This document shows positions 1 to 64,000 of a stretch of DNA of 64,000 nucleotides, in pieces (position 1 is the stretch's first letter; the number at the start of each line of letters is the position of its first letter). The position numbers and the translations under genes were made by a program. The stretch covers positions 3,406 through 67,405 of the forward strand of contig QNFE01000004.1 of assembly GCA_003645455.1 (NCBI GenBank), read 5' to 3'. The DNA is from Gammaproteobacteria bacterium. GTDB lineage: Bacteria; Pseudomonadota; Gammaproteobacteria; QNFE01. Under the pieces are notes generated by a model. It saw only the letters and a list, made by a program, of their open reading frames with translations, made no database searches and had not been told where the DNA came from.

Positions 1-341
1 ATAACGATATAATTTTCTTGTTTTTTGTCCTCTTTTTTGAAGATTAAATAATCAATTTTTACCGATATATTTTGCATAAAACTTTGCAAACAACGATTGC
101 AAATCAAAGGCATAGACGATACAATTTTTCCTTTAACAAAAAAATGAGAACCATTATCGTCCTCCAATGCAGAAAAATCTAATCTAACATTTATAACAAA
201 ATCATCATCAATAACAATTTCATCTGACAAATATTCTTTTAATCTGCGACAATGACGCAACAACAAAACCCCTTGCAATGATTCCCCTGCAAGACACATT
301 TTAAAAGGATCAATTTTAACTGGTAGTTTGTTGATAGTCAT
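1..341 (-). CDS. yceD: YceD/DUF177 family protein, N-terminal part (continues beyond window start)
   Basis: Minus-strand ATG at 341..339 gives MTINKLPVKIDPFKMCLAGESLQG...CNRCLQSF with no stop before position 1. The KLP..DP start and the C-x-R-C motif are typical of DUF177/YceD. The start overlaps the hsdR stop (TAATG). Confidence 0.5.
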   Translation of the reverse strand, partial: MTINKLPVKIDPFKMCLAGESLQGVLLLRHCRRLKEYLSDEIVIDDDFVINVRLDFSALEDDNGSHFFVKGKIVSSMPLICNRCLQSFMQNISVKIDYLIFKKEDKKQENYIV

Positions 342-2710
342 TAGCCAGTTTTTTGATACAGATGTTGTTGAAAATCAACAAACAATTGTTTTATCTGGGT
401 GTTGTTTCCAAGTATTTTTGTAGCATCGTCAAGTGATTGATATTTATTTTCTAATAAAATTGGCAATTTATCTTGGTTAAGTTCTTCAAAACCTATCCGG
501 ATATATTTATCTAAGACAAAATCAATAAACTCTTGTTGTTGTGAATTTAAAAATGTTAAAATTTTATTTTTGTTGTTGGCAACTCTTGTGTGGCGACTAA
601 TCGGCTTGGTATCACTGTTAAAAACATACATCAAAACATCAAATAAATCGCTATTTTCGGCATCAATAAGTTTTTTTAAATTATGCAAATCTGGTAGCGA
701 AAAACCTGCATCATCTAATTTATTTAAAAGTGTTTTGCGAGTCATAGGGTTTGCCCATAATTTTTGTAATTCATCCTCATTTTTAAAAAGCTCTGGCAAC
801 TTGCCAAATAAATTATTTAAAAATGTCTGTGTTGATATTGGTTTACCATCACTATTGTAAAATAATGTTGATTGAATATATTTAATCTCTCGCTCTTTGC
901 CATCTTTTAGTTTTATCACAACTTTTTTGGAGCATATGCAAGGCATTTGCTCACACTTGTCGCAAATTACTGGGTCTTTTTCTTCTCCTTCTTCTTCCTC
1001 TTTTGGTTCATCTGGTGTGGGCTTGCTGATTATAATCTCAACAGGTTCTCCGTCCCATTCCGGGTCTGAAAATCTTTGATAGCTATCGACAAAATCATAA
1101 ATAGTAAAAAATTCTTTACCCTCAAAAAGACGCGTGCCACGACCGATAATTTGTTTAAATTCTACCATTTGATTAACAGGACGCATCAACACTATGTTGC
1201 GAATATTACGTGCATCGACTCCTGTGGATAGTTTTTGTGAAGTTGTTAAAATTGTCGGAATCATCTTTTCGTTGTCTTGAAACTCCCTTAAAAATCTCTC
1301 ACCTATTTCGCCATCATTGGCAGTTACTCGCACACAATAATTTAGATCTTTATTATTTTTAATTTGGTTGATGAGGTCACGCACCAAAGCCGCATGCTCT
1401 TGGGTGGCACAAAAAACAAGAGTTTTGTCATTCTCATTTATTTGTTGCATAAAAATTTGCACTCTTTTTTTCTCACGAGCTTTTATTTCAATCTTGCGAT
1501 TAAAATCACGCTCTTCATATAGTTTGTTTTCGGTAATATCTCCTGTAATAATTTCATCATCATCGGTATAAATATAATCATCTAAGGTGGTAGTGATTCT
1601 TTTTATTTTAAATGGGGTTAAAAAACCATCGTTAATACCCTCCTTTAAGGTATAACTATACACAGGCTCGCCAAAATAATTATAAGTATCGATATTTTCA
1701 TCTCTTTTGGGGGTGGCTGTCAGCCCCAATTGCACCGCAGGCGCAAAATAATTTAAAATATCTCGCCAGCTACTCTCATCATTCGCCCCACCACGATGGC
1801 ATTCATCAATAATAATAAGATCAAAAAAATCAGCAGGATATTCGCCAAAGCTTGGTAAAGGTTCGCCGTTTTCATCTGATCCGCTCATAAAAGATTGAAA
1901 GATAGTAAAAAATATACTGCCATTTGTTGGCACTTTGCCTTTTTTTCTTATCTCTTGTGGTTTGATTCTAACTATGGCATCTCTGGCAAATGCTCCAAAC
2001 GCACCCAAAGCTTGGTCGGCAAGAATATTGCGGTCTGCCAAAAATAATATCCTCGGTCTCCTTGATTGATAGTTATTTTTATCATCCATTGCAGAGAGGT
2101 TCCATCTGGCATAAAATAACTTCCAAGCGATTTGAAAAGCGATGGCAGTTTTGCCAGTGCCTGTGGCAAGATTTAATAAGATTCGTTTTTTATTTTGAAT
2201 GATAGCCTCAAGAGTCCTTTTAATCGCAATTTCTTGATAATATCGCAAATGCCAAGTGCCAGATTTATCTTCAAAAGGAACAGCCGCAAATTTTGTCCGC
2301 CAAGTATTTTGTTTTTGATATAATTTGCCCCATAATTGATCTGGGCTGGGATATTTTTTGACTATTTGCTCGGTGCCTGTTTTTAAACAAATTTCATAAA
2401 TCTGTTTGCCATTGGTGGCATAACTATAATCTAAACATAATTTTTTGGCATATAATTTTGCCTGAGCTACGCCCTCTCCCACAGCTAATTCATCTTTTTT
2501 TGCCTCTACAACGGCTAATTTTATGCCACGATATACCAAAATATAATCAGCAATCAGAGCAGTTCCTCGTCTGCCACCGACAGTAATTTTGCCATCGGTG
2601 ATTTTGCAAACATCCCGCTCACGCAAAATTTTTGCCCCATCTACTACACCCCAACCTGCCATTTTCAAGGCAGGATCAATTAACTCCGCTCTGGTTTCTG
2701 ATTCATTCAT
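341..2710 (-). CDS. hsdR: Type I restriction enzyme R subunit (HsdR)
   Basis: The N-terminus MNESETRAELIDPALKMAGW is the classic HsdR start. DEAD/DEAH helicase motifs are present (GTGKT, IIIDECHRG), and it lies downstream of hsdM/hsdS on the same strand. Confidence 0.85.
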   Translation of the reverse strand: MNESETRAELIDPALKMAGWGVVDGAKILRERDVCKITDGKITVGGRRGTALIADYILVYRGIKLAVVEAKKDELAVGEGVAQAKLYAKKLCLDYSYATNGKQIYEICLKTGTEQIVKKYPSPDQLWGKLYQKQNTWRTKFAAVPFEDKSGTWHLRYYQEIAIKRTLEAIIQNKKRILLNLATGTGKTAIAFQIAWKLFYARWNLSAMDDKNNYQSRRPRILFLADRNILADQALGAFGAFARDAIVRIKPQEIRKKGKVPTNGSIFFTIFQSFMSGSDENGEPLPSFGEYPADFFDLIIIDECHRGGANDESSWRDILNYFAPAVQLGLTATPKRDENIDTYNYFGEPVYSYTLKEGINDGFLTPFKIKRITTTLDDYIYTDDDEIITGDITENKLYEERDFNRKIEIKAREKKRVQIFMQQINENDKTLVFCATQEHAALVRDLINQIKNNKDLNYCVRVTANDGEIGERFLREFQDNEKMIPTILTTSQKLSTGVDARNIRNIVLMRPVNQMVEFKQIIGRGTRLFEGKEFFTIYDFVDSYQRFSDPEWDGEPVEIIISKPTPDEPKEEEEGEEKDPVICDKCEQMPCICSKKVVIKLKDGKEREIKYIQSTLFYNSDGKPISTQTFLNNLFGKLPELFKNEDELQKLWANPMTRKTLLNKLDDAGFSLPDLHNLKKLIDAENSDLFDVLMYVFNSDTKPISRHTRVANNKNKILTFLNSQQQEFIDFVLDKYIRIGFEELNQDKLPILLENKYQSLDDATKILGNNTQIKQLFVDFQQHLYQKTG

Positions 2711-2721
2711 TTTTTTATTTT

Positions 2722-2985
2722 CTATTCAGTAAACATTGTATCCTTGTGCCAATTTATAGGATTATTTACAATGTATTCCGCTATTTCATTATATGATTTT
2801 TCATCTCGTATAATATGCTCCCAATAATTTCGTTGCCAAATTCGTTTATCAAACGGAGGCAAAATACCATTTTTAACCATTTTAATATATTCTATCGTAG
2901 TGTATCGTTTAAATGTTTGAACAACCGTGCCAATCGTAGGGGCGGATTCTATATCCGCCCGTTTATGGTGTTCCGCATTCGTCAA
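2722..2985 (-). pseudogene. Truncated REP-associated tyrosine transposase (RAYT / IS200-like Y1) C-terminal half, fused to a REP doublet
   Basis: The C-terminus QRNYWEHIIRDEKSYNEIAEYIVNNPINW matches the conserved RAYT/IS200 C-terminal block, and TIGTVVQTFKRYTT matches the preceding block. The N-terminal catalytic HuH/Tyr half is missing. The first ~17 codons (MTNAEHHKRADIESAPT) are read from the REP palindrome itself. Confidence 0.55.
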
Positions 2986-3036
2986 TTTTTTAAAATCCGT
3001 ATTATCGCGGGCGGATATGGAATCCGCCCCTACATC
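2927..3036. repeat. REP/BIME-like palindromic doublet, copy 1
   Basis: Two hairpin units GTAGGGGCGGATTC(T/C)ATATCCGCCCG (stem GGGCGGAT/ATCCGCCC) lie in inverted orientation around a ~50-nt spacer. Near-identical copies occur at 3888..4023 and 4738..4873. Confidence 0.75.
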
Positions 3037-3109
3037 AAATTGATTGTTTAAATAATTTTTATCTGAAACTATTTTTCTTCCTATCTCTTTTTCTGTGTTC
3101 TCTCGTGCA

Positions 3110-3856
3110 TCACCTGCAACTTTGCCTCCTCATGTTGGCAACATTCTTATTTTCATTAAATGTTTTAGGTTTTTCATTTTGAGATATTTCTGTTGTAACT
3201 CGTTCGCCTAACATTGTAAAAATCAACTCCAAATCATCCATATTGTCACGAAGATTAACACCAGACTTTGCTGGTAAATTTTTAAAATCTTTATATTCAC
3301 TTGGCGTCATACCAAAAGTAGCCTTAGATATTTCGGCAGTTAAAATTGCATAATCCCTATGCTCTTTTACGCCTCGCTCTTGCCATTCATCGGTTAAATT
3401 TTGGCGAATAGCAATCCCTCGCAATCGTTTATCAATCCAATCTTTTGGATAACCCTTTTGCTCATAAATTTCTTTCATTCGCTCTTGGGCAAGTTCTGGG
3501 TTTTCTATCTCGTCCAATCTATCTTGCCCCACCTGTGCTAACCACATTTTAAACGGCTCTGCTTTTTTTGATGGAATTGATTGAATTAAACGAAAAATAT
3601 CTTTTATATTTCCTGCAAGTATTTTTCTATTTTTACCAGATAATGTTTGCATCTCTACCTGGGGACAATTTGTCCCTAAGTAGGTTTTTAACTCTTCATC
3701 TCGTTTTCTTATTTTTTTGAGATAATCAGTAGGATTTTTGCTATCAGATAAAATCGCAACAACATCAACCAAAGAATAATGCCACTCTTCATTATGCCAT
3801 GCTCTGCGAATATTTTTGTCTTGAAAAACAATAAGTTTGTTTTGTTGGTTATCCAT
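3110..3856 (-). CDS. Bro-N domain / DinD-like DNA-damage-inducible protein
   Basis: The N-terminal IRRAWHNEEWHYSLVDVVAIL resembles a Bro-N/KilA-N motif. Its size and its position between hsdS and hsdR are typical of dinD/rhuM-type insertions in Type I R-M loci. Assignment is from recalled family patterns only. Confidence 0.45.
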   Translation of the reverse strand: MDNQQNKLIVFQDKNIRRAWHNEEWHYSLVDVVAILSDSKNPTDYLKKIRKRDEELKTYLGTNCPQVEMQTLSGKNRKILAGNIKDIFRLIQSIPSKKAEPFKMWLAQVGQDRLDEIENPELAQERMKEIYEQKGYPKDWIDKRLRGIAIRQNLTDEWQERGVKEHRDYAILTAEISKATFGMTPSEYKDFKNLPAKSGVNLRDNMDDLELIFTMLGERVTTEISQNEKPKTFNENKNVANMRRQSCR

Positions 3857-3887
3857 TTTTTTATTTTCTATTTGTTAAAAGCATTAT

Positions 3888-4023
3888 ATCATTGTGCCAA
3901 TCGTAGGGGCGGATTCCATATCCGCCCGTTTATGGTGTTCCGCATTCATCAATTTTTTAAAATCCGTATTGTTGCGGGCGGATATGGAATCCGCCCCTAC
4001 ATTTAATTTATCGTCGTTGGATA
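3888..4023. repeat. REP/BIME-like palindromic doublet, copy 2 (extended ~136 bp unit)
   Basis: ATCATTGTGCCAATCGTAGGGGCGGATTCCATATCCGCCCG...CGGGCGGATATGGAATCCGCCCCTACATTTAATTTATCGTCGTTGGAT. It is ~98% identical to copy 3. Confidence 0.8.
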
Positions 4024-4044
4024 ATTTTTGCCCCATTTTTATAG

Positions 4045-4623
4045 TTATAATTCTCCATTAAATGCTTGTTGCAAGATTGATTTTTGTAATTCTACTACAT
4101 TTTTTGTTTTTTGTTGATATATTTTTGTTAATTCTTGAGTTTGCTTTGATAATTTATCTAATTTTTTGACGATTTGTTGTTGTTCGGCAAGTGGCGGGAT
4201 TGGTATTTTTATTTGACCAATTTGATTTTTGTTGATTGAGTTAAATACGGCACCAGTGTTACCAATAATTTCTTTTTGGTGTTTTTTTAAAAAATAAAAA
4301 ATAAAATCTTTATCTACTGATTTTCTGACTCTGATTGAAGCTAAACCTCTGCCTATACATATTGTTTGGGTTGCAAAATTTACAGGTCCGACAGGTGCAC
4401 GAACAGACATCAAAATATCATTTATAATTGCTTTTTTGGTAATTTTTGTAGTCCATTTTGTAGGTTCGCCTATAAAATTTTTGGTAAATTCTTTTTTCCC
4501 TTGATAAAAAGGCATTCCATTTCCATCATTATTGTAGTATTTACTTTCAGGTGATTGTCCTGCAATTATCTCACAAATATCGCCGAGTTTTTTCTCTTGC
4601 CATTCGCCATTTTCAATTTTCAA
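4045..4623 (-). CDS. hsdS: Type I R-M specificity subunit HsdS, half-size (single target-recognition domain)
   Basis: It starts with the HsdS N-terminal motif (GEWQEKKLGDICEI). It has one TRD followed by the conserved HsdS helical block LPIPPLAEQQQIVKKLDKL..LQKSILQQAFNGEL. At 192 aa it is about half of a normal ~400 aa HsdS. The predicted start is TTG. Confidence 0.7.
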   Translation of the reverse strand: MKIENGEWQEKKLGDICEIIAGQSPESKYYNNDGNGMPFYQGKKEFTKNFIGEPTKWTTKITKKAIINDILMSVRAPVGPVNFATQTICIGRGLASIRVRKSVDKDFIFYFLKKHQKEIIGNTGAVFNSINKNQIGQIKIPIPPLAEQQQIVKKLDKLSKQTQELTKIYQQKTKNVVELQKSILQQAFNGEL

Positions 4624-4737
4624 TTTTCAATTCTCCATTGTTTTAAATGTTTTTTTATTTGCCAACCTTTTTTTAGTTGACGATTAGTTTTTGCATTTTC
4701 AATTTTCAACTCCGCCTCCGTTTGTTTTTAATTCGTT

Positions 4738-4873
4738 ATCATTGTGCCAATCGTAGGGGCGGATTCCATATCCGCCCGTTTATGGTGTTCCACATTCATC
4801 AATTTTTTAAAATCCGTATTATTGCGGGCGGATATGGAATCCGCCCCTACATTTAATTTATCGTCGTTGGATT
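4738..4873. repeat. REP/BIME-like palindromic doublet, copy 3
   Basis: Same ~136-bp unit as copy 2, lying between hsdM and hsdS. Confidence 0.8.
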
Positions 4874-4888
4874 ATTTGTTTTTGTTTT

Positions 4889-6346
4889 TCACAATAAACC
4901 TTTAATTTCTTTTAAAATATTTGCACTTTTTTGATCCAATTCTGCCATATTTTTTAATATTTCGGCAGGTTTTCGCAATGGTGTCTCTTGTGGTGCATTG
5001 GGGTTTTTGGCGGACAAATCATAGGTTTTTTGGTCTAATTTTTCAGTATTTATTATCCACGAATTTGGGCTTGTTTTTTTGGTTTTTTGCAATTTTAAAA
5101 ATTCGCTTAAATCATTAGTATTTAATGGATTGGTTTTGCCAAGGTTGCGCTCTAAATTCAACTGATAAAACCAAATATCTGTGGTGGGTTTGCCTTTTTT
5201 GAAAAACAACACGACTGTTTTTACCCCGGCCCCTGTGAATGTGCCAGACGGTAAATCCAAAATTGTATGCAAGTTGCATGAATTTAATAACTCGTGTCGC
5301 AAAGCGATTGAGGCATTATCAGTATTGCTTAAAAATGTATTTTTTATGACAACTCCTGCCTTGCCACCTGCTTTGAGGATTTTTATAAAATGTTGTAAAA
5401 AAAGCGAGGCGGTCTCGCCGGTTTTAATAGGGAAGTTTTGTTGCACCTCGGCTCGCTCTTTGCCGCCAAATGGTGGGTTTGCTAAAATTATATCATAACG
5501 GTCTTTTTGTTGGATATCGTTGATATTCTCTGACAGGGTATTGGTGTGGATAATGTTAGGGGCTGATATGCCGTGCAAAATCATATTCATAATGCCGATA
5601 ATATAAGCTAATGATTTTTTTTCTTTGCCGTAAAAAGTTTTTTGTTGTAATGTTGTGGTGTCACTTGTGGATAACCCACCTGTGGCACTATTTTTTAAAT
5701 AATCAAAAGCTTCAATTAAAAAACCTGCCGAACCTGCCGCTCCATCATAAACTGTGTTGCCTATTTTAGGGCTCACTACGCGGACGATGGTTTTTATCAA
5801 GGCTCGTGGTGTGTAATATTCACCACCATTGCGCCCGGCATTACCCATATTTTTTATTTTGCCCTCATATAGATGGCTCATTTCTAATTGTTCGGCATGG
5901 GTTTTAAAACGCAACTCATTAATAAGATTTATTATCTCTCGTAGGTTATAACCACTTTGAATTCTGTTTTTTAACTCGTTAAAAATTTGCCCTATTTTAT
6001 ATTCAAGGGTATTAGCAGAGCTGGCATTATTTTTGAATTTTTTAAAATATGGGTATAATTTGTTATTAACAAAATCTAATAAATCATCGCCTGTTAAAGA
6101 GTTGTGATCAATTTTACCATTTTTTAATTTGGGGGCAGCCCAGATTTGCCATTGAAACTCTTTTTTAATTATTTGTTGATATTCGGTATCAGACAATTCA
6201 GCAATTTTTATTTTATCTTGCTCCAAATCATCTAAGTATTTTAAAAACAAAACCCACGAGGTCTGCTCGATATAATCTAACTCGCTACTGCATCCTGCAT
6301 CTTTGTGCAAAATATCGTCAATATTTTTAAAAGTTTGGGTAAACAT
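4889..6346 (-). CDS. hsdM: Type I R-M N6-adenine DNA methyltransferase subunit HsdM
   Basis: Carries the N6-adenine MTase catalytic motif NPPFGG (gamma-class layout, as in HsdM). Size and operon context with hsdS/hsdR fit. Confidence 0.9.
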   Translation of the reverse strand: MFTQTFKNIDDILHKDAGCSSELDYIEQTSWVLFLKYLDDLEQDKIKIAELSDTEYQQIIKKEFQWQIWAAPKLKNGKIDHNSLTGDDLLDFVNNKLYPYFKKFKNNASSANTLEYKIGQIFNELKNRIQSGYNLREIINLINELRFKTHAEQLEMSHLYEGKIKNMGNAGRNGGEYYTPRALIKTIVRVVSPKIGNTVYDGAAGSAGFLIEAFDYLKNSATGGLSTSDTTTLQQKTFYGKEKKSLAYIIGIMNMILHGISAPNIIHTNTLSENINDIQQKDRYDIILANPPFGGKERAEVQQNFPIKTGETASLFLQHFIKILKAGGKAGVVIKNTFLSNTDNASIALRHELLNSCNLHTILDLPSGTFTGAGVKTVVLFFKKGKPTTDIWFYQLNLERNLGKTNPLNTNDLSEFLKLQKTKKTSPNSWIINTEKLDQKTYDLSAKNPNAPQETPLRKPAEILKNMAELDQKSANILKEIKGLL

Positions 6347-6368
6347 TTTTTATCCTATTGTTTGTATG

Positions 6369-6394
6369 CGGTCTGATATGGAATCAGCCCCTAC
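6369..6394. repeat. Half-unit of the REP-like element (degenerate)
   Basis: GGTCTGATATGGAATCAGCCCCTACA resembles the right arm of the REP unit. It lies between the hsdM start and the dnaE stop. Confidence 0.5.
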
Positions 6395-6408
6395 ATTTTT
6401 TGTGTTTT

Positions 6409-9400
6409 TTAATGGCATGTTATGCAATTCCAGCCTAATAGGGTTTGGATTTTATCAAAAAATTCCATTTTAGGGTTTATTGTGTAATGTCCTCCAAGTG
6501 ATAGGTTTAATGTGGCTTGTTCGGTTTTGTAAAGAATGCTTATCAGTTTGTCTCCCTTATATTTATTTATTATTTGTTTGAGTTGATTGATTTTCAGGTT
6601 ATCATTATCGGTAATTGTGATTTTTATATTGTTGATATTTTTTGATAAATAGTCATCTATATTTATAATTTGCTCGACACTAAAACGCAAAGTATCACGA
6701 AATTTATCCACCGATAGACTACATTTGCATAATAATAACTGATCTTTTTTATAATTTACCTCAAAAGAATCATATGTTTGTCCTTTGACGGATAGTTCTA
6801 TGAGTGCTGTTTTATCGTCTATCGTAACAAATATTATAGGTCCGGTTTTAAAACTCTTTTTGGTTATTTTAGTGATAAAACCTGCCACTATTACCTGCTC
6901 TTTTTTACTGTATGTGATGTTTTCTGTTTTGTTTTTATTTAAAATCTCTTCAATATTGCCGTCCATAATATTTGATAAAATAGGGGCATATTGTTCGAAA
7001 GGATGACCGCTTAAATATAAATCTAAAAATTTTTTTTCTTCAATTAATAATTTTTGTTTGCTCCATTTTTTAAGATTTTGCCGAACAGCATTTTTGTTTT
7101 GTCCCTCGTTCGTAGAGTTATCATTATCTCTGCCTCCACCAAATAAATCAGACTGTCCGCTTTGTTGGTTTTTAATCTCTTGTTCGGCAGCTCTTATAAT
7201 GCTTGGCATATTGTTTGATAGGATATGACGTTTATCATCGTATTTATCAAAACACCCAGTTTTAATCAACGCCTCCACCACAGCTTTTGTCATAACAAAA
7301 CTTATATTACGAACCAAAAAATCATCTAAGTTTTTATAGTCACCATTTTGCTCTCTATCACTTATAAGTTTGCCGATGGCTTTGCTACCGACACCTTTGA
7401 TAGCACCTAATCCATACATGATTTTATTATCATCAAGAGCATAAAAATCATCGATGCTTTGATTTATATCAGGTGGCATAATCTGCAAACCCATATCATT
7501 ACACTCTTTGATGATTGGTGCTAATTTTTCGGTTTTGCCCTTATCACCTGTTAAAACCTGTGCCATAAAAATAGCAGGATAGTGAAATTTAAGATATGCT
7601 GTCTGCCATGCTATCATCGCATAAGCTACGGAGTGCGATTTATTAAAACCATATTCGGCAAATTTTTCCATATCATCAAAAATTTTACTGGCTAAATTTT
7701 TGTCAATATTATTTTTAACTGCTCCTGTGATAAAAATCTGACGTTGAGATGCCATCTCTTCTTTTTTCTTTTTACCCATGGCACGTCTTAAAATATCTGC
7801 CTCTCCCAGAGAGTATCCTGATAGAATTTGGGCGATTTGCATTACTTGTTCTTGATATAAAATTGTGCCATAGGTGGGGGCGAGTGTATTTTCCAAAGAT
7901 GGATGAGGATACTCTATCTGACTTAATCCATGTTTGCGATTGACAAAATCTACATCCATGCCAGCTCCAAGAGGACCTGGGCGATATAGTGCCACCAGTG
8001 CCACAATATCTTCAAAAACAGATGGTTTTAATTTTTGCATCAGAGATTTCATGCCGGGGGATTCCAACTGAAACACCCCGATAGTTTTAGCTTTGATTAA
8101 AATATTTTCAAAAACCGCTTTGTCATCTGTGGGAATAGTTGAGATATCAATTTTTTCATCATCATTTTTATCTGTATTGATAATTTTTATTGTTTTGTCA
8201 ATAATAGTTAAGTTGCCAAGCCCTAAAAAATCAAATTTTACTAAACCTATCGCTTCAACATCGTCTTTGTCTAATTGGGTGATAAATTTGGCTCCATTGT
8301 CTTCACAATATAACGGCGTAAAATCTGTTAAAGCAGACGGAGCTATGACAACACCACCTGCATGAGTGCTAGCATTACGAGCTAAACCCTCTAATTTTAA
8401 TGCCATATCCCAAACTCTGCGAACGTCTTCTTCATTTTTATAACGCAACGATAACTCTTCACTTTGTTGCATAGCAGAGGATAGAGTAATTCCGATATCA
8501 AGTGGGATAAGTTTTGCTAATCTATCACAAAAAAAATAGGGCAGTTTTAAAACTCTACCAACATCTCGCACCACACCTTTGGCTGCCATTCTGCCATAGG
8601 TTATAATCTGTGATACTTTGTTTTCACCGTATAATTTTGCCACATGAGATATAACCTCATCTCGTCCTTGAGTGCAAAAATCTATATCAAAATCAGGCAA
8701 GGATACTCGCTCTGGATTTAAGAATCTCTCAAATAACAAATCATATTTTAACGGATCTACATCGGTAATTCCCAATACATAAGCGGCGAGCGAACCTGCG
8801 CCTGAACCTCGTCCTGGACCTACCATTATGCCGTTATCTTTGGACCATTGGATAAACTCTGCCACAATCAAAAAATAACCTGCAAAACCCATCTCTTTGA
8901 TTACTTTATTTTCAATTTCAAGTCTCTCGATATAGGGGATTTTTTGCTCGTCAGTAAATTTATTTTTTATCAAAAATTTATCTAATTTATTTTTGGTGGA
9001 TATTAGAAAAAAATCATCTAAATTTTGATTATTTTTTGTGGGAAAATCTGGTAAATAAGTATTGCCAAGTTCAATGGTGACATTACAACGATAGGCGATT
9101 TGCACTGAGTTGTCAATAGCCTCTGGAATATCTCTGAATAATTCCATCATCTGTTTTGAATTTTTAAAAAATTGTTGCTCTGTGTATTTGGTTTTGCGAT
9201 CACCATCATCAAGGTATTCGCCATCTGCTATGCAAACCTTAACCTCATGAGTTTCATAATCATCCTCTATAATAAAACGCACTTTGTTGATGGCAACAAC
9301 TGGAATATCATTTTGTGAACATAACATTAGATTATATTTAATATATAACTCTTCATTCGTCTCGCCAATTCGGCTAATTCCCAGATAAAATCTTTGTGGA

Positions 9401-9894
9401 CATAAGTTATTCCAAAATTTAATTTCATTGTTTGCCTGTTCTATTTTGCCATTATGACATAAATTTGCAAATGGGTTTTGGTTGTTCGTCATAATGACAA
9501 TCAAGCCCTCTGCATTTGTTTGTAACCATGCTTTGGAGATTGTAATTTTTTTATCATAATGTGGTTTTTCAACCTGTCCTTTTTGATATGCCCACGATAC
9601 TAATTTAAAAAGATTTTTCAAACCTTTTTCATTTTGACAAAGAATGGTCAACTCATAATCGTCATCTTCACAGGCATCATTCAAACAACAAATATCAACT
9701 CCAATAATAGGTTTGATGCCATTTGCCATAGCTTCTTTATAAAATTTTATAAAAGCAAACATATTTGATAAATCAGTCATAGCAACTGCCATCATTTTAT
9801 TTTTTTTAGCATTTCGGACAAGGTCGGATACTCGGATAATGCTATCGTGGAGTGAGTATTCAGAGTGGACATTAAGATGAATAAAATTTTTCAT
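6409..9894 (-). CDS. dnaE: DNA polymerase III alpha subunit
   Basis: 1161 aa with a PHP-domain N-terminus MKNFIHLNVHSEYSLHDSI and a conserved polymerase core. Confidence 0.95.
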   Translation of the reverse strand: MKNFIHLNVHSEYSLHDSIIRVSDLVRNAKKNKMMAVAMTDLSNMFAFIKFYKEAMANGIKPIIGVDICCLNDACEDDDYELTILCQNEKGLKNLFKLVSWAYQKGQVEKPHYDKKITISKAWLQTNAEGLIVIMTNNQNPFANLCHNGKIEQANNEIKFWNNLCPQRFYLGISRIGETNEELYIKYNLMLCSQNDIPVVAINKVRFIIEDDYETHEVKVCIADGEYLDDGDRKTKYTEQQFFKNSKQMMELFRDIPEAIDNSVQIAYRCNVTIELGNTYLPDFPTKNNQNLDDFFLISTKNKLDKFLIKNKFTDEQKIPYIERLEIENKVIKEMGFAGYFLIVAEFIQWSKDNGIMVGPGRGSGAGSLAAYVLGITDVDPLKYDLLFERFLNPERVSLPDFDIDFCTQGRDEVISHVAKLYGENKVSQIITYGRMAAKGVVRDVGRVLKLPYFFCDRLAKLIPLDIGITLSSAMQQSEELSLRYKNEEDVRRVWDMALKLEGLARNASTHAGGVVIAPSALTDFTPLYCEDNGAKFITQLDKDDVEAIGLVKFDFLGLGNLTIIDKTIKIINTDKNDDEKIDISTIPTDDKAVFENILIKAKTIGVFQLESPGMKSLMQKLKPSVFEDIVALVALYRPGPLGAGMDVDFVNRKHGLSQIEYPHPSLENTLAPTYGTILYQEQVMQIAQILSGYSLGEADILRRAMGKKKKEEMASQRQIFITGAVKNNIDKNLASKIFDDMEKFAEYGFNKSHSVAYAMIAWQTAYLKFHYPAIFMAQVLTGDKGKTEKLAPIIKECNDMGLQIMPPDINQSIDDFYALDDNKIMYGLGAIKGVGSKAIGKLISDREQNGDYKNLDDFLVRNISFVMTKAVVEALIKTGCFDKYDDKRHILSNNMPSIIRAAEQEIKNQQSGQSDLFGGGRDNDNSTNEGQNKNAVRQNLKKWSKQKLLIEEKKFLDLYLSGHPFEQYAPILSNIMDGNIEEILNKNKTENITYSKKEQVIVAGFITKITKKSFKTGPIIFVTIDDKTALIELSVKGQTYDSFEVNYKKDQLLLCKCSLSVDKFRDTLRFSVEQIINIDDYLSKNINNIKITITDNDNLKINQLKQIINKYKGDKLISILYKTEQATLNLSLGGHYTINPKMEFFDKIQTLLGWNCITCH

Positions 9895-10478
9895 AGGTTT
9901 GTTAGAATATTTTTGACAGGTTTAAAAGTCTTGCGATGATGAGGACATACACCATATTTTTGTAATGTTAATAGATGATTTTTAGTAGGATAACCCTTGT
10001 GTTTATCAAAACCATATAACGGATATTGTCGATGAATATCCATCATCAAATTATCTCGGTGCACTTTGGCAATAATAGAGGCAGCACTTATCGCAGGCTC
10101 GGTTAAATCACCTTTGATAATTGCCACAGCTTGCATTTGCACCTCTGGGATATGAACCCCATCAACCAAAATTTTATGAGGCTGGATTGTTAGTTTTTCA
10201 ACAGCTATTTTCATCGCCATAAGACTTGCTTGTAAAATATTTATTTTATCTATAATTTTTTCATTTACAGCGGCAATGCTCCAACAAATGGATTTTTTTT
10301 TAATCTCTGTGGCAAGAAACTCTCGTTTTTTAGCGGATAATTTTTTAGAATCAGTCAACCCCATAATTTTATTTTTATAATCCAAAATAACAGCGGCAGC
10401 GACCACCGCACCTGCAAGCGGTCCGCGACCTGCCTCATCCACTCCTGCGATAATAAAATTTGAATTTAAGCTGGACAT
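9891..10478 (-). CDS. rnhB: Ribonuclease HII
   Basis: AGVDEAGRGPLAGAVVAAAVIL motif at the expected size. Confidence 0.9.
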   Translation of the reverse strand: MSSLNSNFIIAGVDEAGRGPLAGAVVAAAVILDYKNKIMGLTDSKKLSAKKREFLATEIKKKSICWSIAAVNEKIIDKINILQASLMAMKIAVEKLTIQPHKILVDGVHIPEVQMQAVAIIKGDLTEPAISAASIIAKVHRDNLMMDIHRQYPLYGFDKHKGYPTKNHLLTLQKYGVCPHHRKTFKPVKNILTNL

Positions 10479-11396
10479 TTAAAATTTAAAATGCTGTGGC
10501 AGATCGGCTACAAAATTATATTTTTTACTGATTATAATTTGGCTTGAATGTAAGTATAAATTATTTTTTTGCTCGTTTTCAAAGTTTTTATTATATTTAT
10601 CATCCCCTATGATGGGGTGTTTAAAGTGGGATAAATGCAGACGAATTTGGTGGGTTCTACCGGTTTCAATTCTAATTTTTAAGAGACTTGTATTATTGTT
10701 GATATATTGACAATTTAAAATATGGGTAATCGCTTGTTTGCCTTTGGGGTTGATTTGCATAAATTTCTCACCATTTCGCAGATTTTTTTTATCCATGGCT
10801 TTGTCAATTTTAATAATTTTTTTATCCCATAAACCTGCCACACGAGCATAATAAATTTTTTCAATTTTACGAGATTTAATTAGAGTCTGAATCTTTTTTA
10901 AAAAATGATAATTTTTTGCTATCAATAACACCCCGGTTGTTTTTTTATCCAAACGATGAATTAACTCATAATCATTATTGATACCAGATTTGATTGCCTC
11001 AATAATCCCCCATTTTATATTGCTACCGCCGTGGACACTAATATTAGCAGGTTTGTTTAAAACCAAAATATCGTCATCCTCAAAGATTATAGATTTTTTT
11101 ATTAAATCTACCATCGCAGAGGGGGCTTTTTTGGTAGCTGTATCGGTCATTCTAACAGGTGGTATCCGCACCATATCGCCTGTTTTAATTTTATAAAGTG
11201 GTTTACATCTTTTGGAATTTACTCGCACCTGTCCGGTCCTGATTATTTTATAAATCAAGGATTTAGGAGCAGGTTTCAAAAAATTTAATAAAAAATTATC
11301 TAACCTTTGTCCTGCCTGCTTGTTATAAACTTCAATATTTTTAACTGATGAATTTGTCATTATTGTATTTAATTTTTTTAAAACAATATTATACAT
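10479..11396 (-). CDS. RluA-family 23S rRNA pseudouridine synthase (RluC/RluD-like, with N-terminal S4 domain)
   Basis: The catalytic motif HRLDKKTTGVLLIAKN is present. The S4-like N-terminus is (QRLDNFL..IRTGQVRVN). Confidence 0.8.
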   Translation of the reverse strand: MYNIVLKKLNTIMTNSSVKNIEVYNKQAGQRLDNFLLNFLKPAPKSLIYKIIRTGQVRVNSKRCKPLYKIKTGDMVRIPPVRMTDTATKKAPSAMVDLIKKSIIFEDDDILVLNKPANISVHGGSNIKWGIIEAIKSGINNDYELIHRLDKKTTGVLLIAKNYHFLKKIQTLIKSRKIEKIYYARVAGLWDKKIIKIDKAMDKKNLRNGEKFMQINPKGKQAITHILNCQYINNNTSLLKIRIETGRTHQIRLHLSHFKHPIIGDDKYNKNFENEQKNNLYLHSSQIIISKKYNFVADLPQHFKF

Positions 11397-11484
11397 AATT
11401 GTCAGATAAGAATATTAAAAATCTTAAACTAACTGGTTTTATAAAAAATACATTATGAATTGGATCTTATGGTTAAAAGTGGGT

Positions 11485-11781
11485 TTACAACTGGGTTATC
11501 TTGCCATATAGGTTTTTAGCCATGGTTTCAACCTTGGTATATTCGTTCTGTTGCAAAAGCCTCAACACTATGATCATTTTCGTTATCGACAATCTGCCCC
11601 TACATTTATGTTTTTTTGGTTTCACGACTCTGCCCCATATTGATTCGTATATTTTTGGACTGTGGCATGGGTTCTCATATCCCAAAGCTTTACCGACTTG
11701 ATTAGTTGTTAAATAAAAGTCATTGTTAGGTTGAATGACATCCATATTTTCGTCATTGAAGTTAGCTGTAAGTTTGTTCAT
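11485..11781 (-). CDS. Hypothetical protein (possible Bro-N/KilA-N fragment)
   Basis: The N-terminal LTTNQVGKALGYENP weakly resembles a Bro-N start. The rest of the protein is not recognisable. Confidence 0.3.
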   Translation of the reverse strand: MNKLTANFNDENMDVIQPNNDFYLTTNQVGKALGYENPCHSPKIYESIWGRVVKPKKHKCRGRLSITKMIIVLRLLQQNEYTKVETMAKNLYGKITQL

Positions 11782-11952
11782 GGTAATTTATCTCTAAAAA
11801 AATATTGTTGTTGCCTCGGATTCAAATGCGACAATCCCCGTCATAACGAGGCGGACGAGAATAATTGATAATTAACAGTTATTAGTTTAAATTCCGCTAT
11901 TAATTTTTAACTAATAACTATATAAACTGACGTGGTTATTTCTTGTTGCTGT

Positions 11953-12067
11953 CGTCACTGCGAGCGAACTTGTGAGCGTGGCAGTCTCTTTGGGTGTCCG
12001 TATACTACGATAAGATTGCCGCGTCATTTGCCTTGTGGCAAACTCCTCGCAATGACGGATTCTTTTT
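11953..12067. repeat. MITE-like element, family 2, copy A (~115 bp, 12-bp imperfect terminal inverted repeats CGTCACTGCGAG / CTCGCAATGACG)
   Basis: It shares termini and a GTGGCAGTCTCT core with the copy at 39732..39828. It ends in ATTCTTTTTTTG. Confidence 0.6.
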
Positions 12068-12223
12068 TTGTTTTTAAATTTTAAAAAGGCTATTATGATT
12101 GATAAAAAACCCACTAACATTAACCAAATTTTAGACATAATATTCCTCATCAATAATTTTTAAAATAAAACCTCTTCGCTGGGTTATCTTGTAACAAAAT
12201 AAAAGAAAAGAATAAAATATATT

Positions 12224-12255
12224 GAGGCCTTTGCATAAAACCTGAAAAGGTCTCA
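12224..12255. repeat. Miniature (32 bp) derivative of MITE family 1 (TIR-TIR hairpin TGAGGCCTTTGCAT...TGAAAAGGTCTCA)
   Basis: Both ends match the family-1 terminal inverted repeat. It is flanked by ATATAT on both sides. Confidence 0.5.
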
Positions 12256-12371
12256 ATATATTCAATATTTGTTAAAAACTATCCTTAAATTATGAAATCT
12301 TGACAGAATTTGTAAGTGACGGTTAAAAATTTATGCTACAATAGTCATTTTTTGTTTTGGAGAGAACTTTT

Positions 12372-14315
12372 ATGAGTGCTAAAAAAATTTATTCCGTGCC
12401 ATCAAACATTGCTGATAATGCAATAATAAATGCTAAAAATTATGAATCTATGTATCAAGAATCGATAGATAATCCAAACAAATTTTGGACTCAACAGGCA
12501 GAAAAATTTATAGATTGGAGACAAAAATGGGATGACAAAAATGTTATGGAATCTGATTTTAACACAGGAGACATAAAATGGTTTGCAGGGGCAAAATTAA
12601 ATGTCTCTTATAATTGTTTGGATCGGCATCTGGCAACTCGTGGCAATCAAACCGCTTTAATCTGGGAATCAGATGATCCTAATGTAGATAAAAAAATAAC
12701 CTATAAAGAATTACACTCCCAGGTGTGTAAATTCGCCAATTCATTAAAAAAACGTGGAGTCAAAAAAGGCGATAGGGTCTGCATTTATATGCCGATGATT
12801 GTTGAAGCCTCGGTGGCTATGTTGGCATGCACAAGAATCGGTGCGGTGCACTCTGTCGTTTTTGGTGGTTTCTCGCCAGAGGCATTAAAAGGGCGGATTT
12901 TAGATTCTGACTGCCAAACGATAATTACCGCCGATGAGGGAGTTCGTGGTGGTAAAGCCGTGCCTTTGAAGGCTAATGTTGATAAAGCGGTTGAAGGTTG
13001 CCCTGATGTTAAAAATGTCATAGTCGTTAAAAGAACCGGTGGCAATGTCAATTGGAATAAAAAACACGATGTTTGGTTGCATGATTTATATAATGAGGTT
13101 GATGATAAATGTGAGCCTGTTTGGATGGATGCCGAAGATCCATTGTTTATTTTATATACCTCAGGTTCAACCGGCAAACCCAAAGGGGTGTTGCATACCA
13201 CAGGTGGTTATTTGTTGTTTGCCGCTATGACGCATAAATACTCTTTTGATTATAAAGACGGCGAGATTTATTGGTGCACAGCTGATGTCGGTTGGGTTAC
13301 CGGACATACTTATATAGTTTATGGTCCGTTGGCAAACGGGGCAATTTCTATGATGTTTGAGGGCATCCCCACTTATCCTGATGCTGGACGTTTTTGGCAA
13401 GTGGTTGAAAAACACAAGGTAAATATTTTTTACACGGCGCCGACTGCTTTGCGAGCTTTGATGGCAGTAGGTGATGATTTTGTTAAAAAACATGATCGTT
13501 CTTCTTTGCGGATTTTGGGGACTGTGGGCGAGCCGATAAATCCCGAAGCTTGGCAGTGGTATTATAATATCGTAGGTGATAAAAAATGTCCGATAGTTGA
13601 TACTTGGTGGCAAACAGAAACAGGCGGACATCTTATCACACCACTACCAGGAGCTACTGATTTAAAACCAGGTTCTGCCTCTAAACCATTTTTTGGCATA
13701 ATACCTGCGATAGTGGACGAACATGGCAATGAACTCAAAGGCGAGTGTGAGGGCAACCTTATTATCAAACAATCGTGGCCAGGGCAAATGCGAACTATAT
13801 ATGGCGATCACCAACGATTCAAAGAAACTTATTTTTCAACCTATCCTGGCAATTATTTTACAGGTGACGGATGCAAGCGTGATAAAGATGGTTACTATTG
13901 GATTACAGGCCGTGTTGATGATGTATTAAATGTATCAGGACACAGGCTTGGCACTGCTGAAATTGAATCATCATTAGTGTTGCATCCTGCGGTGGCAGAA
14001 TCTGCTATTGTTGGTTTTCCACATGACATAAAAGGACAAGGGATTTATGCTTATGTTACCTTGATGAGCGACATTGAGGCAACTGATGATTTAATTACAG
14101 AGTTAGTCAATCATGTCAGAACTGACATAGGTCCAATTGCCAAAATTGATATTCTGCAATGGGCGCCTGCTTTGCCAAAAACTCGCTCTGGTAAAATTAT
14201 GCGCCGTATTTTACGCAAAATAGCTGAAAATTCTTTGGATAGTATGGGTGATATTTCAACCTTGGCTGACCCATCTGTGGTGGATAGTTTAATCAATAAT
14301 CGCAAAAATAGATGA
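12372..14315 (+). CDS. acs: Acetyl-CoA synthetase
   Basis: ~648 aa AMP-forming ligase with the characteristic Acs N-terminus ([15 protein letters not shown]) and the motifs [12 protein letters not shown] and the C-terminal SGKIMRR. An RBS (GGAGA) lies 8 nt upstream of ATG 12372; the ORF-track start at 12357 is TTG. Confidence 0.9.
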
Positions 14316-14322
14316 TATATAA

Positions 14323-15216
14323 ATGGTATTAAGTGATTATGTCAATACTTACGGACAATATCTATTAAAAAAATATAGCCAAAGAGTTCATAAAATATCA
14401 TTAGATGCAAGTTTTACCTGCCCTAATCGTGACGGCACAAAAGGGGTGGGTGGGTGCATTTTTTGCAACAATAGCTCATTTAGCCCCAATAGTAAACAGC
14501 CAGATGATTTATCTGTGCAAGTGCAACGAGGCAAAGATGTCATTATAAAACGCACTGGGGCAAAAAAGTATATCGGTTATTTTCAAGCTTATACCAACAC
14601 CTATGATGACGAATCTCGCCTGAAAATCTTATATGACAAAGTCCTGGCAATGAATGATATTATAGGTTTGTCAATTGGCACCCGTCCTGATTGTGTCAGT
14701 GACAAAGTTTTAGATATTTTACAAAAATACCAAGATGAGGGATTAGAGATATGTTTAGAGTTAGGTCTGCAATCATCAAACGACAAAACCTTAGAAAAAA
14801 TAAATCGCGGACACGGATTTTATGAATATCAACAAACAGCCAAAAAAGCCTTAAAGCGAAAAATCCCTATTTGCACTCATCTTATTATAGGGTTGCCAGA
14901 TGAAGATTATCAACAAAACCAAAAAAGTCTGGGTGATGTTTTGGACATAGGAACTAACGGTTTAAAATTGCATCCTCTACATGTAGTCAAAAATACAGTT
15001 TTAGCAAACCAATATAAACAAGGTCTTTACCGGCCTCTGACTGAATGTCAATATATAGAATATGCGGCAAACTTAATAAAACAAACACCGAAGGATATAA
15101 TTTTTCACAGGGTTACAGGCACAGTAAATAAAGAAATATTAATGGCTCCTATTTGGTGTCAAAAAAAATGGGATATAATAAACGGCATCACAAAACAGTT
15201 ATCACTAATTTTATGA
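14323..15216 (+). CDS. TIGR01212-family radical SAM protein (YhcC-like)
   Basis: Radical-SAM CxxxCxxC motif (CPNRDGTKGVGGCIFCNN); size ~297 aa. Confidence 0.75.
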   Translation: MVLSDYVNTYGQYLLKKYSQRVHKISLDASFTCPNRDGTKGVGGCIFCNNSSFSPNSKQPDDLSVQVQRGKDVIIKRTGAKKYIGYFQAYTNTYDDESRLKILYDKVLAMNDIIGLSIGTRPDCVSDKVLDILQKYQDEGLEICLELGLQSSNDKTLEKINRGHGFYEYQQTAKKALKRKIPICTHLIIGLPDEDYQQNQKSLGDVLDIGTNGLKLHPLHVVKNTVLANQYKQGLYRPLTECQYIEYAANLIKQTPKDIIFHRVTGTVNKEILMAPIWCQKKWDIINGITKQLSLIL

Positions 15217-15229
15217 AACTCTGGTTGGA

Positions 15230-15335
15230 TTCCCCTGGTCTTGTTATTGGAGTGCTCCGATACGGAATTCATCCATAATACACAGGTGGCACCGTTATAC
15301 AGATAGATGTTTCAATCAAGTTCAGCATGACGGTG
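15230..15335. repeat. Left dsr-flanking repeat (related, in inverted orientation, to 26419..26500)
   Basis: It shares GATACGGAAT...CAAGTTCAGCATGACGG termini with the reverse complement of the right-flank repeat. Confidence 0.5.
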
Positions 15336-15642
15336 ACTGCAAACTTTTCTTGATATACCCATAAATAGATATATATAATTGTTTGTTTATCTACTTTGCA
15401 CTTGATAAATAAAAAATAATAAAGTATAATTCGCAAATTATTATAATTATGAAACCTTTGTTTTAAAAAGTTACATTGTTACATATGTTTTATAAACTGT
15501 GCTTAAACATACAAAGATTTCACGATAAATTATAAAAAACAAATTTAATATTTTAATAAAGTTGTTCATTTTTTTTATAAAATTTTTTAAAAATGAGCAA
15601 CATTATTAGTATATTTATCTTATCATAAATGAGGACATAAAA

Positions 15643-16887
15643 ATGGCAGAGCAATTTAAAACTCCAATGTTGGATGAGTTAGAAAAAGGTCCATGGCCTA
15701 GCTTCATCTCTGGTTTTAAAAGACTAAGAGACGATCACCCAGACAAAAGAATCAATGAGACCGCAAATTCTTTGTTGGGACAATTAGAGCACTCCTATGA
15801 AACTCGCAAGGGTTACTGGAAAGGTGGCACAGTCTCTGTATTTGGTTACGGATCTGGAATTATCCCTCGTTTTTCTGAGGTAGCCGACACTTTTGTAGCA
15901 TCAAAAGAATTTCATACCGTTCGGGTGCAACCACCTGCGGGCAACCATTATACCACCGATATGCTTCGCACTTTGTGTGATAGTTGGGAAAAATACGGAT
16001 CTGGTTTAATAACCTTTCATGGGCAAACAGGCAACATAATGTTTATTGGGGTTGACACAGAAAACACCCAAAAATTCTTTGATGAGATTAATGAATACGG
16101 TTGGGATCTTGGCGGTGCAGGCCCATGTGTTAGAACTGGTATGTCTTGTATGGGAGCCGCTCGTTGTGAGATGTCTTGTGCCGATGAGCAACAAATTCAT
16201 TTAAGATTGATGAATAATTTTACGGATGATGTCCATCGTCCCGCTTTGCCTTATAAATTTAAATTTAAAGTTTCAGGCTGTGGTAATGATTGTCAAAATG
16301 CGATTGAAAGATCAGATATGGCAATTCTTGGCACTTGGCGTGATGATATGAAAGTAAATCAGACCGAGGTTAAAAACTATATCAATAAAAAATCTCGTCA
16401 GTATGTCATAGATAATGTTACAACTCGTTGTCCTACTAATGCACTGACTTTAAATGATGATGACACCTTGACGGTTGATAATAAAAACTGTGTGCGCTGT
16501 ATGCATTGCTTAAATGTTATGAATAAAGCTCTAAGCCCAGGTGATGATAAGGGTGTGACCATTTGTATCGGTGGCAAACGAACTTTGAAAATTGGTGATT
16601 TGATGGGAACTGTGGTAATCCCATTTAAGAAATTAGAAACCGAAGAGGATTATGAATCTTTGGTAGAGTTTGCCGAAGATATTATTGATTTTTGGGCTGA
16701 AAATGGTTTGGAACACGAGAGAACAGGCGAGATGATAGAAAGAATTGGAATAGCTAATTTCTTAGATGCAATTGGAGTTGAAGTTGATCCAAATATGATA
16801 AATCATCCACGTCAAAGCTCATATGTTCGTCTTGACGAATGGGATGCCGAAGCGCAAAAATGGTTTGAACGAAAAAAAGCCGCTTAA
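15643..16887 (+). CDS. dsrA: Reverse dissimilatory sulfite reductase alpha subunit
   Basis: 414 aa with siroheme/Fe-S cysteine clusters. It is first in a dsrABEFHCMKLJOP series and preceded by RBS GAGGA. Confidence 0.9.
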   Translation: MAEQFKTPMLDELEKGPWPSFISGFKRLRDDHPDKRINETANSLLGQLEHSYETRKGYWKGGTVSVFGYGSGIIPRFSEVADTFVASKEFHTVRVQPPAGNHYTTDMLRTLCDSWEKYGSGLITFHGQTGNIMFIGVDTENTQKFFDEINEYGWDLGGAGPCVRTGMSCMGAARCEMSCADEQQIHLRLMNNFTDDVHRPALPYKFKFKVSGCGNDCQNAIERSDMAILGTWRDDMKVNQTEVKNYINKKSRQYVIDNVTTRCPTNALTLNDDDTLTVDNKNCVRCMHCLNVMNKALSPGDDKGVTICIGGKRTLKIGDLMGTVVIPFKKLETEEDYESLVEFAEDIIDFWAENGLEHERTGEMIERIGIANFLDAIGVEVDPNMINHPRQSSYVRLDEWDAEAQKWFERKKAA

Positions 16888-16921
16888 ATTTAATTTATAC
16901 AAAAAATAGGAGATAATAAAA

Positions 16922-18001
16922 ATGTCAGAAAATACTAAACCTCGCTCACCTACCGAATCAGGATGCCCTGACGGTTTTCAATACATGCACCCACTTATGC
17001 GTAAAAATTATGGTAACTGGGATCATCACGACCATCCTCGTCCAGGAGTCTTAAAACACGTCTCAAAAGACGGCGAGCCAATTTGGACTGTAAAATGTGC
17101 TACTCAAAGAATCTTAGATACTTTTTCACTGCGAACCTTATGTGATATAGGTGACAATTTTGCCGATGGCCATGTGCACTTTACAATGCGCTCTAATATT
17201 GAATATATGGTAGCAGATGAGGCAAAAGTTCAACCTCTAATAGAAGAGATTGAAAAAAATGGTTTTATAGTCGGTGGCACAGCAGCCTCTGTTTCATCAA
17301 TATCTCATACCCAAGGATGGTTACACTGTGACATTCCAGGCACTGATGCCTCAGGTGTTGTAAAGTCAATGATGGATGAGTTAATTGATGAATTTAAAAA
17401 TCATAATATGCCAAATAGAGTTCATATTACAACCTCTTGTTGCCAGATAAATTGTGGCGGACAAGGAGATATAGCTATCAATGTCCAACACACCAAACCA
17501 CCAAAAATTGATCATGACTTGGTTGGTAATGCTTGTGAGAGACCATCTGTGGTAGCTCGTTGCCCGGTGGCAGCTATTCGCCCTGCGGTCGTAAATGGCA
17601 AACCATCATTAGAGGTGGATGAGAAAAAATGTATCTGTTGTGGAGCATGTTTTCCACCATGTCCTCCGATGCAAATCAATGATGCCGAACATACTAAACT
17701 TGCAATCTGGGTTGGTGGCAATCACTCAAACGCTCGTAGCAAGCCAACATTCCAAAAATTAGTAGCAGCGGGAATCCCTAATAATCCACCAAGGTGGCCG
17801 GAGGCGACTGCCATTGTTAAAAAAATATTAAAATGTTATAAAGAAGATGGTAGACCTTGGGAGCGAATGAATGACTGGATAGAACGGATTGGTTGGCCGG
17901 CATTTTTTGAACAAACAGGATTACCTTTTACTAAATTCCATCTTGATAACTGGCGTGGTGCTAGAAATAGCCTTAATGCTTCAAATCATGTTCGTTTCTA
18001 A
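16922..18001 (+). CDS. dsrB: Reverse dissimilatory sulfite reductase beta subunit
   Basis: 359 aa with conserved Cys clusters, immediately downstream of dsrA. Confidence 0.9.
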   Translation: MSENTKPRSPTESGCPDGFQYMHPLMRKNYGNWDHHDHPRPGVLKHVSKDGEPIWTVKCATQRILDTFSLRTLCDIGDNFADGHVHFTMRSNIEYMVADEAKVQPLIEEIEKNGFIVGGTAASVSSISHTQGWLHCDIPGTDASGVVKSMMDELIDEFKNHNMPNRVHITTSCCQINCGGQGDIAINVQHTKPPKIDHDLVGNACERPSVVARCPVAAIRPAVVNGKPSLEVDEKKCICCGACFPPCPPMQINDAEHTKLAIWVGGNHSNARSKPTFQKLVAAGIPNNPPRWPEATAIVKKILKCYKEDGRPWERMNDWIERIGWPAFFEQTGLPFTKFHLDNWRGARNSLNASNHVRF

Positions 18002-18016
18002 AAAGAGAGTTTATTT

Positions 18017-18409
18017 ATGAAATTTTCAATTCAAATTAATGAAGGGCCATATCAACATCAAAGCTCTGATACTGCCTATCAATTCACTAAGGCTGCATTA
18101 GAAGCAGGGCATGAAATTTTCCGGGTATTTTTTTATCATGATGCTGTGAATGTTGCGACTCGTTTAGCGATTCCACCCCAGGACGATAGAAATATCACCA
18201 AACTTTGGCAAGAGTTAGCAGAGCAACATAAATTAGATCTGGTAGTGTGTATAGCCGCCGCCCAAAGACGCGGATTATTGGACGAGGCAGAGGCAAAACG
18301 CCAAGGCAAGGATGCTAATAATATTGCCACAGGGTTTCGTATCTCAGGGTTAGGTCAGTTAATAGAAGCTGGCATTCAAGCCGATAGACTGATTGTTTTT
18401 GGAGATTAA
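18017..18409 (+). CDS. dsrE: Sulfurtransferase DsrE
   Basis: 130 aa. MKFSIQINEGPYQHQSSDTAYQF is near-identical to the recalled Allochromatium DsrE N-terminus. Confidence 0.9.
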   Translation: MKFSIQINEGPYQHQSSDTAYQFTKAALEAGHEIFRVFFYHDAVNVATRLAIPPQDDRNITKLWQELAEQHKLDLVVCIAAAQRRGLLDEAEAKRQGKDANNIATGFRISGLGQLIEAGIQADRLIVFGD

Positions 18410-18414
18410 ATAAT

Positions 18415-18819
18415 ATGGCAACTAAGAAATTTATGTATGTAAATCGTAAAGCTCCCTATGGCACAGTTTATGCTTTGGAGTCTTTGGAAGTAGTTTTAAT
18501 TGGAGCGGCCTTTGAACAGGATGTATCAGTAGCATTTATGGACGATGGTGTTTATCAACTTGTCAAAGGGCAAAAAACTGATGGCATTGGCATGAAAAAC
18601 TTCTCTCCTACTTATGCAGCCTTGGGTGATTATGAGGTGACTAAAATCTATGTGGATAAAGATTCTATGAAAGAGAGAAATCTAAGTCTTGATGACTTAC
18701 AGCATTTGGTGTGGGAAGATGAAGATGAAGACTATGCTGAAAAAAATTCAATAAAATTAGTGTCTCGTGATGAGTTGGCAAAAATATTGGACGAACAAGA
18801 TGTCTTACTTAACTTTTAA
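18415..18819 (+). CDS. dsrF: DsrF
   Basis: 134 aa DsrE/F-fold protein, second in the dsrEFH triplet. Confidence 0.85.
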   Translation: MATKKFMYVNRKAPYGTVYALESLEVVLIGAAFEQDVSVAFMDDGVYQLVKGQKTDGIGMKNFSPTYAALGDYEVTKIYVDKDSMKERNLSLDDLQHLVWEDEDEDYAEKNSIKLVSRDELAKILDEQDVLLNF

Positions 18820-18831
18820 AGGATAATAAAA

Positions 18832-19140
18832 ATGTCAATGTTACACTTAGTAAATAAATCACCATTTGAAAAAAATTCATTAAAAGTTGCGATAAGTTGT
18901 GCACTTAATAAGAGTGCGATTCTAATGATTGAAGATGGTGTATATGGTGCGGTATCTGATGCAAAACATAGCGATATGGTAAAAACTGCTATGAATAAAT
19001 CAGATTTTTATGTGTTAAAAGAAGATACACAAGCAAGAGGAATAGATGAATCAAAAATAATTGACGGCATACAACTTGTTGATTATGCAGGTTTTGTGGA
19101 ACTTAGCACAAAATACGATAAGATTCAATCTTGGGTTTAG
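18832..19140 (+). CDS. dsrH: DsrH
   Basis: 102 aa, third in the dsrEFH triplet. Confidence 0.85.
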   Translation: MSMLHLVNKSPFEKNSLKVAISCALNKSAILMIEDGVYGAVSDAKHSDMVKTAMNKSDFYVLKEDTQARGIDESKIIDGIQLVDYAGFVELSTKYDKIQSWV

Positions 19141-19180
19141 TTTAGTTTTTAGTTTTTTTAATTTTTTAAGGTAAAATATT

Positions 19181-19513
19181 ATGGCAATTGAAGTAAATGG
19201 CACAAGTTATGAGACGGACGAAGAAGGATATTTAACAGATCTTAGTCAGTGGAATAAAGATATCGCCAATAAAATGGCAGAAGCAGAAGATGCAGAGCTC
19301 ACAAGTAATCACTGGGAAGTTATCAGTTTTTTGCGTGAGTATTATGAAGAGTATCAAATCGCCCCTGCGGTGCGAGTTTTAACCAAAGCAATTGGTAAAA
19401 AACTTGGCAAAGACAAAGGTAACAGCAAATATCTATATGAGTTATTCCCATATGGTCCTGCTAAACAGGCTTGTAAGTATGCAGGCTTGCCAAAACCAAC
19501 TGGTTGCGTTTAA
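19181..19513 (+). CDS. dsrC: DsrC (TusE-like sulfur carrier)
   Basis: 110 aa. The C-terminal arm ...ACKYAGLPKPTGCV carries the two conserved cysteines, including the penultimate Cys. Confidence 0.9.
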   Translation: MAIEVNGTSYETDEEGYLTDLSQWNKDIANKMAEAEDAELTSNHWEVISFLREYYEEYQIAPAVRVLTKAIGKKLGKDKGNSKYLYELFPYGPAKQACKYAGLPKPTGCV

Positions 19514-19562
19514 GTAAGGTCTGATTGACTGCCAAAAAACAACAAATGCAGTTATTATTATA

Positions 19563-19584
19563 ACAAGGGGACATGTCCCCTTGT
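19563..19584 (+). terminator. Perfect 22-nt palindrome ACAAGGGGACATGTCCCCTTGT downstream of dsrC (putative attenuator/partial terminator)
   Basis: GC-rich perfect hairpin 50 nt after the dsrC stop, followed 40 nt later by a second weaker hairpin with a T-run (19620..19650). Confidence 0.35.
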
Positions 19585-19680
19585 TAGCAGTTATTCAGAA
19601 CTTACCTTAGCAATATTATTACTCGCTCTTTTTTTTTAAAGAGTGAGCGATTATAATATAAAAATTAAGGCAACAATCAT

Positions 19681-20409
19681 ATGACATTTATCATAGCGGG
19701 ATTCTATTATATAGCTTTTATTATTTTTGTGGGCGGAGTGCTCTTAAAAATCAAACAATACTGGACTACTCCTGCTCCTATTAAAATTCCTACTACCCCC
19801 GCACCGACAACTCGTTTGGGTGTTTTATATCGGATGGGAAAAGAGATTATCGTATTTGAGAGTCTTTTCAAATCCAACAAATGGATTTGGATTTTTGGTT
19901 GGCTTTTTCACTTTGGGATGTTCGCTGTTTTATTTCGTCATTTAAGATATTTTCTTGATCCTGTGCCTGTTATCGTAGTTATGATGCAACCGCTTAAATA
20001 TGCAGCTTTTGCGATGTTAATTGGTTTATCAGGTTTATTATTTCGGCGAATTTTTGTCGCAAGAATTAGATATATTAGCGACCCCTCAGATATTTTAATG
20101 TTAATTCTTATGTTAGGAATTGGCATAAGTGGCACTATGATGACATTTTTTGGTAATGTTGATATTGTTGCTACCAAATCATTTTTTATTGGAATTTTAA
20201 CCTTTAATTTTCAGCCATTTCCCACCCACCCTATGTTACTTATTCATTTAATTTTGGTGGCTGTTTTAATGTTGATTTTTCCATTTAGCAAACTTTTGCA
20301 TGCCCCTGGAATTTTCTTTTCACCTACCCGTAATCAGGTTGATAATGCTCGAGAAAAAAGACATATCGCCCCGTGGGCTGCCAAATTAGACAAAACGAGG
20401 AGTGTGTAA
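19681..20409 (+). CDS. dsrM: DsrM (NarI-like di-heme b membrane protein)
   Basis: 242 aa polytopic membrane protein at the DsrM position. Confidence 0.8.
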   Translation: MTFIIAGFYYIAFIIFVGGVLLKIKQYWTTPAPIKIPTTPAPTTRLGVLYRMGKEIIVFESLFKSNKWIWIFGWLFHFGMFAVLFRHLRYFLDPVPVIVVMMQPLKYAAFAMLIGLSGLLFRRIFVARIRYISDPSDILMLILMLGIGISGTMMTFFGNVDIVATKSFFIGILTFNFQPFPTHPMLLIHLILVAVLMLIFPFSKLLHAPGIFFSPTRNQVDNAREKRHIAPWAAKLDKTRSV

Positions 20410-21940
20410 AATGGCAGATTTTGACATCCCAGCTTATCGCACTATAAAAATAATCCCCAAACCAGTTGAGGGGACTATGGCACATGTTAAACCATACTTT
20501 GCCAAACCAGAACACCAAGAGGCATTAGGATTTCCAGGAGAAAAACCTGAAAATTGGAAACAAATTGCGATTGATAAATTAGGAGAGATTGTCAAAAAAT
20601 ATAAATCCGTGGCTTTGTTTATGGATATATGTGTCAAATGTGGCTCATGCACGGATAAGTGTCATTATTATATCGGCACCTCTGATGCTAAAAATATGCC
20701 AGTTGCTCGTCAAGACTTATTACGCAAGGTATATCGGCGATATTTTACCTTTGCAGGTAAATATTTTCCATGGTTGGTCGGAGCCGTTGATTTAACCGAA
20801 GAGATAATTGATGAATGGTATGTATATTATCATCAATGTTCTCAATGTCGCCGCTGCTCTGTTTTTTGCCCTTATGGCATAGATACTGCCGAGATATCAA
20901 TGGCTGCCAGAGAAATTTTAGATGCCATCGGTATCGGACAAAAATATTGTAATGAAATTCTCGGTAAGGCACAAAAAATTGGTAATAATTTAGGTTTGCC
21001 AGGTCCTGCTTTGGAAAATACTCTGGAGGGATTAGAAGAAGATATAGAAGATGAAACCGGAGTTGTCGTTAAAATGCCTCTTGATGTCAAGGGTGCTGAT
21101 ATTCTATTAGTGACTCCATCTGCTGATTTTTTTGCCGAACCGCATATTGACGGTTTAATAGGTTATGCTAAGGTTTTTCATGCCGCAGGGGCAAGCTGGA
21201 CTATGAGCACCTATGCATCGGAGGCGGGAAACTTTGGAATGTTCATCGGCAATTATGCCAATACCCAAAAACTAACAATGAGAATCCGCAAAGCAGCCCT
21301 TGATTTAGGGGTTAAAAGATTAGTTTTTGGTGAGTGCGGACATGCTTGGCGAGTTGCTTATAGTTTTATGAATACGATGGCAGGTCCATTTGACTTTTTA
21401 GACCCAAAATATCCGGTGCCAGAGCATATTTGCGAATATACTAATAACTTAATAGAGGCAGGAAAACTAAACTTAGACCCATCATTAAATGATGATATGG
21501 TTTTAACTTTTCATGACTCTTGTAATATCGCTCGTGGTTCTCGGATGGGTAAAAAAGCAGGCGGACAATTTGAGATACCGCGTGCTGTTATCAAAGCTGT
21601 ATGTAATAATTATGTTGATATGCCACATGATACCATCAAAGAGGTAACTTTTTGTTGTGGTGGAGGTGGCGGTTTATTGACAGATGATATCATGGAAGTG
21701 CGTGTCAAAGGCGCTTTGCCGAGAATGGAGGCATTAGATGAGGTAACACGTGAACATGGAGTCACTCATATGGCAGCCATTTGTGCTATATGCAAAAGTC
21801 AGTTCACCAAAGTAATTCCATACTATGGTTTTTCCATGGATCAAATTGTCAGCATCCATCAATTGGTAAGCAATGCAATTATCTTAGACGGACAACAAAC
21901 AGAATCAACAACAGAACCTGATAAAAAATCAGCGGATTGA
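20402..21940 (+). CDS. dsrK: DsrK (HdrD-like Fe-S/CCG-domain catalytic subunit)
   Basis: 512 aa with CxxCxxC ferredoxin motifs and C-terminal CCG-type cysteine repeats. Its start overlaps dsrM. Confidence 0.85.
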   Translation: MCKMADFDIPAYRTIKIIPKPVEGTMAHVKPYFAKPEHQEALGFPGEKPENWKQIAIDKLGEIVKKYKSVALFMDICVKCGSCTDKCHYYIGTSDAKNMPVARQDLLRKVYRRYFTFAGKYFPWLVGAVDLTEEIIDEWYVYYHQCSQCRRCSVFCPYGIDTAEISMAAREILDAIGIGQKYCNEILGKAQKIGNNLGLPGPALENTLEGLEEDIEDETGVVVKMPLDVKGADILLVTPSADFFAEPHIDGLIGYAKVFHAAGASWTMSTYASEAGNFGMFIGNYANTQKLTMRIRKAALDLGVKRLVFGECGHAWRVAYSFMNTMAGPFDFLDPKYPVPEHICEYTNNLIEAGKLNLDPSLNDDMVLTFHDSCNIARGSRMGKKAGGQFEIPRAVIKAVCNNYVDMPHDTIKEVTFCCGGGGGLLTDDIMEVRVKGALPRMEALDEVTREHGVTHMAAICAICKSQFTKVIPYYGFSMDQIVSIHQLVSNAIILDGQQTESTTEPDKKSAD

Positions 21941-21978
21941 TTTTAAATATTTATACAATTAAATTTTAGGAGAATTTT

Positions 21979-23958
21979 ATGGCAGTAGAATTAAAAATAA
22001 CAGACAACAAAATAACCTATCTTCGTTTTCGTGATGGTGACAGCAAGTATAAGAGTTATTCAAACAAATATTTGAATGAAGATAAATCATACAAATGTCC
22101 TACATATGTGCACAAAACTCCACCTTGTCAAGGATCATGTCCATCTGGCCATGATGTTCGTGGCTGGCTTGATATAGTGCGTGGGATTGAAAAACCAACC
22201 GGTGATAAAAGTTGGCAAGAATATGCTTTTATGAGAATGACCAAAGCTAATCCATTTCCATCTATTATGGGGCGTGTATGTCCTGCTCCTTGTGAGAGCG
22301 GTTGCAATAGAAATGAGATAGAAGATAAAGTCGGTATCAATTCAGTGGAACAATTTATCGGTGACTATGCTAACGAACATAATTTTCAATTTGCAAAACC
22401 TGCCAATAAAACAGACAAAAAAGTAGCCATTATAGGTGGCGGTCCAGGAGGGCTGGCAGCGGCATACCAGTTAGCAAAATTAGGCCATAACATAACAATT
22501 TTTGAAGAATTGGAAAAGCTTGGCGGTATGATGCTCTATGGTATTCCAGGTTATAGAGTGCCAAGAAAATCGTTAGAGACCGAAATAAACAGAATTTTAT
22601 CACTTGGCATTGAGGTTAAAACTAATACTCGTGTTGGCCAAGATATAAGTCTGGATGATTTAGAAAAAAATTATGATGCAGTCGTGTGGGCGATTGGCAC
22701 CCATAAATCTCGCAACCTACCAGTTGATGGTTTTGATAAAGCTACAAACTGTTTGGGTGGTGTTGAGTTTTTACGAGCCTTTAATGAGGGCAAATTACAA
22801 AGTTCTGCTAAAAAAGTTGTTGTTGTTGGTGGTGGTGATACCTCAATTGATGTCGCCTCCGTCTCTCGCAGGATAGGTTATGTAGAAGGTAGTGCACCTG
22901 CCGAAGATGTATTATCAGGTAAAGCTGTCCATAATGTTGCTAAAGATTCAAAAAGAGAGGACTCAGATGTCACTTTGACCTCACTTTTCCCACTTGAAAA
23001 TATGACAGCCGCAGAACATGAAATTAACGATGCTATACGAGAGGGCATAGATATAAAAGCAGGAGTTATGCCATTGAAAATGATAATTGATAATAACGGT
23101 CGTGCTACGGCAATGAAGTTATGTAAATGCACAATGGATGGCGAGCGTCCCATTAAAACAGAAGGCACGGAATTTGAAATCAAAGCAGATTTATTTGTTG
23201 CTGCCATAGGTCAAGCAGGAGACATGACAGGCTTAGAGAGCATAGATAATGGTAAGAGCTTTATTGATGCGGATAATTTTTATCAAGTAAAAGATAAACA
23301 GGGGCATTTCGTTTGTGGTGATATTGTTCGTCCGCATCTTTTAACAACTGCAATCGGGCAAGCATCAATTGTCTCAGATGGTGTGCACTCTTATTTATCA
23401 GGAGAAGATATAGGAAAAAGACCAAAGGTTGATGTTCATCATTTTAGTTTGTTAGAAAAATTAAAAGAACACAACTTATATCCAGAAGACTTTGTCGGTA
23501 ATCAAGAGGATACGGACGCTAAAAATGATACTGAATTTAATGGTCATCGTGGCACAGATACTGCAAAATATGCTGTGCATAACTACGAAAATCGCTCTAA
23601 ACACGAAATTGTAGAACACGAAGAACTGTTTTTAGGGCATTTTGCCTATGAGCCAAGGAACAAAAGAGACTCCAAAGAAATCGGGGCAGATGAAGTCTTA
23701 GGCAACTTTGAAGAGAGATTAATTTGTTTGAATGAGGAGACAACCCAAAAGGAGGCGGGTAGATGTATGAGTTGTGGGATGTGTTTTGAATGTGATAATT
23801 GTGTAATTTTTTGTCCGCAAGATGCTATTTTTAGAGTTAAAAAAGATAGCAAAACCACTGGTCGTTATGTCGATACTGATTATAATAAATGTATTGGTTG
23901 TCATATCTGTGCTGATGTATGTCCGACAGGTTATATTGAAATGGCAATGGGGCATTAA
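21979..23958 (+). CDS. dsrL: DsrL (NAD(P)H:acceptor oxidoreductase, GltD-like, with C-terminal ferredoxin domain)
   Basis: 659 aa with FAD/NAD binding GGGPGG, a GltD-like core and a C-terminal 2x[4Fe-4S] motif. Confidence 0.85.
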   Translation: MAVELKITDNKITYLRFRDGDSKYKSYSNKYLNEDKSYKCPTYVHKTPPCQGSCPSGHDVRGWLDIVRGIEKPTGDKSWQEYAFMRMTKANPFPSIMGRVCPAPCESGCNRNEIEDKVGINSVEQFIGDYANEHNFQFAKPANKTDKKVAIIGGGPGGLAAAYQLAKLGHNITIFEELEKLGGMMLYGIPGYRVPRKSLETEINRILSLGIEVKTNTRVGQDISLDDLEKNYDAVVWAIGTHKSRNLPVDGFDKATNCLGGVEFLRAFNEGKLQSSAKKVVVVGGGDTSIDVASVSRRIGYVEGSAPAEDVLSGKAVHNVAKDSKREDSDVTLTSLFPLENMTAAEHEINDAIREGIDIKAGVMPLKMIIDNNGRATAMKLCKCTMDGERPIKTEGTEFEIKADLFVAAIGQAGDMTGLESIDNGKSFIDADNFYQVKDKQGHFVCGDIVRPHLLTTAIGQASIVSDGVHSYLSGEDIGKRPKVDVHHFSLLEKLKEHNLYPEDFVGNQEDTDAKNDTEFNGHRGTDTAKYAVHNYENRSKHEIVEHEELFLGHFAYEPRNKRDSKEIGADEVLGNFEERLICLNEETTQKEAGRCMSCGMCFECDNCVIFCPQDAIFRVKKDSKTTGRYVDTDYNKCIGCHICADVCPTGYIEMAMGH

Positions 23959-23961
23959 TAG

Positions 23962-24330
23962 ATGAAAAATTGGCTACTTTTAATGAGTTTTTTTGTATCG
24001 TTTGCAATTCATGCAGATGATAACAATTCATACTTGCCAAAAGCAAAAGCCGGCACAAAATGTGTGGAAGACCGACAAATTATGCGAACCAATCATATGG
24101 ATTTAATCTTACATCAACGAGATAAAACTATGCGAGATGGCAAAAGAGACGGCAGACACTCTTTAAAAGAGTGTATAAATTGCCATGTAACAAAAAATGA
24201 TAAGAATGAATATCCAAATATTGACTCATCACAACATTTTTGTAACTCTTGTCATACCTATGTTGCTGTTAAAACTGATTGTTTTTCTTGCCACCGTTCT
24301 ATCCCTGAAAACAAACAGGTAAAAAAATGA
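23962..24330 (+). CDS. dsrJ: DsrJ (periplasmic tri-heme cytochrome c)
   Basis: Signal peptide plus three CxxCH motifs (CINCH, CNSCH, CFSCH). Confidence 0.85.
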   Translation: MKNWLLLMSFFVSFAIHADDNNSYLPKAKAGTKCVEDRQIMRTNHMDLILHQRDKTMRDGKRDGRHSLKECINCHVTKNDKNEYPNIDSSQHFCNSCHTYVAVKTDCFSCHRSIPENKQVKK

Positions 24331-25046
24331 ATAAATTAAACCGCCGAGAATTTATCAAAAAAACTACAAATACTGCTGCCATAAGTATTTTACCTGGTGT
24401 TTTTTTGCAAACGGTAAATGCTAAAGGTGCTGATGTTAAAAATCGTTGGGGGATGTTGATTGATACTCGTGGATGTGGTGACTGTAAAAATGAGTGCATA
24501 ACAGCCTGTCATAGCGAACATGCGGTAAAAAGCTTTGATCGCCCCCAAACAGACAGCCAATGGATAAGAAAAGTTACAGTTAAAAACAGAAAAACTTCCC
24601 ACACAATGGCGTTACCTATAATGTGTCAACATTGTGAAAAACCTGCTTGTGTTGATGTTTGTCCTACTGGTGCATCATTCAAACGTGTCGACGGCATAGT
24701 TTTGGTTGACCGGCATATTTGTATCGGTTGTCGTTACTGTATGATGGCATGCCCTTATAAAGCTCGTAATTTTGTTCATGAGAATCTTAGTGAACAAAAT
24801 ACCATATCTCCTCGTGGCAAAGGCACAGTGGAGGCTTGCACGATGTGTGTTCACAGAATAGACAAAGATGGAGCAAAAGCTAAAACTGCTTGTCAACAAG
24901 CATGCCCTAAAAATTCTATAATTTTTGGTGATTTAAATGATAAAAATAGTGGTATATCAAAAAAATTAAAAGCAATGGGTGCCAGACAAATTAGAGCAGA
25001 TTTAAACCTAAATCCTGCTGTATTATATCAAGGGTTGGACTTATGA
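24327..25046 (+). CDS. dsrO: DsrO (Tat-exported 4Fe-4S ferredoxin-like subunit)
   Basis: Twin-arginine-like NRREFIKK leader and multiple Cx2Cx2Cx3CP motifs. Its stop codon is supplied by the first 3 nt of a mini-MITE. Confidence 0.85.
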   Translation: MNKLNRREFIKKTTNTAAISILPGVFLQTVNAKGADVKNRWGMLIDTRGCGDCKNECITACHSEHAVKSFDRPQTDSQWIRKVTVKNRKTSHTMALPIMCQHCEKPACVDVCPTGASFKRVDGIVLVDRHICIGCRYCMMACPYKARNFVHENLSEQNTISPRGKGTVEACTMCVHRIDKDGAKAKTACQQACPKNSIIFGDLNDKNSGISKKLKAMGARQIRADLNLNPAVLYQGLDL

Positions 25047-25114
25047 AACCTTTGCATAATTCAATCACAATTTATAACAACAATAAAATGCACCTGAAAT
25101 ATGAAAAGGTCTCA
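25044..25114. repeat. Internally deleted (71 bp) copy of MITE family 1 exactly filling the dsrO-dsrP intergenic space
   Basis: TGAAACCTTTGCATAATTCAATCACAATTTATAACAA...AAATGCAC...TGAAAAGGTCTCA. The termini match the family-1 TIRs and the interior matches the full copies (CACAATTTATAAAACAAATA, AAATGCAC). It is flanked by TTA/TTA. Confidence 0.6.
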
Positions 25115-25116
25115 TT

Positions 25117-26331
25117 ATGAAAAAACAAACATCATTTAGTCAATTTTCTAATAATAGTTTTTTTTACTGGTCTTTGTTAGTTTTATTCGGTGGCATAATT
25201 TTGATAGGTTTGCTCGCAGTGCATCAAATGGAACATCACGGACATCATATCACAGGGATGAGTCAACAAATAGTCTGGGGTTTGCCTCATGTTTTTGCTA
25301 TATTTTTAATTGTCGCAGCCTCGGGTGCTTTAAATATCTCATCTATGTCATCGGTATTTAATCGAACTCATTATAAACCTCTATCTCGTTTGAGTGCCAT
25401 GTTATCAATTTGCCTGCTCGCAGGTGGTTTGGCAGTTTTAGTGCTTGATTTGGGTCGTCCCGATCGGCTAATTGTTGCGATGACTCATTATAATTTTAAA
25501 TCAATTTTTGCTTGGAATATAATTTTATATAACGGTTTTTTTGCTATTGTTTTTGTTTATATTTGGATGATGATGGAACAAAAAATGAATAAGTTTAGCA
25601 AATTAGCGGGCTTTTTTGCTTTTCTTTGGCGTCTGATATTAACCACAGGAACCGGCTCAATTTTTGGCTTTTTGTTTGCCAGAGAGGCATATGATGCGGC
25701 TATTATGGGGCCGATGTTTGTTATAATGTCTTTCTCGTTTGGTTTGGCATTTTTTATGTTGGTGATGGGATTGTTATATAAATTAGACGGCAGGCAAATT
25801 GGCGATTATGTTTTTAATAAACTTCGCAAATTACTGGGTGTATTTATCGCTGCTGTGCTTTATTTTGTCATCGTTAAACATTTGACAAATCTATATGCCG
25901 CCGAACACACAGATATGGAATATTTTATGCTTTTTGGTGACAACATCTACACTCAACTTTTTTGGTATGGGCAGGTGTTATTAGGTGGTTTATTGCCACT
26001 GATTATGCTCTATGGTCCGCTGTGTAAAAAATCTCGTTTGACAGGGTATTTGGCTGCTTTTCTGGTTGTATTAGGTGGCCTGATTCAGATTTATGTAATT
26101 GTTATCGGTGGACAAGCCTATCCTTTGGTGCTGTTCCCTGGGATGGAAGTTACCAGTTCCTTTTTTGACGGAACTATCAACTCATATATACCATCAAAAT
26201 ATGAAATTGCTCTGGGGGTTTCAGGTGTTGCTATCACTTTATTAGCCATAGTTTTTGCCAGTCGCATTTTACCAGTGGCAGCCGACAACCTATCAGATGA
26301 GTATGTTAATCCACACTTTAAGAAAAAATAA
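25117..26331 (+). CDS. dsrP: DsrP (NrfD/PsrC-like integral membrane quinone-interacting subunit)
   Basis: 404 aa with ~10 TM segments, last gene of the dsrMKJOP module. Confidence 0.85.
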   Translation: MKKQTSFSQFSNNSFFYWSLLVLFGGIILIGLLAVHQMEHHGHHITGMSQQIVWGLPHVFAIFLIVAASGALNISSMSSVFNRTHYKPLSRLSAMLSICLLAGGLAVLVLDLGRPDRLIVAMTHYNFKSIFAWNIILYNGFFAIVFVYIWMMMEQKMNKFSKLAGFFAFLWRLILTTGTGSIFGFLFAREAYDAAIMGPMFVIMSFSFGLAFFMLVMGLLYKLDGRQIGDYVFNKLRKLLGVFIAAVLYFVIVKHLTNLYAAEHTDMEYFMLFGDNIYTQLFWYGQVLLGGLLPLIMLYGPLCKKSRLTGYLAAFLVVLGGLIQIYVIVIGGQAYPLVLFPGMEVTSSFFDGTINSYIPSKYEIALGVSGVAITLLAIVFASRILPVAADNLSDEYVNPHFKKK

Positions 26332-26374
26332 ATGACATTAACTGCTTGAATCCTATGTATTTTAGTTTCATCTG

Positions 26375-26431
26375 TCATGCTGAACCACCTACTCCGTCAT
26401 GCTAAACCACCTACTCCGTCATGCTGAACTT
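26375..26431. repeat. Tandem 22-mer array (GTCATGCTGAACCACCTACTCC x2.5)
   Basis: Direct contiguous copies, one with a single substitution. Confidence 0.8.
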
Positions 26432-26489
26432 GATTCAGTATCCATTCATCCAGCAAGATATTCCATGTCTCATAGATAGATTCCGTATC

Positions 26490-26590
26490 AAGCACGGAAT
26501 GACGAGAAAGAACAAAGCACGGAATGACGAGAAAGAACAAAGCACGGAATGACGAGAAAGAACAAAGCACGGAATAATGAGAGTGAGAGG
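26490..26590. repeat. Tandem 25-mer array (AAGCACGGAATGACGAGAAAGAACA x3 + diverged partial copy)
   Basis: Three perfect contiguous copies then AAGCACGGAATAATGAGAGTGAGAGG. Between the two arrays lies a unique segment related to the left dsr-flank repeat. Confidence 0.8.
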
Positions 26591-26660
26591 TTTAATTTAC
26601 TTTGATAACTTTTGTTAGTGGTTATGAAGAGGATATTGTCATGATATAAAATAGAGTTTT

Positions 26661-27887
26661 CTATGTTTTTATAACTTCTTTAATGACCTTTAAGTGAGCT
26701 TTATTTATAACTTTATTTATTTCTTTATTTGTCCGTGCACCTGACTCTGCAATAACTTTTTTATTGTCTATCTTTAAAACCTGCTCTAAAATATTAGCAA
26801 AAATATTAGCTTGTGGATATTCATCTTTTTCGTGTTTTGTTCTGCCTCGTGCATCAGATTTGCAACAGGATAAAAATAATTTAAAATCATCACTTTGTCC
26901 TATTGCTCTCATTGAGTTTAAAGTTTTTAAAATTGTGGTGGCTTTGAGTTGAGTTATTTTATGGCAGTGGGTATGAAATTTTGCCACAGAGCTGGCAAAT
27001 TTTTGATATTGAGTTGGAATTTTTAATCTATTAGAGAATTCGTTGATTATTTTAACTCCTCTTTTTTCATGACCGTAATGACTTGGTAAGATTGCATCTG
27101 TTGTTGTGCCTTTACCAAAGTCGTGGCACAATACTCCAAAGCGCATTTTTGTATTGTCACTTATTTTACAGGCTTGTTTTAAAGCTAACATTGTATGAAT
27201 GCCACTATCTACCTCAGGGTGATATTTGGCAGGTTGAGGTTTGCCAAAAAGGTTATTTATTTCAGGATATAGGATTTTAAGGGCATCCACTGCTCTTAAT
27301 AGGTTAAAATATTCTTGGGGGTCAGGTTGGGACAAGGCTTTTTTAGTCTCAACCCATACTCGCTCACTGACTAAGGAATTAAGCTCGCCATTTTTTGTCA
27401 TTTTAAGCATTAAATCATAGGTTTCATCTGCTACCTTAAAACCTAAGTGATATAATTTTGCATAAAATCTTGCTAGGCGTAAAACCCTCAGAGGATCTTC
27501 GATAAAGGAGCTTGACACATGGCGTAATATTTTGTTTTTTAGGTCTTGAATCCCATGGTAGGGGTCAATTAGTTTGCCATTTTTATCTTCGGCTATGGCA
27601 TTTATAGTTAAATCTCGGCGACATAAATCCTGCTCTAATGAAACTGTTTTATCAAAGTTAGTCTCAAAACCGCAATATCCCGGGGATATTTTTCGCTCAA
27701 CTCTTGCTAAGGCATATTCCTCAGAGGTAGTAGGATGTAAAAAAACTGGGAAATCTTTACCAACTTGTTTGTAGCCTAATTTTAAAAGTGTGGCAGGTTC
27801 GCTACCTACGATTATCCAGTCTTTCTCCACAACTGGTAACTTTAAAAGCCGGTCTCGGATAGCACCACCAACAAGATATGTTTCCAT
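26661..27887 (-). CDS. cca: Multifunctional CCA-adding tRNA nucleotidyltransferase with HD phosphohydrolase domain
   Basis: The N-terminus METYLVGGAIRDRLL matches the Cca start; the NTase-fold GG motif, polyA-polymerase head and C-terminal HD domain fit Cca. Confidence 0.85.
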   Translation of the reverse strand: METYLVGGAIRDRLLKLPVVEKDWIIVGSEPATLLKLGYKQVGKDFPVFLHPTTSEEYALARVERKISPGYCGFETNFDKTVSLEQDLCRRDLTINAIAEDKNGKLIDPYHGIQDLKNKILRHVSSSFIEDPLRVLRLARFYAKLYHLGFKVADETYDLMLKMTKNGELNSLVSERVWVETKKALSQPDPQEYFNLLRAVDALKILYPEINNLFGKPQPAKYHPEVDSGIHTMLALKQACKISDNTKMRFGVLCHDFGKGTTTDAILPSHYGHEKRGVKIINEFSNRLKIPTQYQKFASSVAKFHTHCHKITQLKATTILKTLNSMRAIGQSDDFKLFLSCCKSDARGRTKHEKDEYPQANIFANILEQVLKIDNKKVIAESGARTNKEINKVINKAHLKVIKEVIKT

Positions 27888-27902
27888 GTGCTTTTATGTT
27901 AT

Positions 27903-29123
27903 TTATTTTGAATATAGATATTCGTCAATAATCTCTTTTGCAGGTGGCAGGATATAGTTACCATTTTGGTCTTGTTTGCTGGTTTTTTTTAGTTTATAGG
28001 TGTTCACCCCACAGGTCCAAACATTATATTTTCTCATTTGGGTGCAAATACACATTTTATCAGTGACAACTACTTTATCGGTAGGGTTTTTTAACTCTGA
28101 TTTTGTCTTATTGTAAGAATCAATGTAGGAACATCTGCCCTTATCCAATAAATAACCATAACTTTCGCAATTTGGTGCCAATCCCGAGCCTATAACGGGG
28201 CTTTGTTTTAACATTCTCATAGGATAACCAGTAGGAGAGAGGTAATTTACAATTATATCCTCTTTTTTGGCGGTAAAATATGCCTGTTTTGCTTTATCTG
28301 GCAATCCTGATTCCACAGAGACAGTAAAACGAGTAGCCACCTGCACCGCAGAGCAACCCATATTCATGTATTCAACTGCCTGTTTGCCATTGAATATTCC
28401 TCCTGCTGGGATTATGGGGATAGATAGTTTTAAATTTTTTAAATAGTCAATAACTTCCTGAGTTATTTTTTTAAGATTAAAATCAGCCCAGTCCATGCCA
28501 AAACCCAAATGGCCACCAGCTTTTGGCCCTTCAACTACAATAAAATCAGGTAATCTGCTAACAATTTGAGCTTTTTTTAAAAATATTTTTAAAGCCCGAG
28601 TAGATGAGACGATAATTCCTAAGATAGCATCATTAAAACGAGGATGATTTTTGATTAAATTCAATGAGTTCATATGCAACCCTGCACTGAGTGTAATCCC
28701 ATCAATACCAGCATCTAATGCTGATTCTAATCTGGCTTTTAGGGTGTCACGTGGGTTATTCATCGTAAGTTTTTCCATGCAGTTGATAAATATTCCGCCA
28801 TTACCTTTTTTGGCAGACATTGCATCTTTTACATGCATTTTTTGTGCTCTGCGAATATCATCCAAATCAAATTGTTCGATATTTTTATCATCATTATCTT
28901 TGTTAAATTTAAATTTTTTTAATCTGTCACGGACAAAAGTGGTTTTAAAATTTTTATCAGCAACAGCAGTAGTTAATGCATCAGATATATGCCCGATGGC
29001 GCCATTATTAGCAAAAGCTACGGCGAGATCAGCAGTAGATATATCAACCCCCATACCGCCAAGCATTAAGGGAGCAAATTCTTTATTTTTAAGTTTTAAA
29101 ACAAAATCATTTAAACATTTCAT
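27903..29123 (-). CDS. Nitronate monooxygenase / NAD(P)H-dependent flavin oxidoreductase (NMO, FabK-like TIM barrel)
   Basis: The N-terminal PLMLGGMGVDIST... and ...IPIIPAGGI motifs are typical of the 2-nitropropane dioxygenase family. Confidence 0.65.
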   Translation of the reverse strand: MKCLNDFVLKLKNKEFAPLMLGGMGVDISTADLAVAFANNGAIGHISDALTTAVADKNFKTTFVRDRLKKFKFNKDNDDKNIEQFDLDDIRRAQKMHVKDAMSAKKGNGGIFINCMEKLTMNNPRDTLKARLESALDAGIDGITLSAGLHMNSLNLIKNHPRFNDAILGIIVSSTRALKIFLKKAQIVSRLPDFIVVEGPKAGGHLGFGMDWADFNLKKITQEVIDYLKNLKLSIPIIPAGGIFNGKQAVEYMNMGCSAVQVATRFTVSVESGLPDKAKQAYFTAKKEDIIVNYLSPTGYPMRMLKQSPVIGSGLAPNCESYGYLLDKGRCSYIDSYNKTKSELKNPTDKVVVTDKMCICTQMRKYNVWTCGVNTYKLKKTSKQDQNGNYILPPAKEIIDEYLYSK

Positions 29124-29176
29124 ATTGATAATTATAAGAAAATAAAATATGTTATATTACATCTTTTTAGAATTTT

Positions 29177-29611
29177 TTGTCCAACTTTATGCCCCCTATT
29201 TTAAAAAATAAAAAATTAGGCAAAAAAATTGCTCTTATTATTGCGATGAGTGCGGGTTTATATTTTTCCTATGATGAGTTTATGGTTAAAAAAGAACCGC
29301 CAAACAAAAAACATGAGGATTATTATCAAACAATTATGTGTAATAAGTTAAATGGATTAAAAGAATATGTCTTAGATGACAGAACAAGGGTTGACTGCTT
29401 GACAGATGATTATGCGATAGAGGTAGACTGGGCAAAAAAATGGGCAGAGGGTATAGGGCAAGCACTTTTTTATGCAGAAAAAACTCAAAAAAAACCAGCG
29501 GTTGCTTTAATAATCGGCAAAAAAGACCAAAAATATTTAAAAAGATTAGAAGTTGTTGCCAATAAGTTTAATATTAAAATAATAAAAATAAAAAAAGAGG
29601 TGGGGCAGTAA
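29177..29611 (+). CDS. Hypothetical membrane-anchored protein (possible PD-(D/E)xK-like motif D..EVDWAKK)
   Basis: N-terminal TM segment; no confident family assignment. Confidence 0.35.
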   Translation: MSNFMPPILKNKKLGKKIALIIAMSAGLYFSYDEFMVKKEPPNKKHEDYYQTIMCNKLNGLKEYVLDDRTRVDCLTDDYAIEVDWAKKWAEGIGQALFYAEKTQKKPAVALIIGKKDQKYLKRLEVVANKFNIKIIKIKKEVGQ

Positions 29612-30140
29612 TTGTGTTAAAATTGTGTTCTTCTCTCACAACTATTTAGATGCATAAGTAGCCTTATTGTGGCGGTGTTGGTAAAAAATTTTGTTTATTT
29701 ATGCAGTTATTTTTTATTATTAGCACTTGTTGCATAGTAAAAGGCATAACTCTTAATAAGAGCAACATAGTAGATTTGTTAAAATCATTAACTCGGCAAT
29801 TAAAAACCTTGTTTTTGGAAAGTTACGAGTAATCTTGCGAGCCTTGGAAGTGGGACTTTGGTTCTGTCTTGCGCTCTGTTGTTTTTAAATGGAAATACCA
29901 CCACCAATACCATAACTGTGCCACTGGTTGCCGCTTTTGGGGTTGGTTTGGCTAGTTCAATCAAAGACCGCAACCAATTGTTGATGGGTTTGGTTTAATT
30001 GCTTTTGCCTCACCTACCCCCATAATTTTTGTTATGTTATATGGCATAATAACCCAACAATAAAACTTATAAATCAGAGGTGGGGCTTTTGGAGTTGTCT
30101 ACGGCGATGCTCCAGAGTTGTTATGTTTTAAAACCAAACA

Positions 30141-30170
30141 CTTAAAAGGTGGGACTAAAGTCCCACCTCC
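30141..30170 (-). terminator. Rho-independent terminator of the PEBP-family lipoprotein gene
   Basis: On the minus strand, GAGGTGGGAC-TTTA-GTCCCACC (perfect 9-bp stem) is followed by TTTTAAG, 30 nt after the stop codon. Confidence 0.6.
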
Positions 30171-30197
30171 GAGACAACGAGGTCAATCAGACCTTCC

Positions 30198-30845
30198 TTA
30201 ATGATCAGCTGGATCAAAGGTGCCAGTTATGGTAGCACTGTCTAAAATATGGGCACTATAAACACTCTCAAACCTTTTGCGTGTTATACCAGAGTTAGTG
30301 TTGTAATTGGTGTCAGCAAGTGTCATGGTCGGCATAGTTGATTTTAAAGCATAAATGGTTGTGCGATATTTATCATGAGCTTGTGGAGGACATACCCCTG
30401 CATATATTTGAGTGGTAGCATAATTATAACCTTGAATAACTGGCGAGCTTACTGTGCTGGGTGTTAGTTTTTCTGCATAACTTGTGGTGCTGGTTGGGAC
30501 ATTAAAAACTCCCCAATGGACACAATAATCATCCATACCTGGGTTGGCAGGACCACAGTCATCTGCAAACTCATCATCCATAATTAAAGCATATTTGGCA
30601 GTGTCAGTCGGAGGATTAGACCAACTAAACTGGGGTGATGTCATAACTCCACCAGTCCAATTTGCACAGGCATGTTTTACCGCAATTTTGCCACCATCTG
30701 TGAAACTGGTGGAGCTTATAGCAAAACTAGTGGTGTCGCCATCATCGTCTTTCTTGGTTGAGCCTGTATCATCGTCATCATCCGAACAAGCTACCATCGT
30801 CAGTGGCAAAATTAGCAAAAAAAGTTTTAAGAAATTAATTTTCAT
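30198..30845 (-). CDS. YbhB/YbcL-family phosphatidylethanolamine-binding (PEBP/Raf-kinase-inhibitor-like) lipoprotein
   Basis: Signal peptide with lipobox LTMVAC, an Asp-rich linker, and the PEBP signature ...DYCVHWGVFNVP. Confidence 0.7.
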   Translation of the reverse strand: MKINFLKLFLLILPLTMVACSDDDDDTGSTKKDDDGDTTSFAISSTSFTDGGKIAVKHACANWTGGVMTSPQFSWSNPPTDTAKYALIMDDEFADDCGPANPGMDDYCVHWGVFNVPTSTTSYAEKLTPSTVSSPVIQGYNYATTQIYAGVCPPQAHDKYRTTIYALKSTMPTMTLADTNYNTNSGITRKRFESVYSAHILDSATITGTFDPADH

Positions 30846-31210
30846 AATTTAGATCTCCATTAAAGTAAAAAACTCCCATTATAAATCGTTTTTTTTTTGC
30901 AAATTTTTTTTGCTACAAAACAAGAAAAATCCAAACTCGGGGTTTGAAATTTTCTTGTTTTGTGTTATTTATAAGAAATTTTTGCTATCAAAGTTCTGTT
31001 TTAATTGTTGGTTATCACCTAAGCCACATGAGTGCCATCTGAGGCCAAAGTAAAGTTATCTATTTTGCCTGTGTGGAAAAAGTTGTCCTGTTTGGGCGTT
31101 TGACAATAATGGAGTGGCAATAACAGCAACAGCAGATGAATTAAGTTGGTTAGTTTCATCTTCATCATTGCTACAAGAATATAATACAACAAACAAGAAT
31201 AATGGTAAAA

Positions 31211-31371
31211 TGAGACCTTTGCATAATTCAAGCACAATTTATAAAACAAATAGATTGCATATGCTTATAGCAAAAATTCGTCAAAGGGCTTGCCATATTC
31301 CTCATTTTTGTTATAAAAATGCACTATTTTTTGCATTCTCTAAACAGCACTTGAATTATGCAAAGGTCTCA
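31211..31371. repeat. MITE family 1, full-length copy (161 bp; TIR TGAGACCTTTGCATAATTCAAGCAC)
   Basis: Terminal inverted repeats of ~24 bp. The internal sequence is ~90% identical to the copy at 60853..61014 in the same orientation and to 50901..51062 in inverted orientation. Confidence 0.85.
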
Positions 31372-31433
31372 AAATATATTTGATGAATTGCATAAAATCT
31401 CCTAATCAAAAAAAAACGATTGCCAATTATTTT

Positions 31434-32216
31434 TTAAAAATTGACTTTGCCTTTTTTCTTGAAAATAAATTTATTGTCCGATTCTTGTTTGGCGAAAAGA
31501 CGCAATATGCTAATTAATTGATTATCTAATTTTTGTTTAGGGTTGATTTTAATTGCTGTTTTGTATGTTTTTTTCAAGATATTAAAAACTGTCATACCTG
31601 AAATTTGAATCTGGTTGGAATCGCTGGTGTTATCTATTTTTATTTTTTCATCCTGTTGTGATGTGGTTATATTTATATGCACATCTCCCAGTTGTAATTT
31701 GCTGGGGGATTCAATATTAAGCCGTAAAATATCAATATTACCAGCAATATATTTTAAACGATTTTTTTCAAGTATTATTTTTTTAATAGAAAAATGAGCC
31801 TTACCAGCTGTTGTTATTAAATCTAAATTCCAGTTACTTAATAGGTTTTGCAAAGAATTTTCATAAGTTAAGTTCGTGATCTGGGTTTGTTTGTCTTTTA
31901 TTCCGATCTTTAATTTAATTTTGCCGTTGATATAATCTCCTGTAATATTAAAGCTTGTATTCAACAACAACAAATCACCTATGTTTAACGATGTTTTGAC
32001 GTTTTCAATTCTATGTTTGTTAAAAGTTACCGCCGAGAATGAGCCGTTGAATATTGTGCCAGATGGTTGTTCTGGGATGATATTTTTTGGTATGTTTACC
32101 ATTGACATAATTTGTGTCAGCGGAATAGCCGTTATTGAAAAATAAAGCAAAGAAACCATAAATACAAACAACAAAATAATAATTTTTTTCATAGGTTTCT
32201 CAAGGTCAATAGGCAA
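31434..32216 (-). CDS. gspN: Type II secretion system protein N (putative)
   Basis: Single N-terminal TM, ~260 aa, last gene after gspM in a gspIJKLMN series. Confidence 0.45.
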   Translation of the reverse strand: MPIDLEKPMKKIIILLFVFMVSLLYFSITAIPLTQIMSMVNIPKNIIPEQPSGTIFNGSFSAVTFNKHRIENVKTSLNIGDLLLLNTSFNITGDYINGKIKLKIGIKDKQTQITNLTYENSLQNLLSNWNLDLITTAGKAHFSIKKIILEKNRLKYIAGNIDILRLNIESPSKLQLGDVHINITTSQQDEKIKIDNTSDSNQIQISGMTVFNILKKTYKTAIKINPKQKLDNQLISILRLFAKQESDNKFIFKKKGKVNF

Positions 32217-32647
32217 CTTACCATACCAGCGCTTGTTTTTTTAACAGCGATATTTTTAACGGTTATGGCATGGGTTTGTCTCATTTTTAAAATAAATTGC
32301 ATAAGCGATTTGTATTTTATGTTTTTAAATTCAAGTTTAATGCTATTTTTGCCAATTGGTTGAATTTTTGCAGGAATAGGTAGCTCCATTTTAGAAATTG
32401 TTTCATCCGTCCTTATGAGAATAGATTTATTTTTATCAATGTTTTGCGTCTTGTTTAATAAATAAGAATTGCTTTTAATGAAATTTAATGTTTGTAGGTT
32501 AGATATTAAATCATTTTTGTTTTTGCTATAATCATCAAGCAATGGCATTAACATGAAATTATAAACCACAAGTGGCACCGCAACCAACAACAAAGATATG
32601 ATTAAAATTTTTTCACGATTAGATAGATTGGAGAATTTTTTTATCAT
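32189..32647 (-). CDS. gspM: Type II secretion system protein M
   Basis: ~150 aa bitopic protein between gspL and gspN. Confidence 0.5.
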   Translation of the reverse strand: MIKKFSNLSNREKILIISLLLVAVPLVVYNFMLMPLLDDYSKNKNDLISNLQTLNFIKSNSYLLNKTQNIDKNKSILIRTDETISKMELPIPAKIQPIGKNSIKLEFKNIKYKSLMQFILKMRQTHAITVKNIAVKKTSAGMVSCLLTLRNL

Positions 32648-33828
32648 TGTTTTTTTATCCGCATTGTAACCAGAGTTTTTTTGCTTTTTTTGTCGATAGA
32701 AAGAATCTCAGATAGAAGTTTTGCTTTTTTTAGCTCTTTGTTAAAATCTCCAAGGCTGATAGGGTTATCTGTTGTAAATATAATCTGTAATTGATTGGCA
32801 TTAAATTTATACTCTTGTATTGAAAAATTTTTAATTTGTTTGCCGTTTTTTATCGTCTGGTTTAAGAGAGTTAAAAACAAACCGGCAGAGTTCATTTCTT
32901 TGATTTTAGATATTTTTTGTTGGATTTTTATAAATTTGCCAGATTTATTTTTTAAAGATGGAAATTTTGCTATGATAATTTTGTTCAACTCTTGTTCGGC
33001 TGCTTGATTTTTATTTTGAATTTTTGATAAATTTATCAAATAATTTGGAATCTGGCTTAATCCTACAATCAATAATATTATCATAGGTAATTTATAAAAT
33101 TGTATTGATTTGATAAAACTGCTTAATTCTATTTGTTTTTTTTGGATAAGATTAACAACAGAATTGGCATAACCCGCCGATGCTTCTTCTAAAAAATTAT
33201 ATTCATATGTTTTGCTATCTGTTGTTGTTTTTATTGCCGGACCACTATTTTTTAGGTTATATTGTTGGATTCCCATCTTAGGGTTGGCAGACAAAATTGA
33301 ATCTATTATAAATTCTACCGCATGATCAGGGCATACTAAGCGATATTTATCGGTGCAAACAACCATTTTTTCATCTGGCAATTGATAGAGGGTTATTTGT
33401 TCTAATAGTGGTGGAAATAAATCCCATGCTGGCACAATTACATCTAATTTTATTCCATTATTTTTATAGATTGTTACGATATGCTCTATTTTGTTATGCT
33501 CACTTACCGCGGTATTGACATTGTCCCCTACAACACTATTGATAAAATTTAAATTTTTAATGTTGTCATTTAGGCTGTCTTCTATTTTAAAGCCTATCGA
33601 GTCAATTGCCTTTTTACGATTTTTTTGGGGCAATGGTGTTTGGATAAAAGTGCAATCTGTGCCATCAGTTATCAATACAATTTTTTTACCAGATAGGGCA
33701 GATTTTAAAGCAGACAAACTGCCAATATGTGAATTTCCGGTTTTTGTTTTATAGTTTTTATCTGTTATAACATAATGAATATCATCAAAGCTGTTATTAG
33801 AATTGTATATAAAAATATAATCTGCCAA
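32644..33828 (-). CDS. gspL: Type II secretion system protein L
   Basis: 394 aa with a cytoplasmic domain, a mid TM segment and a periplasmic domain. Its position after gspK fits. Confidence 0.55.
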   Translation of the reverse strand: MADYIFIYNSNNSFDDIHYVITDKNYKTKTGNSHIGSLSALKSALSGKKIVLITDGTDCTFIQTPLPQKNRKKAIDSIGFKIEDSLNDNIKNLNFINSVVGDNVNTAVSEHNKIEHIVTIYKNNGIKLDVIVPAWDLFPPLLEQITLYQLPDEKMVVCTDKYRLVCPDHAVEFIIDSILSANPKMGIQQYNLKNSGPAIKTTTDSKTYEYNFLEEASAGYANSVVNLIQKKQIELSSFIKSIQFYKLPMIILLIVGLSQIPNYLINLSKIQNKNQAAEQELNKIIIAKFPSLKNKSGKFIKIQQKISKIKEMNSAGLFLTLLNQTIKNGKQIKNFSIQEYKFNANQLQIIFTTDNPISLGDFNKELKKAKLLSEILSIDKKSKKTLVTMRIKKQ

Positions 33829-34779
33829 TTAGTTGCCCCCTATACTTTTTGATATTGTTTTAATTTTGCCATTGTTGGCACGATGCAAAACAAGAATAAA
33901 TTTTAGATTAATTTTTTGTAAAAAAATTACAAATTTTACTTTAAAATAGTTTGATTTAACACTAAAATATTTCATTTGAGGGTTTTTATTTTTTAATAAA
34001 CTATGATTTTTTAGAGTATTGATGTTTTTATAGGGTTCCTCTTGAATCTCATCATAGATTGTTTGGACATCTTCTTTTTTCAGCATAGATAACATAGAGT
34101 GCAAAACCTCAATCTTTGTAGTGTTGATATTTATCAAGGTATCACCTGGCAAGACAGTTACAAAATCTATCATTTTTTCAAAAATTTGTTGATCAATTCC
34201 GCGAACAAGCAATAATTCACTGATATGAATCATAGGTTGGTTTGAATTTTTATAGGGTGTTTCTAAACCCAGATAATAATCACTTTCAGCTCCTCCTATG
34301 CCTGCTACCTCGGAATCCTTGTCGATTCTATCACGAATGGCTTGGATAATGTTTTTATTAATTTCAAGTTCTGCAAACAATAAATTAAGTGCGGTAAAGA
34401 TGTATGGATTGGTTTTGTTATTAGAATCCACCAATGAATTTAAATTTATTTTTCCCGATAAATCGTCAAAATCGCCAGTAAAATAACCATCGTTTGGTAA
34501 GGGATAAGCCATATTTTTAGTCTGTGCCCAGATGTCTTCTTTGGAATCAGTTTTATTTAGCTCGTGATCTTTTTTAAGAATAATATAGGCTAATGCGGTG
34601 GCTCCTTCGGCGTATTGCTGTGCTTGTTGGAATGTTAACCGATTAATTGTTTTTAAGGTTTGTTTTTGTCTGTCCGCTATCATTTTAATGGATATTGCTG
34701 ATATAATGGCACTTATGAGCAAAACCGTTAATAATGCCACTCCATTTTGTTGTTTTTTGCTTAAATATTCCATAACCAC
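33829..34779 (-). CDS. gspK: Type II secretion system minor pseudopilin K
   Basis: The N-terminal QNGVALLTVLLISAIISAISIKMIADRQ prepilin-like hydrophobic segment and ~316 aa size are typical of GspK. Confidence 0.7.
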   Translation of the reverse strand: MVMEYLSKKQQNGVALLTVLLISAIISAISIKMIADRQKQTLKTINRLTFQQAQQYAEGATALAYIILKKDHELNKTDSKEDIWAQTKNMAYPLPNDGYFTGDFDDLSGKINLNSLVDSNNKTNPYIFTALNLLFAELEINKNIIQAIRDRIDKDSEVAGIGGAESDYYLGLETPYKNSNQPMIHISELLLVRGIDQQIFEKMIDFVTVLPGDTLININTTKIEVLHSMLSMLKKEDVQTIYDEIQEEPYKNINTLKNHSLLKNKNPQMKYFSVKSNYFKVKFVIFLQKINLKFILVLHRANNGKIKTISKSIGGN

Positions 34780-35351
34780 TCTAATTTATCAAAGCCATCA
34801 ATTTCAAAACTGATTTTAATACCAGCAGGATAATCTATTTTTTTACTGTAATGAGGAAAGGTGGTTGATTTTGATTTGCCCTCACTATCTAATAAAAATT
34901 CAACTTTTAATTCTTTTACTCCCGACAACAACAATCTTTTGCGTTTTGTGGTATTATCTATTCTATCCGCTTTTGAATATAAAATACGATATATATTTTC
35001 GTCTTCGTATAGATAAACCGCTCTTTGGATTTGGCTGTTTTGAATAACGGGGTTCACAACTCCTGCTCTGCTAAACTCCATGATAATGTTATCCGCCTTA
35101 TTACTGACAAAAGCAGGTTGCTCCGTATCATACTCATCGTTTATTTTTCTATTTACAACCGTGAATAAGTCTGCGGACACTATGCGATGAGCATTTTGTA
35201 GACTCATCAGGGTTGTAGCAATTAATGCAGTTTTATTTTTTTGAAAAAGAATAGTGTTTAAGGCGGAATAAGCAGCAGCAGCCAAGATTGAAAATATTGC
35301 CAAAGCTACCATAAGCTCAATCAAAGTAAAACCATCATTATTTTGTTTCAT
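34761..35351 (-). CDS. gspJ: Type II secretion system minor pseudopilin J
   Basis: Prepilin N-terminus GFTLIELMVALAIFSIL. Confidence 0.7.
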   Translation of the reverse strand: MKQNNDGFTLIELMVALAIFSILAAAAYSALNTILFQKNKTALIATTLMSLQNAHRIVSADLFTVVNRKINDEYDTEQPAFVSNKADNIIMEFSRAGVVNPVIQNSQIQRAVYLYEDENIYRILYSKADRIDNTTKRKRLLLSGVKELKVEFLLDSEGKSKSTTFPHYSKKIDYPAGIKISFEIDGFDKLEWLWNI

Positions 35352-35734
35352 TGGGATGGCGAATAATATGTTTGCAGTTGGTAGATGATTCTCTTATCAT
35401 CATCCTTGCTATAAATCTCGGCACGTACACCGATAAATTGATTTTTGCCTAGGGTTTGTGCCACTGCCGTTTGAGTTATAACATCTTTGACGACCCAATC
35501 CTGTCCTGCCATATGGACATTAGTTTTTTTGTTGTTAATGTGAGGCATTTTTTGGCGCATTCGCAGTTGAGCCAAACGATTAGAGGCAACCCAAGAGGCA
35601 ATCGTTTTGTTTTTAAGGCTAATCAATGATGATGTTTGCATCGTGCTGGTGTTGATAAGTGACACAAAAACAATAGCCACAATAACCATAGCCACCAAAA
35701 CTTCTATCAATGTAAAACCTATAAAATTTTTCAT
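35348..35734 (-). CDS. gspI: Type II secretion system minor pseudopilin I
   Basis: Prepilin N-terminus GFTLIEVLVAMVIVAIV; 128 aa. Confidence 0.7.
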   Translation of the reverse strand: MKNFIGFTLIEVLVAMVIVAIVFVSLINTSTMQTSSLISLKNKTIASWVASNRLAQLRMRQKMPHINNKKTNVHMAGQDWVVKDVITQTAVAQTLGKNQFIGVRAEIYSKDDDKRIIYQLQTYYSPSQ

Positions 35735-35746
35735 CTTTTTAAAAGA

Positions 35747-36769
35747 TTATTCCTCGATACAAATTGATTTATTTAACATAGCTTTGATTGTTTTAATGCT
35801 AAGCAGTATAATCAAAAGCGTAAGGATGGTTAACAATATACCAAACAAAACTTTATAAAATAAAAAACCTGATAATTTCGCCATTAAAAAAGTGGCAATA
35901 GTCATAGCTGCCAGCGGAAAACTATATGCCCACCAAGATAAATAAAATTTTAACTTGATGAGTTTATTAAATTGTAACAATAAAAAAATAGTTAAAAATA
36001 AAGCACTATTATATAAAAATTGGGCAAAAAAATCAATCTGTGTCAAGCCTGTGAGTTGAACATAAGAGATAAAACCCAAAGCAGGAGGTGCGATAAAGAT
36101 GAACAAGGTTGGTAGCAATTTATCAGCCATAGGGTGGTGAAAAATAATCCGATAAAAAACAATCGTAAATAAAATCAGCCAATATAACAAACCTAAATCA
36201 AAGAAAAAATATGAAAGATTGACAAAACCATAGTGTACCCCCGCAATCGGCACAATAATATTACCCACAGCCGGAATAAACCAAGCAGGGTTGATAAATT
36301 TTATATCAATATCTCGATTTATCCAAGCGGATAAAATAAATAAAGTCCAAGCAAAGTGCAACCCTGCCCCTATCATCCATAGATATTTCGAAAGTTCAGG
36401 GTTGATATGGATGCCGGCGGTGGCAAGCAACAAAATGGAGATTGAAGTTGTCGGGAAAAAACTTAATTTTATTGGGCTTTTTAACTCTTTTAAAACTTCT
36501 TGTGGATATTTGATGATTTTTATGAAATACATAACAAGCAACACCACAAACATAAAAAAAGTAAAATAATAAAGATAAAAAGATATAAAGGGAAATTGGA
36601 GCATTGTTGTGGCTCTCTCCCAGGCAAGAGTAAAACCACCAAGACCCATAATTATAGCGAAAAATGAGATCGGCATATTAGCGAGTCTTTGATTGATGTT
36701 GTTCATAAAAAATTTAAAAAATAAAACAGAGCATAATAACACAAACATTCCACATAAAGCAAACATCAA
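35747..36769 (-). CDS. TehA/Mae1-family (TDT) anion/C4-dicarboxylate transporter-like membrane protein
   Basis: ~10 TM helices. The LANMPISFFAIIMGLGGFTLAW motif is typical of TehA-like proteins. Confidence 0.5.
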   Translation of the reverse strand: MMFALCGMFVLLCSVLFFKFFMNNINQRLANMPISFFAIIMGLGGFTLAWERATTMLQFPFISFYLYYFTFFMFVVLLVMYFIKIIKYPQEVLKELKSPIKLSFFPTTSISILLLATAGIHINPELSKYLWMIGAGLHFAWTLFILSAWINRDIDIKFINPAWFIPAVGNIIVPIAGVHYGFVNLSYFFFDLGLLYWLILFTIVFYRIIFHHPMADKLLPTLFIFIAPPALGFISYVQLTGLTQIDFFAQFLYNSALFLTIFLLLQFNKLIKLKFYLSWWAYSFPLAAMTIATFLMAKLSGFLFYKVLFGILLTILTLLIILLSIKTIKAMLNKSICIEE

Positions 36770-36875
36770 GCCAAAAATTCAAAAAAACGACACTTGGACA
36801 CTTGATTTATACAAAGGTATCTTGATATTTTAAAATTAGACTATATAATATTTTTTTATTTTAGAGAAAATTATT

Positions 36876-37253
36876 ATGGCAACAATAAATCTTACCCAAG
36901 ATAACTTTACCGATACTATCAATAATAATGATATAGTTGTAGTGGACTTTTGGGCCGATTGGTGTGGTCCTTGCAAATCATTCGCCCCTGTTTATGAAAA
37001 AGTATCACAGGAGCATAAAAATGTTGTATTCGCAAAAGTTGACACCCAAGCACAACAGGAACTTGCAGGCTCTTTTAACATCCGCTCTATTCCAACTTTG
37101 ATGGTATTTCGTGAAAAAACTATTATATTCCAACAAGCCGGAGCCTTACCAGAATCATCTCTTACCGAGCTTATAACCTCTGCTACAAACCTTGATATGA
37201 AACAGGTCAAAGCAGATATCGAGAAGAAAAATCAAGAAAAAAACAAATCTTAA
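36876..37253 (+). CDS. trxA: Thioredoxin
   Basis: WCGPC active site (FWADWCGPCKSFAP). Confidence 0.85.
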   Translation: MATINLTQDNFTDTINNNDIVVVDFWADWCGPCKSFAPVYEKVSQEHKNVVFAKVDTQAQQELAGSFNIRSIPTLMVFREKTIIFQQAGALPESSLTELITSATNLDMKQVKADIEKKNQEKNKS

Positions 37254-37269
37254 AATAGGATAGTTCCTT

Positions 37270-37752
37270 ATGAAAAAATATAAAAAATGGTTATTGCAGT
37301 TTTTAATTGTTATAGTCATTTTTTTTGGTATTCGTTTTTATCAACAACAAAATCTTATCACAGGAGTTGCCCCCACATTTAACCAAAAATCTTTAAATGA
37401 TGAAAGCATAAATCTTGCAAGTTACCAAGGAGACCCAGTATTAGTGCACTTTTGGGCTAACTGGTGTCCTATCTGCAAAGCAGAGCAATCAAATATAAAC
37501 ATTACCAACGATTACTATAAAATAATTACGATTGCATCTTTTTCGCAAAGAGATGAAATAAAAAAATATGTTAGTGATAATGATTTGAATTGGACTGTTG
37601 TCTATGATAGTGGTAATTTGATCGCTAAAAAATATGGCATAAAAGCTGTGCCTGCAAGTTTTTTTGTAAATTCAAAAGGTGAGATTAAATTTACAGAAGT
37701 AGGCTATACAACTACCATAGGTTTTCTGGCAAGAATGTTTTTGTTTGATTGA
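37270..37752 (+). CDS. TlpA/ResA-like membrane-anchored thiol:disulfide oxidoreductase
   Basis: N-terminal TM plus a WCPIC active site in a thioredoxin fold (VHFWANWCPICKAE). Confidence 0.75.
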   Translation: MKKYKKWLLQFLIVIVIFFGIRFYQQQNLITGVAPTFNQKSLNDESINLASYQGDPVLVHFWANWCPICKAEQSNINITNDYYKIITIASFSQRDEIKKYVSDNDLNWTVVYDSGNLIAKKYGIKAVPASFFVNSKGEIKFTEVGYTTTIGFLARMFLFD

Positions 37753-37782
37753 CTTATATAGGGACCTTTGCACAGTCATAAT

Positions 37783-38304
37783 TTAGTGTAAATCAGGATT
37801 TTTATCATTCGACAGAGGGAGACCGCGAGCATAACCTGTTGAGATTTTACCAGTTAACTCATCGGAGCTGGCACTGCGAATATTTTTAACTTCTAAGTCA
37901 AATCTTAGAGTTTTGCCGGCAAATGGGTGGTTGCCGTCGACCGTGATGCGGTTATCGGTGATGCTTGATACTATAAATGTTTTTTGGTGTCCTTCTTCAT
38001 TTTGCATTTTTACCTCGGCACCTATTTTACACAACTCCTCCGGAACATTGTTGATATCATCGGTAAATGTCAAAGATGGGTCATGATATCCAAAACCTTC
38101 ATCAGGACTCAAATCTACACTTACTTTATCACCTGGCGAGCATCCTTCTAAGGCGTTTTCAATTTTAGGATACATATTGTTTTCTAATTTATGGATGTAG
38201 TTAATCGGCAGATCCATTTTCTCCAATAGGCTATTATCTTTTTTGTCGTAAATTTCATAGGTTATTTCGACTAATTTATTTTTAATTATTTTTGGTTTTG
38301 GCAT
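37783..38304 (-). CDS. slyD: FKBP-type peptidyl-prolyl cis-trans isomerase (SlyD/FkpB-like)
   Basis: VDGNHPFAGKTLRFDLEV motif and an inserted IF domain; 173 aa. Confidence 0.75.
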   Translation of the reverse strand: MPKPKIIKNKLVEITYEIYDKKDNSLLEKMDLPINYIHKLENNMYPKIENALEGCSPGDKVSVDLSPDEGFGYHDPSLTFTDDINNVPEELCKIGAEVKMQNEEGHQKTFIVSSITDNRITVDGNHPFAGKTLRFDLEVKNIRSASSDELTGKISTGYARGLPLSNDKNPDLH

Positions 38305-38341
38305 TTTGTTTTCTCCTTAGTTATTGGTGTTGCTATTATTA

Positions 38342-38584
38342 TTATTTTTCCCATTCCATTAAAATTTGTTTGGGACGTTGTTGTTGTAATTGCTCTTCGG
38401 CTGACAAGGGATTATCAGCGAAAATAACTTGGAATTCATCAGCGTTATTCTTATCTGTATTTTGCATACGAAGAGTGCGAACTTCTTTTTTAGCATCAAT
38501 AAATCTATCAAATTGATTCATTTTTTGCATAATTTTTGGTGCCGGTGGTAAATTTTTCTGCACTTTAAATATAAAATATGGCAT
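38342..38584 (-). CDS. Hypothetical small protein
   Basis: 80-aa ORF with good coding bias; no family recognised. Confidence 0.3.
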   Translation of the reverse strand: MPYFIFKVQKNLPPAPKIMQKMNQFDRFIDAKKEVRTLRMQNTDKNNADEFQVIFADNPLSAEEQLQQQRPKQILMEWEK

Positions 38585-38608
38585 AATTTCCTATTTTTGT
38601 GATAGATT

Positions 38609-39088
38609 ATGAGATTTTTAAGCATTGATCCTGGTTCTGCCATAACTGGTTTTGGTATCATAGATAGCGATGGCAAAAAATATCATTTAATAAAACAGGG
38701 CACTATTATACTAAAAAAAATAAAAGAACATCCATTAAAGTTAAAAAAAATATATTATGAGGTAAATAATCTGATTTTGGAACATCAGCCGGATGAGTTT
38801 GCCATAGAAGATGTATTTATTAGCAAAAACCCCCAGTCTGCTTTAAAGTTAGGACAGGCACGAGGGGCTGCGATTTGTGCGGCAGTTAATAATAACTTAG
38901 GGGTTTTTGAATACTTTCCAAGAATTGTTAAAAAAACAGTAGTGGGGGCAGGCTCTGCTGATAAAAATCAAGTGCAACATATGATTAAAATCCTGCTAAA
39001 TTGTAGGGCAGAAAAGATAACAGAAGATGCAGCTGATGCCTTGGCAGTTGGCATTTGCCATATTAACCATAAACGAAATATAATATGA
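38609..39088 (+). CDS. ruvC: Holliday junction resolvase RuvC
   Basis: MRFLSIDPGSAITGFGI (catalytic Asp7); 159 aa. Confidence 0.9.
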   Translation: MRFLSIDPGSAITGFGIIDSDGKKYHLIKQGTIILKKIKEHPLKLKKIYYEVNNLILEHQPDEFAIEDVFISKNPQSALKLGQARGAAICAAVNNNLGVFEYFPRIVKKTVVGAGSADKNQVQHMIKILLNCRAEKITEDAADALAVGICHINHKRNII

Positions 39089-39666
39089 TAGCGACATTAA
39101 CAGGTTTAATTGCTTCTAAAAATCCACCATTTTTGATCTTAAATGTGATGGGTGTAGGTTATGAAGTTCAAGCTCCATTATCTTCGTTTGGCAAGTGGGA
39201 GAAAGTCGTAAAAAATGAGAGTATAACAATTTTAACTGTCCATATCGTGCGTGAGGACTCCCAAGATTTATATGGTTTTGCCACAGATGATGAAAAAAAT
39301 CTTTTTAAAACTCTGATAAAAGTCAATGGTATTGGTCCTAAGATTGCCATTGGAATTTTATCCGCCAGTGGGGTTGATGGTTTTATCGCTAATATTAACT
39401 CGGCAAATATTGATAATTTGGTGTGTCTGCCGGGGATTGGTAAAAAAACAGCCCAGCGACTTATCATCGAGATGAAAGATAAACTAACAAGCAAAGCGGG
39501 CAACAGCAAACAAGAGGCAAACTTTTTAGACAAAAATTCACAGGTTATATCTGCCTTGACGAATTTGGGTTTTAAATCAAGTGTCGCCCAACGGATGTTA
39601 GCAGGAATTGATAGCAATAACAAAACTATTGATGAGATATTAAGATTAGCATTGAAAAATAACTGA
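39085..39666 (+). CDS. ruvA: Holliday junction branch-migration protein RuvA
   Basis: MIATLTGLI...GVGYEV start and HhH motifs (LPGIGKKTAQRLI). Its start overlaps ruvC. Confidence 0.9.
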   Translation: MIATLTGLIASKNPPFLILNVMGVGYEVQAPLSSFGKWEKVVKNESITILTVHIVREDSQDLYGFATDDEKNLFKTLIKVNGIGPKIAIGILSASGVDGFIANINSANIDNLVCLPGIGKKTAQRLIIEMKDKLTSKAGNSKQEANFLDKNSQVISALTNLGFKSSVAQRMLAGIDSNNKTIDEILRLALKNN

Positions 39667-39731
39667 TGATTTATTATCCGTCTGCTCCTATGAAATAAAT
39701 ACTCCTGCCTACGGTCATGATGCCAAAAAGT

Positions 39732-39828
39732 CCGTCACTGCGAACGAGCCGCGGCGAAGTGTGGCAGTCTCTTGTTGTTATTCGTATACCACGATGAGAT
39801 CGCTCCTCGCGATGACGTATTCTTTTTA
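39732..39828. repeat. MITE-like element, family 2, copy B (shorter, ~97 bp)
   Basis: CCGTCACTGCGAACGAG...GTGGCAGTCTCT...CTCCTCGCGATGACGTATTCTTTTTA has the same termini and core as 11953..12067, with a ~22-nt internal deletion. It lies where ruvB would normally follow ruvA. Confidence 0.6.
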
Positions 39829-39838
39829 TGGCTTTTTC

Positions 39839-41377
39839 TTAATCAAAAACTACTCTGAATCCTATGTCATAACTTGTCAAAGTAGGATGCAAATATCTTT
39901 TGGAGGTTAGAATTGTATTGGATTTATCAAGTGCAAAACTACCGCCCTTGATAACGGCTTGGATATTTTGTTTTGACAAATTAAAGGTAGAGGTCCACTC
40001 CGATACATTCGCCCCCATCGCATATAAACCCAGCAAAGAAATGTCGTTTTTGTCTGATTTTATATCAATGGGATGATTTATATTATTTTCTCTGCTGTGA
40101 GTTATGATAGGCGGATTATTAGAATTTGGATAAATAAATTTATGTAAATTGACACTTTGCATCCACTGCTCTGATGTCGGCAACCTGCCACCTGCAAATT
40201 TGGCAAAAGAATAAGCACAATACCAGTTAATATTTGTGATGGGTCGGCGGGGATTCTTTAATTGTTGTTGCCAATTATTAGGCTTGCACTTGTTGTTTTT
40301 TGGTTGAGATTCGTTGGCATAAAAATTTAATTTGACAAAAGTATTATTTAAAAATTTTTGATAATCTGCAATGCTTATCTCATATTTGCTGATTTTAAAA
40401 TTATTTTTTATTCTATCTTGTTTGATGATGGAGGCTGCATCCTGATAGGATAGTTGGCTGATATGTGGCAACAGAGCGGGCATTTTTGCTTGCTTTTTCA
40501 AACCTATCGTGTATTCCCCATCTGGAATTTTTATTAAATTTAAATTTGTTCCCCAGGCAGTTGTTTTTAAATTTTCATCATAAACACATCTAAACCCCAC
40601 AAAAACGGAGCGATATTTTGGATCTTCTGGGCGATAAACAGGGTTCATAGTCCAAAGTTCGGCAGGTTTTAAATATGAATTACCACCGCTTATGATAGGG
40701 TCGCCGTGAGGATATGAACCCATAGTCCACTCTGATACCATTGTAGACATATTCTCAACACCATCTGGGGTATTGTTGGCAGGGTGAGCGCCGATTTTAG
40801 CACCGGCATTTAAAATTGGGTCATCATAAACATAAGAGCTATTATCAAATTTATCACCCCAGGCATAGGTGCGAGATGTTTTACCGCCGGCAATTGCCAT
40901 CCATTCATAAGTTGCAGGTAATCTGCCACCTGTGTTGTGACAATAACTTGTAACATCATAAAAACTTATATTATTAGCGGCAACATAATTTTCACCTAAG
41001 ATTTTATGGTTTTGTGAGAGGGTTTTTGGTTTAAAATCTTGCCCTACCCCTATTACTTTTCTGATTTTATTTTTTTTGCTATATTCCATAAACTTATAAA
41101 AATCCCCTTGACGAACCTCATATTTATCAATATATATATTTTTTAATTTATAAGTTGTAGGTGGAATTGATAAGGATTTTTGTAAGATTTCTGATTTTTT
41201 AAGATAGGCAAAATTATCTAATAAAATTTTATCAATAGGGTGAATTTTTGTGGTTTTTTTATTATTACCGATTTTTATTTTTTCAATATCAATCAATAAT
41301 CCTGCAAATAAATCTGTTAATAAAAAGATAAAAAATATGAGAGTTATAGTAGCAATTGTGGCATATATTTTTTTCAT
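39839..41377 (-). CDS. Membrane-anchored protein with two tandem FGE-sulfatase (SUMF1/formylglycine-generating-enzyme-like, GldK/PorK-type) domains
   Basis: N-terminal TM. The two repeats are ...YEVRQGDFYKFM...SFYDVTSYCHNTGGRLPATYEWMAIAGG...GFRCVYD and ...YEISIADYQKFL...NWYCAYSFAKFAGGRLPTSEQWMQSV...GFRVVFD, both matching the FGE-sulfatase domain pattern. Confidence 0.65.
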   Translation of the reverse strand: MKKIYATIATITLIFFIFLLTDLFAGLLIDIEKIKIGNNKKTTKIHPIDKILLDNFAYLKKSEILQKSLSIPPTTYKLKNIYIDKYEVRQGDFYKFMEYSKKNKIRKVIGVGQDFKPKTLSQNHKILGENYVAANNISFYDVTSYCHNTGGRLPATYEWMAIAGGKTSRTYAWGDKFDNSSYVYDDPILNAGAKIGAHPANNTPDGVENMSTMVSEWTMGSYPHGDPIISGGNSYLKPAELWTMNPVYRPEDPKYRSVFVGFRCVYDENLKTTAWGTNLNLIKIPDGEYTIGLKKQAKMPALLPHISQLSYQDAASIIKQDRIKNNFKISKYEISIADYQKFLNNTFVKLNFYANESQPKNNKCKPNNWQQQLKNPRRPITNINWYCAYSFAKFAGGRLPTSEQWMQSVNLHKFIYPNSNNPPIITHSRENNINHPIDIKSDKNDISLLGLYAMGANVSEWTSTFNLSKQNIQAVIKGGSFALDKSNTILTSKRYLHPTLTSYDIGFRVVFD

Positions 41378-42993
41378 TTTTTTTGCCTACGAATTAAAAA
41401 GAAAATAGTAAAAGTTATAAATAAAATAAAATATAACCATAAATGAAATGATGATAAATAATTTTTACTATCACTTGATTTTAATATTAACTCTTGATTG
41501 TTAATTTTTAAATCATTTTCTAAGTTTTTAATATCAAGTTTATTTTTATTTATTTTGGCAAAAATATGTCCTAAGGATATATCTTCTATATTTTTGTCAA
41601 TCAAAGCTATGACTTGCCAATTATTGCGATTTTTGATTTTTATAGGCACTAATAAAATATTATTTTTAATAATCTCATTTTCAATTCCTTGATAAAAATT
41701 ATTATAGGGATATAACGATAAAGACAATAAATTATCGGCGAAAATATAAGGTTTGTTGTTTTTTTGATAATATAAATCAAAACCTCGGATGGGAACATTA
41801 AATGGTAGTTTTATAAAATTTTTGCCGCCTTTTTTACGATTATAAATCTGTAATTTTTTTTGCTTGGTTTGGCGTATTGATTTTATTTTTCGTAAAATTA
41901 GATTGACCTCTTGATTATAAATTGAGTTATTAACAAATTTTAAAGGGTCTTTTAAGTGGGCTTGCATTTGTTGTAAAATATCTTTAATGTTAAAATTAAA
42001 AAATTTATTTTTATTTTCAATCTCTTGGGCTTGATGTAAATATAACAATAAAAAATTTAACATAAATCTCTCATATGAAACCTGCGAGCTATTTAATTTT
42101 TTAAATTTTTGTTTAAAAGATAACTCGGCTTTGCCTTGCTCTCCTGCAATTTTTATTTTTAACTTTCGGTTGCTGAAACCTTTTATACCATGTTCTTTTT
42201 GTTGGCGTTTTTTAGCAAATGATTGAGTTAGTGCCTCGGATAAGGATAGGTTTTGTGAATCTCTTTTTTGTTTGCCAATATCGGATGGAATCCTATCATC
42301 AAATGGCGAGTTTTGCATTCTGTCAAAGTCAAAATCTGTATTATTTGGTAGGCTATGAGAAAAATCCGGTTTATCCTCTGTTGGTTTTTCTGTTGTTTCC
42401 GTTTGTTTGTCAAGGGTAAAATTAGTTTTTGTATTTTTTTGTTTTTTGTTTTTCAAACGAGCATTTGCCATATCCTCGCCATTATAATGCCAATGACGAA
42501 TTTTTAAGTTTTGCTCTTTGATAGCTGCCATCGTTAAATAATATAACCTGATGCTATAAATATCTGCTCTTAGCAATAATTTTTGGGGGCTTTTTAATGA
42601 CTTTAAAAATAATTCAAATTTATTGTTTTTTTGCAATAATTGATTACGAGTTATCGTTAAATTTAAATTAGGGTTAGTTTTTTCATCACCTAATATTCTA
42701 ATAAAATTATCATACATTTCAATAATAGGGGACTGTGGATTTCGTTTGTGATTATAGTCATGCAAAACCGCAGGTGATGAGCTTGGCAAATCATTGACGA
42801 TTATTTTATTTAATATGTCTTGTGCCATAACCACTTGCATATCTTTGTTTTGTTGAATTTGCACCTCGGCTTGGTGTTGTTTGACAACCAAAGATAGGAT
42901 TATTAAAATCAAAATTACTGCCACCCCATTTGCCAGAATATCTGCCAAAGCAATTCCGACAACGGATGGCAAATTTTGAGGGTTGAATTTCAT
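41374..42993 (-). CDS. Hypothetical 539-aa lysine-rich protein with N-terminal ExbD/MotB-like TM segment (with Asp) and C-terminal TM segment
   Basis: N-terminal TM VGIALADILANGVAVILILIIL, central low-complexity K/N/Q-rich region, and C-terminal TM LWLYFILFITFTIFFLI. Overlapping stops/starts indicate translational coupling with its neighbours. Confidence 0.45.
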   Translation of the reverse strand: MKFNPQNLPSVVGIALADILANGVAVILILIILSLVVKQHQAEVQIQQNKDMQVVMAQDILNKIIVNDLPSSSPAVLHDYNHKRNPQSPIIEMYDNFIRILGDEKTNPNLNLTITRNQLLQKNNKFELFLKSLKSPQKLLLRADIYSIRLYYLTMAAIKEQNLKIRHWHYNGEDMANARLKNKKQKNTKTNFTLDKQTETTEKPTEDKPDFSHSLPNNTDFDFDRMQNSPFDDRIPSDIGKQKRDSQNLSLSEALTQSFAKKRQQKEHGIKGFSNRKLKIKIAGEQGKAELSFKQKFKKLNSSQVSYERFMLNFLLLYLHQAQEIENKNKFFNFNIKDILQQMQAHLKDPLKFVNNSIYNQEVNLILRKIKSIRQTKQKKLQIYNRKKGGKNFIKLPFNVPIRGFDLYYQKNNKPYIFADNLLSLSLYPYNNFYQGIENEIIKNNILLVPIKIKNRNNWQVIALIDKNIEDISLGHIFAKINKNKLDIKNLENDLKINNQELILKSSDSKNYLSSFHLWLYFILFITFTIFFLIRRQKK

Positions 42994-43006
42994 TTTGAGA
43001 TAGTTC

Positions 43007-43516
43007 TCATTTTTTTATGACTTTTTTAATGTGGGGCGGAATGTCTTTGATATTAACAGATTTTAATAATTCTTGATTAGCTATAATCCAGCCGATAGAT
43101 ATTTTTTTGCCGGCGAATATAGCCATAAGGCAATCACGCGATTTTTTCATTGTGCCTGCTCCGCCCTCTAAAATTGCAAAAATAATTTGTTGTTTTGGTT
43201 GGGAATAAATATTTTTTGCATACGAGACAAAAGCACTATTATTTTTGCAAATATTTGCTCTTTTAACGCTTTTTTGATCTTCAATAATGTGTAATTTATC
43301 TTTAAAACTCAGGACAACAAAACCCTCTCCATCAGAGCCCCAACTTATATTATAGATGCCATCGCTGTTATCTATATCGGCTAATCGCTGGGCTGTCGTG
43401 GATTCACTAATTAGATTAAACAACAAAAACAACACCAGCAACAAAGCGAATGCACCGCCGAAAATCTCAACTATCGCATAGTTATCACCCTCGTCATTAT
43501 TGCGATATTTTCTCAT
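43007..43516 (-). CDS. ExbD/TolR/MotB-like single-TM protein (putative stator partner)
   Basis: A short cytoplasmic N-terminus is followed by a TM with an acidic residue (AIVEIFGGAFALLLVLFLLF). The C-terminal IIFAILEGGAGTMKKSRDCLMAIFAGKKISIGWI resembles the ExbD periplasmic fold. Its start overlaps the MotA-like gene by 4 nt. Confidence 0.45.
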   Translation of the reverse strand: MRKYRNNDEGDNYAIVEIFGGAFALLLVLFLLFNLISESTTAQRLADIDNSDGIYNISWGSDGEGFVVLSFKDKLHIIEDQKSVKRANICKNNSAFVSYAKNIYSQPKQQIIFAILEGGAGTMKKSRDCLMAIFAGKKISIGWIIANQELLKSVNIKDIPPHIKKVIKK

Positions 43517-44496
43517 TTTTGCAAGTTTTGCTTTTGCAGATCACAAAAAAATTGTTCCTCCTTTTTTTGTAATAAGGTTTGCAATAATGCCAAAACTACA
43601 CTCAACGATAAAGCGATTAAAGTGGTATCAAAAGCAATGCCAAGCGGGGCAATAGCGGATGCGAGATCTGAGCCCATCTGCGACAGCCCATCTCCTCCTG
43701 CTATGATTTTTTGCAAGCCTTCGGATGCCAAAGAAATCCCCAAAACCGTGCCGATAAATCCTAATAATGGAATCGCCCAGTTAATGTATTTTAAAGTTTG
43801 ATAAAAATTATTATTTTGTTGCCAGATAACCTCAACAACATCATTAAAATTGGTTTTGTTAATTTTGATTGGTGATTTTTGTTGTTTTTTCAAGGATAAT
43901 AATTTGCCAAGCAACAACAACAACCCCCAGTTGAATAACACCAGACACAATGGCGGAATTATGCCCCTATCTAACATTTTACTATTTAAAAAACTCAAAA
44001 AATCAGGCAACATATGAGATTGAATTAAAGACAGCAACAAAGCGGACAAAATAATAGCGATTGACAAAGAAAATAACAACGGCGGCCCATTTAAAAAATT
44101 ATCTAAATATTCGTTAAATACTTTATTATTTTTTTCGTCAAATAATCTGATTAGAGCAAAGTTTATCAATACACATAAAATTATCAATACCAAAGAAAAA
44201 TGGAATCTCAAATCAATTTGAATTTTATCAGTTTGAATAATATTAAACACAACATCAAAAACAAAAATTGAGGCGAATAAAATACTAAACAAAGACAACA
44301 AATTCATTGAATGTTGCCAAAATTTGTCTTGATATTTTTTTAAACTACTCACAAAAAACCAAACAATCGGCAAAATTGTCGCTATAACAATTAATGCCGT
44401 TGTAGATATCTCAAGCAATCCTGCAACAACAAAAGCCCCTGCCAGAGAGATAATTAAATTCAATCCTAAGTTTAAATACGGATATATTTTTTTCAT
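43513..44496 (-). CDS. MotA/TolQ/ExbB proton-channel family protein
   Basis: The C-terminal INWAIPLLGFIGTVLGISLASEGLQ...LASAIAPLGIAFDTTLIALSLSVV matches the MotA_ExbB signature. It has ~6 TM helices and no long cytoplasmic tail. Confidence 0.7.
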   Translation of the reverse strand: MKKIYPYLNLGLNLIISLAGAFVVAGLLEISTTALIVIATILPIVWFFVSSLKKYQDKFWQHSMNLLSLFSILFASIFVFDVVFNIIQTDKIQIDLRFHFSLVLIILCVLINFALIRLFDEKNNKVFNEYLDNFLNGPPLLFSLSIAIILSALLLSLIQSHMLPDFLSFLNSKMLDRGIIPPLCLVLFNWGLLLLLGKLLSLKKQQKSPIKINKTNFNDVVEVIWQQNNNFYQTLKYINWAIPLLGFIGTVLGISLASEGLQKIIAGGDGLSQMGSDLASAIAPLGIAFDTTLIALSLSVVLALLQTLLQKKEEQFFCDLQKQNLQK

Positions 44497-44516
44497 TTTT
44501 TAATTCCTTTGTGAAG

Positions 44517-45479
44517 TTATACAATCATTTCAAGTCGGTTTTTGTTATCTTTAATTTTGTCTAATCTATATTGAGCGATTTTTATATATTCTTTATTAAG
44601 TTCAATTCCGATATAATTTCTATCCATCATTTTACAGGCTACGGCTGTTGTGCCTGATCCTAAAAATGGATCTAAAACAACTGCTCCTGTTTTGGTGGTA
44701 AGAGATATAAGATATTTACAGATTGATAGGGGCTTGACTGTTTTGTGGGTATTGCCTGCTCCCTTTTCTTTTTTGTTTGGTTTGCCTGTTAAAAACGCTC
44801 TGTCAATAATGGGGCTTATATTTTGAGAAGAGACAACATTCGCAGGGTGCATATTTTGATCCTTGCCGTGTTTTATAGAGGTATTTACCAACGATACATT
44901 ATGTCGCATCATATTGTTTAAAAAAGTTTTGTCAACTGGTTTTTGTGCCATGGCGATGGGCTCAAAACAGGATTTTACCTGTGGGGTTTTCCAGCCACTT
45001 AAAGTTTTTATCAATCTGTTTTTTTCAAAATCTGACATATCTAATTTTTTAATGAAATGGTTAAGGCTCATACCTTTTGGTTGGTTCATTGTGTATAACC
45101 ACATAAAACAGTCACGAATATCAAAACCTGCATCTTCTATCGCACATGCCATTCTATGATATAAACGAGGGCTTGAAAATGAAAAGAAAAATCCACCTGG
45201 TTTTAAAACCCTGTATAATTCTTCTGATATTTTTAAATACCACTTATAAAATCGCTTGCCTTGGTTTTTATCAAACTTCATACCAGCTGGCAGTGATTTA
45301 ATCGTGTGTAAATTTTTATCATTATGCACTCTATCAACATTCCATTTATTATCCATTTTATCTAAAAAATATGGTGGATCTGTCAGCACAATATCCACAG
45401 AATTTTCTTGGATATTTTTTAAAAACTCTAGTGAATCTTGATTTATTATTTTGTTTATATATTCGTTATTTTTTAACAT
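44517..45479 (-). CDS. DNA methyltransferase, beta-class N4-cytosine/N6-adenine family (DPPY then FxGxG)
   Basis: Motif IV VLTDPPYF is N-terminal and motif I VVLDPFLGSGTT C-terminal. This order indicates a PF01555-type MTase. Confidence 0.8.
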   Translation of the reverse strand: MLKNNEYINKIINQDSLEFLKNIQENSVDIVLTDPPYFLDKMDNKWNVDRVHNDKNLHTIKSLPAGMKFDKNQGKRFYKWYLKISEELYRVLKPGGFFFSFSSPRLYHRMACAIEDAGFDIRDCFMWLYTMNQPKGMSLNHFIKKLDMSDFEKNRLIKTLSGWKTPQVKSCFEPIAMAQKPVDKTFLNNMMRHNVSLVNTSIKHGKDQNMHPANVVSSQNISPIIDRAFLTGKPNKKEKGAGNTHKTVKPLSICKYLISLTTKTGAVVLDPFLGSGTTAVACKMMDRNYIGIELNKEYIKIAQYRLDKIKDNKNRLEMIV

Positions 45480-46179
45480 TGAATTTTTGCTCCAATAGTT
45501 TATATGCTTTTTTCTGTACTTCTATTGTACTTCTTAAAATTACTTTTGCATTCGCTAATTTAATTACTCTACCTTTTCTGTCATATTCCCAACGATTTCT
45601 GTCGGCTTGATTGCACTTTTGACATTGTGGAATTATGTTGCCGGCAATAAGTGGCTTTTGTGGATTCATATGGGCTTTTTGGAGTTTGGTTTTAGTTGCC
45701 GGCCAATGAAAATGAGGTTTGTTTTCAACAGAGCCACAGGTCGCACATCTGTTTTGATATTTTCTTTTTATTTCATCAAAATCATCGCCAATATCTTCCA
45801 ATCTACGGTTAGATTTAAAATCAGGATAGGGTTGTTCTAAGGTGTATAATTTGTATTCTCCTCTTTTTAAGTTTTCAACAATATTGTCTCTGCCGCCTGC
45901 GACTATCCACCAACCTTTTTGAGCCCCAAGATGTCTTGCTTGTTGCATGTCATTAGTGTTTGGATAATATTGTCTGATAAATTGAGTTAATTCGTTTTTT
46001 GATGCTACTTTTGTTTGTGGATAATTTTGAGCAAGATAGATTAAAACAAGAGCGTCTTTGGTGTAGCCTGTTTTATATTTAAGGTTAGGTAATTTTACTC
46101 CCACATCTTTTAAGAATTTACCATGGTAAGATTTGATTGTATTGTAGGTTTTATTAATAGTGCTATCTGTTAGTTTCAT
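45466..46179 (-). CDS. HNH-family endonuclease (putative Type II restriction enzyme)
   Basis: C-terminal CATCGS...H..N...CQKCNQADRNRW is a CxxC...H...N...CxxC HNH/zinc-finger nuclease pattern. The N-terminal ~130 aa is a putative DNA-recognition domain. It overlaps the downstream MTase by 14 nt. Confidence 0.65.
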   Translation of the reverse strand: MKLTDSTINKTYNTIKSYHGKFLKDVGVKLPNLKYKTGYTKDALVLIYLAQNYPQTKVASKNELTQFIRQYYPNTNDMQQARHLGAQKGWWIVAGGRDNIVENLKRGEYKLYTLEQPYPDFKSNRRLEDIGDDFDEIKRKYQNRCATCGSVENKPHFHWPATKTKLQKAHMNPQKPLIAGNIIPQCQKCNQADRNRWEYDRKGRVIKLANAKVILRSTIEVQKKAYKLLEQKFNVKK

Positions 46180-46224
46180 ATTTTTATTGTTGTTTAACTT
46201 TTAATGTTATTTTTTGTTGTATTA

Positions 46225-47640
46225 TCATTTACCAAATGTTAGTTTTTCTTTTAATAATTCGTCTTGTATTTTTACTTTATTCATTAGGTATTCCATAGGT
46301 CTGTCGCCTTTGGTTGTGTTGCAATGTCCGCATAATAATTGATAGTTTTCATAATAATCGCCGCCGCCTTTGGCTTTTGGTATTATGTGATCTATGTGAA
46401 AATCTTTGATTAAATATTCGTGGTTGCATCCTTTGCATATGCCTTTTTGTTCTTTATGTAATCTCTCTTTTATGCTGAAACTTGGAAGCTCTTTTTTAAT
46501 GTCATCTCTTTTTGGGATATCTACTCGATGAATAAAATTGCTAAATAAACCTGCATCATCGCTTAGGCGATTAACCAAAACTTCGGCGGCTTGTTTTTCA
46601 ATATCTATGCCGATCCATTTTCGGTTTAATTGTTGGGCTGCCACACAGGCTGTGGCACAACCACAAAATGGATCAAAAATTATATCACCCTCGCGACTGC
46701 TGGCTTTAATTATTCTATTTAATAAAGCTATTGGTTTTTGAGTGGGGTAGCCGGTGCGCTCGCCTCCCATAGCTCTTGGTATATCAATCCAGTTATTATC
46801 TAATGTTTTGCCATCATAATCATCAAAATATTTGCGTCGCTCTAATTTGCCATCATCTTTTATGACGATATTGCCTTTTTGATATTCCTCTTCTAACCTT
46901 TGTTTGGATAGTCTCCAACCAGATAAATGAGGGTTATTAAATCCTCGCCATGCGTAACATAAATTTGGTCTATCTCCCATTGATGGATTGCGCCAAATAT
47001 GAGCCGAATCATCATAATATCTTTTGCCTTTGTTATCAATTTTGTTGAATTTTTTAAGCATTACAGGATCATTTTCTTTGAGTTTTATCGTAGGATTTAA
47101 ATGATATTCATCACTTTTTGTATAGAATAATATAGTGTCTGTGCTGGCACCGAATTTTTTTGCTTTAAATTGACTGCCTTTCGCCCCTGTCATTCTTTGC
47201 CAAATTATTTCATTTCTAAAATTACTTTTGCCAAAAATTTTGTCTAAAACTATTTTCAAATAGTGTGAGGCTGTGGGGTCCACATGTAAATAAAAACTGC
47301 CTGTTGGTTTTAAAACTCGGTGCATTTCTATAATTCTTTGAGTCATATAAGTGATATATGCCATCATAGCTTTGCCGTGGATTCCTTCGATGGATTGAAT
47401 AAAATTAACCAAAAAAGGATAGTTGCTAAACATTTTTTCAAGATAAGATTCGTTAACATCCTCCCAACTCCACATATCAGAAAAACTCGCCCCTGCGGAC
47501 TTGCTACCAATGGGGGCAGAATAAAAACGTTTGGAATTAAAAGGTGGGTCCAAATATATTAAATCAATGCTCTCGTTATTCAAACCATTTAAAATAAATA
47601 GGTTGTCGTTGGTATATAAAGTGTTTATAAATTTATTCAT
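46225..47640 (-). CDS. DNA methyltransferase (beta-class, DPPF) fused to C-terminal HNH endonuclease domain
   Basis: IYLDPPFNS (motif IV) comes before IIFDPFCGCATA (motif I). The C-terminal CKGCNHEY...HIDHIIPKAKGG..YENYQLLCGHCNTTKG is a clear HNH motif. Confidence 0.8.
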   Translation of the reverse strand: MNKFINTLYTNDNLFILNGLNNESIDLIYLDPPFNSKRFYSAPIGSKSAGASFSDMWSWEDVNESYLEKMFSNYPFLVNFIQSIEGIHGKAMMAYITYMTQRIIEMHRVLKPTGSFYLHVDPTASHYLKIVLDKIFGKSNFRNEIIWQRMTGAKGSQFKAKKFGASTDTILFYTKSDEYHLNPTIKLKENDPVMLKKFNKIDNKGKRYYDDSAHIWRNPSMGDRPNLCYAWRGFNNPHLSGWRLSKQRLEEEYQKGNIVIKDDGKLERRKYFDDYDGKTLDNNWIDIPRAMGGERTGYPTQKPIALLNRIIKASSREGDIIFDPFCGCATACVAAQQLNRKWIGIDIEKQAAEVLVNRLSDDAGLFSNFIHRVDIPKRDDIKKELPSFSIKERLHKEQKGICKGCNHEYLIKDFHIDHIIPKAKGGGDYYENYQLLCGHCNTTKGDRPMEYLMNKVKIQDELLKEKLTFGK

Positions 47641-47683
47641 TAGTTTTTTAAAATTTGTTTAATGGTCGTATTATGCCATAATC

Positions 47684-48253
47684 TCAATGAATAATTCGCA
47701 TAAATTTATCAAATTCTTCGTTGATGAGTAAATCGTTTTGATCTATGACATCTGATATTTTATCGGTTATGGCGGTAGCCTGATTTTTGTCAGGTTTTGA
47801 TAAAACATAATTTGTAACAGCTGATTTGTCGCCAGGGTGAGAGATGCCGATTCGCAGTCGCCAAAAATCTTTGTTGCCGAAATGTTCAAATATATTTTTC
47901 AAACCATTGTGACCGCCATTGCCACCACCTTTTTTAAGCTTGATTGTGCCAGATGGTAAGTCTAACTCATCATGGGCTACTATAATATTTTGTGGTTCAA
48001 TTTTATAAAAACTAATAATAGAGGCGATGCTTATGCCGTTATTATTCATAAATTGTCGGGGTTTGATGAGATAAATATTGCCATTTTCGCTGTCTATCGA
48101 GGCGATATCTGCTTTGAATTTTAGGCTTTGTTGCCATTGGGTGTTGTGGAATTTTGCTAATTCGTCTAATAACCAAAACCCAACATTGTGTCGGGTTTTG
48201 TTATATTTTTCGCCAAAATTACCAAGTCCTGCGATGAGTTTATTTTTTCTCAT
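47684..48253 (-). CDS. pth: Peptidyl-tRNA hydrolase
   Basis: LIAGLGNFGEKYNKTRHNVGFW core. The ORF-track start at 48316 is probably an upstream extension; the likely start is Met22 at 48253. Confidence 0.8.
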   Translation of the reverse strand: MRKNKLIAGLGNFGEKYNKTRHNVGFWLLDELAKFHNTQWQQSLKFKADIASIDSENGNIYLIKPRQFMNNNGISIASIISFYKIEPQNIIVAHDELDLPSGTIKLKKGGGNGGHNGLKNIFEHFGNKDFWRLRIGISHPGDKSAVTNYVLSKPDKNQATAITDKISDVIDQNDLLINEEFDKFMRIIH

Positions 48254-48947
48254 CCTTTTTGTCGTCTTCTTTTTTGTCGGACTCATCGTCTTTATTGCCT
48301 TGTTTGGTAGTTTCAACTTCGGCTGATTGCTCCTCTTCGGTTTCTTCTACTATTTCTTCTACTTTCTTTGGTATATGACAGGTTACAACCGCAGTATCGT
48401 GATCGCTATCGTGAGATAATGCTGTGATAACAACACCATCTGGCATTTTAATCTCACTCAAAGAAACCGAATTGCCTATGTCTAAGTCCATAACATCAAC
48501 TGTTAGATATTCTGGAATATCTTTTGGCAGGGCAGTAATCTCAACACTGGTTAGAACAAAACTTAGGACACCGCCACCTGTTTTAACACCTGCTGCCTCT
48601 TCGGTATTTTCAAAGTGAATTGGAATTGTAAGGCTTATGGCAACTTTGTTACTTACTCTTTGAAAATCAGCATGCATTATTTGTCTTTTAAAAGGGTGTC
48701 GTTGTAAATCTCTTAAAATCACTTTTTCCTTTTCTTTTTCCACTACCAAGGTTATGATTTGCGAGAAAAATTCTTCATGATCGCATCTTTTTATGATGTC
48801 ATCGTGATTCAAACATAGGCTTATGGCATCTTTTTCTGATCCATAGATTATTGCAGGCACCATATTGTTGTGACGTAAGCGGCGGCTCGCACCCTTGCCT
48901 TTGTCGGATCTCATGGTGGCATTTAATTTTAAAACTTCAATACTCAT
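48240..48947 (-). CDS. rplY: 50S ribosomal protein L25 / general stress protein Ctc
   Basis: MSIEVLKLNATMRSDKGKGASRRLR start and an acidic/lysine-rich C-terminal tail. It sits in the conserved prs-ctc-pth neighbourhood. Confidence 0.85.
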   Translation of the reverse strand: MSIEVLKLNATMRSDKGKGASRRLRHNNMVPAIIYGSEKDAISLCLNHDDIIKRCDHEEFFSQIITLVVEKEKEKVILRDLQRHPFKRQIMHADFQRVSNKVAISLTIPIHFENTEEAAGVKTGGGVLSFVLTSVEITALPKDIPEYLTVDVMDLDIGNSVSLSEIKMPDGVVITALSHDSDHDTAVVTCHIPKKVEEIVEETEEEQSAEVETTKQGNKDDESDKKEDDKKDEKK

Positions 48948-49020
48948 TGTATATACTCCAAAAATAAAAAATAAAAAAACTATTCTGTCGCGACCAACAA
49001 AATAGTACCTAAAAAAAATT

Positions 49021-49974
49021 TTACGAATACAGCGAACTCACAGATTCGTTGTTATGAATTCTTGATATTGCCTCTCCCAGTAAATTGGCAATCGTAATTT
49101 GTCTGATTTTTTTGCATTTTTTTGCCTCTTCTGCCAAAGAAATGGTATCGGTTACCACCAACTCATCAATTTGTGAGTTTTTAATGTTTTCCAAAGCATT
49201 GCCTGACAATACCGGATGGGTGGCATAGGATACGACTTTATTAGCTTTGTGTTCTTTTAAGGCATCAGCGGCTTTGCAGATTGTGCCTGCGGTATCAACT
49301 ATGTCATCAACGAGAATACAGGTTTTGTTGTTAACCTCACCTATGATATTCATAACTTGGGATTGATTAGGGGCAGGGCGTCTTTTATCAATTATAGCCA
49401 AATCCAAATCACCCAGTTGTTTGGCAATAGCACGGGCTCGCACGACACCGCCTACATCAGGAGAAACTACAACTAAATTATCAGTATTTTGTTTTTTGTA
49501 AATGTCGCCCAATAAAATCGGCGAGGCATAGATATTATCTACTGGAATATCAAAAAAACCTTGGATTTGCTCTGCATGTAAATCCACCGTAAGTAACCTA
49601 TCAACTTTGCTAATAGCGAACATATTAGCAATAAGTTTTGAGGTTATAGCAACACGTTGCGAGCGAACTCGGCGATCTTGTCGTGAATAACCAAAATAAG
49701 GCACAACGGCGGTAATTCTGGCAGCAGATGCACGAGATAGAGCATCCACCATTATCATAAGCTCCATTATGTTTTCATTCGCAGGGCTACTGGTGGGTTG
49801 GATTATAAAAACATCGCGTCCGCGAACATTGTCTAATATCTCAACACTAATCTCACCATCGCTAAATGTCTCGACACTGGCATCACCTAATTTTGTTTGC
49901 AAATAGGTGGCAATATCGTAACTTAGTTTTTTATTAGCATTACCTGTAAATAAAATGGCATCTGTTTGTTGCAT
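49021..49974 (-). CDS. prs: Ribose-phosphate pyrophosphokinase
   Basis: [16 protein letters not shown]... and PRPP-binding motifs. The start is taken at Met17 (49974) to avoid overlap with tRNA-Gln. Confidence 0.85.
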
Positions 49975-49990
49975 ATTTTTATATTGTGTA

Positions 49991-50065
49991 TGGCTGGGTT
50001 GGCAGGATTCGAACCTGCGCATGACGGGATCAAAACCCGGTGCCTTACCGCTTGGCTACAGCCCA
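49991..50065 (-). tRNA. tRNA-Gln (anticodon UUG)
   Basis: The reverse complement TGGGCTGTAGCCAAGCGGTAAGGCACCGGGTTTTGATCCCGTCATGCGCAGGTTCGAATCCTGCCAACCCAGCCA gives a cloverleaf with anticodon loop TTTTGAT, a T-loop GGTTCGAATCC and an encoded CCA. It closely resembles E. coli tRNA-Gln. Confidence 0.8.
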
Positions 50066-50070
50066 TTTTT

Positions 50071-50895
50071 TTAAAGACTACTTACCACTTGACAAAACCA
50101 ACTTATAGGCAGATGAGGCAACATTTTAATACCTGTTTTTTTGTCAGGTATTGCAATAAAAATACTAGACCCTGTGCCGGTTAATTTTGCTTGGGTATTT
50201 AACTTAAAATCTTTTATTAGTTGATTTATTAGAGAAAAATTTTCAATCATTTGCGGATATGCATCAAGTGCACTCTGCAAACAATCATTCCTACTATTTT
50301 TAAAATCAAAAAAAGCGGATATATTAACTCTTTTTGTAAACTTTGTCAATTTTAAATTTGAAAAAACTTGCTTGGTGCTGATGTGAAGGTTGGGATAAAT
50401 CAATAAATAGTTCTGTTGTGGTAGATTATGAGGGGTGATTATTTCTCCTGTACCCTCGGCAAATGCACTTTGTTTTTTGATAAAAATACTAACATCGGCA
50501 CCAATTTTTAGAGCCATTTTTAAAAGTTCTTGTTGACTTAAATTAGTTGAAAACATTTCATTTAAAGCGATTAAGGCTATCGCCGCATTAGAGCTTGCTC
50601 CGCCGAGCCCTGCCCCTGCTGGAATATTTTTGTTGATTTCTATACGGACATTTTGGAGGCATCTGGTTGTTTTTTGCCATAAATTAAAAGCTTTATAAAC
50701 CAAATTATCTGCCATTTTTATTTGTTGATTATGAGTTATAATCTTTGTCGTCACAGATGGTTTTATCTTGATTGTATCATATAAATCTATGAGCTGAAAA
50801 TAGGTTTGTAGTTTGTGAAAACCATTATCTTTTTTGCCGACTATATGCAGAAATAAATTTATTTTTGCATAGGATTTGTATTCTTTAAATTTCAA
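50071..50895 (-). CDS. ispE: 4-diphosphocytidyl-2-C-methyl-D-erythritol kinase
   Basis: GHMP kinase. YAKINLFLHIVGKKDNGFH is typical of the IspE N-terminus. It lies in the conserved ispE-tRNA-prs neighbourhood. Confidence 0.85.
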   Translation of the reverse strand: MKFKEYKSYAKINLFLHIVGKKDNGFHKLQTYFQLIDLYDTIKIKPSVTTKIITHNQQIKMADNLVYKAFNLWQKTTRCLQNVRIEINKNIPAGAGLGGASSNAAIALIALNEMFSTNLSQQELLKMALKIGADVSIFIKKQSAFAEGTGEIITPHNLPQQNYLLIYPNLHISTKQVFSNLKLTKFTKRVNISAFFDFKNSRNDCLQSALDAYPQMIENFSLINQLIKDFKLNTQAKLTGTGSSIFIAIPDKKTGIKMLPHLPISWFCQVVSSL

Positions 50896-50900
50896 AATTA

Positions 50901-51062
50901 TGAGACCTTTGTATAAATCAAGTGCTGTTTAAAGAGGACAGAAAATAGTGCATTTTTATAGCAAAAATGAGGAATATGGTAATTCCCTTTGACGAATTTT
51001 TGCTATGAAAAGGTGCATTTTGTGTATTTTATAAATTGTGCTTGATTTATACAAAGATCTCA
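50901..51062. repeat. MITE family 1, full-length copy (162 bp), inverted internal orientation
   Basis: TGAGACCTTTGTATAAATCAAGTGC...GTGCTTGATTTATACAAAGATCTCA. It is flanked by ATTA/ATTA and ends 1 nt from the lon stop codon. Confidence 0.85.
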
Positions 51063-51063
51063 A

Positions 51064-53412
51064 TTAAACCAAAGCAATTTTAAAAACCTCTTCAATCCAC
51101 AACACGGGTTTTATTGTTATTTTTTGTAAAATAGTGACAGGAATTTCTTTTAAATCTTTTTCGTTTTCGGATGGAATAATAACTGTTTTGATGCCACCAC
51201 GATGGGCTGCGAGCAATTTTTCTTTTAAACCTCCGATAGGCAGAACTTCTCCTCGTAGAGTTATCTCGCCTGTCATAGCAACCGATGCTTTGACTTTTTT
51301 ATTTGCCAAAACTGATGCTAATGCTGTGCACATACCAACCCCTGCACTTGGCCCATCTTTGGGTGTGGCTCCCTCTGGCACATGAATATGAATATCTGTT
51401 TTTTTGTAATAGTCTTTTTTTAGTTTTAAATCATTATGTCTGTTGCGGACCACACTCATGGCAGTCTCAATAGATTCTTTCATAACGTCTCCCAGTGATC
51501 CAGTATATTTTATCTTACCATCACCTGCAAATGCCGCCGCCTCAATTGTAAGCAACTCACCACCTACTTGGGTCCATGCGAGCCCTGTAACTTGTCCTAT
51601 TTGGTTTTGTCTCGTAGCTTTACCATAGTTAAATTTATAGACTCCCAAATATTGTTCTAAATCATTAGGAGTTATCATAGTTTTAACTTCTTTTTTGTCA
51701 TCATCAGGGGCAAGGGCTATTTTTGTGACTACCTTGCGACAAACCTTAGCAATTTCTCTCTCTAAACCTCTTACTCCTGATTCACGAGTATATGTGCGGA
51801 CAATCTCTAAGATGGCAGATTTTGTAAAAAATATATCTTTTCTATCTAAGCCATTATTTTTTATTTGTTTAGGAATAAGGTATTTTTGGGCGATATTCGT
51901 TTTTTCATCCTCTGTGTAACCTGATATTTTTATAATCTCCATCCTGTCTAATAATGGCGGTGGAATATCAAGACTATTTGCTGTTGCCACAAACATTACA
52001 TCAGATAAATCATAATCAATCTCTAAATAATGATCGCCAAATGTGTTGTTTTGTTCTGGATCCAATACTTCTAACAAAGCTGAGCTAGGATCTCCTCTGA
52101 AATCTGTTGACATTTTGTCAATTTCATCCAATAAAAATAATGGATTGCTATTTTTAATTTTTGACAGATTAGTGATGATTTTGCCAGGCATTGATCCTAT
52201 GTAAGTTCTTCTATGTCCTCTGATTTGCGCCTCATCACGCACACCGCCGAGCGACATTCGGATGAATTTGCGCTTTGTGGCACGAGCGATTGAACGGGCA
52301 ATAGAAGTTTTGCCGACACCAGGTGGACCGACCAGACATAAAATAGGTCCTTTTAATTTTGCTACCTTGTTTTGCACAGCAAGATGTTCGGTGATTCTTG
52401 TTTTTACCTCATTCAATCCATAGTGATCTTTTTCTAATATGTTTTGTGCTTTGTTAAGGGTTTTTTCTAATCTGCTTTTTTTATCCCATGGCAGATCAAA
52501 AATAACATCAAGATAATTACGAATGACAGTCGCCTCGGAGCTCATAAGGTGCATTTTTTTGAGTTTTTTAAATTCTTTTTGACACTTTTCTTTGGCCTCG
52601 GAACTCATTTTAATTTTGGTAATTTTGCTTTCTATCTCTTTTAATTCTTCTTCATCATCGGCATCGTCATCTTTGTTGATCTCTTTTTTGAGGACTTTTA
52701 TTTGTTCGTTGACATAGTATTCTTTTTGGTTTTTGTCCATTTGTTTGCGAACTTTTGAATGAATTTTTTGTTCAATTTGCAAAACTTCCAATTCTTTTTC
52801 AAGATATTTTAAAATAATCTCCATTCTTGAGTCCAATTCAACGGTTTCTAAAATAGTTTGTTTGTCTGTTAGTTTTAATTTGATATGAGCCGATACCACA
52901 TCACACATAGCACCATAATTTGTCGTGTTTAGAACAGAGGATAAAATATCAGTGGGAATTTTACGATTGATTCTAACATATTGTTCAAAAACAGACAAAA
53001 CAGAACGAGACAATGCCTCAGATACTTTGTTATAACGATGTTTTTTGTCATATAGTGTTATATAATCTGCGACAAAATTTTGTGAATTATTTCTGATTTC
53101 AGTGGATACAGCACGATGCCTGCCCTCTATTAAAACCTTAATGGTGTTGTCAGGTAGTTTTACTAATTGTAAAATATTAGCAACTGTGCCGACCTTATAG
53201 AGATCTTTTAATTTGGGACTATTGGTTTTTGATGTTTTTTGGGTAGATAAAAAAATATTTTGATGGTTTTTGGTAGCAATATTTATAGCATTGATTGATT
53301 TTTTTCTGCCAATAAAAAGAGGAACCACCATCCCAGGGAATACCACCAAATCTCGCAAGGGCAATAAAGGAATAGTTTCTATTTTATGAATATCGTCTGT
53401 TGCAGTTGCCAT
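51064..53412 (-). CDS. lon: ATP-dependent Lon protease
   Basis: N-terminal LON domain, AAA+ Walker A GPPGVGKTS, and C-terminal protease PKDGPSAG; 782 aa. Confidence 0.95.
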   Translation of the reverse strand: MATATDDIHKIETIPLLPLRDLVVFPGMVVPLFIGRKKSINAINIATKNHQNIFLSTQKTSKTNSPKLKDLYKVGTVANILQLVKLPDNTIKVLIEGRHRAVSTEIRNNSQNFVADYITLYDKKHRYNKVSEALSRSVLSVFEQYVRINRKIPTDILSSVLNTTNYGAMCDVVSAHIKLKLTDKQTILETVELDSRMEIILKYLEKELEVLQIEQKIHSKVRKQMDKNQKEYYVNEQIKVLKKEINKDDDADDEEELKEIESKITKIKMSSEAKEKCQKEFKKLKKMHLMSSEATVIRNYLDVIFDLPWDKKSRLEKTLNKAQNILEKDHYGLNEVKTRITEHLAVQNKVAKLKGPILCLVGPPGVGKTSIARSIARATKRKFIRMSLGGVRDEAQIRGHRRTYIGSMPGKIITNLSKIKNSNPLFLLDEIDKMSTDFRGDPSSALLEVLDPEQNNTFGDHYLEIDYDLSDVMFVATANSLDIPPPLLDRMEIIKISGYTEDEKTNIAQKYLIPKQIKNNGLDRKDIFFTKSAILEIVRTYTRESGVRGLEREIAKVCRKVVTKIALAPDDDKKEVKTMITPNDLEQYLGVYKFNYGKATRQNQIGQVTGLAWTQVGGELLTIEAAAFAGDGKIKYTGSLGDVMKESIETAMSVVRNRHNDLKLKKDYYKKTDIHIHVPEGATPKDGPSAGVGMCTALASVLANKKVKASVAMTGEITLRGEVLPIGGLKEKLLAAHRGGIKTVIIPSENEKDLKEIPVTILQKITIKPVLWIEEVFKIALV

Positions 53413-53452
53413 AGGTATTTAAGGTTTTAGAAAAAAATTTTACAAAAAAGAA

Positions 53453-53479
53453 CATAAGGGCAAAATAAAAAATATCAAG
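53453..53479 (-). promoter_or_regulatory. Putative sigma-32 (heat-shock) promoter of lon
   Basis: On the minus strand CTTGAT-N13-CCCTTATG sits ~40 nt upstream of the lon start, against the consensus CTTGAAA-N13-15-CCCCATNT. Confidence 0.3.
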
Positions 53480-53594
53480 TTCAATCAAGACACCTGACAA
53501 GCAAAAACCCAACTAAAAAAATATTATCCTTAAAATTTGTTATAATATCTCATTTTTAATTGGTGTTTTCGCAAAATCAAACATTAAATTCCAT

Positions 53595-54080
53595 ATGACA
53601 AAAAACCAAACCACACAAAAATTACTCCAAAAAAGATTAAAAAAGGCTTCCAGGCATTTTACAGCATTAAAAGAATATAAGTTCTTAATAGAGCAAATTT
53701 TAATCGATAAGAATATTTACCAAGTAGATGAATACAAACAATTACAACCAGCAGACAGGGCAATATTTGATGCCTATTTAAAAAGATTTTCATCATTGCA
53801 AGATTTTCTGGGGGCAAAAATATTCCCATTGTTGCTTGATATAGCTGGTATAAATAATAACTCATTGAGCGAGGTTTTGTTATATGTTGAAAAAGAGCAG
53901 ATAATTGACAGTCTAGATAGTTGGATTGAGTTGCGAGCGATAAGAAATGAGCTAGAACATGATTATCCAGAGATTATAAGAGAGGCATTAGAGAACTTAA
54001 AATATTGTGTTGATAGTTTTGATAGAATAACTTCTTATTATAAAAATAGTGTCAATTTTTCTAATAAATACATAAAATGA
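53595..54080 (+). CDS. HEPN-domain protein (HepT-like putative RNase toxin)
   Basis: Carries the Rx4-6H motif in ELRAIRNELEHDY. At 161 aa and all-helical, it is immediately followed by nucleotidyltransferase genes. Confidence 0.6.
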   Translation: MTKNQTTQKLLQKRLKKASRHFTALKEYKFLIEQILIDKNIYQVDEYKQLQPADRAIFDAYLKRFSSLQDFLGAKIFPLLLDIAGINNNSLSEVLLYVEKEQIIDSLDSWIELRAIRNELEHDYPEIIREALENLKYCVDSFDRITSYYKNSVNFSNKYIK

Positions 54081-54370
54081 GACTATCAACAAGAATTATA
54101 AGTATTTTAAAAAATAATATCCATACCAGTTTTGGTGATGTTGAGGTATATTTATTCGGTAGTCGTGTAGATGACAACAAATTAGGTGGGGATATTGATC
54201 TTGCCATTGATACTAATATAAATAACCAAAAATTTTTAAAAAATAAGATAAAATTTGACTGCCAGATGATAAGAGCAGGTTATGATTTAAAAGTTGATTT
54301 AGTAAAATACAATCACTGGGACGATTTATTAAACAGACAAATAAAAAACGATGCTATTAAATTATTTTAA
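54077..54370 (+). CDS. Minimal nucleotidyltransferase (MNT, Pol-beta superfamily) protein, copy 1
   Basis: LFGSRVDDNKLGGDIDLAID matches the GS-x9-13-DhD NTase motif. Its start overlaps the HEPN stop (ATGA). Confidence 0.7.
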   Translation: MRLSTRIISILKNNIHTSFGDVEVYLFGSRVDDNKLGGDIDLAIDTNINNQKFLKNKIKFDCQMIRAGYDLKVDLVKYNHWDDLLNRQIKNDAIKLF

Positions 54371-54376
54371 ATTAAA

Positions 54377-54664
54377 ATGAGATTATCAAAACAAGATATA
54401 AATATTATAAAAAATACAATTCTTGACAACATAAACGATGGCAAAATTACTCTATTCGGCAGCCGTGCAGATGACAATAGAAAAGGTGGCGATATTGATT
54501 TAATGGTGGAGACAAATAAAAATATTAGTTTTGCAACTGAGCTTAATATTTTAACAAAATTAGAATTAAATGGCATTGAGAGAAAAGTAGATCTATTGCT
54601 TAAAGCTCCAAATTCAACACCACACAATATTTATAAAAAAGCGAAAAAGGGAGTACTGTTATGA
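54377..54664 (+). CDS. Minimal nucleotidyltransferase (MNT) protein, copy 2 (paralogue of copy 1)
   Basis: LFGSRADDNRKGGDIDLMVE. The N-terminus MRLSKQDINIIKN parallels copy 1 MRLSTRIISILKN. Confidence 0.7.
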   Translation: MRLSKQDINIIKNTILDNINDGKITLFGSRADDNRKGGDIDLMVETNKNISFATELNILTKLELNGIERKVDLLLKAPNSTPHNIYKKAKKGVLL

Positions 54665-55539
54665 TACAGAAACCTCCAATAACAACTGGTAAACAAAATA
54701 TACAAGATAAAATTTATACTTTAAGAGATGTTCAGGTAATGTTAGACAGAGACTTAGCTGAACTTTACGGGACTAAATCTACAAGACTCAGAGAGCAGGT
54801 TAAAAGAAATATAAAAAAATTTCCACAAGATTTTATGTTTGAACTTACTGAACCTGAAACTAATTTGATGGTATCGCAAAATGCGATACCATCAAAACAG
54901 CATTTAGGAGGCAGTTTGCCACTTGTATTCACTGAGCAAGGTGTTTCTATGCTGGCCACTGTTTTAAAAAGTGATATTGCTACACAAATAAGCATAAAAA
55001 TTATGAGAGCTTTCGTCAATATGCGAAAATTCATTTTATCTAATGCAGATATGTTTATGAGATTTGAAAGAATAGAGCATCGCATATCTTTACATGATGA
55101 AAAGTTCAATAAATTATTTCAAGCTATAGAAAACAAAGAGACCAAACCAAAACAACATATATTCTATGATGGACAAATATTTGATGCTTATCTTTATGTC
55201 CGTGATATTATAAAGTCGGCTAAAAAATCTATAAAACTTATAGATAACTATATAGACGAGAGTATTTTAGTATTATTTACAAAAAGAAATGCAGATGTAG
55301 ATATGAAAATATATACAAAAACTATATCCAAGCAATTAGAATTAGACATAAAAAAATATAATGCCCAATATCCAAAGATTGAGGTAAAAAAATTTGCTTT
55401 ATCCCATGATAGATTTTTAATCATAGATGAAAAAAAGATATATCACTTCGGAGCAAGCTTAAAAGATCTTGGCAAAAAATGGTTTGCAGTTTCAAAAATG
55501 GACATAAACTCTTTTGAACTTTTAGAGAAGTTAAAATAG
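54661..55539 (+). CDS. ORF6N (KilA-N-like) domain protein
   Basis: The N-terminal LRDVQVMLDRDLAELYGTKSTRLREQVKRNIKKFPQDFMFELT matches the ORF6N DNA-binding domain. The C-terminal half is uncharacterised. Its start overlaps the MNT2 stop. Confidence 0.65.
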   Translation: MIQKPPITTGKQNIQDKIYTLRDVQVMLDRDLAELYGTKSTRLREQVKRNIKKFPQDFMFELTEPETNLMVSQNAIPSKQHLGGSLPLVFTEQGVSMLATVLKSDIATQISIKIMRAFVNMRKFILSNADMFMRFERIEHRISLHDEKFNKLFQAIENKETKPKQHIFYDGQIFDAYLYVRDIIKSAKKSIKLIDNYIDESILVLFTKRNADVDMKIYTKTISKQLELDIKKYNAQYPKIEVKKFALSHDRFLIIDEKKIYHFGASLKDLGKKWFAVSKMDINSFELLEKLK

Positions 55540-56793
55540 ATGTTAAATAAACTCAAACCAAAATCAGAGTTTAGTCGTAATGTCCTAACTCTTATGACAG
55601 GTAGCACCATCGCCCAAGCTATCCCTATCGCTATTAGCCCTATTTTAACCAGAATTTACACTCCTGAGGATTTTGGGATATTTGCTTTATATATGAGTAT
55701 TGCCTCCATCATAGCGGTCATTGCCACAGGGCGCTATGAATTAGCAATAATGTTACCAGAAAAAGATGAGGATGCTATCAATATTGTAGCTTTATCTGCC
55801 ATCATTACAGTTATCATAAGCCTTTTAACTTTATCAATAGTTATAATATTCAACTTGCAAATTACGAATTTATTAGGCAACCCCCAAATCTCAAATTGGT
55901 TATATCTTGTGCCTATTAGTGTGCTTTTGACAGGATTTTATCAAAGTTTTAATTATTGGTCTAACCGCCAAAAACAATACAAAACCTTAGCACAAAATAA
56001 AGTTATTCAAAGCACCTCAACAGCTGGGGTCAATTTAAGTATGGGGCTGGCAAAATGGGGGGTTGTAGGTTTAATATGGGGCAATATTATAGGGCAAACT
56101 CTTGCTAGTGTAATTTTATTTAAAAATATTTTGAAAAAAAATCATAATTTGCCAACGGCAATCAATAAAAACAAAATAATTAAAATGTTGAAAAGATATA
56201 TAAAATTCCCCAAATATGATATAATATCAGCACTTGCCAACACCTCGGCACAACAGATAACCCATATTTTATTCAATATAATTTACAACCCTGCCATAGC
56301 AGGCTTTTTTTATTTTACTCAAAAAATACTTTCAATGCCAATCACTTATATATCATCTGCCATCTTAGATGTCTTTAAAGAGCAGGCAGCCCGAGATTAT
56401 AAAAAATATAATAACGCTAAAAAAATATATAAATCAACATTTATCAAATTGATGATGATTGCTATCTTGCCTTCTGTTTTTTTATATTTTTTTGCAGTTG
56501 ATATGTTTGTTATAGTTTTTGGAGAAAAATGGCAAATAGCAGGTGAATATGCCAAAATTTTGTCTCCCATGCTTTTTTTCAGATTTATGGGCAACCCATT
56601 GAGTTTTATGTTTTATATTGGCGAGAGGCAAATTTGGGATATGTATAGTCAGACACTATTGCTGTGCAGTATTCTGCTGTCTTTTTTTTGGAACACTAAT
56701 GCAACACAAACTGTATATTTTATATCTTTGGTGTTTTCTATTTTTTATATATCTCAAATTTTTTTATCCGCAAAAATTGCTAAAATATTCTAA
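55540..56793 (+). CDS. wzx: Wzx-like oligosaccharide/O-antigen flippase (MOP superfamily)
   Basis: 417 aa with ~12 TM helices and a polysaccharide-biosynthesis-protein pattern. It heads a glycan cluster. Confidence 0.65.
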   Translation: MLNKLKPKSEFSRNVLTLMTGSTIAQAIPIAISPILTRIYTPEDFGIFALYMSIASIIAVIATGRYELAIMLPEKDEDAINIVALSAIITVIISLLTLSIVIIFNLQITNLLGNPQISNWLYLVPISVLLTGFYQSFNYWSNRQKQYKTLAQNKVIQSTSTAGVNLSMGLAKWGVVGLIWGNIIGQTLASVILFKNILKKNHNLPTAINKNKIIKMLKRYIKFPKYDIISALANTSAQQITHILFNIIYNPAIAGFFYFTQKILSMPITYISSAILDVFKEQAARDYKKYNNAKKIYKSTFIKLMMIAILPSVFLYFFAVDMFVIVFGEKWQIAGEYAKILSPMLFFRFMGNPLSFMFYIGERQIWDMYSQTLLLCSILLSFFWNTNATQTVYFISLVFSIFYISQIFLSAKIAKIF

Positions 56794-56795
56794 TC

Positions 56796-58109
56796 ATGAT
56801 AACTATAACAATCCCCAATAATAACAATAAAGAAAGAGAATATGTGATTAGTGTTATTTTTAAAGAGTTCATGTGTATAGATTATAACATACAGTATGGA
56901 TCAAAAAATTATGAAATTAAGATGAAAAATAACTCTAAATTAATAGTGATAGATTGTTTTTTCAATAAGCATCCAACAAGCCTGTCTTATCTAAAAAATG
57001 AGAACATACCAAAAAAAATAAATTTAGTAAAAAATCAATTTACAAATGTGGATGGTCTACCAGTTATCTACGGCAATAATAAATTAGAAATAAAAGAAGA
57101 CATAATAGTTTGTGGCACAGATATATTTGCTTCTATTTTTTTTATGTTAAGCAGATGGGAAGAGTATGTAAATAAAAATAGAGATTATCATAATCGTTTT
57201 CCAGCAACTGAAAGCATTGCTTTTAAGTATAATTTTTTGAACAGACCGATTGTTGATGAATGCATTAAAATGTTAAAAAATATGCTGATAGAGTTAGATA
57301 GCAGTTTAACATTTAATCAAAATAAAACCAAATTATATTTAACTCATGATGTAGATGAGGTGTATAGATGGAAAAATTGGAGACAAGTAATCAGATCTTC
57401 GCTTGGAGATATAATAAAAAGACAAAACTTGAAGTTAGGTTTAAAGAATTTTAGCAAATATTTTTTAATAAAAAGAAATAAAACAAAAGAACCATTTGAT
57501 ACATTTGACTGGCTAATGAATGAAAGCGAAAAATTAAAAACTAAAAGTAGATTTTATTTTATGAGTGGAGGGAATTCAATTTATGATAGAGGTTATGCTA
57601 TTAACGACAAGTATATATTAAATCTTATTAAAAAAATAAAAAAAAATAATCACTACATAGGTTTTCATCCATCATATAATACATACAATGATCTTGAAAG
57701 ATTTAAGCAAGAAAAAGAATTATTAAGCAATGTTGTTGGTATTGATTTAAAAGAGGGTAGACAACATTTTTTAAGGTTTGAGGTGCCTACTACATGGCAA
57801 ATATGGGAAGATAGCGGAATGAAGGTAGATAGTACTTGTGGATATGCAGACAAAGAAGGTTTCAGGTGTGGCACAGCTTATGAATACAGTGTTTTCAATA
57901 TATTGACAAGAATAAAATTGAACCTAAAAGAGAGACCTTTGATTGTTATGGACTGCACTTTATTTAGGTATATGAATCACAGTCATAAAAGTGCGATGAA
58001 TAGTGTGCTAACAATGCAAAATAAATCAAAAAATTTCACAATATTATGGCATAATTCACACATCGATGATATGATTTTTTATAAAAATTTTTTAAAAAAA
58101 CAATGCTAA
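56796..58109 (+). CDS. Hypothetical protein, possibly polysaccharide deacetylase-like (CE4-like)
   Basis: Soluble 437-aa protein with THDVD and HPSY motifs, reminiscent of NodB-type deacetylases. Its position inside the O-antigen cluster fits. The call is weak. Confidence 0.3.
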   Translation: MITITIPNNNNKEREYVISVIFKEFMCIDYNIQYGSKNYEIKMKNNSKLIVIDCFFNKHPTSLSYLKNENIPKKINLVKNQFTNVDGLPVIYGNNKLEIKEDIIVCGTDIFASIFFMLSRWEEYVNKNRDYHNRFPATESIAFKYNFLNRPIVDECIKMLKNMLIELDSSLTFNQNKTKLYLTHDVDEVYRWKNWRQVIRSSLGDIIKRQNLKLGLKNFSKYFLIKRNKTKEPFDTFDWLMNESEKLKTKSRFYFMSGGNSIYDRGYAINDKYILNLIKKIKKNNHYIGFHPSYNTYNDLERFKQEKELLSNVVGIDLKEGRQHFLRFEVPTTWQIWEDSGMKVDSTCGYADKEGFRCGTAYEYSVFNILTRIKLNLKERPLIVMDCTLFRYMNHSHKSAMNSVLTMQNKSKNFTILWHNSHIDDMIFYKNFLKKQC

Positions 58110-59317
58110 ATTTTCAAAACAAAAATTTTTATCAGTCTCTATTAAACCTATCTTTATATCTATTCGTTTATTATTATTTTGTCAGGGTCGTTTATGTTTA
58201 TTATAAGCTTGCAAAATATATAAGTCTTGATTTTTATAGGGTTGCCCTTTTTGTGCCAGCAGTTATTTTTATTACTCTTGCTGCCTATCATTATTTTAAA
58301 AACATCCAACAATTAAAAAATAATATTTATTTGAATTCATTCCTATCGTTGTTTGCAATTATTGTTTTATCTATAATTTATCATTTTATTTTTCGCTTGG
58401 ATTATATGAGTGATGATGTGTTTTCATATCAAATTAAGAATTTATCTTATAGCATTCTTAATGCTTTGTTAGGTTTTTATCTTTATCAACAATTAAATTC
58501 CAACTCATCAAAAAAAATAATTTTTGTTGTTTGGTTTTTTTATGCGATTATGTTGTTGATTAATTTAAATGGCTTCGCTTTGGATACAAAAGGAGTAAGC
58601 GGTGTTCATTTAATGCTCGGTGATACATTCATAATAATATCAATTGTTGCTATTTTTATGAATATAAATCATAAAATTTTAAAAATTATATCTTTGTCTG
58701 CTGTTTTGATTTTGGCATACTTAATTAACTCTCGCAGTTCTTTTTTTAGTTTTTTGGTCGTGTATTTATTTTTTCTCTACAAAGAAATTGGGTTAAAAAA
58801 TTTGTTGTATTTATTTGTTTTAATGTTTTTTGTTGCATTTGCACTTTATTATTTTGATTTGTTGCGGATAAACAAAAGAATGTTTGGAGTTTTTCAAGGA
58901 CACAGTGACGGCTCATTGAATGAGAGAATGGAACAGTTTAAATATGGTATCGAAGCCATTAAAAATAATTGGTTTTTTGGTGAGTTTGCAGGACAAGCAA
59001 TTGTTCATACGCAAGGCTATAGGAGCGGTCAAATGGGTGCTTATATGCACAATTGGTTGTCATATTATCGTCAATTTGGTTTAGTGTTTTTTGTTATTTT
59101 TACTTTAATGTTTGTTTATGCAGGTCTGTTTATACTTAAAGAATGGTATTTGAAAAACACACCTATAAAAAATATGTTATATTATCTGTTTGTTTTTGAA
59201 GCGGTGTCTTTATTGGTATTTAGAGCTTATAGTTTTACTCATGTATGGCTTGTTATGGTTATGTTATATTCTTATATCCATGACAAAAATATAAAAAATT
59301 TATCGGAGAAAGCATGA
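58103..59317 (+). CDS. O-antigen polymerase/ligase-like (Wzy/WaaL family) membrane protein
   Basis: 404 aa with ~10 TM helices and a large periplasmic loop near the C-terminus. Confidence 0.5.
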   Translation: MLNFQNKNFYQSLLNLSLYLFVYYYFVRVVYVYYKLAKYISLDFYRVALFVPAVIFITLAAYHYFKNIQQLKNNIYLNSFLSLFAIIVLSIIYHFIFRLDYMSDDVFSYQIKNLSYSILNALLGFYLYQQLNSNSSKKIIFVVWFFYAIMLLINLNGFALDTKGVSGVHLMLGDTFIIISIVAIFMNINHKILKIISLSAVLILAYLINSRSSFFSFLVVYLFFLYKEIGLKNLLYLFVLMFFVAFALYYFDLLRINKRMFGVFQGHSDGSLNERMEQFKYGIEAIKNNWFFGEFAGQAIVHTQGYRSGQMGAYMHNWLSYYRQFGLVFFVIFTLMFVYAGLFILKEWYLKNTPIKNMLYYLFVFEAVSLLVFRAYSFTHVWLVMVMLYSYIHDKNIKNLSEKA

Positions 59318-60381
59318 AACTTAAATTTGGATTAGTAGGTTGTGGTAGAATTGCTAAAAGGCATAGCGAGTTGTTGGGGCTTGATCAGATTAAAAATGCA
59401 ACCTTGGTGGCAGTTTGTGATATTATTAAAGAAAAAGCACAAAAAATTGGAAAACAATTTGATGTGCCGTTTTATGATGATATGGATCAGATGATGCAAA
59501 ACACTGATATTGATGTTGTAGTGGTGTTGACAGAAACTGGTCTGCATGCGAAAAATGTTATAAATCTGGCAAAATATGGCAAACATATTTTGGTGGAAAA
59601 ACCTATGGCATTGACTTTGGATGATGCTGATAAAATGATTATGAGCTGTGATAAAAACAATTGTAAATTATTTGTCATCAAACAAAATCGCTTTAATGTG
59701 CCGGTCGTAAAATTACGCGAAGCTTTGGAGGCGGACAGATTTGGCAAATTAGTCTTAGGCACGGTGCGAGTGCGGTGGAGTCGTAATCAAGATTATTATG
59801 ATCAAGCGGATTGGCGAGGAACCTGGGCTATGGACGGCGGAGTTTTAACCAATCAAGCCAGCCACCATGTTGATTTATTAGAGTGGATGATGGGTGATGT
59901 GGAGAGTGTTTTTGCCAAAAGCACCACAGCTTTGGTTGATATTGAAGCCGAAGATACCGCGATTGTAACTTTAAAATTTAAAAATGGAGCGCTGGGAATT
60001 ATAGAGGCAACAACTGCGGTGCGTCCCAAAGATTTGGAAGGTTCAATTAGTATTCTGGGCGAGACAGGCACAGTTGAAATTGGCGGTTTTGCGGTTAATC
60101 AAATGTTACATTGGAATTTTAATAACAAACAACCAGGCGATGATGAGGTGATGGAAAAATACTCGGTAAATCCGCCGAATGTATATGGTTTTGGTCATCA
60201 GGCTTATTATGAACATGTCGTAGATAGCATAATAAATGGTAAAAAGCAGCTTGTTGATGGCTTAGTGGGGCGTAAAAGTTTAGAGTTAATATCAGCTATT
60301 TATGAGTCAATTGAAACCGGACGTGAAGTATTTTTAAGATTTAAACCGACAAAATGTAAATTAGGGCAAATTAGTGAATGA
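59314..60381 (+). CDS. Gfo/Idh/MocA-family NAD-dependent sugar-nucleotide dehydrogenase (WbpB-like UDP-GlcNAcA 3-dehydrogenase)
   Basis: Rossmann start KFGLVGCGRIAKRH and the EKP motif LVEKPMAL. It is followed by a hexapeptide acetyltransferase and a DegT aminotransferase, the WbpB-E-D pathway layout. Confidence 0.7.
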   Translation: MKLKFGLVGCGRIAKRHSELLGLDQIKNATLVAVCDIIKEKAQKIGKQFDVPFYDDMDQMMQNTDIDVVVVLTETGLHAKNVINLAKYGKHILVEKPMALTLDDADKMIMSCDKNNCKLFVIKQNRFNVPVVKLREALEADRFGKLVLGTVRVRWSRNQDYYDQADWRGTWAMDGGVLTNQASHHVDLLEWMMGDVESVFAKSTTALVDIEAEDTAIVTLKFKNGALGIIEATTAVRPKDLEGSISILGETGTVEIGGFAVNQMLHWNFNNKQPGDDEVMEKYSVNPPNVYGFGHQAYYEHVVDSIINGKKQLVDGLVGRKSLELISAIYESIETGREVFLRFKPTKCKLGQISE

Positions 60382-60850
60382 AAAACCTATAATAAAGCAA
60401 ACGGGCATAAAAAATGTTAATTTTGGTAAAAATGTAACTATTATTCAGCCAGTTAATTTATATGGTTGTGACATAGGAGATAACACTTTTGTAGGACCGT
60501 TTGTTGAAATTCAAAAAGATGTTAAAATTGGCAAAAATTGTAAAATCCAATCCCATTGTTTTATTTGTGAATTAGTGAATATCGGCGATAATACAGTCAT
60601 AGCTCATGGGGTAATGTTTATCAATGATTTGTTTAAAAATGGTCGCCCCGCAGGTGGTGATAAAAAATTATGGCAAAAAACTAAGATAGGTAATAATGTG
60701 TCAATCGGTTCAAATGCCACCATTTTGCCAGTTAATATTTGTGATAAGGTCGTAATCGGAGCAGGCTCGGTGGTCACCAAAAATATAACAGAATCTGCTG
60801 TTTATGCTGGCAACCCTGCCAAAAAAATAAAAAATTTTACTGATAGATAA
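60374..60850 (+). CDS. Left-handed beta-helix (hexapeptide-repeat) N-acetyltransferase (WbpD/WlbB-like)
   Basis: 158 aa with hexapeptide repeats (IGDNTVIAHGVMF, IGNNVSIGSNATI). Confidence 0.7.
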   Translation: MNEKPIIKQTGIKNVNFGKNVTIIQPVNLYGCDIGDNTFVGPFVEIQKDVKIGKNCKIQSHCFICELVNIGDNTVIAHGVMFINDLFKNGRPAGGDKKLWQKTKIGNNVSIGSNATILPVNICDKVVIGAGSVVTKNITESAVYAGNPAKKIKNFTDR

Positions 60851-60852
60851 AA

Positions 60853-61014
60853 TGAGACCTTTGCATAAATCAAGCACAATTTATAAAACAAATAGATTGC
60901 ATATGCTCATAGTAAAAATTCGTCAAAGGGAATTACCATATTCCTCATTTTTGCTATAAAAATGCACTATTTTCTGTCCTCTCTAAACAGCACTTGATTT
61001 ATGCAAAGGTCTCA
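60853..61014. repeat. MITE family 1, full-length copy (162 bp)
   Basis: TGAGACCTTTGCATAAATCAAGCAC...GTGCTTGATTTATGCAAAGGTCTCA. It begins 2 nt after the wbpD-like stop. Confidence 0.85.
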
Positions 61015-61086
61015 AAATAAAATGATAAATTTACTTATCATTTATGTTATAATACCTCAAAATGATAAACAAATTTATCAAAATCT

Positions 61087-62241
61087 ATGGAAAATATAAC
61101 TGTTTCAATTAAAAACAAACAAATCGGTGAGCTTTTTTATGATGAAAGTTTGCATCAATACGGTTTTAATTACAATAATGACGTGGCTCCTATATCATTG
61201 ACTATGCCATTTAAAAACTCAACCTATCTATGGCAAAATAAACTCCATCCAATTTTTGATATGCACATGCCAGAGGGTTATTTGTTTGAAGTATTTAAAA
61301 ACTATCTTAATAAAAAACACGGATTTATCAATGATTTTCTAATTTTTTCTTATTTATCGGCTAATATTCAAAGCAGATTGGAATTTAAAAGTGAATTTGC
61401 GGTTAAGAAATTTAAAAGTTTGGAGTTATCTTATATATTACAAAATGATGATAACGATACTTTTTTAAAACTTGTTAAAATGTTTCTATCTAAAAACTCT
61501 ATCTCTGGTATTCAACCTAAAACCATCGCAGTTGTAAAAGACAAAGAGGCTTTAAATTATCGTGAATATATTGTAAAAACATGGGGTGATGAATATCCGC
61601 AGTTGGCTCTTAACGAATATTTTTGCTTAAAAGCCGTGCAAGAATCAGGGGTTACTATCCCTCATATTCATCTATCAAATAACAACAAATTTTTACTGGT
61701 TGAAAGATTTAATTATGATAAAAAAAATAATAAATTTTTAGGTTTTGAAGAAGTTCTGGGTTTAATGGGTAAAAATTCTTCGCAGAAATATACGGGTAGT
61801 TATGAGCAGGTGGCAAAACTAATCTATAAAATAACAACCGATAAAATCGCAGATATGACAAATTTTTATAAAATAATGGTGATGAATTATTTACTTAAAA
61901 ATGGCGACGCTCATCTTAAAAATTTCGGCATAATTTATAATGATGATTTTTCCGTTATAAAACTTGCCCCAGCTTATGATATAGTTAATACCGTGGCATA
62001 TTTATATGACGATAAACCTGCTCTTACGATGTTTGGCAAAAAAGTCTGGTTCGGCAAAAAGGATTTATTAAAATTTGGCATCAAACATTGTTATTTATCC
62101 AAAACACAAGCTAATAGATGCTATCAAGATTGTTTTTTATCTTTGCAAGAAAACCACCAAAAATTAAAAAAATATATAAAAACAAATCCTGATTTTGTTA
62201 ATATAGGCACAAAAATGTTAGACAGTTGGAGGGTAGAATAG
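61087..62241 (+). CDS. HipA-like Ser/Thr kinase toxin
   Basis: The HipA N-terminal region (IGELFYDES...FDMHMPEGYLFE) and the kinase catalytic motif NGDAHLKNFGI (DxHxxN) are both present. Confidence 0.75.
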   Translation: MENITVSIKNKQIGELFYDESLHQYGFNYNNDVAPISLTMPFKNSTYLWQNKLHPIFDMHMPEGYLFEVFKNYLNKKHGFINDFLIFSYLSANIQSRLEFKSEFAVKKFKSLELSYILQNDDNDTFLKLVKMFLSKNSISGIQPKTIAVVKDKEALNYREYIVKTWGDEYPQLALNEYFCLKAVQESGVTIPHIHLSNNNKFLLVERFNYDKKNNKFLGFEEVLGLMGKNSSQKYTGSYEQVAKLIYKITTDKIADMTNFYKIMVMNYLLKNGDAHLKNFGIIYNDDFSVIKLAPAYDIVNTVAYLYDDKPALTMFGKKVWFGKKDLLKFGIKHCYLSKTQANRCYQDCFLSLQENHQKLKKYIKTNPDFVNIGTKMLDSWRVE

Positions 62242-62244
62242 AGC

Positions 62245-62505
62245 ATGAATTTAGATGAAATAGGACCCAAAATACAACAACTTAGAAAAAGTTTAAAAAT
62301 AACTCAACAGGAACTATCAGATTTAAGTGGCATAAGCCGGGTTACCTTAGGCAAATTAGAGCGAGGAGAAATTGCTCCAATTTCTTTAAAAACTCTCGAT
62401 TTGATTTTAAATAAACTCAATTATGAAATAGATTTTGTCGTAAAAAATAAATTTTCTTTGCCGACTTTGGATCAAATGGGACAAGACAGTAAGTTTTATA
62501 CATAA
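62245..62505 (+). CDS. XRE-family helix-turn-helix protein (HipB-like putative antitoxin), encoded downstream of the kinase
   Basis: ITQQELSDLSGISRVTLGKLERGE is an HTH_XRE motif. It starts 4 nt after the hipA-like stop. Confidence 0.7.
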   Translation: MNLDEIGPKIQQLRKSLKITQQELSDLSGISRVTLGKLERGEIAPISLKTLDLILNKLNYEIDFVVKNKFSLPTLDQMGQDSKFYT

Positions 62506-62520
62506 TAAGGAGAGAATATA

Positions 62521-62784
62521 ATGCAATTAGAAGCAATTAGAAAAAACGGTCATTTTTATATTCCATATTTAGATAGGGTAAAAGTAAAATCCGATAAAAT
62601 TATGATTGAAATAGATAATGATATTATTGAGAATAAAAATGATAAAAAAATAGAATATTCGGATGAATACCTTCAAAAAAACTGGCGAAAATTGATTATG
62701 ACCTCGTCTTTGCCAGTTGATTATGAAGATAGCGAGGAATATAAAAAAGATCGTGGTGAATATTTAGCAAAAAAATACCAATGA
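62521..62784 (+). CDS. Hypothetical small acidic protein (candidate antitoxin partner of the downstream PIN domain)
   Basis: 87 aa. Its stop overlaps the downstream ATG (ATGA), the classic toxin-antitoxin coupling. Confidence 0.35.
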   Translation: MQLEAIRKNGHFYIPYLDRVKVKSDKIMIEIDNDIIENKNDKKIEYSDEYLQKNWRKLIMTSSLPVDYEDSEEYKKDRGEYLAKKYQ

Positions 62785-64000
62785 AAAATATTCTATTGGA
62801 TTTGAATGTAATATTTGATAACTATGATCCGGTTAGACAAAAGTCATACCCATCATCTGTTGTCGCTTTAAACGAATTAAAAAAAGATAAAAATGTAAAT
62901 ATTTTTATATCTGCAAGCTCGCTTGATAATTTGCATTTTATAAAATTAAAAGATATAAAACGAGAACATCCAGCGCTAACCAACAAAAAAGCTAATTTTT
63001 TGACGAATAATTTTATCAAAGATATATTGTCATTTTGCCGCATTATCAAAACCCCATCTTACCTAGATATAGATTATAACAATATAGAGGACTCACAAAT
63101 CATAGCATCTGCTATCGCCTGTAATGCGATAGTTATAAGCCGTGATAAAAATATGTTAAATAGTTATCCAGATATAGCAATAAACCCCAAACAATTTTTA
63201 AAAATTATCAAGCCTGAAAACCAACAGATTAAATTTTTAGACCTACCATCTCAATATGCCAAAATTCAACCCCAGATAGAACAAGTCATTGATAAAGTTA
63301 TAAATAATAGTGCTTTTATCGGTGGTGAATATGTTGCCAAATTTGAAAAAAAATTTGCCGTCTATCAAGATGCGGATTTTTGTGTAGGGGTAGCCAACGG
63401 CACAGATGCTTTGGAGATTGCGATTGAAGCTTTTGATTTACCAAAAAATAGTGAGATTATAGTGCCTGCAAATAGTTTTATCGCAAGCTCCGAGGCGGTT
63501 ACCAGATGCGGACATAAAGTAGTATTTTGTGATTGCAATAAGCACAACTACACAATTTCAATAAAAAGCTTACAAGAGAAAATTACGAGAAAAACAGCCG
63601 CCATAATCGCTGTTCATATTTATGGGCATCCGGCTGATATGGACGAATTATTAAAAATTGCCAAAACTCATAACCTTAAAATCATAGAAGACTGTGCTCA
63701 ATCTCATGGTGGCACCTACAAAAACCAAAAAATAGGGGCAATAGGTGATATCGGGGCTTTTAGTTTTTACCCTGGCAAAAATCTGGGAGCATATGGCGAC
63801 GGTGGAGCGATCACTACCAACAACCAAACCTTAGCCAAAAAATGTAAAATGATTGCCAATCATGGTAGGGTAGAAAAGTATAATCATCAATTTGAGGGTA
63901 GAAATTCAAGGTTAGATGCCATCCAAGCTGCGATATTATCAATAAAATTAAAATACTTAGATAACTGGACGGATGCCAGGATAAAAGTAGCAGACTATTA
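62781..64000 (+). CDS. PIN-like domain fused in frame to a DegT/DnrJ/EryC1-family aminotransferase (WbpE-like). Partial: the ORF continues past the window end
   Basis: Hand translation from ATG 62781 shows no stop through 64000. The N-terminal ~124 aa (ILLDLNVIFD ... DSQIIASAIACNAIVISRDKN) has PIN-domain acidic positions. From ~63230 the sequence (IKFLDLPSQYAKIQPQIEQVI..GGEYVAKFEKKFA..VGVANGTDAL...YGHPADMDEL..) is a PLP sugar aminotransferase. An internal in-frame ATG at 63153 may be the aminotransferase's own start. The ORF track omits this ORF because it is open-ended. Confidence 0.7.
   Translation, partial: MKNILLDLNVIFDNYDPVRQKSYPSSVVALNELKKDKNVNIFISASSLDNLHFIKLKDIKREHPALTNKKANFLTNNFIKDILSFCRIIKTPSYLDIDYNNIEDSQIIASAIACNAIVISRDKNMLNSYPDIAINPKQFLKIIKPENQQIKFLDLPSQYAKIQPQIEQVIDKVINNSAFIGGEYVAKFEKKFAVYQDADFCVGVANGTDALEIAIEAFDLPKNSEIIVPANSFIASSEAVTRCGHKVVFCDCNKHNYTISIKSLQEKITRKTAAIIAVHIYGHPADMDELLKIAKTHNLKIIEDCAQSHGGTYKNQKIGAIGDIGAFSFYPGKNLGAYGDGGAITTNNQTLAKKCKMIANHGRVEKYNHQFEGRNSRLDAIQAAILSIKLKYLDNWTDARIKVADY

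Follow-up and report, generated by a model that had tools for sequence, protein, structure and literature searches.

The 7.8-kb block between ruvC-ruvA and pth-ctc-prs in the window, that is, the whole 64-kb stretch of gammaproteobacterial DNA analysed here, consists of three neighbouring accessory modules that are unrelated to each other, rather than of a single island. The modules are a solitary MTase-HNH fusion, a type II restriction-modification (R-M) pair and a four-gene cassette, which we call ABCD. We favour, with a probability of roughly 55%, the reading that ABCD, as the third of three independent modules, encodes a proton-motive-force (PMF)-driven inner-membrane machine of the Ton/Tol/Mot type, coupled to a non-enzymatic FGE-fold protein, D.

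The block between ruvA and pth

Seven minus-strand ORFs fill the block, and their coordinates agree with the preliminary description, which had placed seven co-oriented genes between ruvA and pth. Intergenic gaps are 45 nt or less, and the other neighbouring pairs overlap by 4-14 nt. The Pfam search confirmed RuvC, RuvA, FGE-sulfatase (two stretches), MotA_ExbB, N6_N4_Mtase (twice), Pept_tRNA_hydro, L25/Ctc and Prs, as well as HNH in the 471-aa protein. The features are as follows.

38609..39088, plus strand: ruvC, housekeeping flank (Pfam RuvC, E 1.8e-48)
39085..39666, plus strand: ruvA, housekeeping flank, convergent with the block (Pfam RuvA_N, HHH_5, RuvA_C)
39732..39828, no strand assigned: decayed palindromic repeat copy (REP/MITE-like), T-runs on both strands
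39839..41377, minus strand: D, N-terminal membrane anchor and two FGE-fold domains, predicted periplasmic (Pfam FGE-sulfatase, two stretches, E 5e-43)
41374..42993, minus strand: C, 539-aa two-pass membrane protein (alignment of 29 homologues; AF2 model)
43007..43516, minus strand: B, 169-aa single-pass protein, near-invariant membrane Glu17 and small periplasmic alpha/beta domain
43513..44496, minus strand: A, polytopic membrane protein of 327 aa whose C-terminal part is a MotA/ExbB/TolQ proton-channel core
44517..45479, minus strand: N6/N4 DNA MTase (320 aa) of the type II R-M pair (Pfam N6_N4_Mtase, E 4e-39)
45466..46179, minus strand: candidate restriction endonuclease, 237 aa, C-terminal zinc-finger/HNH-like motif
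46225..47640, minus strand: solitary N6/N4 DNA MTase with C-terminal HNH nuclease, 471 aa (Pfam)
47684..48253, minus strand: pth, housekeeping flank, 189 aa (Pfam Pept_tRNA_hydro, E 3e-62)
49991-50065: tRNA-Gln, within the ispE–tRNA-Gln–prs–ctc–pth cluster

The pth gene is the final one of this last cluster (ctc, prs and ispE by Pfam). The block occupies the junction of two housekeeping clusters, this one and ruvC-ruvA, and its three independent accessory modules follow one another head to tail, probably transcribed by read-through from the pth operon. The MITE-like element that had been reported at 39732-39828 is a real repeat, since the window has a second copy at about 11957-12075, which is better preserved and has the same T-run and the same termini (CGTCACTGCGA.CGA ... 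CTCCTCGC.ATGACG.ATTCTTTTT). Folding was strong in this second copy (z -5.9) and gave z of -0.4 and -1.1 in the copy next to the block. The latter, located between ruvA and gene D, could act as a terminator in both directions; the consensus terminator scan flagged sub-hairpins only in it.

The MTase-HNH fusion and the type II R-M pair are ordinary DNA-modification genes. The fusion (Pfam N6_N4_Mtase, E 3e-44; HNH, E 8e-12) is similar to DNA methyltransferases carried by plasmids, with homologues annotated as DNA methyltransferase on 43 plasmids. In the R-M pair, the MTase also matched PADLOC MTase_II (E 7e-52), and the gene of the 237-aa nuclease candidate overlaps it by 14 nt, resembling type II R-M systems with HNH-type nucleases. 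A homologue of the 237-aa protein (42% identity) and then an MTase 50% identical to ours stand in the same order on the Thermus thermophilus plasmid NZ_AP025606.1, and judging from this sequence comparison the pair is horizontally mobile. The earlier label of HNH for the 237-aa protein finds no profile support: the protein matched no Pfam model, HNH models included, in which it differs from the known systems. It has a conserved HNH-like finger (CxxC...HMNP...GNIIPQCxxCN).

A putative membrane machine encoded by ABCD

Protein A passed the Pfam MotA_ExbB cut-off (24.4 bits vs 22.9). Its motifs GFIGTV.GISLA and PLGIAFDTTL are invariant in the homologue alignment and were aligned by hhalign with TM2-TM3 of TolQ/ExbB, Asp290 falling on the conserved Glu. 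These features of A, together with the membrane Glu of B and an invariant ALADILAN helix in C, point to a motor. B also has two invariant cysteines, Cys90 and Cys129. Foldseek with the AF2 model of B (pLDDT 79) retrieved the ExbD periplasmic domain (TM-score 0.67-0.69, rmsd 3.0) and TolR (probability 0.69), with E-values of 0.2-1.4 that are not significant. The ExbD-like label given earlier to this protein has no profile support, as PF02472 (ExbD) did not match, and the likeness of its acidic membrane helix and modelled periplasmic domain to ExbD/TolR is weak. C (AF2 model, pLDDT 72.7) starts with the ALADILAN helix that contains Asp18. A disordered linker rich in K/N then joins an alpha/beta domain to an alpha+beta domain, and the protein ends in a hydrophobic membrane helix followed by RRQKK. 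A weak collinear alignment links B to the N-terminus of C (E 0.003). Neither protein matched any Pfam or NCBIfam family, and for C no match was found in PADLOC, PDB sequences or Foldseek-PDB either. In D, the alignment of nine homologues revealed no lipobox Cys, and the catalytic Cys pair is missing from both domains in all nine. The A/B and C/D genes have 4-nt start/stop overlaps and C–D fusion proteins exist (P0233, P0290), both of which argue for formation of a complex.

In the machine that we propose, A would form a MotA/ExbB/TolQ-like channel ring, and B and/or C would supply the central single-helix axle with its protonatable carboxylate, which is Glu17 in B and Asp18 in C. C, held in the membrane by its two ends, would form a large loop in the periplasm. 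Membrane-anchored D would expose its pair of FGE domains, C-type-lectin-like and non-catalytic, on the periplasmic side as a binding or output module, as suggested by its N-terminal anchor, the missing lipobox and Cys pair, the cysteines of B and the end helix and RRQKK of C. Proton flow would then change the conformation or position of these domains. We observed the gene content and synteny, the conserved residues, the lost Cys pair and the C–D fusions, and infer the topology and the ligand or cellular role; the stoichiometry and energy coupling are conjecture. Several points count against a motor: B lacks an ExbD Pfam match and its fold matches are not significant, no relative of known structure or function was detected for C, and the cassette includes no outer-membrane partner.

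ABCD resembles the Ton (ExbB-ExbD-TonB) and Tol (TolQ-TolR-TolA) systems in the channel core of A with conserved Thr and carboxylate positions on TM2-TM3, in the small single-pass B with its membrane carboxylate and ExbD-like periplasmic domain, in a third, longer membrane-anchored protein reaching into the periplasm, and in the tight coupling of the operon. On the other hand, A carries roughly five additional membrane helices at its N-terminus, B goes unrecognised by the ExbD Pfam model and has Glu instead of Asp, and C is anchored at both ends and lacks a TonB_C or TolA domain. ABCD also includes a fourth protein, built with two FGE-fold domains, and is not linked to a TonB-dependent receptor, TolB or Pal. 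The closest analogue would be the PorLM–PorK pairing of the T9SS, in which a PMF motor, PorLM, works with the non-catalytic FGE-fold PorK/GldK/GldJ (PMC12421860, PMC12635249). In the T9SS/gliding operon PorKLMN (GldKLMN) of Bacteroidota, as in ABCD, a PMF motor (in ABCD a putative one) is encoded with a periplasmic FGE-fold protein lacking both catalytic cysteines, which is a structural/docking module there (PMC12421860). However, the putative ABCD motor is of the MotA/ExbB type instead of PorL/GldL, Pfam and NCBIfam revealed no homologue of PorM or PorN, and the host is a gammaproteobacterium. Moreover, D has two FGE domains, is held by an N-terminal helix instead of an outer-membrane lipid anchor and has no sequence match to PorK or GldK at E <= 0.001.

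Neighbourhoods and possible roles of ABCD

The order of ABCD is constant in 14 contexts (the window, L008-L012, L015-L019, L021, L023, L029/30 and L034), with D replaced by an unrelated 901-aa protein in L019. The flanks vary and are mostly housekeeping. The closest relative, L008 (A 63% identical), has a porin-like gene and a repeat-rich spacer upstream. C is rare: in a set of 1.84 billion proteins it has 162 representatives at the 50% identity level. We found no published description of the cassette. Its rare, patchy distribution, often near mobile or defence genes, is consistent with the accessory nature ascribed to it in the preliminary description. The cellular role most likely concerns the envelope or surface polysaccharide, as suggested by polysaccharide neighbours in L011, L012 and L029/30, and by an M23 peptidase and a bactofilin upstream and a SPOR-domain gene downstream in L023, though such neighbours occur in one or two clades only. 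A role in defence is possible.

As a full alternative to the machine, anti-phage defence appears doubtful. The FGE domains of D would sense a phage component in the periplasm and gate the A/B/C proton channel, resulting in depolarisation (abortive infection) or a block of DNA entry, loosely like Zorya (ZorAB with ZorC/D/E). R-M genes lie within about three genes in the window, and other copies have nearby a PDC-S01 ATPase and a type III MTase (L010), type I hsdMSR (L017), DUF6088-AbiEii (L029/30), HigBA and an IS (L034) or a protein with an HSDR_N nuclease domain (L009). Moreover, the cassette is rare and patchy, and FGE-fold domains are non-catalytic sensors in STAND immune receptors and DGR/conflict systems (PMC13581612, PMC7159879), which we counted in favour of defence. 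ABCD shares with Zorya a MotA/MotB-like membrane pair, sometimes among defence genes, and A matched ZorA3 profiles in PADLOC, but weakly (E about 3e-4) and over the 70-residue channel core only. A ends ~15 residues after its last membrane helix and has no long ZorA-like cytoplasmic tail, a peptidoglycan-binding domain is missing from B, PADLOC matched none of B, C and D, and the cassette contains neither a cytoplasmic effector nor a ZorC, ZorD or ZorE-like nuclease/helicase. Defence, toxin-antitoxin or mobile genes occur within about three genes of ABCD in roughly half of the contexts, which would fit defence as well as a motor. On the other hand, strong defence genes are within three genes in only four of the 14, about half of the copies have nothing but housekeeping genes around them (L015, L016, L018, L019, L021, L023), and a search of viral contigs and plasmids did not find the cassette. 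A type I restriction system adjoins dnaE in the same window, so being next to restriction genes is common in this genome. Horizontally acquired operons in general tend to land by restriction/toxin-antitoxin genes, which are widely scattered here. The earlier inference of a defence-related role from R-M adjacency is thus weak.

It is unlikely that ABCD powers the export, anchoring or movement of a polysaccharide or glycolipid of the cell surface, possibly a sulfated one, with D binding the glycan. In L011, L012 and L029/30, a polysaccharide cluster (GT1–sulfotransferase fusion, Wzy_C, Bac_transf) is upstream of ABCD, which lies directly downstream of the fusion or two other polysaccharide genes away; a conserved ~290-aa gene and GT2 genes are also close by, and ABCD is followed by an SDR gene. 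We counted for this role the kinship of the FGE fold with C-type lectins (PMC7159879). However, the linkage is limited to one clade and is missing from the window and most other contexts. The window has its own O-antigen cluster, not adjacent but at a distance of about 8 kb.

One island or three modules

The constant order of ABCD in contexts with differing flanks and the R-M pair standing alone on the Thermus plasmid argue for independence of the modules. It is very unlikely that the whole 7.8 kb is one mobile island inserted by ruvA, with ruvB displaced and the palindromic element at its edge. The seven genes share one orientation and are closely spaced, a repeat element marks one edge, ruvB was not found within the 64-kb window, and a Coxiellaceae MAG has ruvB within 0.8 kb after ruvA. 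However, Pfam and NCBIfam profile searches found no integrase or recombinase among the seven genes, no direct repeats flank the block, and the modules are found separately elsewhere. ABCD is self-contained in the 13 other contexts, L008 included; across all of them, the only relative of the window's restriction genes is a type III methyltransferase beside one copy. The element and pth had been taken as the island bounds, but the repeat is one-sided and its other copy lies in an unrelated divergent intergenic region. Nor do GC, GC3 or codon usage set the block apart from the rest of the window. As for ruvB, the reference genomes searched include no close relative: the best ruvA match in them has 42% identity, and that genome, too distant for this comparison, has only ruvC and ruvA in common with the region. 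The single-island claim is thus not supported, while the view that the block genes are accessory in type holds.

Finally, it is hardly credible that D is an active FGE, EgtB or OvoA-type enzyme through which the cassette would serve sulfatase maturation or the synthesis of a thiol-histidine compound: despite the Pfam FGE-sulfatase assignment and weak NCBIfam/PDB matches to EgtB, SenA, OvsA and FGE, the FGE Cys pair is lost, scores fall far below cut-offs (EgtB, 54 vs 360 bits; SenA, 47 vs 420 bits), and the cassette shows no conserved association with a DinB-like iron domain, a sulfatase gene or a methyltransferase partner. ABCD, as a conserved and undescribed four-gene operon, is the most interesting of the three modules.

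The block between ruvC-ruvA and pth-ctc-prs

Seven tightly packed minus-strand ORFs lie exactly at the positions given in the preliminary description, in a block that sits where two conserved gene clusters meet. Both clusters were confirmed by Pfam:

38609-39666, plus strand: ruvC-ruvA, housekeeping flank
minus strand: pth-ctc-prs, housekeeping flank on the other side of the block

The sequence comes from a gammaproteobacterial MAG with DRQ51_* locus tags. Pfam also bears out domains previously assigned from sequence: a pair of FGE-sulfatase domains (512-aa protein), a MotA_ExbB core (327-aa protein), an N6_N4 methyltransferase domain in each of the 320-aa and 471-aa proteins, and HNH at the C-terminus of the 471-aa protein. 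The 169-aa, 539-aa and 237-aa proteins gave no above-threshold match to any Pfam or NCBIfam family.

The reading of this block as a single 7.8-kb island that replaces ruvB is unsupported. No integrase-type domain was found in the seven genes (Pfam, NCBIfam), there are no flanking direct repeats (no k-mer of 9 or more is common to both block boundaries), and a repeat element is present at one edge only. A tRNA-Gln lies 2.3 kb off, beyond prs-ctc-pth. GC and codon usage gave no island signal: the block has a GC of 0.325 and a GC3 of 0.288, compared with 0.341 +/- 0.040 and 0.285 +/- 0.036 in the rest of the window, and the codon-usage distances of its genes are within the range for the window. 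The lowest GC in the window (0.223, 41001-42000) falls inside gene C, where it is explained by a K/N-rich, disordered and length-variable linker (residues about 187-275) and not by foreign DNA. Judging from sequence, the block is probably a composite of a restriction part, itself made of two units, and an independent four-gene cassette, ABCD (A, 327 aa; B, 169 aa; C, 539 aa; D, 512 aa). We regard the restriction genes and the island framing as ordinary.

With regard to ruvB, tblastn with the Coxiellaceae protein found no copy in the window, and the search with Coxiellaceae ruvB, yebC and tolQRAB-pal proteins gave matches to ruvC and ruvA alone. An exact look-up of ruvA returned this organism only, and that of a 92%-identical B homologue returned just a 1.8-kb contig. 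The best-matching ruvA in the reference genomes that were scanned has 42% identity and belongs to a Coxiellaceae MAG, in which ruvC-ruvA is followed by one gene and then ruvB. This MAG has no gene in common with the region besides ruvC and ruvA, so it is silent on an insertion event in the window.

In the restriction part, the 237-aa gene and the 320-aa methyltransferase gene overlap by 14 nt, and the 320-aa protein matches the MTase_II profile of PADLOC (E 7e-52). Homologues of the two are found in the same order on a Thermus thermophilus plasmid (NZ_AP025606.1; 42% and 50% identity), adjoining a transposase and an integrase. A zinc-finger/HNH-like signature, CxxC...HMNP...GNIIPQCxxCN, is present in the 237-aa protein, in its conserved C-terminal part. 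The two genes are probably a horizontally mobile type II restriction-modification pair, with the 237-aa protein as the nuclease candidate. The 471-aa methyltransferase-HNH fusion is a separate gene, whose relatives on many plasmids are annotated as DNA methyltransferases.

Repeats and other gene content of the window

The MITE-like element between ruvA and gene D (39732-39828) proved to be a genuine repeat, since a second copy was found elsewhere in the window at about 11957-12075. The second copy is longer, matches the first in its inverted termini and in its trailing T-run, and folds strongly (z -5.9), whereas the ruvA-side copy carries internal deletions and folds no better than shuffled sequence. 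A terminator function of the repeat is plausible from its long hairpin and T-runs on both strands, but the poor folding of the ruvA-side copy and the position of the other copy between divergent genes speak against it. In L008 (1750-2600), the closest homologue of the cassette is preceded by a spacer with dense GTCATTCCCGC.../...GGCATGAC palindromic repeats, reminiscent of the CGTCA...TGACG termini of this element.

A MITE family other than the ruvA-side element is 169 nt long and has terminal inverted repeats (TGAGACCTTTGCATAA...). It has at least three full intergenic copies (31208-31376, 50897-51065 and 60850-61018), one of which lies 3.2 kb past pth, in the interval from ispE to lon, and a partial copy at 25039-25121. 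A tandem 25-nt unit (AAGCACGGAATGACGAGAAAGAAC) is present in three to four copies in an intergenic region at 26490-26582. Between ispE and prs lies a tRNA-Gln(TTG) gene (49991-50065, minus strand). The longest prs ORF (49021-50022) runs into it at the 5' end, and prs therefore probably starts at a more downstream site.

A type I restriction system (341-6346) directly adjoins dnaE and rnhB and is interrupted by a Bro-N gene (3110-3856):

341-2710: hsdR
4045-4623: half-size hsdS
4889-6346: hsdM

A 141-nt repeat with a GC-rich hairpin lies between these genes (2920-3060, 3887-4027 and 4737-4877), with fragments at 6367-6398 and 11591-11621. Two sulfite-reductase-type genes (dsrAB-like) followed by nitrate-reductase-gamma-like and 4Fe-4S protein genes (dsrMK-like) occupy 15643-21940, from which the host is probably a sulfur-oxidising gammaproteobacterium. 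A surface-polysaccharide cluster of low GC (0.25-0.30) at 54661-62241 includes genes for a flippase, DUF7033, Wzy_C, a GFO/IDH/MocA oxidoreductase and a hexapeptide transferase, with an ORF6N-domain gene before it and a MITE and then a HipA toxin gene (61087-62241) after it.

The ABCD cassette and its proteins

ABCD is a real, conserved and autonomous operon. The order A-B-C-D is kept in every retrieved context (L008, L009, L010, L011, L012-14, L015-L018, L021, L023, L029/30 and L034), often with 4-nt start/stop overlaps, and in none of these contexts do the restriction genes of the window lie upstream of it. In one variant (L019, 11690-14395), the place of D is taken by an unrelated protein of 901 aa, for which a weak fn3 match is the most that is seen. 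The closest relative, L008 (identity 63% for A, 46% for C and 55% for D), has a porin-like gene and an 840-bp repeat-rich spacer upstream of A. All-against-all BLAST of the unannotated neighbours for a fifth conserved gene gave just a clade-specific protein of ~290 aa, and PADLOC had no match on seven unannotated neighbours. The C family is small and sharply bounded: clustering at 50% identity leaves 162 representatives in a set of 1.84 billion proteins, and 154 of these reach E <= 1e-10. Where a source name is given, it is just 'hypothetical protein' or 'MotA/TolQ/ExbB proton channel family protein', from Gamma- and Deltaproteobacteria MAGs. C had no match on the viral contigs searched, and B had none on the plasmids searched. 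A literature search on MotA/ExbB/ExbD/TolQ with FGE/SUMF1 found no paper describing the operon, which is thus undescribed as far as our searches reach.

Protein A matches PF01618 at 24.4 bits (curated cut-off 22.9) over residues 226-316 and ends in a MotA/ExbB/TolQ TM2-TM3 hairpin, stopping just after the last helix without a cytoplasmic tail. Its motifs W.IP..GFIGTV.GISLA and PLGIAFDTTL.ALSLS are invariant in 37 homologues. In hhalign (46% probability, with a TolQ/ExbB profile of 2 sequences), they fall on GLFGTVWGI and GIAEALIAT of TolQ/ExbB, so that Asp290 is matched to the conserved Glu and a Thr to a Thr.

Protein B has a short basic N-terminus, one membrane helix (VEIFGG.FALLLVLF) and a domain of approximately 110 residues with two invariant cysteines. 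The single N-terminal membrane helix with a conserved carboxylate resembles ExbD/TolR, but the residue is Glu17 (conserved in at least 90% of 45 sequences) instead of the canonical Asp, and none of 9 members of the B family matches PF02472 at a threshold as loose as E <= 10. By hhalign against an ExbD/TolR pair the probability was 1.9%. The AF2 model of B (pLDDT 79) was aligned by Foldseek with the ExbD periplasmic domain (8p9r_A, 8vgd_B) at target-normalised TM-scores of 0.67-0.69 (rmsd 3.0, 83 columns) and with TolR (5by4) at a probability of 0.69, at E-values of 0.2-1.4 for ExbD/TolR, which are non-significant.

Protein C begins with an invariant ALADILAN helix (Asp18). An alpha/beta domain, in which the motifs LHDY and HWH are invariant, is joined through the disordered linker, whose length varies, to an alpha+beta domain, and the protein closes with a hydrophobic helix that has a basic end. 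Its first ~140 residues align with B collinearly and weakly (E 0.003), and no relative of known structure was found for C (PDB-sequence, Foldseek-PDB). Protein D has an N-terminal hydrophobic anchor without a lipobox Cys and two FGE-fold domains, both of which are missing the catalytic Cys pair, located behind the GG(S) motif in active FGE, in 9/9 aligned homologues. A catalytic FGE or EgtB was rejected for D, since the Cys pair is missing and the EgtB and SenA scores are far under the cut-offs. C and D are fused in two database proteins, P0233 (1118 aa) and P0290. In such a protein, the helix that ends C and the one that begins D would pair as a hairpin, which keeps both large parts periplasmic. 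The fusions thus support the topology that we propose and also C and D as physical partners.

A proposed motor and its rivals

Our model takes ABCD as a probable variant of the proton-driven envelope motors. What was observed is the set of genes and its synteny, the conserved residues, the missing catalytic residues and the C–D fusions. By analogy with known motors, A would form a proton-conducting ring, and helices of B and/or C would provide the axle with a protonatable carboxylate. Proton flow would then cause movement or conformational change in the periplasmic parts of C and D, and the dead FGE (C-type-lectin-like) domains of D may serve as a binding or docking module. Mot, Ton and Tol are 5:2 motors; for ABCD, we infer stoichiometry, coupling and ligand.

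A defence role of ABCD was hinted at earlier from its adjacency to restriction-modification genes. These genes do adjoin the cassette, but the same 64 kb also hold the type I restriction genes next to dnaE and a gene for a HipA toxin, so the adjacency weighs little. Strong defence genes within about three genes of the cassette were found in the window and in three other contexts:

L010: PDC-S01 ATPase and type III methyltransferase
L017: type I hsdMSR
L029/30: DUF6088-AbiEii

Weaker defence or mobile cases are L034 (HigBA and IS), L009 (HSDR_N-domain protein), L012 (IS200 transposase) and L019 (SNase), while in L015, L016, L018, L021 and L023 the surroundings are plain housekeeping or envelope genes. 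In one clade (L011, L012, L029/30) the cassette lies inside a polysaccharide cluster with a GT1–sulfotransferase fusion. The pattern of ABCD is therefore that of an accessory operon with frequent insertion in variable regions, above what we would expect by chance, yet the same is expected of any horizontally acquired operon. Bacterial immune receptors use FGE-fold domains as non-catalytic sensors (PMC13581612; PMC7159879), so that ABCD may have a defence role, although it is without a cytoplasmic effector and PADLOC gave nothing on it beyond weak ZorA-core matches on A.

In the same clade, the conserved ~290-aa protein and the glycosyltransferase-1/sulfotransferase fusion of about 590 aa are encoded at L011 5116-7929, L012 5242-7981 and L029 3440-6072, and an SDR gene is downstream of the cassette. 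A sulfotransferase beside an FGE-fold protein is an oddity of this clade.

To our knowledge, the sole known motor with a catalytically dead FGE-fold partner is the type IX secretion (T9SS)/gliding apparatus of Bacteroidota. There, the PorLM/GldLM motor acts on PorK/GldK/GldJ, which have the FGE fold without catalytic cysteines (PMC12421860; PMC12635249), as does D. However, A-D have no Gld/Por match (Pfam, NCBIfam) and PorL, PorM and PorN are absent; PorK is a lipoprotein, whereas D has no lipobox, and the ABCD host is gammaproteobacterial. ABCD is thus outside T9SS but, by analogy, may have a similar way of working. The anti-phage system Zorya does not fit: A, at 327 aa, lacks the long C-terminal cytoplasmic tail of ZorA and has just weak ZorA3 core matches, and B, C and D have no PADLOC match, whereas Zorya has a ZorB with a peptidoglycan-binding domain and ZorC/D or ZorE effectors.

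On the motor model, ABCD might be an unrecognised class of proton-driven envelope machine of Proteobacteria, to which we tentatively give a probability of about 0.3. Such a machine would combine a MotA/ExbB-type stator, two carboxylate axles and a tandem pseudo-FGE in a new role, with the stator hard-wired to the periplasmic pseudo-FGE module as a convergent counterpart of PorLM–PorK/GldJK. Its role might be to sense phage in the periplasm, coupled to PMF-gated abortive infection, or to drive the movement or the anchoring of a surface glycan.

The understood classes of MotA/ExbB-type ion-driven motors are few (flagellar Mot, Ton, Tol, Agl/Glt gliding and Zorya). A recent survey noted that the function of many non-flagellar homologues is still unknown (PMC12505986). 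ABCD provides a cleanly delimited, conserved partner set for a motor of this type, in about 160 sequence clusters, and is unusual in having two different axle-like proteins and a catalytically dead tandem FGE-fold output. Residues B-E17, C-D18 and A-D290 make the motor model of the cassette open to mutation.

Follow-up and report, generated by a model that had tools for sequence, protein, structure and literature searches.

A marine bacterial four-gene cassette combining a distant MotA/ExbB/TolQ-family channel with a membrane-anchored tandem FGE-fold protein

The minus strand of the window, the whole stretch of 64,000 nucleotides that was analysed, carries a cassette of four genes (P1 to P4), which we read, with a probability of about one half, as encoding a self-contained pmf-driven inner-membrane machine of the "5:2 motor" kind with its output in the periplasm. 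The cassette appears to be undescribed, and we found no literature report linking the parts of P1–P4. Our results support the proposal of the initial annotation that these genes form an undescribed proton-motor envelope system apart from TonB–ExbBD, Tol–Pal, the flagellar stator and Zorya; an ordinary TolQ/ExbB channel, an EgtB orthologue or a scattered gene order, each of which would have spoken against that proposal, is not what we found.

The four ORFs lie within 39839–44496 on the minus strand, where they had originally been placed. P1 (43513..44496; 327 aa) encodes a putative distant MotA/ExbB/TolQ channel, P2 (43007..43516; 169 aa) a predicted single-TM protein whose periplasmic domain resembles those of TolR and ExbD, P3 (41374..42993; 539 aa) a predicted two-TM hairpin inner-membrane protein, and P4 (39839..41377; 512 aa) a protein with a TM anchor and two FGE-sulfatase-fold domains. 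The junctions were also as annotated: P1 and P3, stop codons included, each run 4 nt into the next gene, and a 13-nt gap separates P2 from P3. The four genes form a translationally coupled, presumably co-transcribed unit. A terminator-like hairpin followed by a T-run (39730..39745, minus strand), ~95 nt beyond the stop codon of P4, likely marks the operon end, convergent with ruvA, with the reservation that it comes from a consensus scan only and that the region's count of such sites was not above that in shuffled sequence. Each of the four proteins was matched by homologues (E 1e-23 to 1e-97) encoded in the same order in 72 other genomes, indicating that P1–P4 are real genes and not chance ORFs. 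The order P1–P2–P3–P4 was intact in 72 of the 80 genomes examined, with a contig end cutting the cassette in four more, and the FGE-fold protein P4 always accompanied P1–P3. In contrast, the flanking genes were unrelated between loci, none being common to more than eight. This combination of synteny and variable flanks indicates that the cassette is independent of its neighbouring genes.

P1 matched the Pfam MotA_ExbB model (PF01618) just above the gathering threshold (24.4 vs 22.9 bits; residues 226–316), and its Vibrio thalassae orthologue scored 26.2 bits. The family is large, with more than 610 homologues and a P1 relative in at least 586 species genomes. Among its seven hydrophobic segments, P1 has an ExbB/TolQ-like three-TM core (approximately residues 178–300) and at least four extra helices N-terminal to this core. 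Two motifs, IPxLGFIGTVLGIS and PLGIAFDTTLIALSLS, were invariant (32 to 81 homologues), and both aligned with the TM2–TM3 hairpin of TolQ/ExbB. A profile built from 32 family members aligned with E. coli TolQ and ExbB only at hhalign E ~0.007, over this hairpin, and matched no PDB chain at E ≤ 1, including those of solved ExbB, TolQ and MotA. These sequence comparisons show that P1 belongs, distantly, to the MotA/ExbB/TolQ ion channels, the family to which it was first annotated, and that it is not an ordinary TolQ or ExbB. Its cytoplasmic parts are very short (a loop of ~40 aa and a tail of ~27 aa, in agreement with the annotated lack of a long tail), and since P1 is thus nearly devoid of cytoplasmic mass, a cytoplasmic output is hardly possible.

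P2 and P3 would be the TolR-like partners of this channel. P2 had been annotated as an ExbD/MotB-like protein with a single TM. The single TM and a TolR-like periplasmic domain were predicted (AlphaFold2 pLDDT >90 for the latter), but neither P2 nor P3 matched any ExbD/TolR sequence model, and neither has a family in Pfam, NCBIfam or PADLOC. P2 has a conserved Cys90/Cys129 pair, and about half of the family carries a P-x-x-E motif in the TM (Glu17), in register with the P-x-x-D of ExbD/TolR, the rest having Ala instead of Glu. A profile comparison aligned Glu17 of P2 with Asp18 of P3 (E 0.002). P3 consists of TM1 with Asp18 (motif ALxDILAN), a TolR-like domain (~90–183), a disordered linker (~184–276) of low complexity and variable length composed of Gly, Ser, Pro and acidic residues, a helical and beta domain (~277–500), and a C-terminal TM (~509–538) followed by basic residues. 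Like D23 of TolR and D25 of ExbD, Asp18 is located towards the cytoplasmic end of its helix (TM1), and it was invariant in 74 of 74 homologues, while the C-terminal TM and basic tail were present in all sampled homologues; the description of P3 as a Lys/Asn-rich protein (11.9% and 10.8%, respectively) with a conserved TM Asp and a second, C-terminal TM was therefore correct. The mean AlphaFold2 pLDDT of P3 was 74.5, with values of at least 90 in the folded parts. A Foldseek search against the PDB returned nothing at E ≤ 0.001, and the ~277–500 domain had no match among solved structures. The P3 family accounted for just 163 clusters in a set of 1.84 billion representatives, with a sharp boundary and no tail of weaker relatives.

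One channel working with two different TolR/ExbD-like paralogues is known from AglRQS, the Myxococcus gliding motor, and from ExbB–ExbD1–ExbD2, and P1 with the P2/P3 pair resembles these systems in this general description. The cassette differs from both in the inconstant acidic residue of P2 and in the length (~540 aa) and second TM of P3, and from AglRQS also in having no gliding (glt) genes.

The cassette also shares several features with Ton and Tol–Pal, namely, a MotA/ExbB/TolQ-family channel gene beside genes for single-TM proteins, partners with a TM acidic residue near the cytoplasmic end and a predicted TolR-fold periplasmic domain, a long partner with a disordered periplasmic linker, and an output that we propose to be periplasmic, not cytoplasmic. 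An ordinary extra TolQR/ExbBD paralogue serving TonB uptake or Tol–Pal maintenance, with P3 as a divergent TonB or TolA, would have the same channel, TolR-like proteins and long periplasm-spanning protein, and 2 of the 139 nearest-neighbour genes at the 72 loci encode a TonB-receptor Plug domain. Nevertheless, we consider such a paralogue highly improbable. Besides the very distant sequence of P1, its additional N-terminal helices and its minimal cytoplasmic domain, no TonB_C, TolA (including TolA-III), TolB or Pal domain or gene was found in the cassette. Moreover, the Asp-bearing P3 is itself the long transducer, returning to the inner membrane through its second TM without an OM-binding end domain; its family is sharply bounded; and the obligatory fourth gene encodes a two-domain FGE-fold protein.

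P4 had been described as a membrane-anchored protein with two tandem FGE-sulfatase domains, and this description was confirmed: the Pfam FGE-sulfatase model (PF03781) matched two stretches (E 5e-43), corresponding to domains at ~75–268 and 285–512, and a single hydrophobic signal-anchor TM (residues 11–29) was found at the N terminus, with no lipobox. The FGE-sulfatase fold is C-type-lectin-like. Both domains are predicted to be periplasmic, and the conserved Cys pairs of P2 and P4 agree with this placement. At two loci (L050 and L057), P3 and P4 were fused in one ORF, and a 1118-aa representative (P0339) is probably another such fusion, judging by its length alone.

The strong Pfam match, together with weak partial matches to sulfoxide/selenoxide synthases (OvsA, E 4e-7; EgtB), would fit a P4 that belongs to the FGE/EgtB/PvdO superfamily of enzymes and works in the periplasm, oxidising an exported substrate while the motor anchors, regulates or energises it. 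Thiol-redox genes near some copies, including a thioredoxin and a TlpA-like gene at 36876–37752 in the window, MsrA and CcsA at a few loci, and DsbD in V. thalassae, are consistent with this activity. However, the FGE catalytic Cys pair is missing: no Cys follows the GGS/GGN motif in either domain, whether in the window protein or at family-wide conserved positions. P4 scored 54 bits against the EgtB cut-off of 360 and 47 against the SenA cut-off of 420, in matches that extended over nothing but the common fold; with the iron-binding DinB domain of EgtB also missing, we rejected P4 as an EgtB orthologue. Redox neighbours were present at no more than 8 of the 72 loci, all in related lineages. 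This enzymatic reading of P4 thus appears very unlikely, although P4 may have some other catalytic activity.

The GldKLMN/PorKLMN core of Bacteroidota likewise brings together genes for a motor powered by ions, a partner that spans the periplasm and a non-catalytic FGE-fold protein, a parallel that the initial annotation had drawn. It stands as a formal analogy but does not extend to homology, as P4 scored 12.9 bits against the GldK cut-off of 350 and has an inner-membrane TM anchor where GldK is an OM lipoprotein. In addition, the GldL, GldM and GldN models had no match in the cassette, which has no outer-membrane ring partner, and genes for outer-membrane components or T9SS cargo and sprA/sov-like genes were all absent from the conserved flanks. 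It is therefore barely conceivable that the cassette is a proteobacterial counterpart of this core driving secretion or gliding.

In the periplasmic-output machine that we favour, P1 would form an ion-conducting ring, by analogy a pentamer, with the N-terminal TM helices of P2 and P3 inside its pore. P3 would be the source of the invariant proton-accepting Asp, and P2 would provide the second helix, bearing Glu or Ala, in a probable P2:P3 heterodimer resembling AglQ/AglS or ExbD1/ExbD2. Because the acidic residue is missing in about half of the P2 family, the position of P2 within the ring is uncertain, and P2 could be peripheral instead, as TonB or TolA is. Proton flow would drive rotation or conformational cycling of the N-terminal module of P3, while the P3 C-terminal TM would hold the other end in the same membrane, beside the TM anchor of P4; contact between P3 and P4 is likely, since P3–P4 fusions exist. 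Fixed at both ends, P3 would not rotate freely, and a rotary picture may fail. With the other end membrane-held, the movement would be absorbed by the disordered linker (~90–180 residues) and may then be passed to the C-terminal periplasmic domain of P3 and on to the two non-catalytic FGE-fold domains of P4, which may bind some ligand of the envelope or periplasm (for example, peptidoglycan, another glycan or a protein).

FGE-fold proteins acting as non-enzymatic binders include Tsi3, which confers T6SS immunity (10.1101/2021.05.21.445229), and the "FGS" lectin-fold sensors, proposed to sense invaders (PMC8195603). P4 resembles these proteins and DGR variable proteins in having the FGE-sulfatase fold without catalytic residues, presumably for binding in the envelope, but it differs from them in its two tandem domains, its TM anchor and its constant coupling to a motor, and no T6SS effector, STAND NTPase or DGR reverse transcriptase adjoined the P4 loci. 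These precedents leave some room for an envelope-level anti-invader system, in which the lectin-like domains of P4 would detect damage to the envelope, a T6SS effector or part of a phage in the periplasm and then unplug the P1/P3 proton channel to give abortive depolarisation, or in which P4 would neutralise an invader protein directly; taken jointly, we consider these possibilities unlikely. MotA-like channels do serve defence in Zorya, likewise an accessory, horizontally spread cassette around a divergent channel of this type, and the only PADLOC/NCBIfam defence matches of P1 were to ZorA models, weakly (E 3e-4 and 0.013) and over the channel hairpin. Sponge symbionts are also rich in defence genes, and the cassette moves across phyla. 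In contrast to Zorya, however, the long tail of ZorA is missing from P1, which scored 14.6 bits against the NCBIfam ZorA_2 cut-off of 100; neither ZorC, D, E, F or G nor any other cytoplasmic effector is encoded; and P2, P3 and P4 had no PADLOC match. The restriction–modification (R-M) genes noted beside the cassette are indeed on its strand, 20 nt upstream of it, but this adjacency is specific to the window. The cassette lies outside defence neighbourhoods elsewhere: the flanks vary, and only 3 of the 139 nearest-neighbour genes matched a PADLOC model, all of them Ser/Thr kinases, most neighbours being housekeeping genes. Phage defence thus has little support from the nearest neighbours. Furthermore, P1, P2, P3 and P4 diverged at similar rates between close pairs, so that P4 did not exceed P1 as an arms-race receptor would, and searches of phage, plasmid and IMG/VR collections returned no copy of the cassette.

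The initial annotation had also placed the genes on an accessory island. Their variable context and cross-phylum similarity agree with an accessory character, but the local signatures of an island are missing, as the cassette block has neither boundary repeats nor an adjoining integrase. The GC content of the block (31.2%) is close to that of the window (33.8%). As annotated, ruvB is missing: nowhere in the window does it come after ruvC–ruvA. The carriers are marine bacteria of several phyla, mostly represented by sponge-symbiont MAGs, and the majority are Gammaproteobacteria, contrary to the earlier view that such a cassette would be unexpected in a gammaproteobacterium. Identities of 65–77% between phyla indicate horizontal spread, which, together with the strong sponge-symbiont association, suggests an adaptive role in this host-associated niche.

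The cassette comprises four minus-strand genes encoding P1, a putative MotA/ExbB/TolQ-type channel (43513-44496; 327 aa), P2, a single-TM protein (43007-43516; 169 aa), P3, a two-TM protein (41374-42993; 539 aa), and P4, a TM-anchored protein (39839-41377; 512 aa), and these ORFs lie exactly where the initial annotation had placed them. P1 and P2 overlap by 4 nt, P2 and P3 are 13 nt apart, and P3 and P4 again overlap by 4 nt; a terminator-like hairpin on the minus strand (39745-39730) lies ~95 nt beyond the P4 stop codon. The source of the window is an uncultured gammaproteobacterial MAG, in which the proteins RLA08682.1 and RLA08679.1 are labelled "hypothetical". An identical 20-nt string occurs at 41363-41382 and 44482-44501, in the start regions of P4 and P1, both of which begin with MKKIY; in this AT-rich genome, the shared string is probably a coincidence. 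The cassette is best read as a proton-driven motor of the inner membrane, Ton/Tol-like and with its output in the periplasm, and we assign the core of this reading, a motor plus a periplasmic binding module, a probability of about 0.5.

P1 matched the Pfam MotA_ExbB family (PF01618) over residues 226-316 with 24.4 bits, a small margin above the cut-off of 22.9, and its Vibrio thalassae orthologue matched it with 26.2 bits; a precomputed PF01618 match is carried by only some members of the P1 family. Alignment of 32 homologues revealed that the C-terminal third of P1 is extremely conserved, with two invariant motifs, NWAIPxLGFIGTVLGISLA and AIAPLGIAFDTTLIALSLSV. The hairpin signature of MotA/TolQ/ExbB proteins is P-x-x-G-x-x-GTV-x-GI, then P-G-I-A with an acidic residue/Thr in the last TM. 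This TM2–TM3 signature is present and invariant in the P1 family (IPxLGFIGTVLGIS and PLGIAFDTT), where it aligns with SPYIGLFGTVWGIM and APGIAEAL of Escherichia coli TolQ and with the equivalent parts of ExbB. The single-TM partner expected beside such a channel, bearing a conserved carboxylate in its TM, has counterparts in the neighbouring genes (invariant Asp-18 of P3; Glu-17 of P2 in 34 of 74 homologues). The P1 family profile matched TolQ and ExbB with E ~0.007 in hhalign comparisons, whose sensitivity was limited by the use of single E. coli TolQ, ExbB, and TolR sequences as targets, and a search of PDB sequences with this profile returned no chain at E ≤ 1. Judged by its sequence, P1 belongs to the MotA/ExbB/TolQ superfamily, and its kinship to TolQ/ExbB is remote. 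P1 has seven hydrophobic segments, four of which are inside a poorly conserved N-terminal extension, and its cytoplasmic mass is very small, the C-terminus being 27 aa past the last TM.

Neither P2 nor P3 has a family in Pfam, NCBIfam, or PADLOC, and neither matched the Pfam/NCBIfam ExbD/TolR models (PF02472) at E ≤ 1; their profiles matched the single E. coli TolR sequence weakly (hhalign, E 0.05 and 0.29). We regard them as putatively TolR-like, and this solely by modelled fold and gene context. AlphaFold2 models of both proteins, generated from aligned database homologues, had high confidence in the folded regions. According to the model, P3 opens with a TM helix and closes with another at its C-terminus; between them lie a stretch predicted to be disordered (residues 187-275, pLDDT <50) and a helical plus beta domain (residues ~277-500) modelled with confidence. 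A Foldseek comparison of this model with the PDB gave nothing significant. The TM motif of P3, (G)xAL(A/V)DILAN, contains Asp-18, which is invariant (74 of 74 homologues) and located near the cytoplasmic end of the TM, as are D23 of TolR and D25 of ExbD. The P2 TM (P-M-V-E-I-F-G-G) has the P-x-x-acid register of ExbD and TolR, with Glu-17 present in 34 of 74 homologues and mostly Ala elsewhere. Since residue 17 of P2 covaries with residue 17 of P3 (Glu with Ala in 33 loci, Ala with Val in 36 loci), two cassette subfamilies can be distinguished, and positions 173, 231, 242, and 309 of P1 change in step with them. This covariation could represent functional coupling in the membrane or just shared ancestry. 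Profile–profile comparison aligned Glu-17 of P2 with Asp-18 of P3 (E 0.002), which fits distant paralogy of the two proteins.

The C-terminal TM of P3 and its trailing Arg/Lys residues were found in every homologue sampled, and P3 is therefore predicted to form a hairpin, its two ends cytoplasmic and the ~470 residues between them periplasmic. Its linker is a Gly/Ser/Pro/acidic low-complexity segment of variable length (median 121 aa). Conserved Cys pairs in P2 (C90 and C129) and in P4 are compatible with a periplasmic location of these proteins. The P3 family is small and sharply bounded, with 163 clusters at 50% identity among 1.84 billion representatives (154 at E ≤ 1e-10).

P4 matched the FGE-sulfatase family (PF03781; E 5e-43) in two domains, which follow a single N-terminal hydrophobic anchor; no lipobox Cys was found in P4 homologues. 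The catalytic Cys pair of formylglycine-generating enzymes (C336 and C341 in the human enzyme) follows a GGS motif. In P4, the GGN motif of domain 1 is followed by SYLKPAELWTMNPVYR and the GGS motif of domain 2 by FALDKSNTILTSKRY, both without Cys, and no conserved Cys was found at the catalytic positions in 73 homologues, arguing against a SUMF1-type enzyme despite the shared fold. Matches to EgtB (54 bits against a cut-off of 360) and SenA (47 bits against 420) were partial and confined to the FGE-fold part, and a full-length match including the N-terminal DinB-type iron-binding domain of an EgtB/OvoA/SenA sulfoxide synthase was not obtained, speaking against P4 as an EgtB orthologue. P3 and P4 are fused in a single ORF in two cassette loci of other genomes, L050 (9033-12515) and L057 (9054-12584), and in L050 the C-terminal TM of P3 leads through a short basic loop into the anchor TM of P4. 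A 1118-aa database representative, P0339, is likely a third such fusion, judging from its length alone. These fusions support both physical contact between P3 and P4 and their predicted topology. The FGE fold is known as a non-enzymatic binder in the T6SS immunity protein Tsi3 (10.1101/2021.05.21.445229) and as a non-enzymatic C-type-lectin-fold "FGS" sensor domain (PMC8195603). Such precedents also favor the main rival to the motor reading, a defence or immunity system in which P4 would be the sensor and a proton leak the effector.

We then compared the cassette with known systems. A Ton system would have a TonB with a Pro-rich linker and a TonB C-terminal domain, linked to TonB-dependent receptors; against it, no TonB_C match was found, P3 ends in a TM, and Plug domains occur in only 2 of the 139 nearest-neighbour genes of 72 intact loci. 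Against Tol-Pal, tolA, tolB, pal, and ybgC/cpoB are absent from the cassette and its conserved flanks, and tblastn detected no TolQ, TolR, or TolA in the window. ZorA models covered ~70 residues of the P1 channel hairpin with 15.8-17.8 bits, a likeness that speaks for the defence reading, and the NCBIfam model ZorA_2 gave 14.6 bits against a cut-off of 100. Zorya itself, which pairs a long-tailed ZorA with ZorB and effectors (ZorC/D, ZorE, or ZorF/G), was rejected, as P1 has no long ZorA C-terminal tail and PADLOC returned nothing for P2, P3, and P4. P4 gave 12.9 bits with the GldK model (cut-off 350), and the missing lipobox Cys together with the lack of GldL, GldM, and GldN matches led us to reject GldKLMN/PorKLMN. 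Since defining features of each were tested and found lacking, we place the cassette outside Ton, Tol-Pal, Zorya, GldKLMN, and FGE enzymes, which upholds the exclusion of the first three in the initial annotation and disfavors enzymatic, ordinary Ton/Tol, and T9SS-like readings alike. The cassette resembles the AglRQS or ExbD1/ExbD2 systems in its two putatively TolR-like paralogues. In the searchable literature, we found no pairing of MotA/ExbB/TolQ/ExbD with FGE/SUMF1 and no sponge-symbiont report of one; a paper on MotAB evolution mentions neither FGE nor sulfatase (PMC12505986). The cassette is without description in the searchable literature or in four profile libraries.

Over the C-terminal two-thirds of P1, more than 610 database homologues are ~40-46% identical to it. 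When one genome from each of 185,579 species was scanned, at least 586 loci were confirmed; among the best 80 of these, 72 carry all four genes on one strand in the order P1-P2-P3-P4, so that the four-gene synteny expected in related genomes is borne out. Four of the eight incomplete loci end at a contig break with the cassette in order up to the break. In two others, L015 (8844-9866) and L081 (9190-10050), a lone P1 is directly followed by a transposase gene (YhgA-like or PD-(D/E)XK type), suggesting that these cassettes were broken by insertion. One further locus (L074) appears to have P1 alone, and one is without P4. No conserved fifth gene was found in the flanks, the best flanking cluster reaching 8 of 72 loci, and the nearest neighbours are mixed (TPR, MsrA, CcsA, dehydrogenases, and kinases), those encoding TPR, MsrA, CcsA, and kinases being lineage-specific. 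Genes for periplasmic thiol redox turn up beside some copies, MsrA in up to eight loci and CcsA in four, several of them upstream of P1, DsbD in V. thalassae, and a thioredoxin plus a TlpA-like gene in the window; they are few and from related lineages, and their proximity may be due to chance. PADLOC matches were found for only 3 of the 139 nearest neighbours, speaking against an association with defence islands and hence against the defence reading, which is further weakened by the absence of a cytoplasmic effector and by P4 evolving no faster than P1. Searches of IMG/VR, INPHARED phages, and PLSDB plasmids turned up no relative of P2, disfavoring carriage by phages or plasmids. From the absence of shared flanks, the few defence neighbours, and the lack of P2 in these phage and plasmid sets, it follows that the cassette is a self-contained chromosomal module.

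Directly upstream of P1 in the window lies a minus-strand R-M-like triad (44517-47640), consisting of a 320-aa N6/N4 DNA methyltransferase, a possible endonuclease of 237 aa whose zinc-finger and PDC-M01B matches are no more than weak, and a 471-aa methyltransferase with an HNH nuclease fused at its C-terminus; the genes of the first two overlap by 14 nt. The upstream methyltransferase gene and P1 share a strand and are separated by 20 nt, so that transcription of the R-M genes may read through into P1. This neighbourhood would suit a defence role, but the R-M adjacency emphasized initially does not extend to other cassettes: no flanking family recurs in more than 8 of 72 loci, and the R-M genes are a peculiarity of this window. 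On the other side, the cassette converges on ruvA (ruvC and ruvA, 38609-39666), and the reported lack of ruvB after this pair extends to the whole 64-kb window (tblastn with E. coli RuvB). No convincing island signature (flanking repeats, integrase, adjacent tRNA, or GC shift) was found at the cassette. Elsewhere in the window, a thioredoxin and a TlpA-like gene occupy 36876-37752, and GC falls to 0.28-0.29 at 32001-34000 and 54001-58000 against a mean of 0.34, the former stretch covering genes called T2SS I/J/K/L (type II secretion).

Carrier habitats were judged from the best 80 of at least 586 loci, with counts not corrected for habitat. Of these 80 loci, 78 are from MAGs. Sixteen of the 80 titles name sponge symbionts (Ca. 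Porisulfidus, Poriferihabitaceae, Spongiihabitans, and Iophon and Hymedesmia symbionts), and Spongiihabitans and Porisulfidus have been called "known sponge symbionts" (PMC12988363). [quoted passage not shown] The other bins (IRC, COS, STY, SB06xx, PNG, LS_SOB, HK1, and Langseth) are presumably for the most part sponge-derived. Several carriers have closed chromosomes of only 1.5-2.1 Mb. The majority are Gammaproteobacteria, and other MAGs are labelled Deltaproteobacteria, Thermodesulfobacteriota, Nitrospirales, Spirochaetales, and Alphaproteobacteria. In a cross-phylum comparison of loci from the same kind of host (L046, L050, and L057 with L028, L049, and L062), all four proteins of the Nitrospirales cassette were 65-77% identical to their gammaproteobacterial counterparts, and the Thermodesulfobacteriota copy was 68-71% identical to a Poriferihabitaceae copy, both having the P3–P4 fusion. 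Such likeness reflects either recent transfer or mis-binning; barring binning errors, it points to horizontal transfer of the whole unit, a mode of spread that would also be expected of a defence system.

Under the motor reading, the cassette may, by analogy, work like the Ton/Tol energisers. P1 would build a ring, and the TM of P3, which bears the invariant Asp, would be the axle, probably joined by that of P2. As P1 lacks a cytoplasmic domain to act on, the periplasm must be where the work is done. P3 would be tethered at both ends. Motion of its N-terminal module would wind the disordered linker or put it under strain, and would act on the P3 C-terminal domain and on the lectin-like domains of P4, which would bind an envelope or periplasmic ligand. 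The family and modelled-fold assignments, the invariant Asp, the topology features, the fusions, the lack of FGE cysteines, and the synteny are what the analysis shows; we infer the P2:P3 heterodimer, ion flow, and winch-like action, as well as the stoichiometry, ligand, and role.

Few processes are known to run on ion-driven MotA/ExbB-type motors (flagella, Ton uptake, Tol-Pal, gliding, T9SS, and Zorya defence), and each new partner set has uncovered a new use of the same engine. The cassette is compact and strictly conserved, includes two families without a Pfam, NCBIfam, or PADLOC entry, and is unusual in its P3 domain without a match among solved structures, its doubly membrane-tethered transducer, and its obligatory lectin-like FGE-fold partner. 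P1 relatives place it in at least 586 species-level genomes, with a concentration in sponge symbionts of several phyla, some of whose genomes measure only 1.5-2 Mb. Sponge symbiosis is among the oldest animal–microbe symbioses, and the cassette is a candidate niche-adaptive trait for it. More speculatively, and in our judgment rather doubtfully, it may be a hitherto unrecognised "symbiosis machine" that bacteria living with animals, chiefly sponges, share by horizontal transfer, an inner-membrane, proton-powered winch on a periplasmic lectin-like module that remodels or probes the envelope upon encountering host or community molecules; sulfated glycans, host lectins, or incoming toxins would be examples of such cues. 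If so, the cassette would add a new functional class beside the flagellar, Ton, Tol, gliding, T9SS, and Zorya motors, one whose axle is a TolR-like heterodimer and whose transducer tethers itself. The cassette is widespread and sharply defined, is concentrated in genomes associated with sponges, and can be approached experimentally: the loci examined include one cultured carrier, Vibrio thalassae CECT 8203 (locus L076), which makes its function directly testable. At this locus, the cassette is immediately preceded, in the same orientation, by a GGDEF-EAL (c-di-GMP turnover) gene (5136-7448), and DsbD is encoded at 1685-3574.

Follow-up and report, generated by a model that had tools for sequence, protein, structure and literature searches.

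A putative restriction-modification islet in a gammaproteobacterial contig: a conserved nuclease-methyltransferase gene pair beside a methyltransferase-HNH fusion gene

Organisation of the locus

The window, the whole stretch of 64,000 nucleotides of gammaproteobacterial DNA that was analysed, contains three co-oriented open reading frames (ORFs) on the minus strand, which span positions 44517-47640 in the ORF list and are here called A, B, and C. Public gene calls on the MAG contig (DRQ51_01635/01640) match the listed ORFs. The genes and their domains are as follows:

46225..47640, minus strand: gene A, a solitary methyltransferase-HNH fusion of 471 aa (ORF list)
46579..47568, minus strand: methyltransferase domain of A, residues 25-354 (Pfam N6_N4_Mtase, E 3e-44)
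46300..46437, minus strand: HNH nuclease domain of A, residues 402-447 (Pfam HNH, E 8e-12, and HNH_5)
45466..46179, minus strand: gene B, a putative Type II restriction endonuclease of 237 aa (ORF list)
45820..46179, minus strand: winged-helix domain of B, residues ~1-120 (AF2 models, Foldseek)
45598..45747, minus strand: HNH core of B, residues 145-194 (conserved residues, AF2 model)
44517..45479, minus strand: gene C, a DPPY beta-class DNA methyltransferase of 320 aa (ORF list)

The genes are closely packed, with 43 nt between pth and A, 45 nt between A and B, reading frames of B and C that share 14 nt, and a 20-nt gap between C and a MotA/ExbB-like gene (44496..43513). The ORF list thus agrees with an earlier note on this DNA in the coordinates, in the B/C overlap, and in the gap to the MotA-like operon. 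No terminator was predicted between A, B, and C in a scan of the locus, and the promoter and terminator scans returned counts no higher than those for shuffled sequence. With such tight packing and no predicted terminator, the three genes may be co-expressed and may have some functional interplay here. Their GC content (0.32-0.34) is the same as that of the flanking sequence, so that there is no compositional trace of a recent acquisition. The locus shows no signature of Hsd genes or of a Type I or Type III system, the absence of an Hsd-type signature having already been remarked upon, and no helicase gene, the Res partner, adjoins A, either in the window or in the homologous A loci.

Two beta-class methyltransferases, one fused to an HNH domain

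[quoted passage not shown] In A, motif IV (DPPF, residues 31-34) and motif I (FDPFCGCAT, residues ~322-331), both read from the sequence, lie on either side of a central target-recognition domain (TRD, residues ~140-290). In C, the corresponding motifs are DPPY and LDPFLGSGT, also read from the sequence, and the protein matches Pfam N6_N4_Mtase at residues 28-303 (E 4e-39) and the PADLOC model MTase_II over its full length (E 7e-52). The order IV-TRD-I assigns both proteins to the beta class, in which both the sequence of elements (IV, as DPPY/F, then TRD, then motif I) and a match to PF01555 were found for A and for C.

The nearest solved relatives of A and C in the PDB search are DpnA, CcrM, and M.MboIIA, and N4-cytosine enzymes are also among the matches. 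A D rather than an S in the DPPY/DPPF motif points to N6-adenine methylation, and on this motif the product of both enzymes is predicted to be N6-methyladenine rather than N4-methylcytosine. Most of the methyltransferase part of A also aligns with Type III Mod structures, as with residues 105-442 of 6k0w_B (E 5e-8), and A matches the MTase_III models of PADLOC, its best PADLOC matches being Type II models. Its score on the CcrM equivalog is 79 bits, against a cut-off of 830 bits.

The HNH domain of A carries C402-x2-C405, D417-H418, N432, and C437-x2-C440-N441. Of 40 members of the family, at least 90% keep H418, and all keep C402, C405, D417, N432, C437, C440, N441, and K444. According to NCBIfam, this region matches the HNH regions of Cas9d and IscB. 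The methyltransferase and HNH domains are both retained in 120/120 homologues of A among the matches listed (53-79% identity).

A winged-helix HNH protein

Protein B has no sequence match in Pfam, NCBIfam, or the PDB, and it nevertheless belongs to a large family, for which 882 close homologues and 486 representative clusters at 50% identity were collected. The relatives found come from uncultured lineages, except for two homologues on Thermus plasmids. The HNH core of B is composed of C145-x2-C148, H170, N181, and C186-x2-C189-N190, of which C145, C148, H170, C186, C189, and N190 are invariant in 50 relatives (27-72% identity) and N181 is kept in at least 90% of them. Degeneracy of the HNH motifs was checked on the family alignments, as had been called for in the earlier note, and the catalytic residues are intact in both A and B. 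The N-terminal half of B contains a near-invariant recognition-helix motif, QQxRHLxxQxGW, at residues 79-90.

In an earlier AlphaFold run with 40 close homologues, the nuclease half of B was modelled at a pLDDT of ~50 and Foldseek returned winged-helix matches only (Zur/Fur, forkhead, HSF, and PadR among the winged-helix matches of B). The diverse alignment of the representative search resolved the nuclease half in a second run, the AF2 model of which has a pLDDT of 92.9; the winged helix is confident in both models (block pLDDT mostly >85). In the second model, a beta-strand (166-170) ends in H170, another (182-186) starts right after N181, and a helix (187-192) follows, so that the predicted nuclease half takes the form of a beta-beta-alpha-metal finger, to which the winged helix is N-terminal. 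The top Foldseek matches of B are HNH domains, namely those of Cas9, EcoKMcrA, Cap5, PacI, and phage HNH endonucleases, all with weak E-values (0.019 or worse).

At the profile level, B aligns weakly to the HNH domain of Cas9 (E 0.12-0.23), and a comparison of the B profile with the HNH profile of A (hhalign) gave no valid alignment. Matches to Pfam HNH below the threshold were obtained for 4/50 and 20/40 members of the B family (best E 0.0023-0.0093) and not for the protein of the window. Since B stays below the Pfam HNH threshold and does not align with the HNH profile of A, its assignment as a nuclease rests on motifs and predicted structure, and these, together with the weak Foldseek matches, support the description of B as an HNH protein with an N-terminal putative recognition domain.

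Conserved linkage of B and C

A C-like methyltransferase gene (57-65% identity) is located directly 3' of the B-like gene in 76/80 homologous loci. Where the junction was measured (n=72), the two frames overlap by 4-23 nt in 41 loci and lie no more than 21 nt apart in the remaining 31. This order, nuclease before methyltransferase, and the overlapping or abutting frames indicate co-transcription and probably translational coupling. The loci are spread over Patescibacteria, Bdellovibrionales, Altiarchaeum, Omnitrophota, Planctomycetota, and Gammaproteobacteria, and two Thermus plasmids carry the pair, the proteins being 42% (nuclease) and 50% (methyltransferase) identical over their full length to those of the window. 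A methyltransferase 50% identical to C is encoded on plasmid pTthSNM1-7d of Thermus thermophilus SNM1-7 (PMC9302132). Relatives of B and C are 60-79% identical across bacterial and archaeal phyla, which points to a horizontal spread of the two genes as a unit. B+C is a self-sufficient, conserved pair.

In the mechanism proposed for the pair, C would methylate a short site, the DPPY motif predicting N6-methyladenine as the product, and B would bind the same site through its winged helix when it is unmethylated. Cleavage by B would then take place in the zinc-stabilised HNH (beta-beta-alpha-metal) active site, and B would probably act on a palindrome as a homodimer.

A different role for B is suggested by a family of wH-HNH enzymes with toxicity in Dam+ Escherichia coli, which have the same two-domain architecture and a similar length (224-283 aa) (PMC11037411). 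B could accordingly be a modification-dependent (Type IV) endonuclease that senses m6A and is not the cognate nuclease of C, a reading with which the depletion of GATC in the window (O/E 0.39) would agree. However, the published family is mostly stand-alone, 87% of its members having no methyltransferase among the three nearest neighbours on either side (PMC11037411), and requires m6A-modified DNA, whereas B is nearly always linked to an overlapping or abutting methyltransferase gene. A methyl-dependent nuclease made in translational coupling with an adenine methylase would harm its own host, except where the two specificities never coincide, and winged helices of the DpnI type are not among the Foldseek matches of B. 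On these grounds, the modification-dependent reading is very improbable, and B is preferably regarded as the nuclease partner of C.

Candidate recognition sites were sought through motif avoidance. Markov O/E values were pooled for 80 B/C loci (1.09 Mb in all), and no single 4-6 bp palindrome was outstanding in this pool. TCGA and ACGT stand out against control contigs (p ~1e-11 to 1e-13, a difference that holds in two GC strata and is confounded with taxonomy). Their signals are uncorrelated with each other, and neither is present in 27/67 loci, so that both are kept as weak leads to the site of B+C.

Two known systems were considered as models for the pair and set aside. NlaIII and IceA1-HpyI, which act on CATG, fit in the sizes of the proteins and in gene order. 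The NlaIII/IceA1 family is, however, defined by Pfam PF05315 (ICEA) (PMC5714182), which matches neither B nor 40 of its homologues, even at E-values up to 10, and the depletion of CATG is no more than mild (O/E 0.62 in the window and 0.83 in the pooled loci). HpyAXII/PabI, with the site GTAC, was rejected as a model for B, as those enzymes have a half-pipe fold and no Cys4 motif.

One system or two

The earlier note had read the three genes as a restriction-modification-like triad, in which two methyltransferases would indicate an asymmetric target. Type IIS systems that join two methyltransferases to an HNH nuclease are indeed known, in the MnlI, HphI, and Hin4II families (PMC2441816), and these are a precedent for a single system of A, B, and C, in which each methyltransferase would protect one strand and each HNH domain would cut one. 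The common orientation of the genes, their spacings (45 nt and -14 nt), and the stretch free of predicted terminators fit this as well. The comparative evidence is against it: an A-like gene within +/-10 kb was found in 0/80 B/C loci, B was found in 0/24 loci of the A family, and the genes most similar to A (79% identity) and to B and C (74% and 70%) likewise lie in separate contexts. The combination of the three genes was seen in none of the other loci examined, B+C alone is what is conserved, and A stands by itself in the genomes of cultured and uncultured organisms alike. Furthermore, A and C have unrelated TRDs, and the two enzymes therefore probably methylate different sites and not the two strands of one site. 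A joint Type IIS-like system is, hence, very improbable, and the asymmetric target finds no comparative support; of the proposed triad, the restriction-modification-like character stands and the single three-gene system does not.

The locus is probably composed of two independent units that happen to lie side by side, an orthodox Type II restriction-modification pair, B+C, and a solitary methyltransferase-HNH protein, A.

The A family and its tandem arrays

The A family is large, separate from that of B and C, and present in both cultured and uncultured genomes. In 24/24 loci, the A-like genes occur without B or C, and their neighbours are unrelated housekeeping genes, as in a streamlined marine alphaproteobacterium. 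Some A-type genes are arranged in tandem, L172 having four copies and the cultured Entomospira culicis two. Within an array, the frames of the copies are 96-99% identical in DNA and their central TRDs are unrelated, the TRD being the sole part in which the tandem paralogues differ. Swaps of this kind are typical of enzymes whose single TRD steers both methylation and cleavage, such as the MmeI family (PMC2731913).

As the most likely mechanism, A may be a single-chain restriction-modification protein that works without B or C and follows the same logic as MmeI and other Type IIC/IIG enzymes. The TRD of its own methyltransferase would find the site and the enzyme would methylate it in the host DNA, keeping up the modification after replication; on unmodified incoming DNA, the tethered HNH domain would nick or cut nearby. 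Among the activities proposed here for the three proteins, a restriction role of this HNH domain is the one most in need of the conditional. Literature searches returned neither a described restriction enzyme of the beta-methyltransferase-HNH type nor an experimental study of an A-type fusion.

The arrays can also be read in another way. Their homogenised frames point to frequent recombination or gene conversion, A-family genes stand singly among housekeeping genes in many lineages, and phages and plasmids commonly carry methyltransferase relatives (36-46% identity) that lack an HNH domain. In a metagenome scan for relatives of A, such HNH-less methyltransferases dominate, and the fusion was found in 18/80 loci among the matches listed. 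A could thus be an orphan or housekeeping methyltransferase, the HNH domain of which does not restrict DNA and serves instead its own spread, gene conversion in a homing-like manner, or nicking for repair or recombination. Yet TRD swaps between otherwise identical copies are the hallmark of defence enzymes that diversify in specificity. The patchy spread of the family across phyla at 55-79% identity looks like that of a mobile defence gene, and the A loci examined showed neither a conserved insertion site nor a homing target. The orphan or housekeeping role is, for these reasons, rather unlikely, though it fits the same data and deserves more weight than the alternatives considered for B and for the three genes together.

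If A is a single-chain restriction-modification protein, a broader generalisation may tentatively be put forward, in which A-type proteins (~400-480 aa) would be a widespread, uncharacterised and minimal class of single-polypeptide restriction-modification enzymes, re-programmed by the exchange of TRD cassettes among near-identical copies in tandem arrays (up to four copies seen), and the window would also hold a member of a second uncharacterised family of restriction enzymes, the wH-HNH proteins, spread across the candidate phyla radiation and archaea.

Comparison with known restriction-modification systems

Like B+C, the Type IIP HNH systems, such as KpnI, Hpy99I, NlaIII/IceA1-HpyI, SphI, and PacI, are composed of a small nuclease gene that adjoins a separate methyltransferase gene, and their nucleases have a Cys4 zinc-stabilised HNH core in common with B. 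NlaIII/HpyI are also similar in size, with an HNH nuclease of ~230 aa and a CATG-specific adenine methyltransferase of ~330 aa. B is distinguished from the described HNH restriction families that could be tested here by its winged-helix N-terminus and by the absence of a match to PF05315 or to any other Pfam, NCBIfam, or PDB entry.

As for A, the MmeI family, DrdV, and the Thermus enzymes TspGWI and TaqII likewise hold nuclease, methyltransferase, and target recognition in one chain encoded by a solitary gene, and their specificity shifts by alteration of the recognition module alone, as is proposed for A (PMC2582602; PMC2731913; PMC2700111). The modules themselves are different from those of all characterised members. 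Type IIC/IIG enzymes are ~900-1100 aa long, with a PD-(D/E)XK nuclease at the N-terminus, a TRD at the C-terminus, and a methyltransferase of the gamma class. A has 471 aa, its methyltransferase is of the beta class and encloses the TRD, and its nuclease domain, an HNH, is C-terminal. In its methyltransferase part, A is similar to the beta-class adenine methyltransferases EcoP15I Mod, CcrM, M.MboIIA, and DpnA, and it shares with the Type III mod alleles a central variable TRD between conserved ends. Type III systems, however, have a Res helicase-nuclease beside mod, which A lacks here and in the other loci.

Significance

The locus is a small restriction-modification islet and not a new kind of system. 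B+C is best read as an ordinary pair of cutter and protector from an unstudied enzyme family, which is represented in neither Pfam nor NCBIfam, lacks a solved structure, and is concentrated in uncultured Patescibacteria, Bdellovibrionales, and archaea. The two cultured Thermus strains with plasmid homologues make this family experimentally accessible and could be the source of a thermostable enzyme. The pair is thus of practical interest, and A is of more conceptual interest. If its HNH domain restricts DNA, A would rank with the smallest self-contained restriction-modification enzymes, and its modules would be unlike those of the known single-chain ones, and the tandem arrays with swapped TRDs would show how such enzymes diversify their specificity.

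Gene layout and domain assignments

Three genes and the operon that follows them share one orientation in the ORF list of the window:

47640..46225, minus strand: A, methyltransferase–HNH fusion gene (471 aa)
46179..45466, minus strand: B, gene for a putative nuclease with a winged helix and an HNH unit (237 aa)
45479..44517, minus strand: C, DPPY methyltransferase gene (320 aa)
39839-44496, minus strand: four-gene operon directly downstream of C

The start of A lies 43 nt past pth, 45 nt separate A from B, the B and C reading frames overlap by 14 nt, and 20 nt separate the end of C from a MotA/ExbB-like gene (44496..43513). A matches the Pfam models N6_N4_Mtase (E 3e-44) and HNH (E 8e-12), and its C-terminus matches the HNH regions of Cas9d and IscB (NCBIfam); C matches N6_N4_Mtase (E 4e-39). 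Both fall in the Type II methyltransferase models of PADLOC, and A also in Type III. The motifs DPPF (A) and DPPY (C) precede an FxGxG-type motif I, which places both proteins in the beta class, and from these motifs N6-adenine methylation is predicted. A public MAG contig labelled "Gammaproteobacteria bacterium" carries gene calls identical to the window ORFs (locus tags DRQ51_01635/01640). Every detail of orientation, size, overlap, downstream gap and DPPF/DPPY domains in the earlier note agrees with the ORF list, Pfam and these public calls.

The four products of the downstream operon are a 327-aa membrane protein whose C-terminus weakly matches MotA/ExbB, two proteins lacking any family match (one of 169 aa, the other Lys-rich and of 539 aa), and one of 512 aa that contains two FGE-sulfatase (SUMF1-like) domains. 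The operon is not recognisable as Zorya. Matches to ZorA models are weak and confined to the MotA/ExbB-matching C-terminal region of the membrane protein. Its pairing of motor-like and FGE-like proteins is presumably reminiscent of GldK/GldL-type machinery.

B as a candidate HNH nuclease

B has no match in Pfam, NCBIfam or PDB sequences and belongs to no curated family; the NlaIII/IceA family model was tried and did not match. Its own family is large, with 882 close homologues at 60-79% identity and, by profile search, 486 representative clusters at 50% identity. Across 50 relatives, with identity down to 27%, C145, C148, H170, P184, C186, C189 and N190 are invariant, and N181 and a QQxRHLxxQxGW stretch (residues 79-90) are nearly so. 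The same N-x4-C-x2-C-N spacing is seen in A, whose canonical HNH domain has invariant C402, C405, D417, N432, C437, C440, N441 and K444 and a nearly invariant H418 among 40 members. Degeneracy of the HNH motifs, which the earlier note had named as grounds for refutation, was looked for in both proteins and not encountered; the catalytic and zinc residues are conserved in each.

An AlphaFold model of B built from close homologues is poor in its C-terminal half, and one built from a diverse alignment reaches a pLDDT of 92.9. In the latter, a winged helix at the N-terminus precedes a C-terminal unit, beta(166-170)-beta(182-186)-alpha(187-192), in which H170 ends the first strand and N181 lies just ahead of the second. 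In Foldseek searches of the PDB, the Cas9 HNH domain ranks first (E 0.019, probability 1.0), followed by EcoKMcrA, CBASS Cap5, PacI and winged-helix proteins such as Zur; among viral models, the best matches are HNH endonucleases. The predicted HNH fold is thus well supported but, given weak E-values and only sub-threshold matches of the B family to the curated HNH model, short of proof.

B and C as a two-gene unit

Relatives of B were compared at 80 loci from species-representative genomes, all of uncultured organisms, spanning Patescibacteria, Saccharibacteria, Bdellovibrionales, Altiarchaeum, Omnitrophota, Planctomycetota, Elusimicrobiota and Gammaproteobacteria. At 71 of them the B-like gene is succeeded by a gene for a C-like methyltransferase (57-65% identity), and at 5 more the start of such a gene is visible before the contig end. 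One further locus is disrupted, two have no C-like match and one has only a displaced C fragment. Of 72 measured junctions, 41 have the two frames overlapping, by 4-23 nt, and 31 leave a gap no longer than 21 nt. Individual look-ups, including the closest relatives of B (74%) and C (70% identity), match this pattern.

Among the exceptions, the B-like gene at L067:10001-13529 is cut short at residue 214; 2.4 kb downstream of it comes the C-terminal half of a C-like gene, a layout suggestive of an insertion between the two. The contigs L050 (Gracilibacteria) and L073 have no C-like gene at all; an alternative genetic code may apply in L050.

Among cultured organisms, B homologues came to light only in pairs on two Thermus plasmids, with the same order of nuclease gene then methyltransferase gene, adjoining partition genes:

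L174:3818-5606: B/C-type pair, Thermus thermophilus SNM1-7 plasmid pTthSNM1-7d
L175:3710-5490: B/C-type pair, Thermus sp. CCB_US3_UF1 plasmid pTCCB09

Over their full length, these nucleases are 42% and the methyltransferases 50% identical to those of the window. The plasmids are small, the B homologues are annotated as hypothetical proteins, and their neighbours are ParA-type partition and toxin-antitoxin genes.

The conserved linkage and the Thermus pairs therefore mark B and C as a mobile unit of two genes, self-sufficient and with the typical features of orthodox Type II; by sequence, it is an ordinary kind of predicted restriction-modification system from an unstudied family. It may be likened to HNH Type II systems of the KpnI, Hpy99I and NlaIII types. 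The m6A-dependent Type IV enzymes with a winged helix and HNH domain share the architecture of B but mostly stand alone (PMC11037411), unlike B with its linked methyltransferase gene.

Motif depletion

Against a maximal-order Markov expectation, several 4-bp palindromes are strongly depleted in the window (1-64000), with observed/expected (O/E) counts of 0.15 for GTAC, 0.16 for CTAG, 0.17 for GGCC and 0.23 for TCGA, followed by GCGC (0.34), ACGT (0.37) and GATC (0.39). Such depletion points to a long history of contact with several 4-bp restriction systems; A, B and C could account for only a few of these sites. The 80 pooled B/C loci have no outstanding depleted motif. When the contigs bearing B/C (L010-L089) are compared with controls (L005-L009 and L092-L171), TCGA (median O/E 0.60 vs 1.03) and ACGT (0.61 vs 0.97) rank as the top two among all 4-mers for differential depletion, in both GC strata. 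The two signals are mutually uncorrelated. They are leads only, since they are confounded with taxonomy and missing from many B/C loci; either the specificity of B/C or other restriction systems that are common among Patescibacteria may underlie them.

A as an independent unit

The earlier note had read A, B and C as one restriction-modification-like triad, a reading that did not hold. No A-like gene lies within 10 kb of the B-like gene at any of the 80 loci, no B-like gene occurs at the 24 loci with a methyltransferase–HNH fusion, and the target-recognition domains (TRDs) of A and C are unrelated. Elsewhere the A-like gene stands alone among unrelated housekeeping genes, as in Entomospira culicis, a relative of the marine alphaproteobacterium HIMB114 and several metagenomic contigs. 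The triad is therefore a juxtaposition, with no second instance in the loci sampled, and the locus is a real restriction-modification islet of two independent units, B with C, and A.

Both domains are kept in all of the best 120 homologues of A (53-79% identity). Actinophages, plasmids and metagenomes commonly carry HNH-less relatives of its methyltransferase part (36-46% identity). In a 704-aa protein assigned to the freshwater mussel Potamilus streckersoni (P0253), an inositol-monophosphatase domain is joined to a methyltransferase–HNH part with 69% identity to A; the likeliest origin is contamination by bacterial DNA or a wrongly joined gene model in the eukaryotic assembly.

The literature search found no published account of a beta-class methyltransferase–HNH fusion like A, which appears to be an uncharacterised variant, a putative nuclease-methylase. 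It resembles Type IIC/IIG enzymes in logic but differs in its modules, and shares the methyltransferase core of Type III Mod without a Res partner.

Tandem arrays and TRD exchange

The A-like gene is tandemly repeated at four loci. On an ENA contig of 794 kb (ctg73691; L172:6001-11921), four direct-tandem methyltransferase–HNH genes (478, 431, 467 and 467 aa) recur every 1.42-1.53 kb. The copies share 96-99% DNA identity in their N-terminal (1-139) and C-terminal (290-467) frames, and their central TRDs are of three different types, one of them the type found in A of the window. This looks like a specificity-cassette array kept up by gene conversion. In Entomospira culicis, a cultured spirochaete (GCA_011812985.1; L005:3725-6434), two tandem genes (409 and 477 aa) have frames 96-97% identical in the DNA stretches compared and unrelated TRDs; the presence of this pair in a cultured organism makes it unlikely that the tandem arrays are an assembly artefact. 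The other two tandem pairs are more diverged.

Exchange of recognition modules between homogenised copies is typical where one TRD directs modification as well as restriction, as in Type I, Type III and MmeI-type IIG enzymes (PMC2731913). Given this TRD exchange, an HNH domain strictly kept intact and an uneven spread across phyla, the likeliest reading, though a tentative one, is that A would be a single-chain restriction-modification enzyme. Its main rival, an orphan methylase whose nuclease serves mobility, gene conversion or repair, is a somewhat unlikely account. The solved beta-class methyltransferases M.MboIIA, CcrM and EcoP15I Mod are dimers; a single-chain enzyme of this class could likewise dimerise, bringing two HNH domains to one site for a double-strand cut.

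The tandem TRD-swap arrays of methyltransferase–HNH genes, located outside the window, are the most interesting lead, and Entomospira culicis would be a good choice for methylome work on A-type genes.
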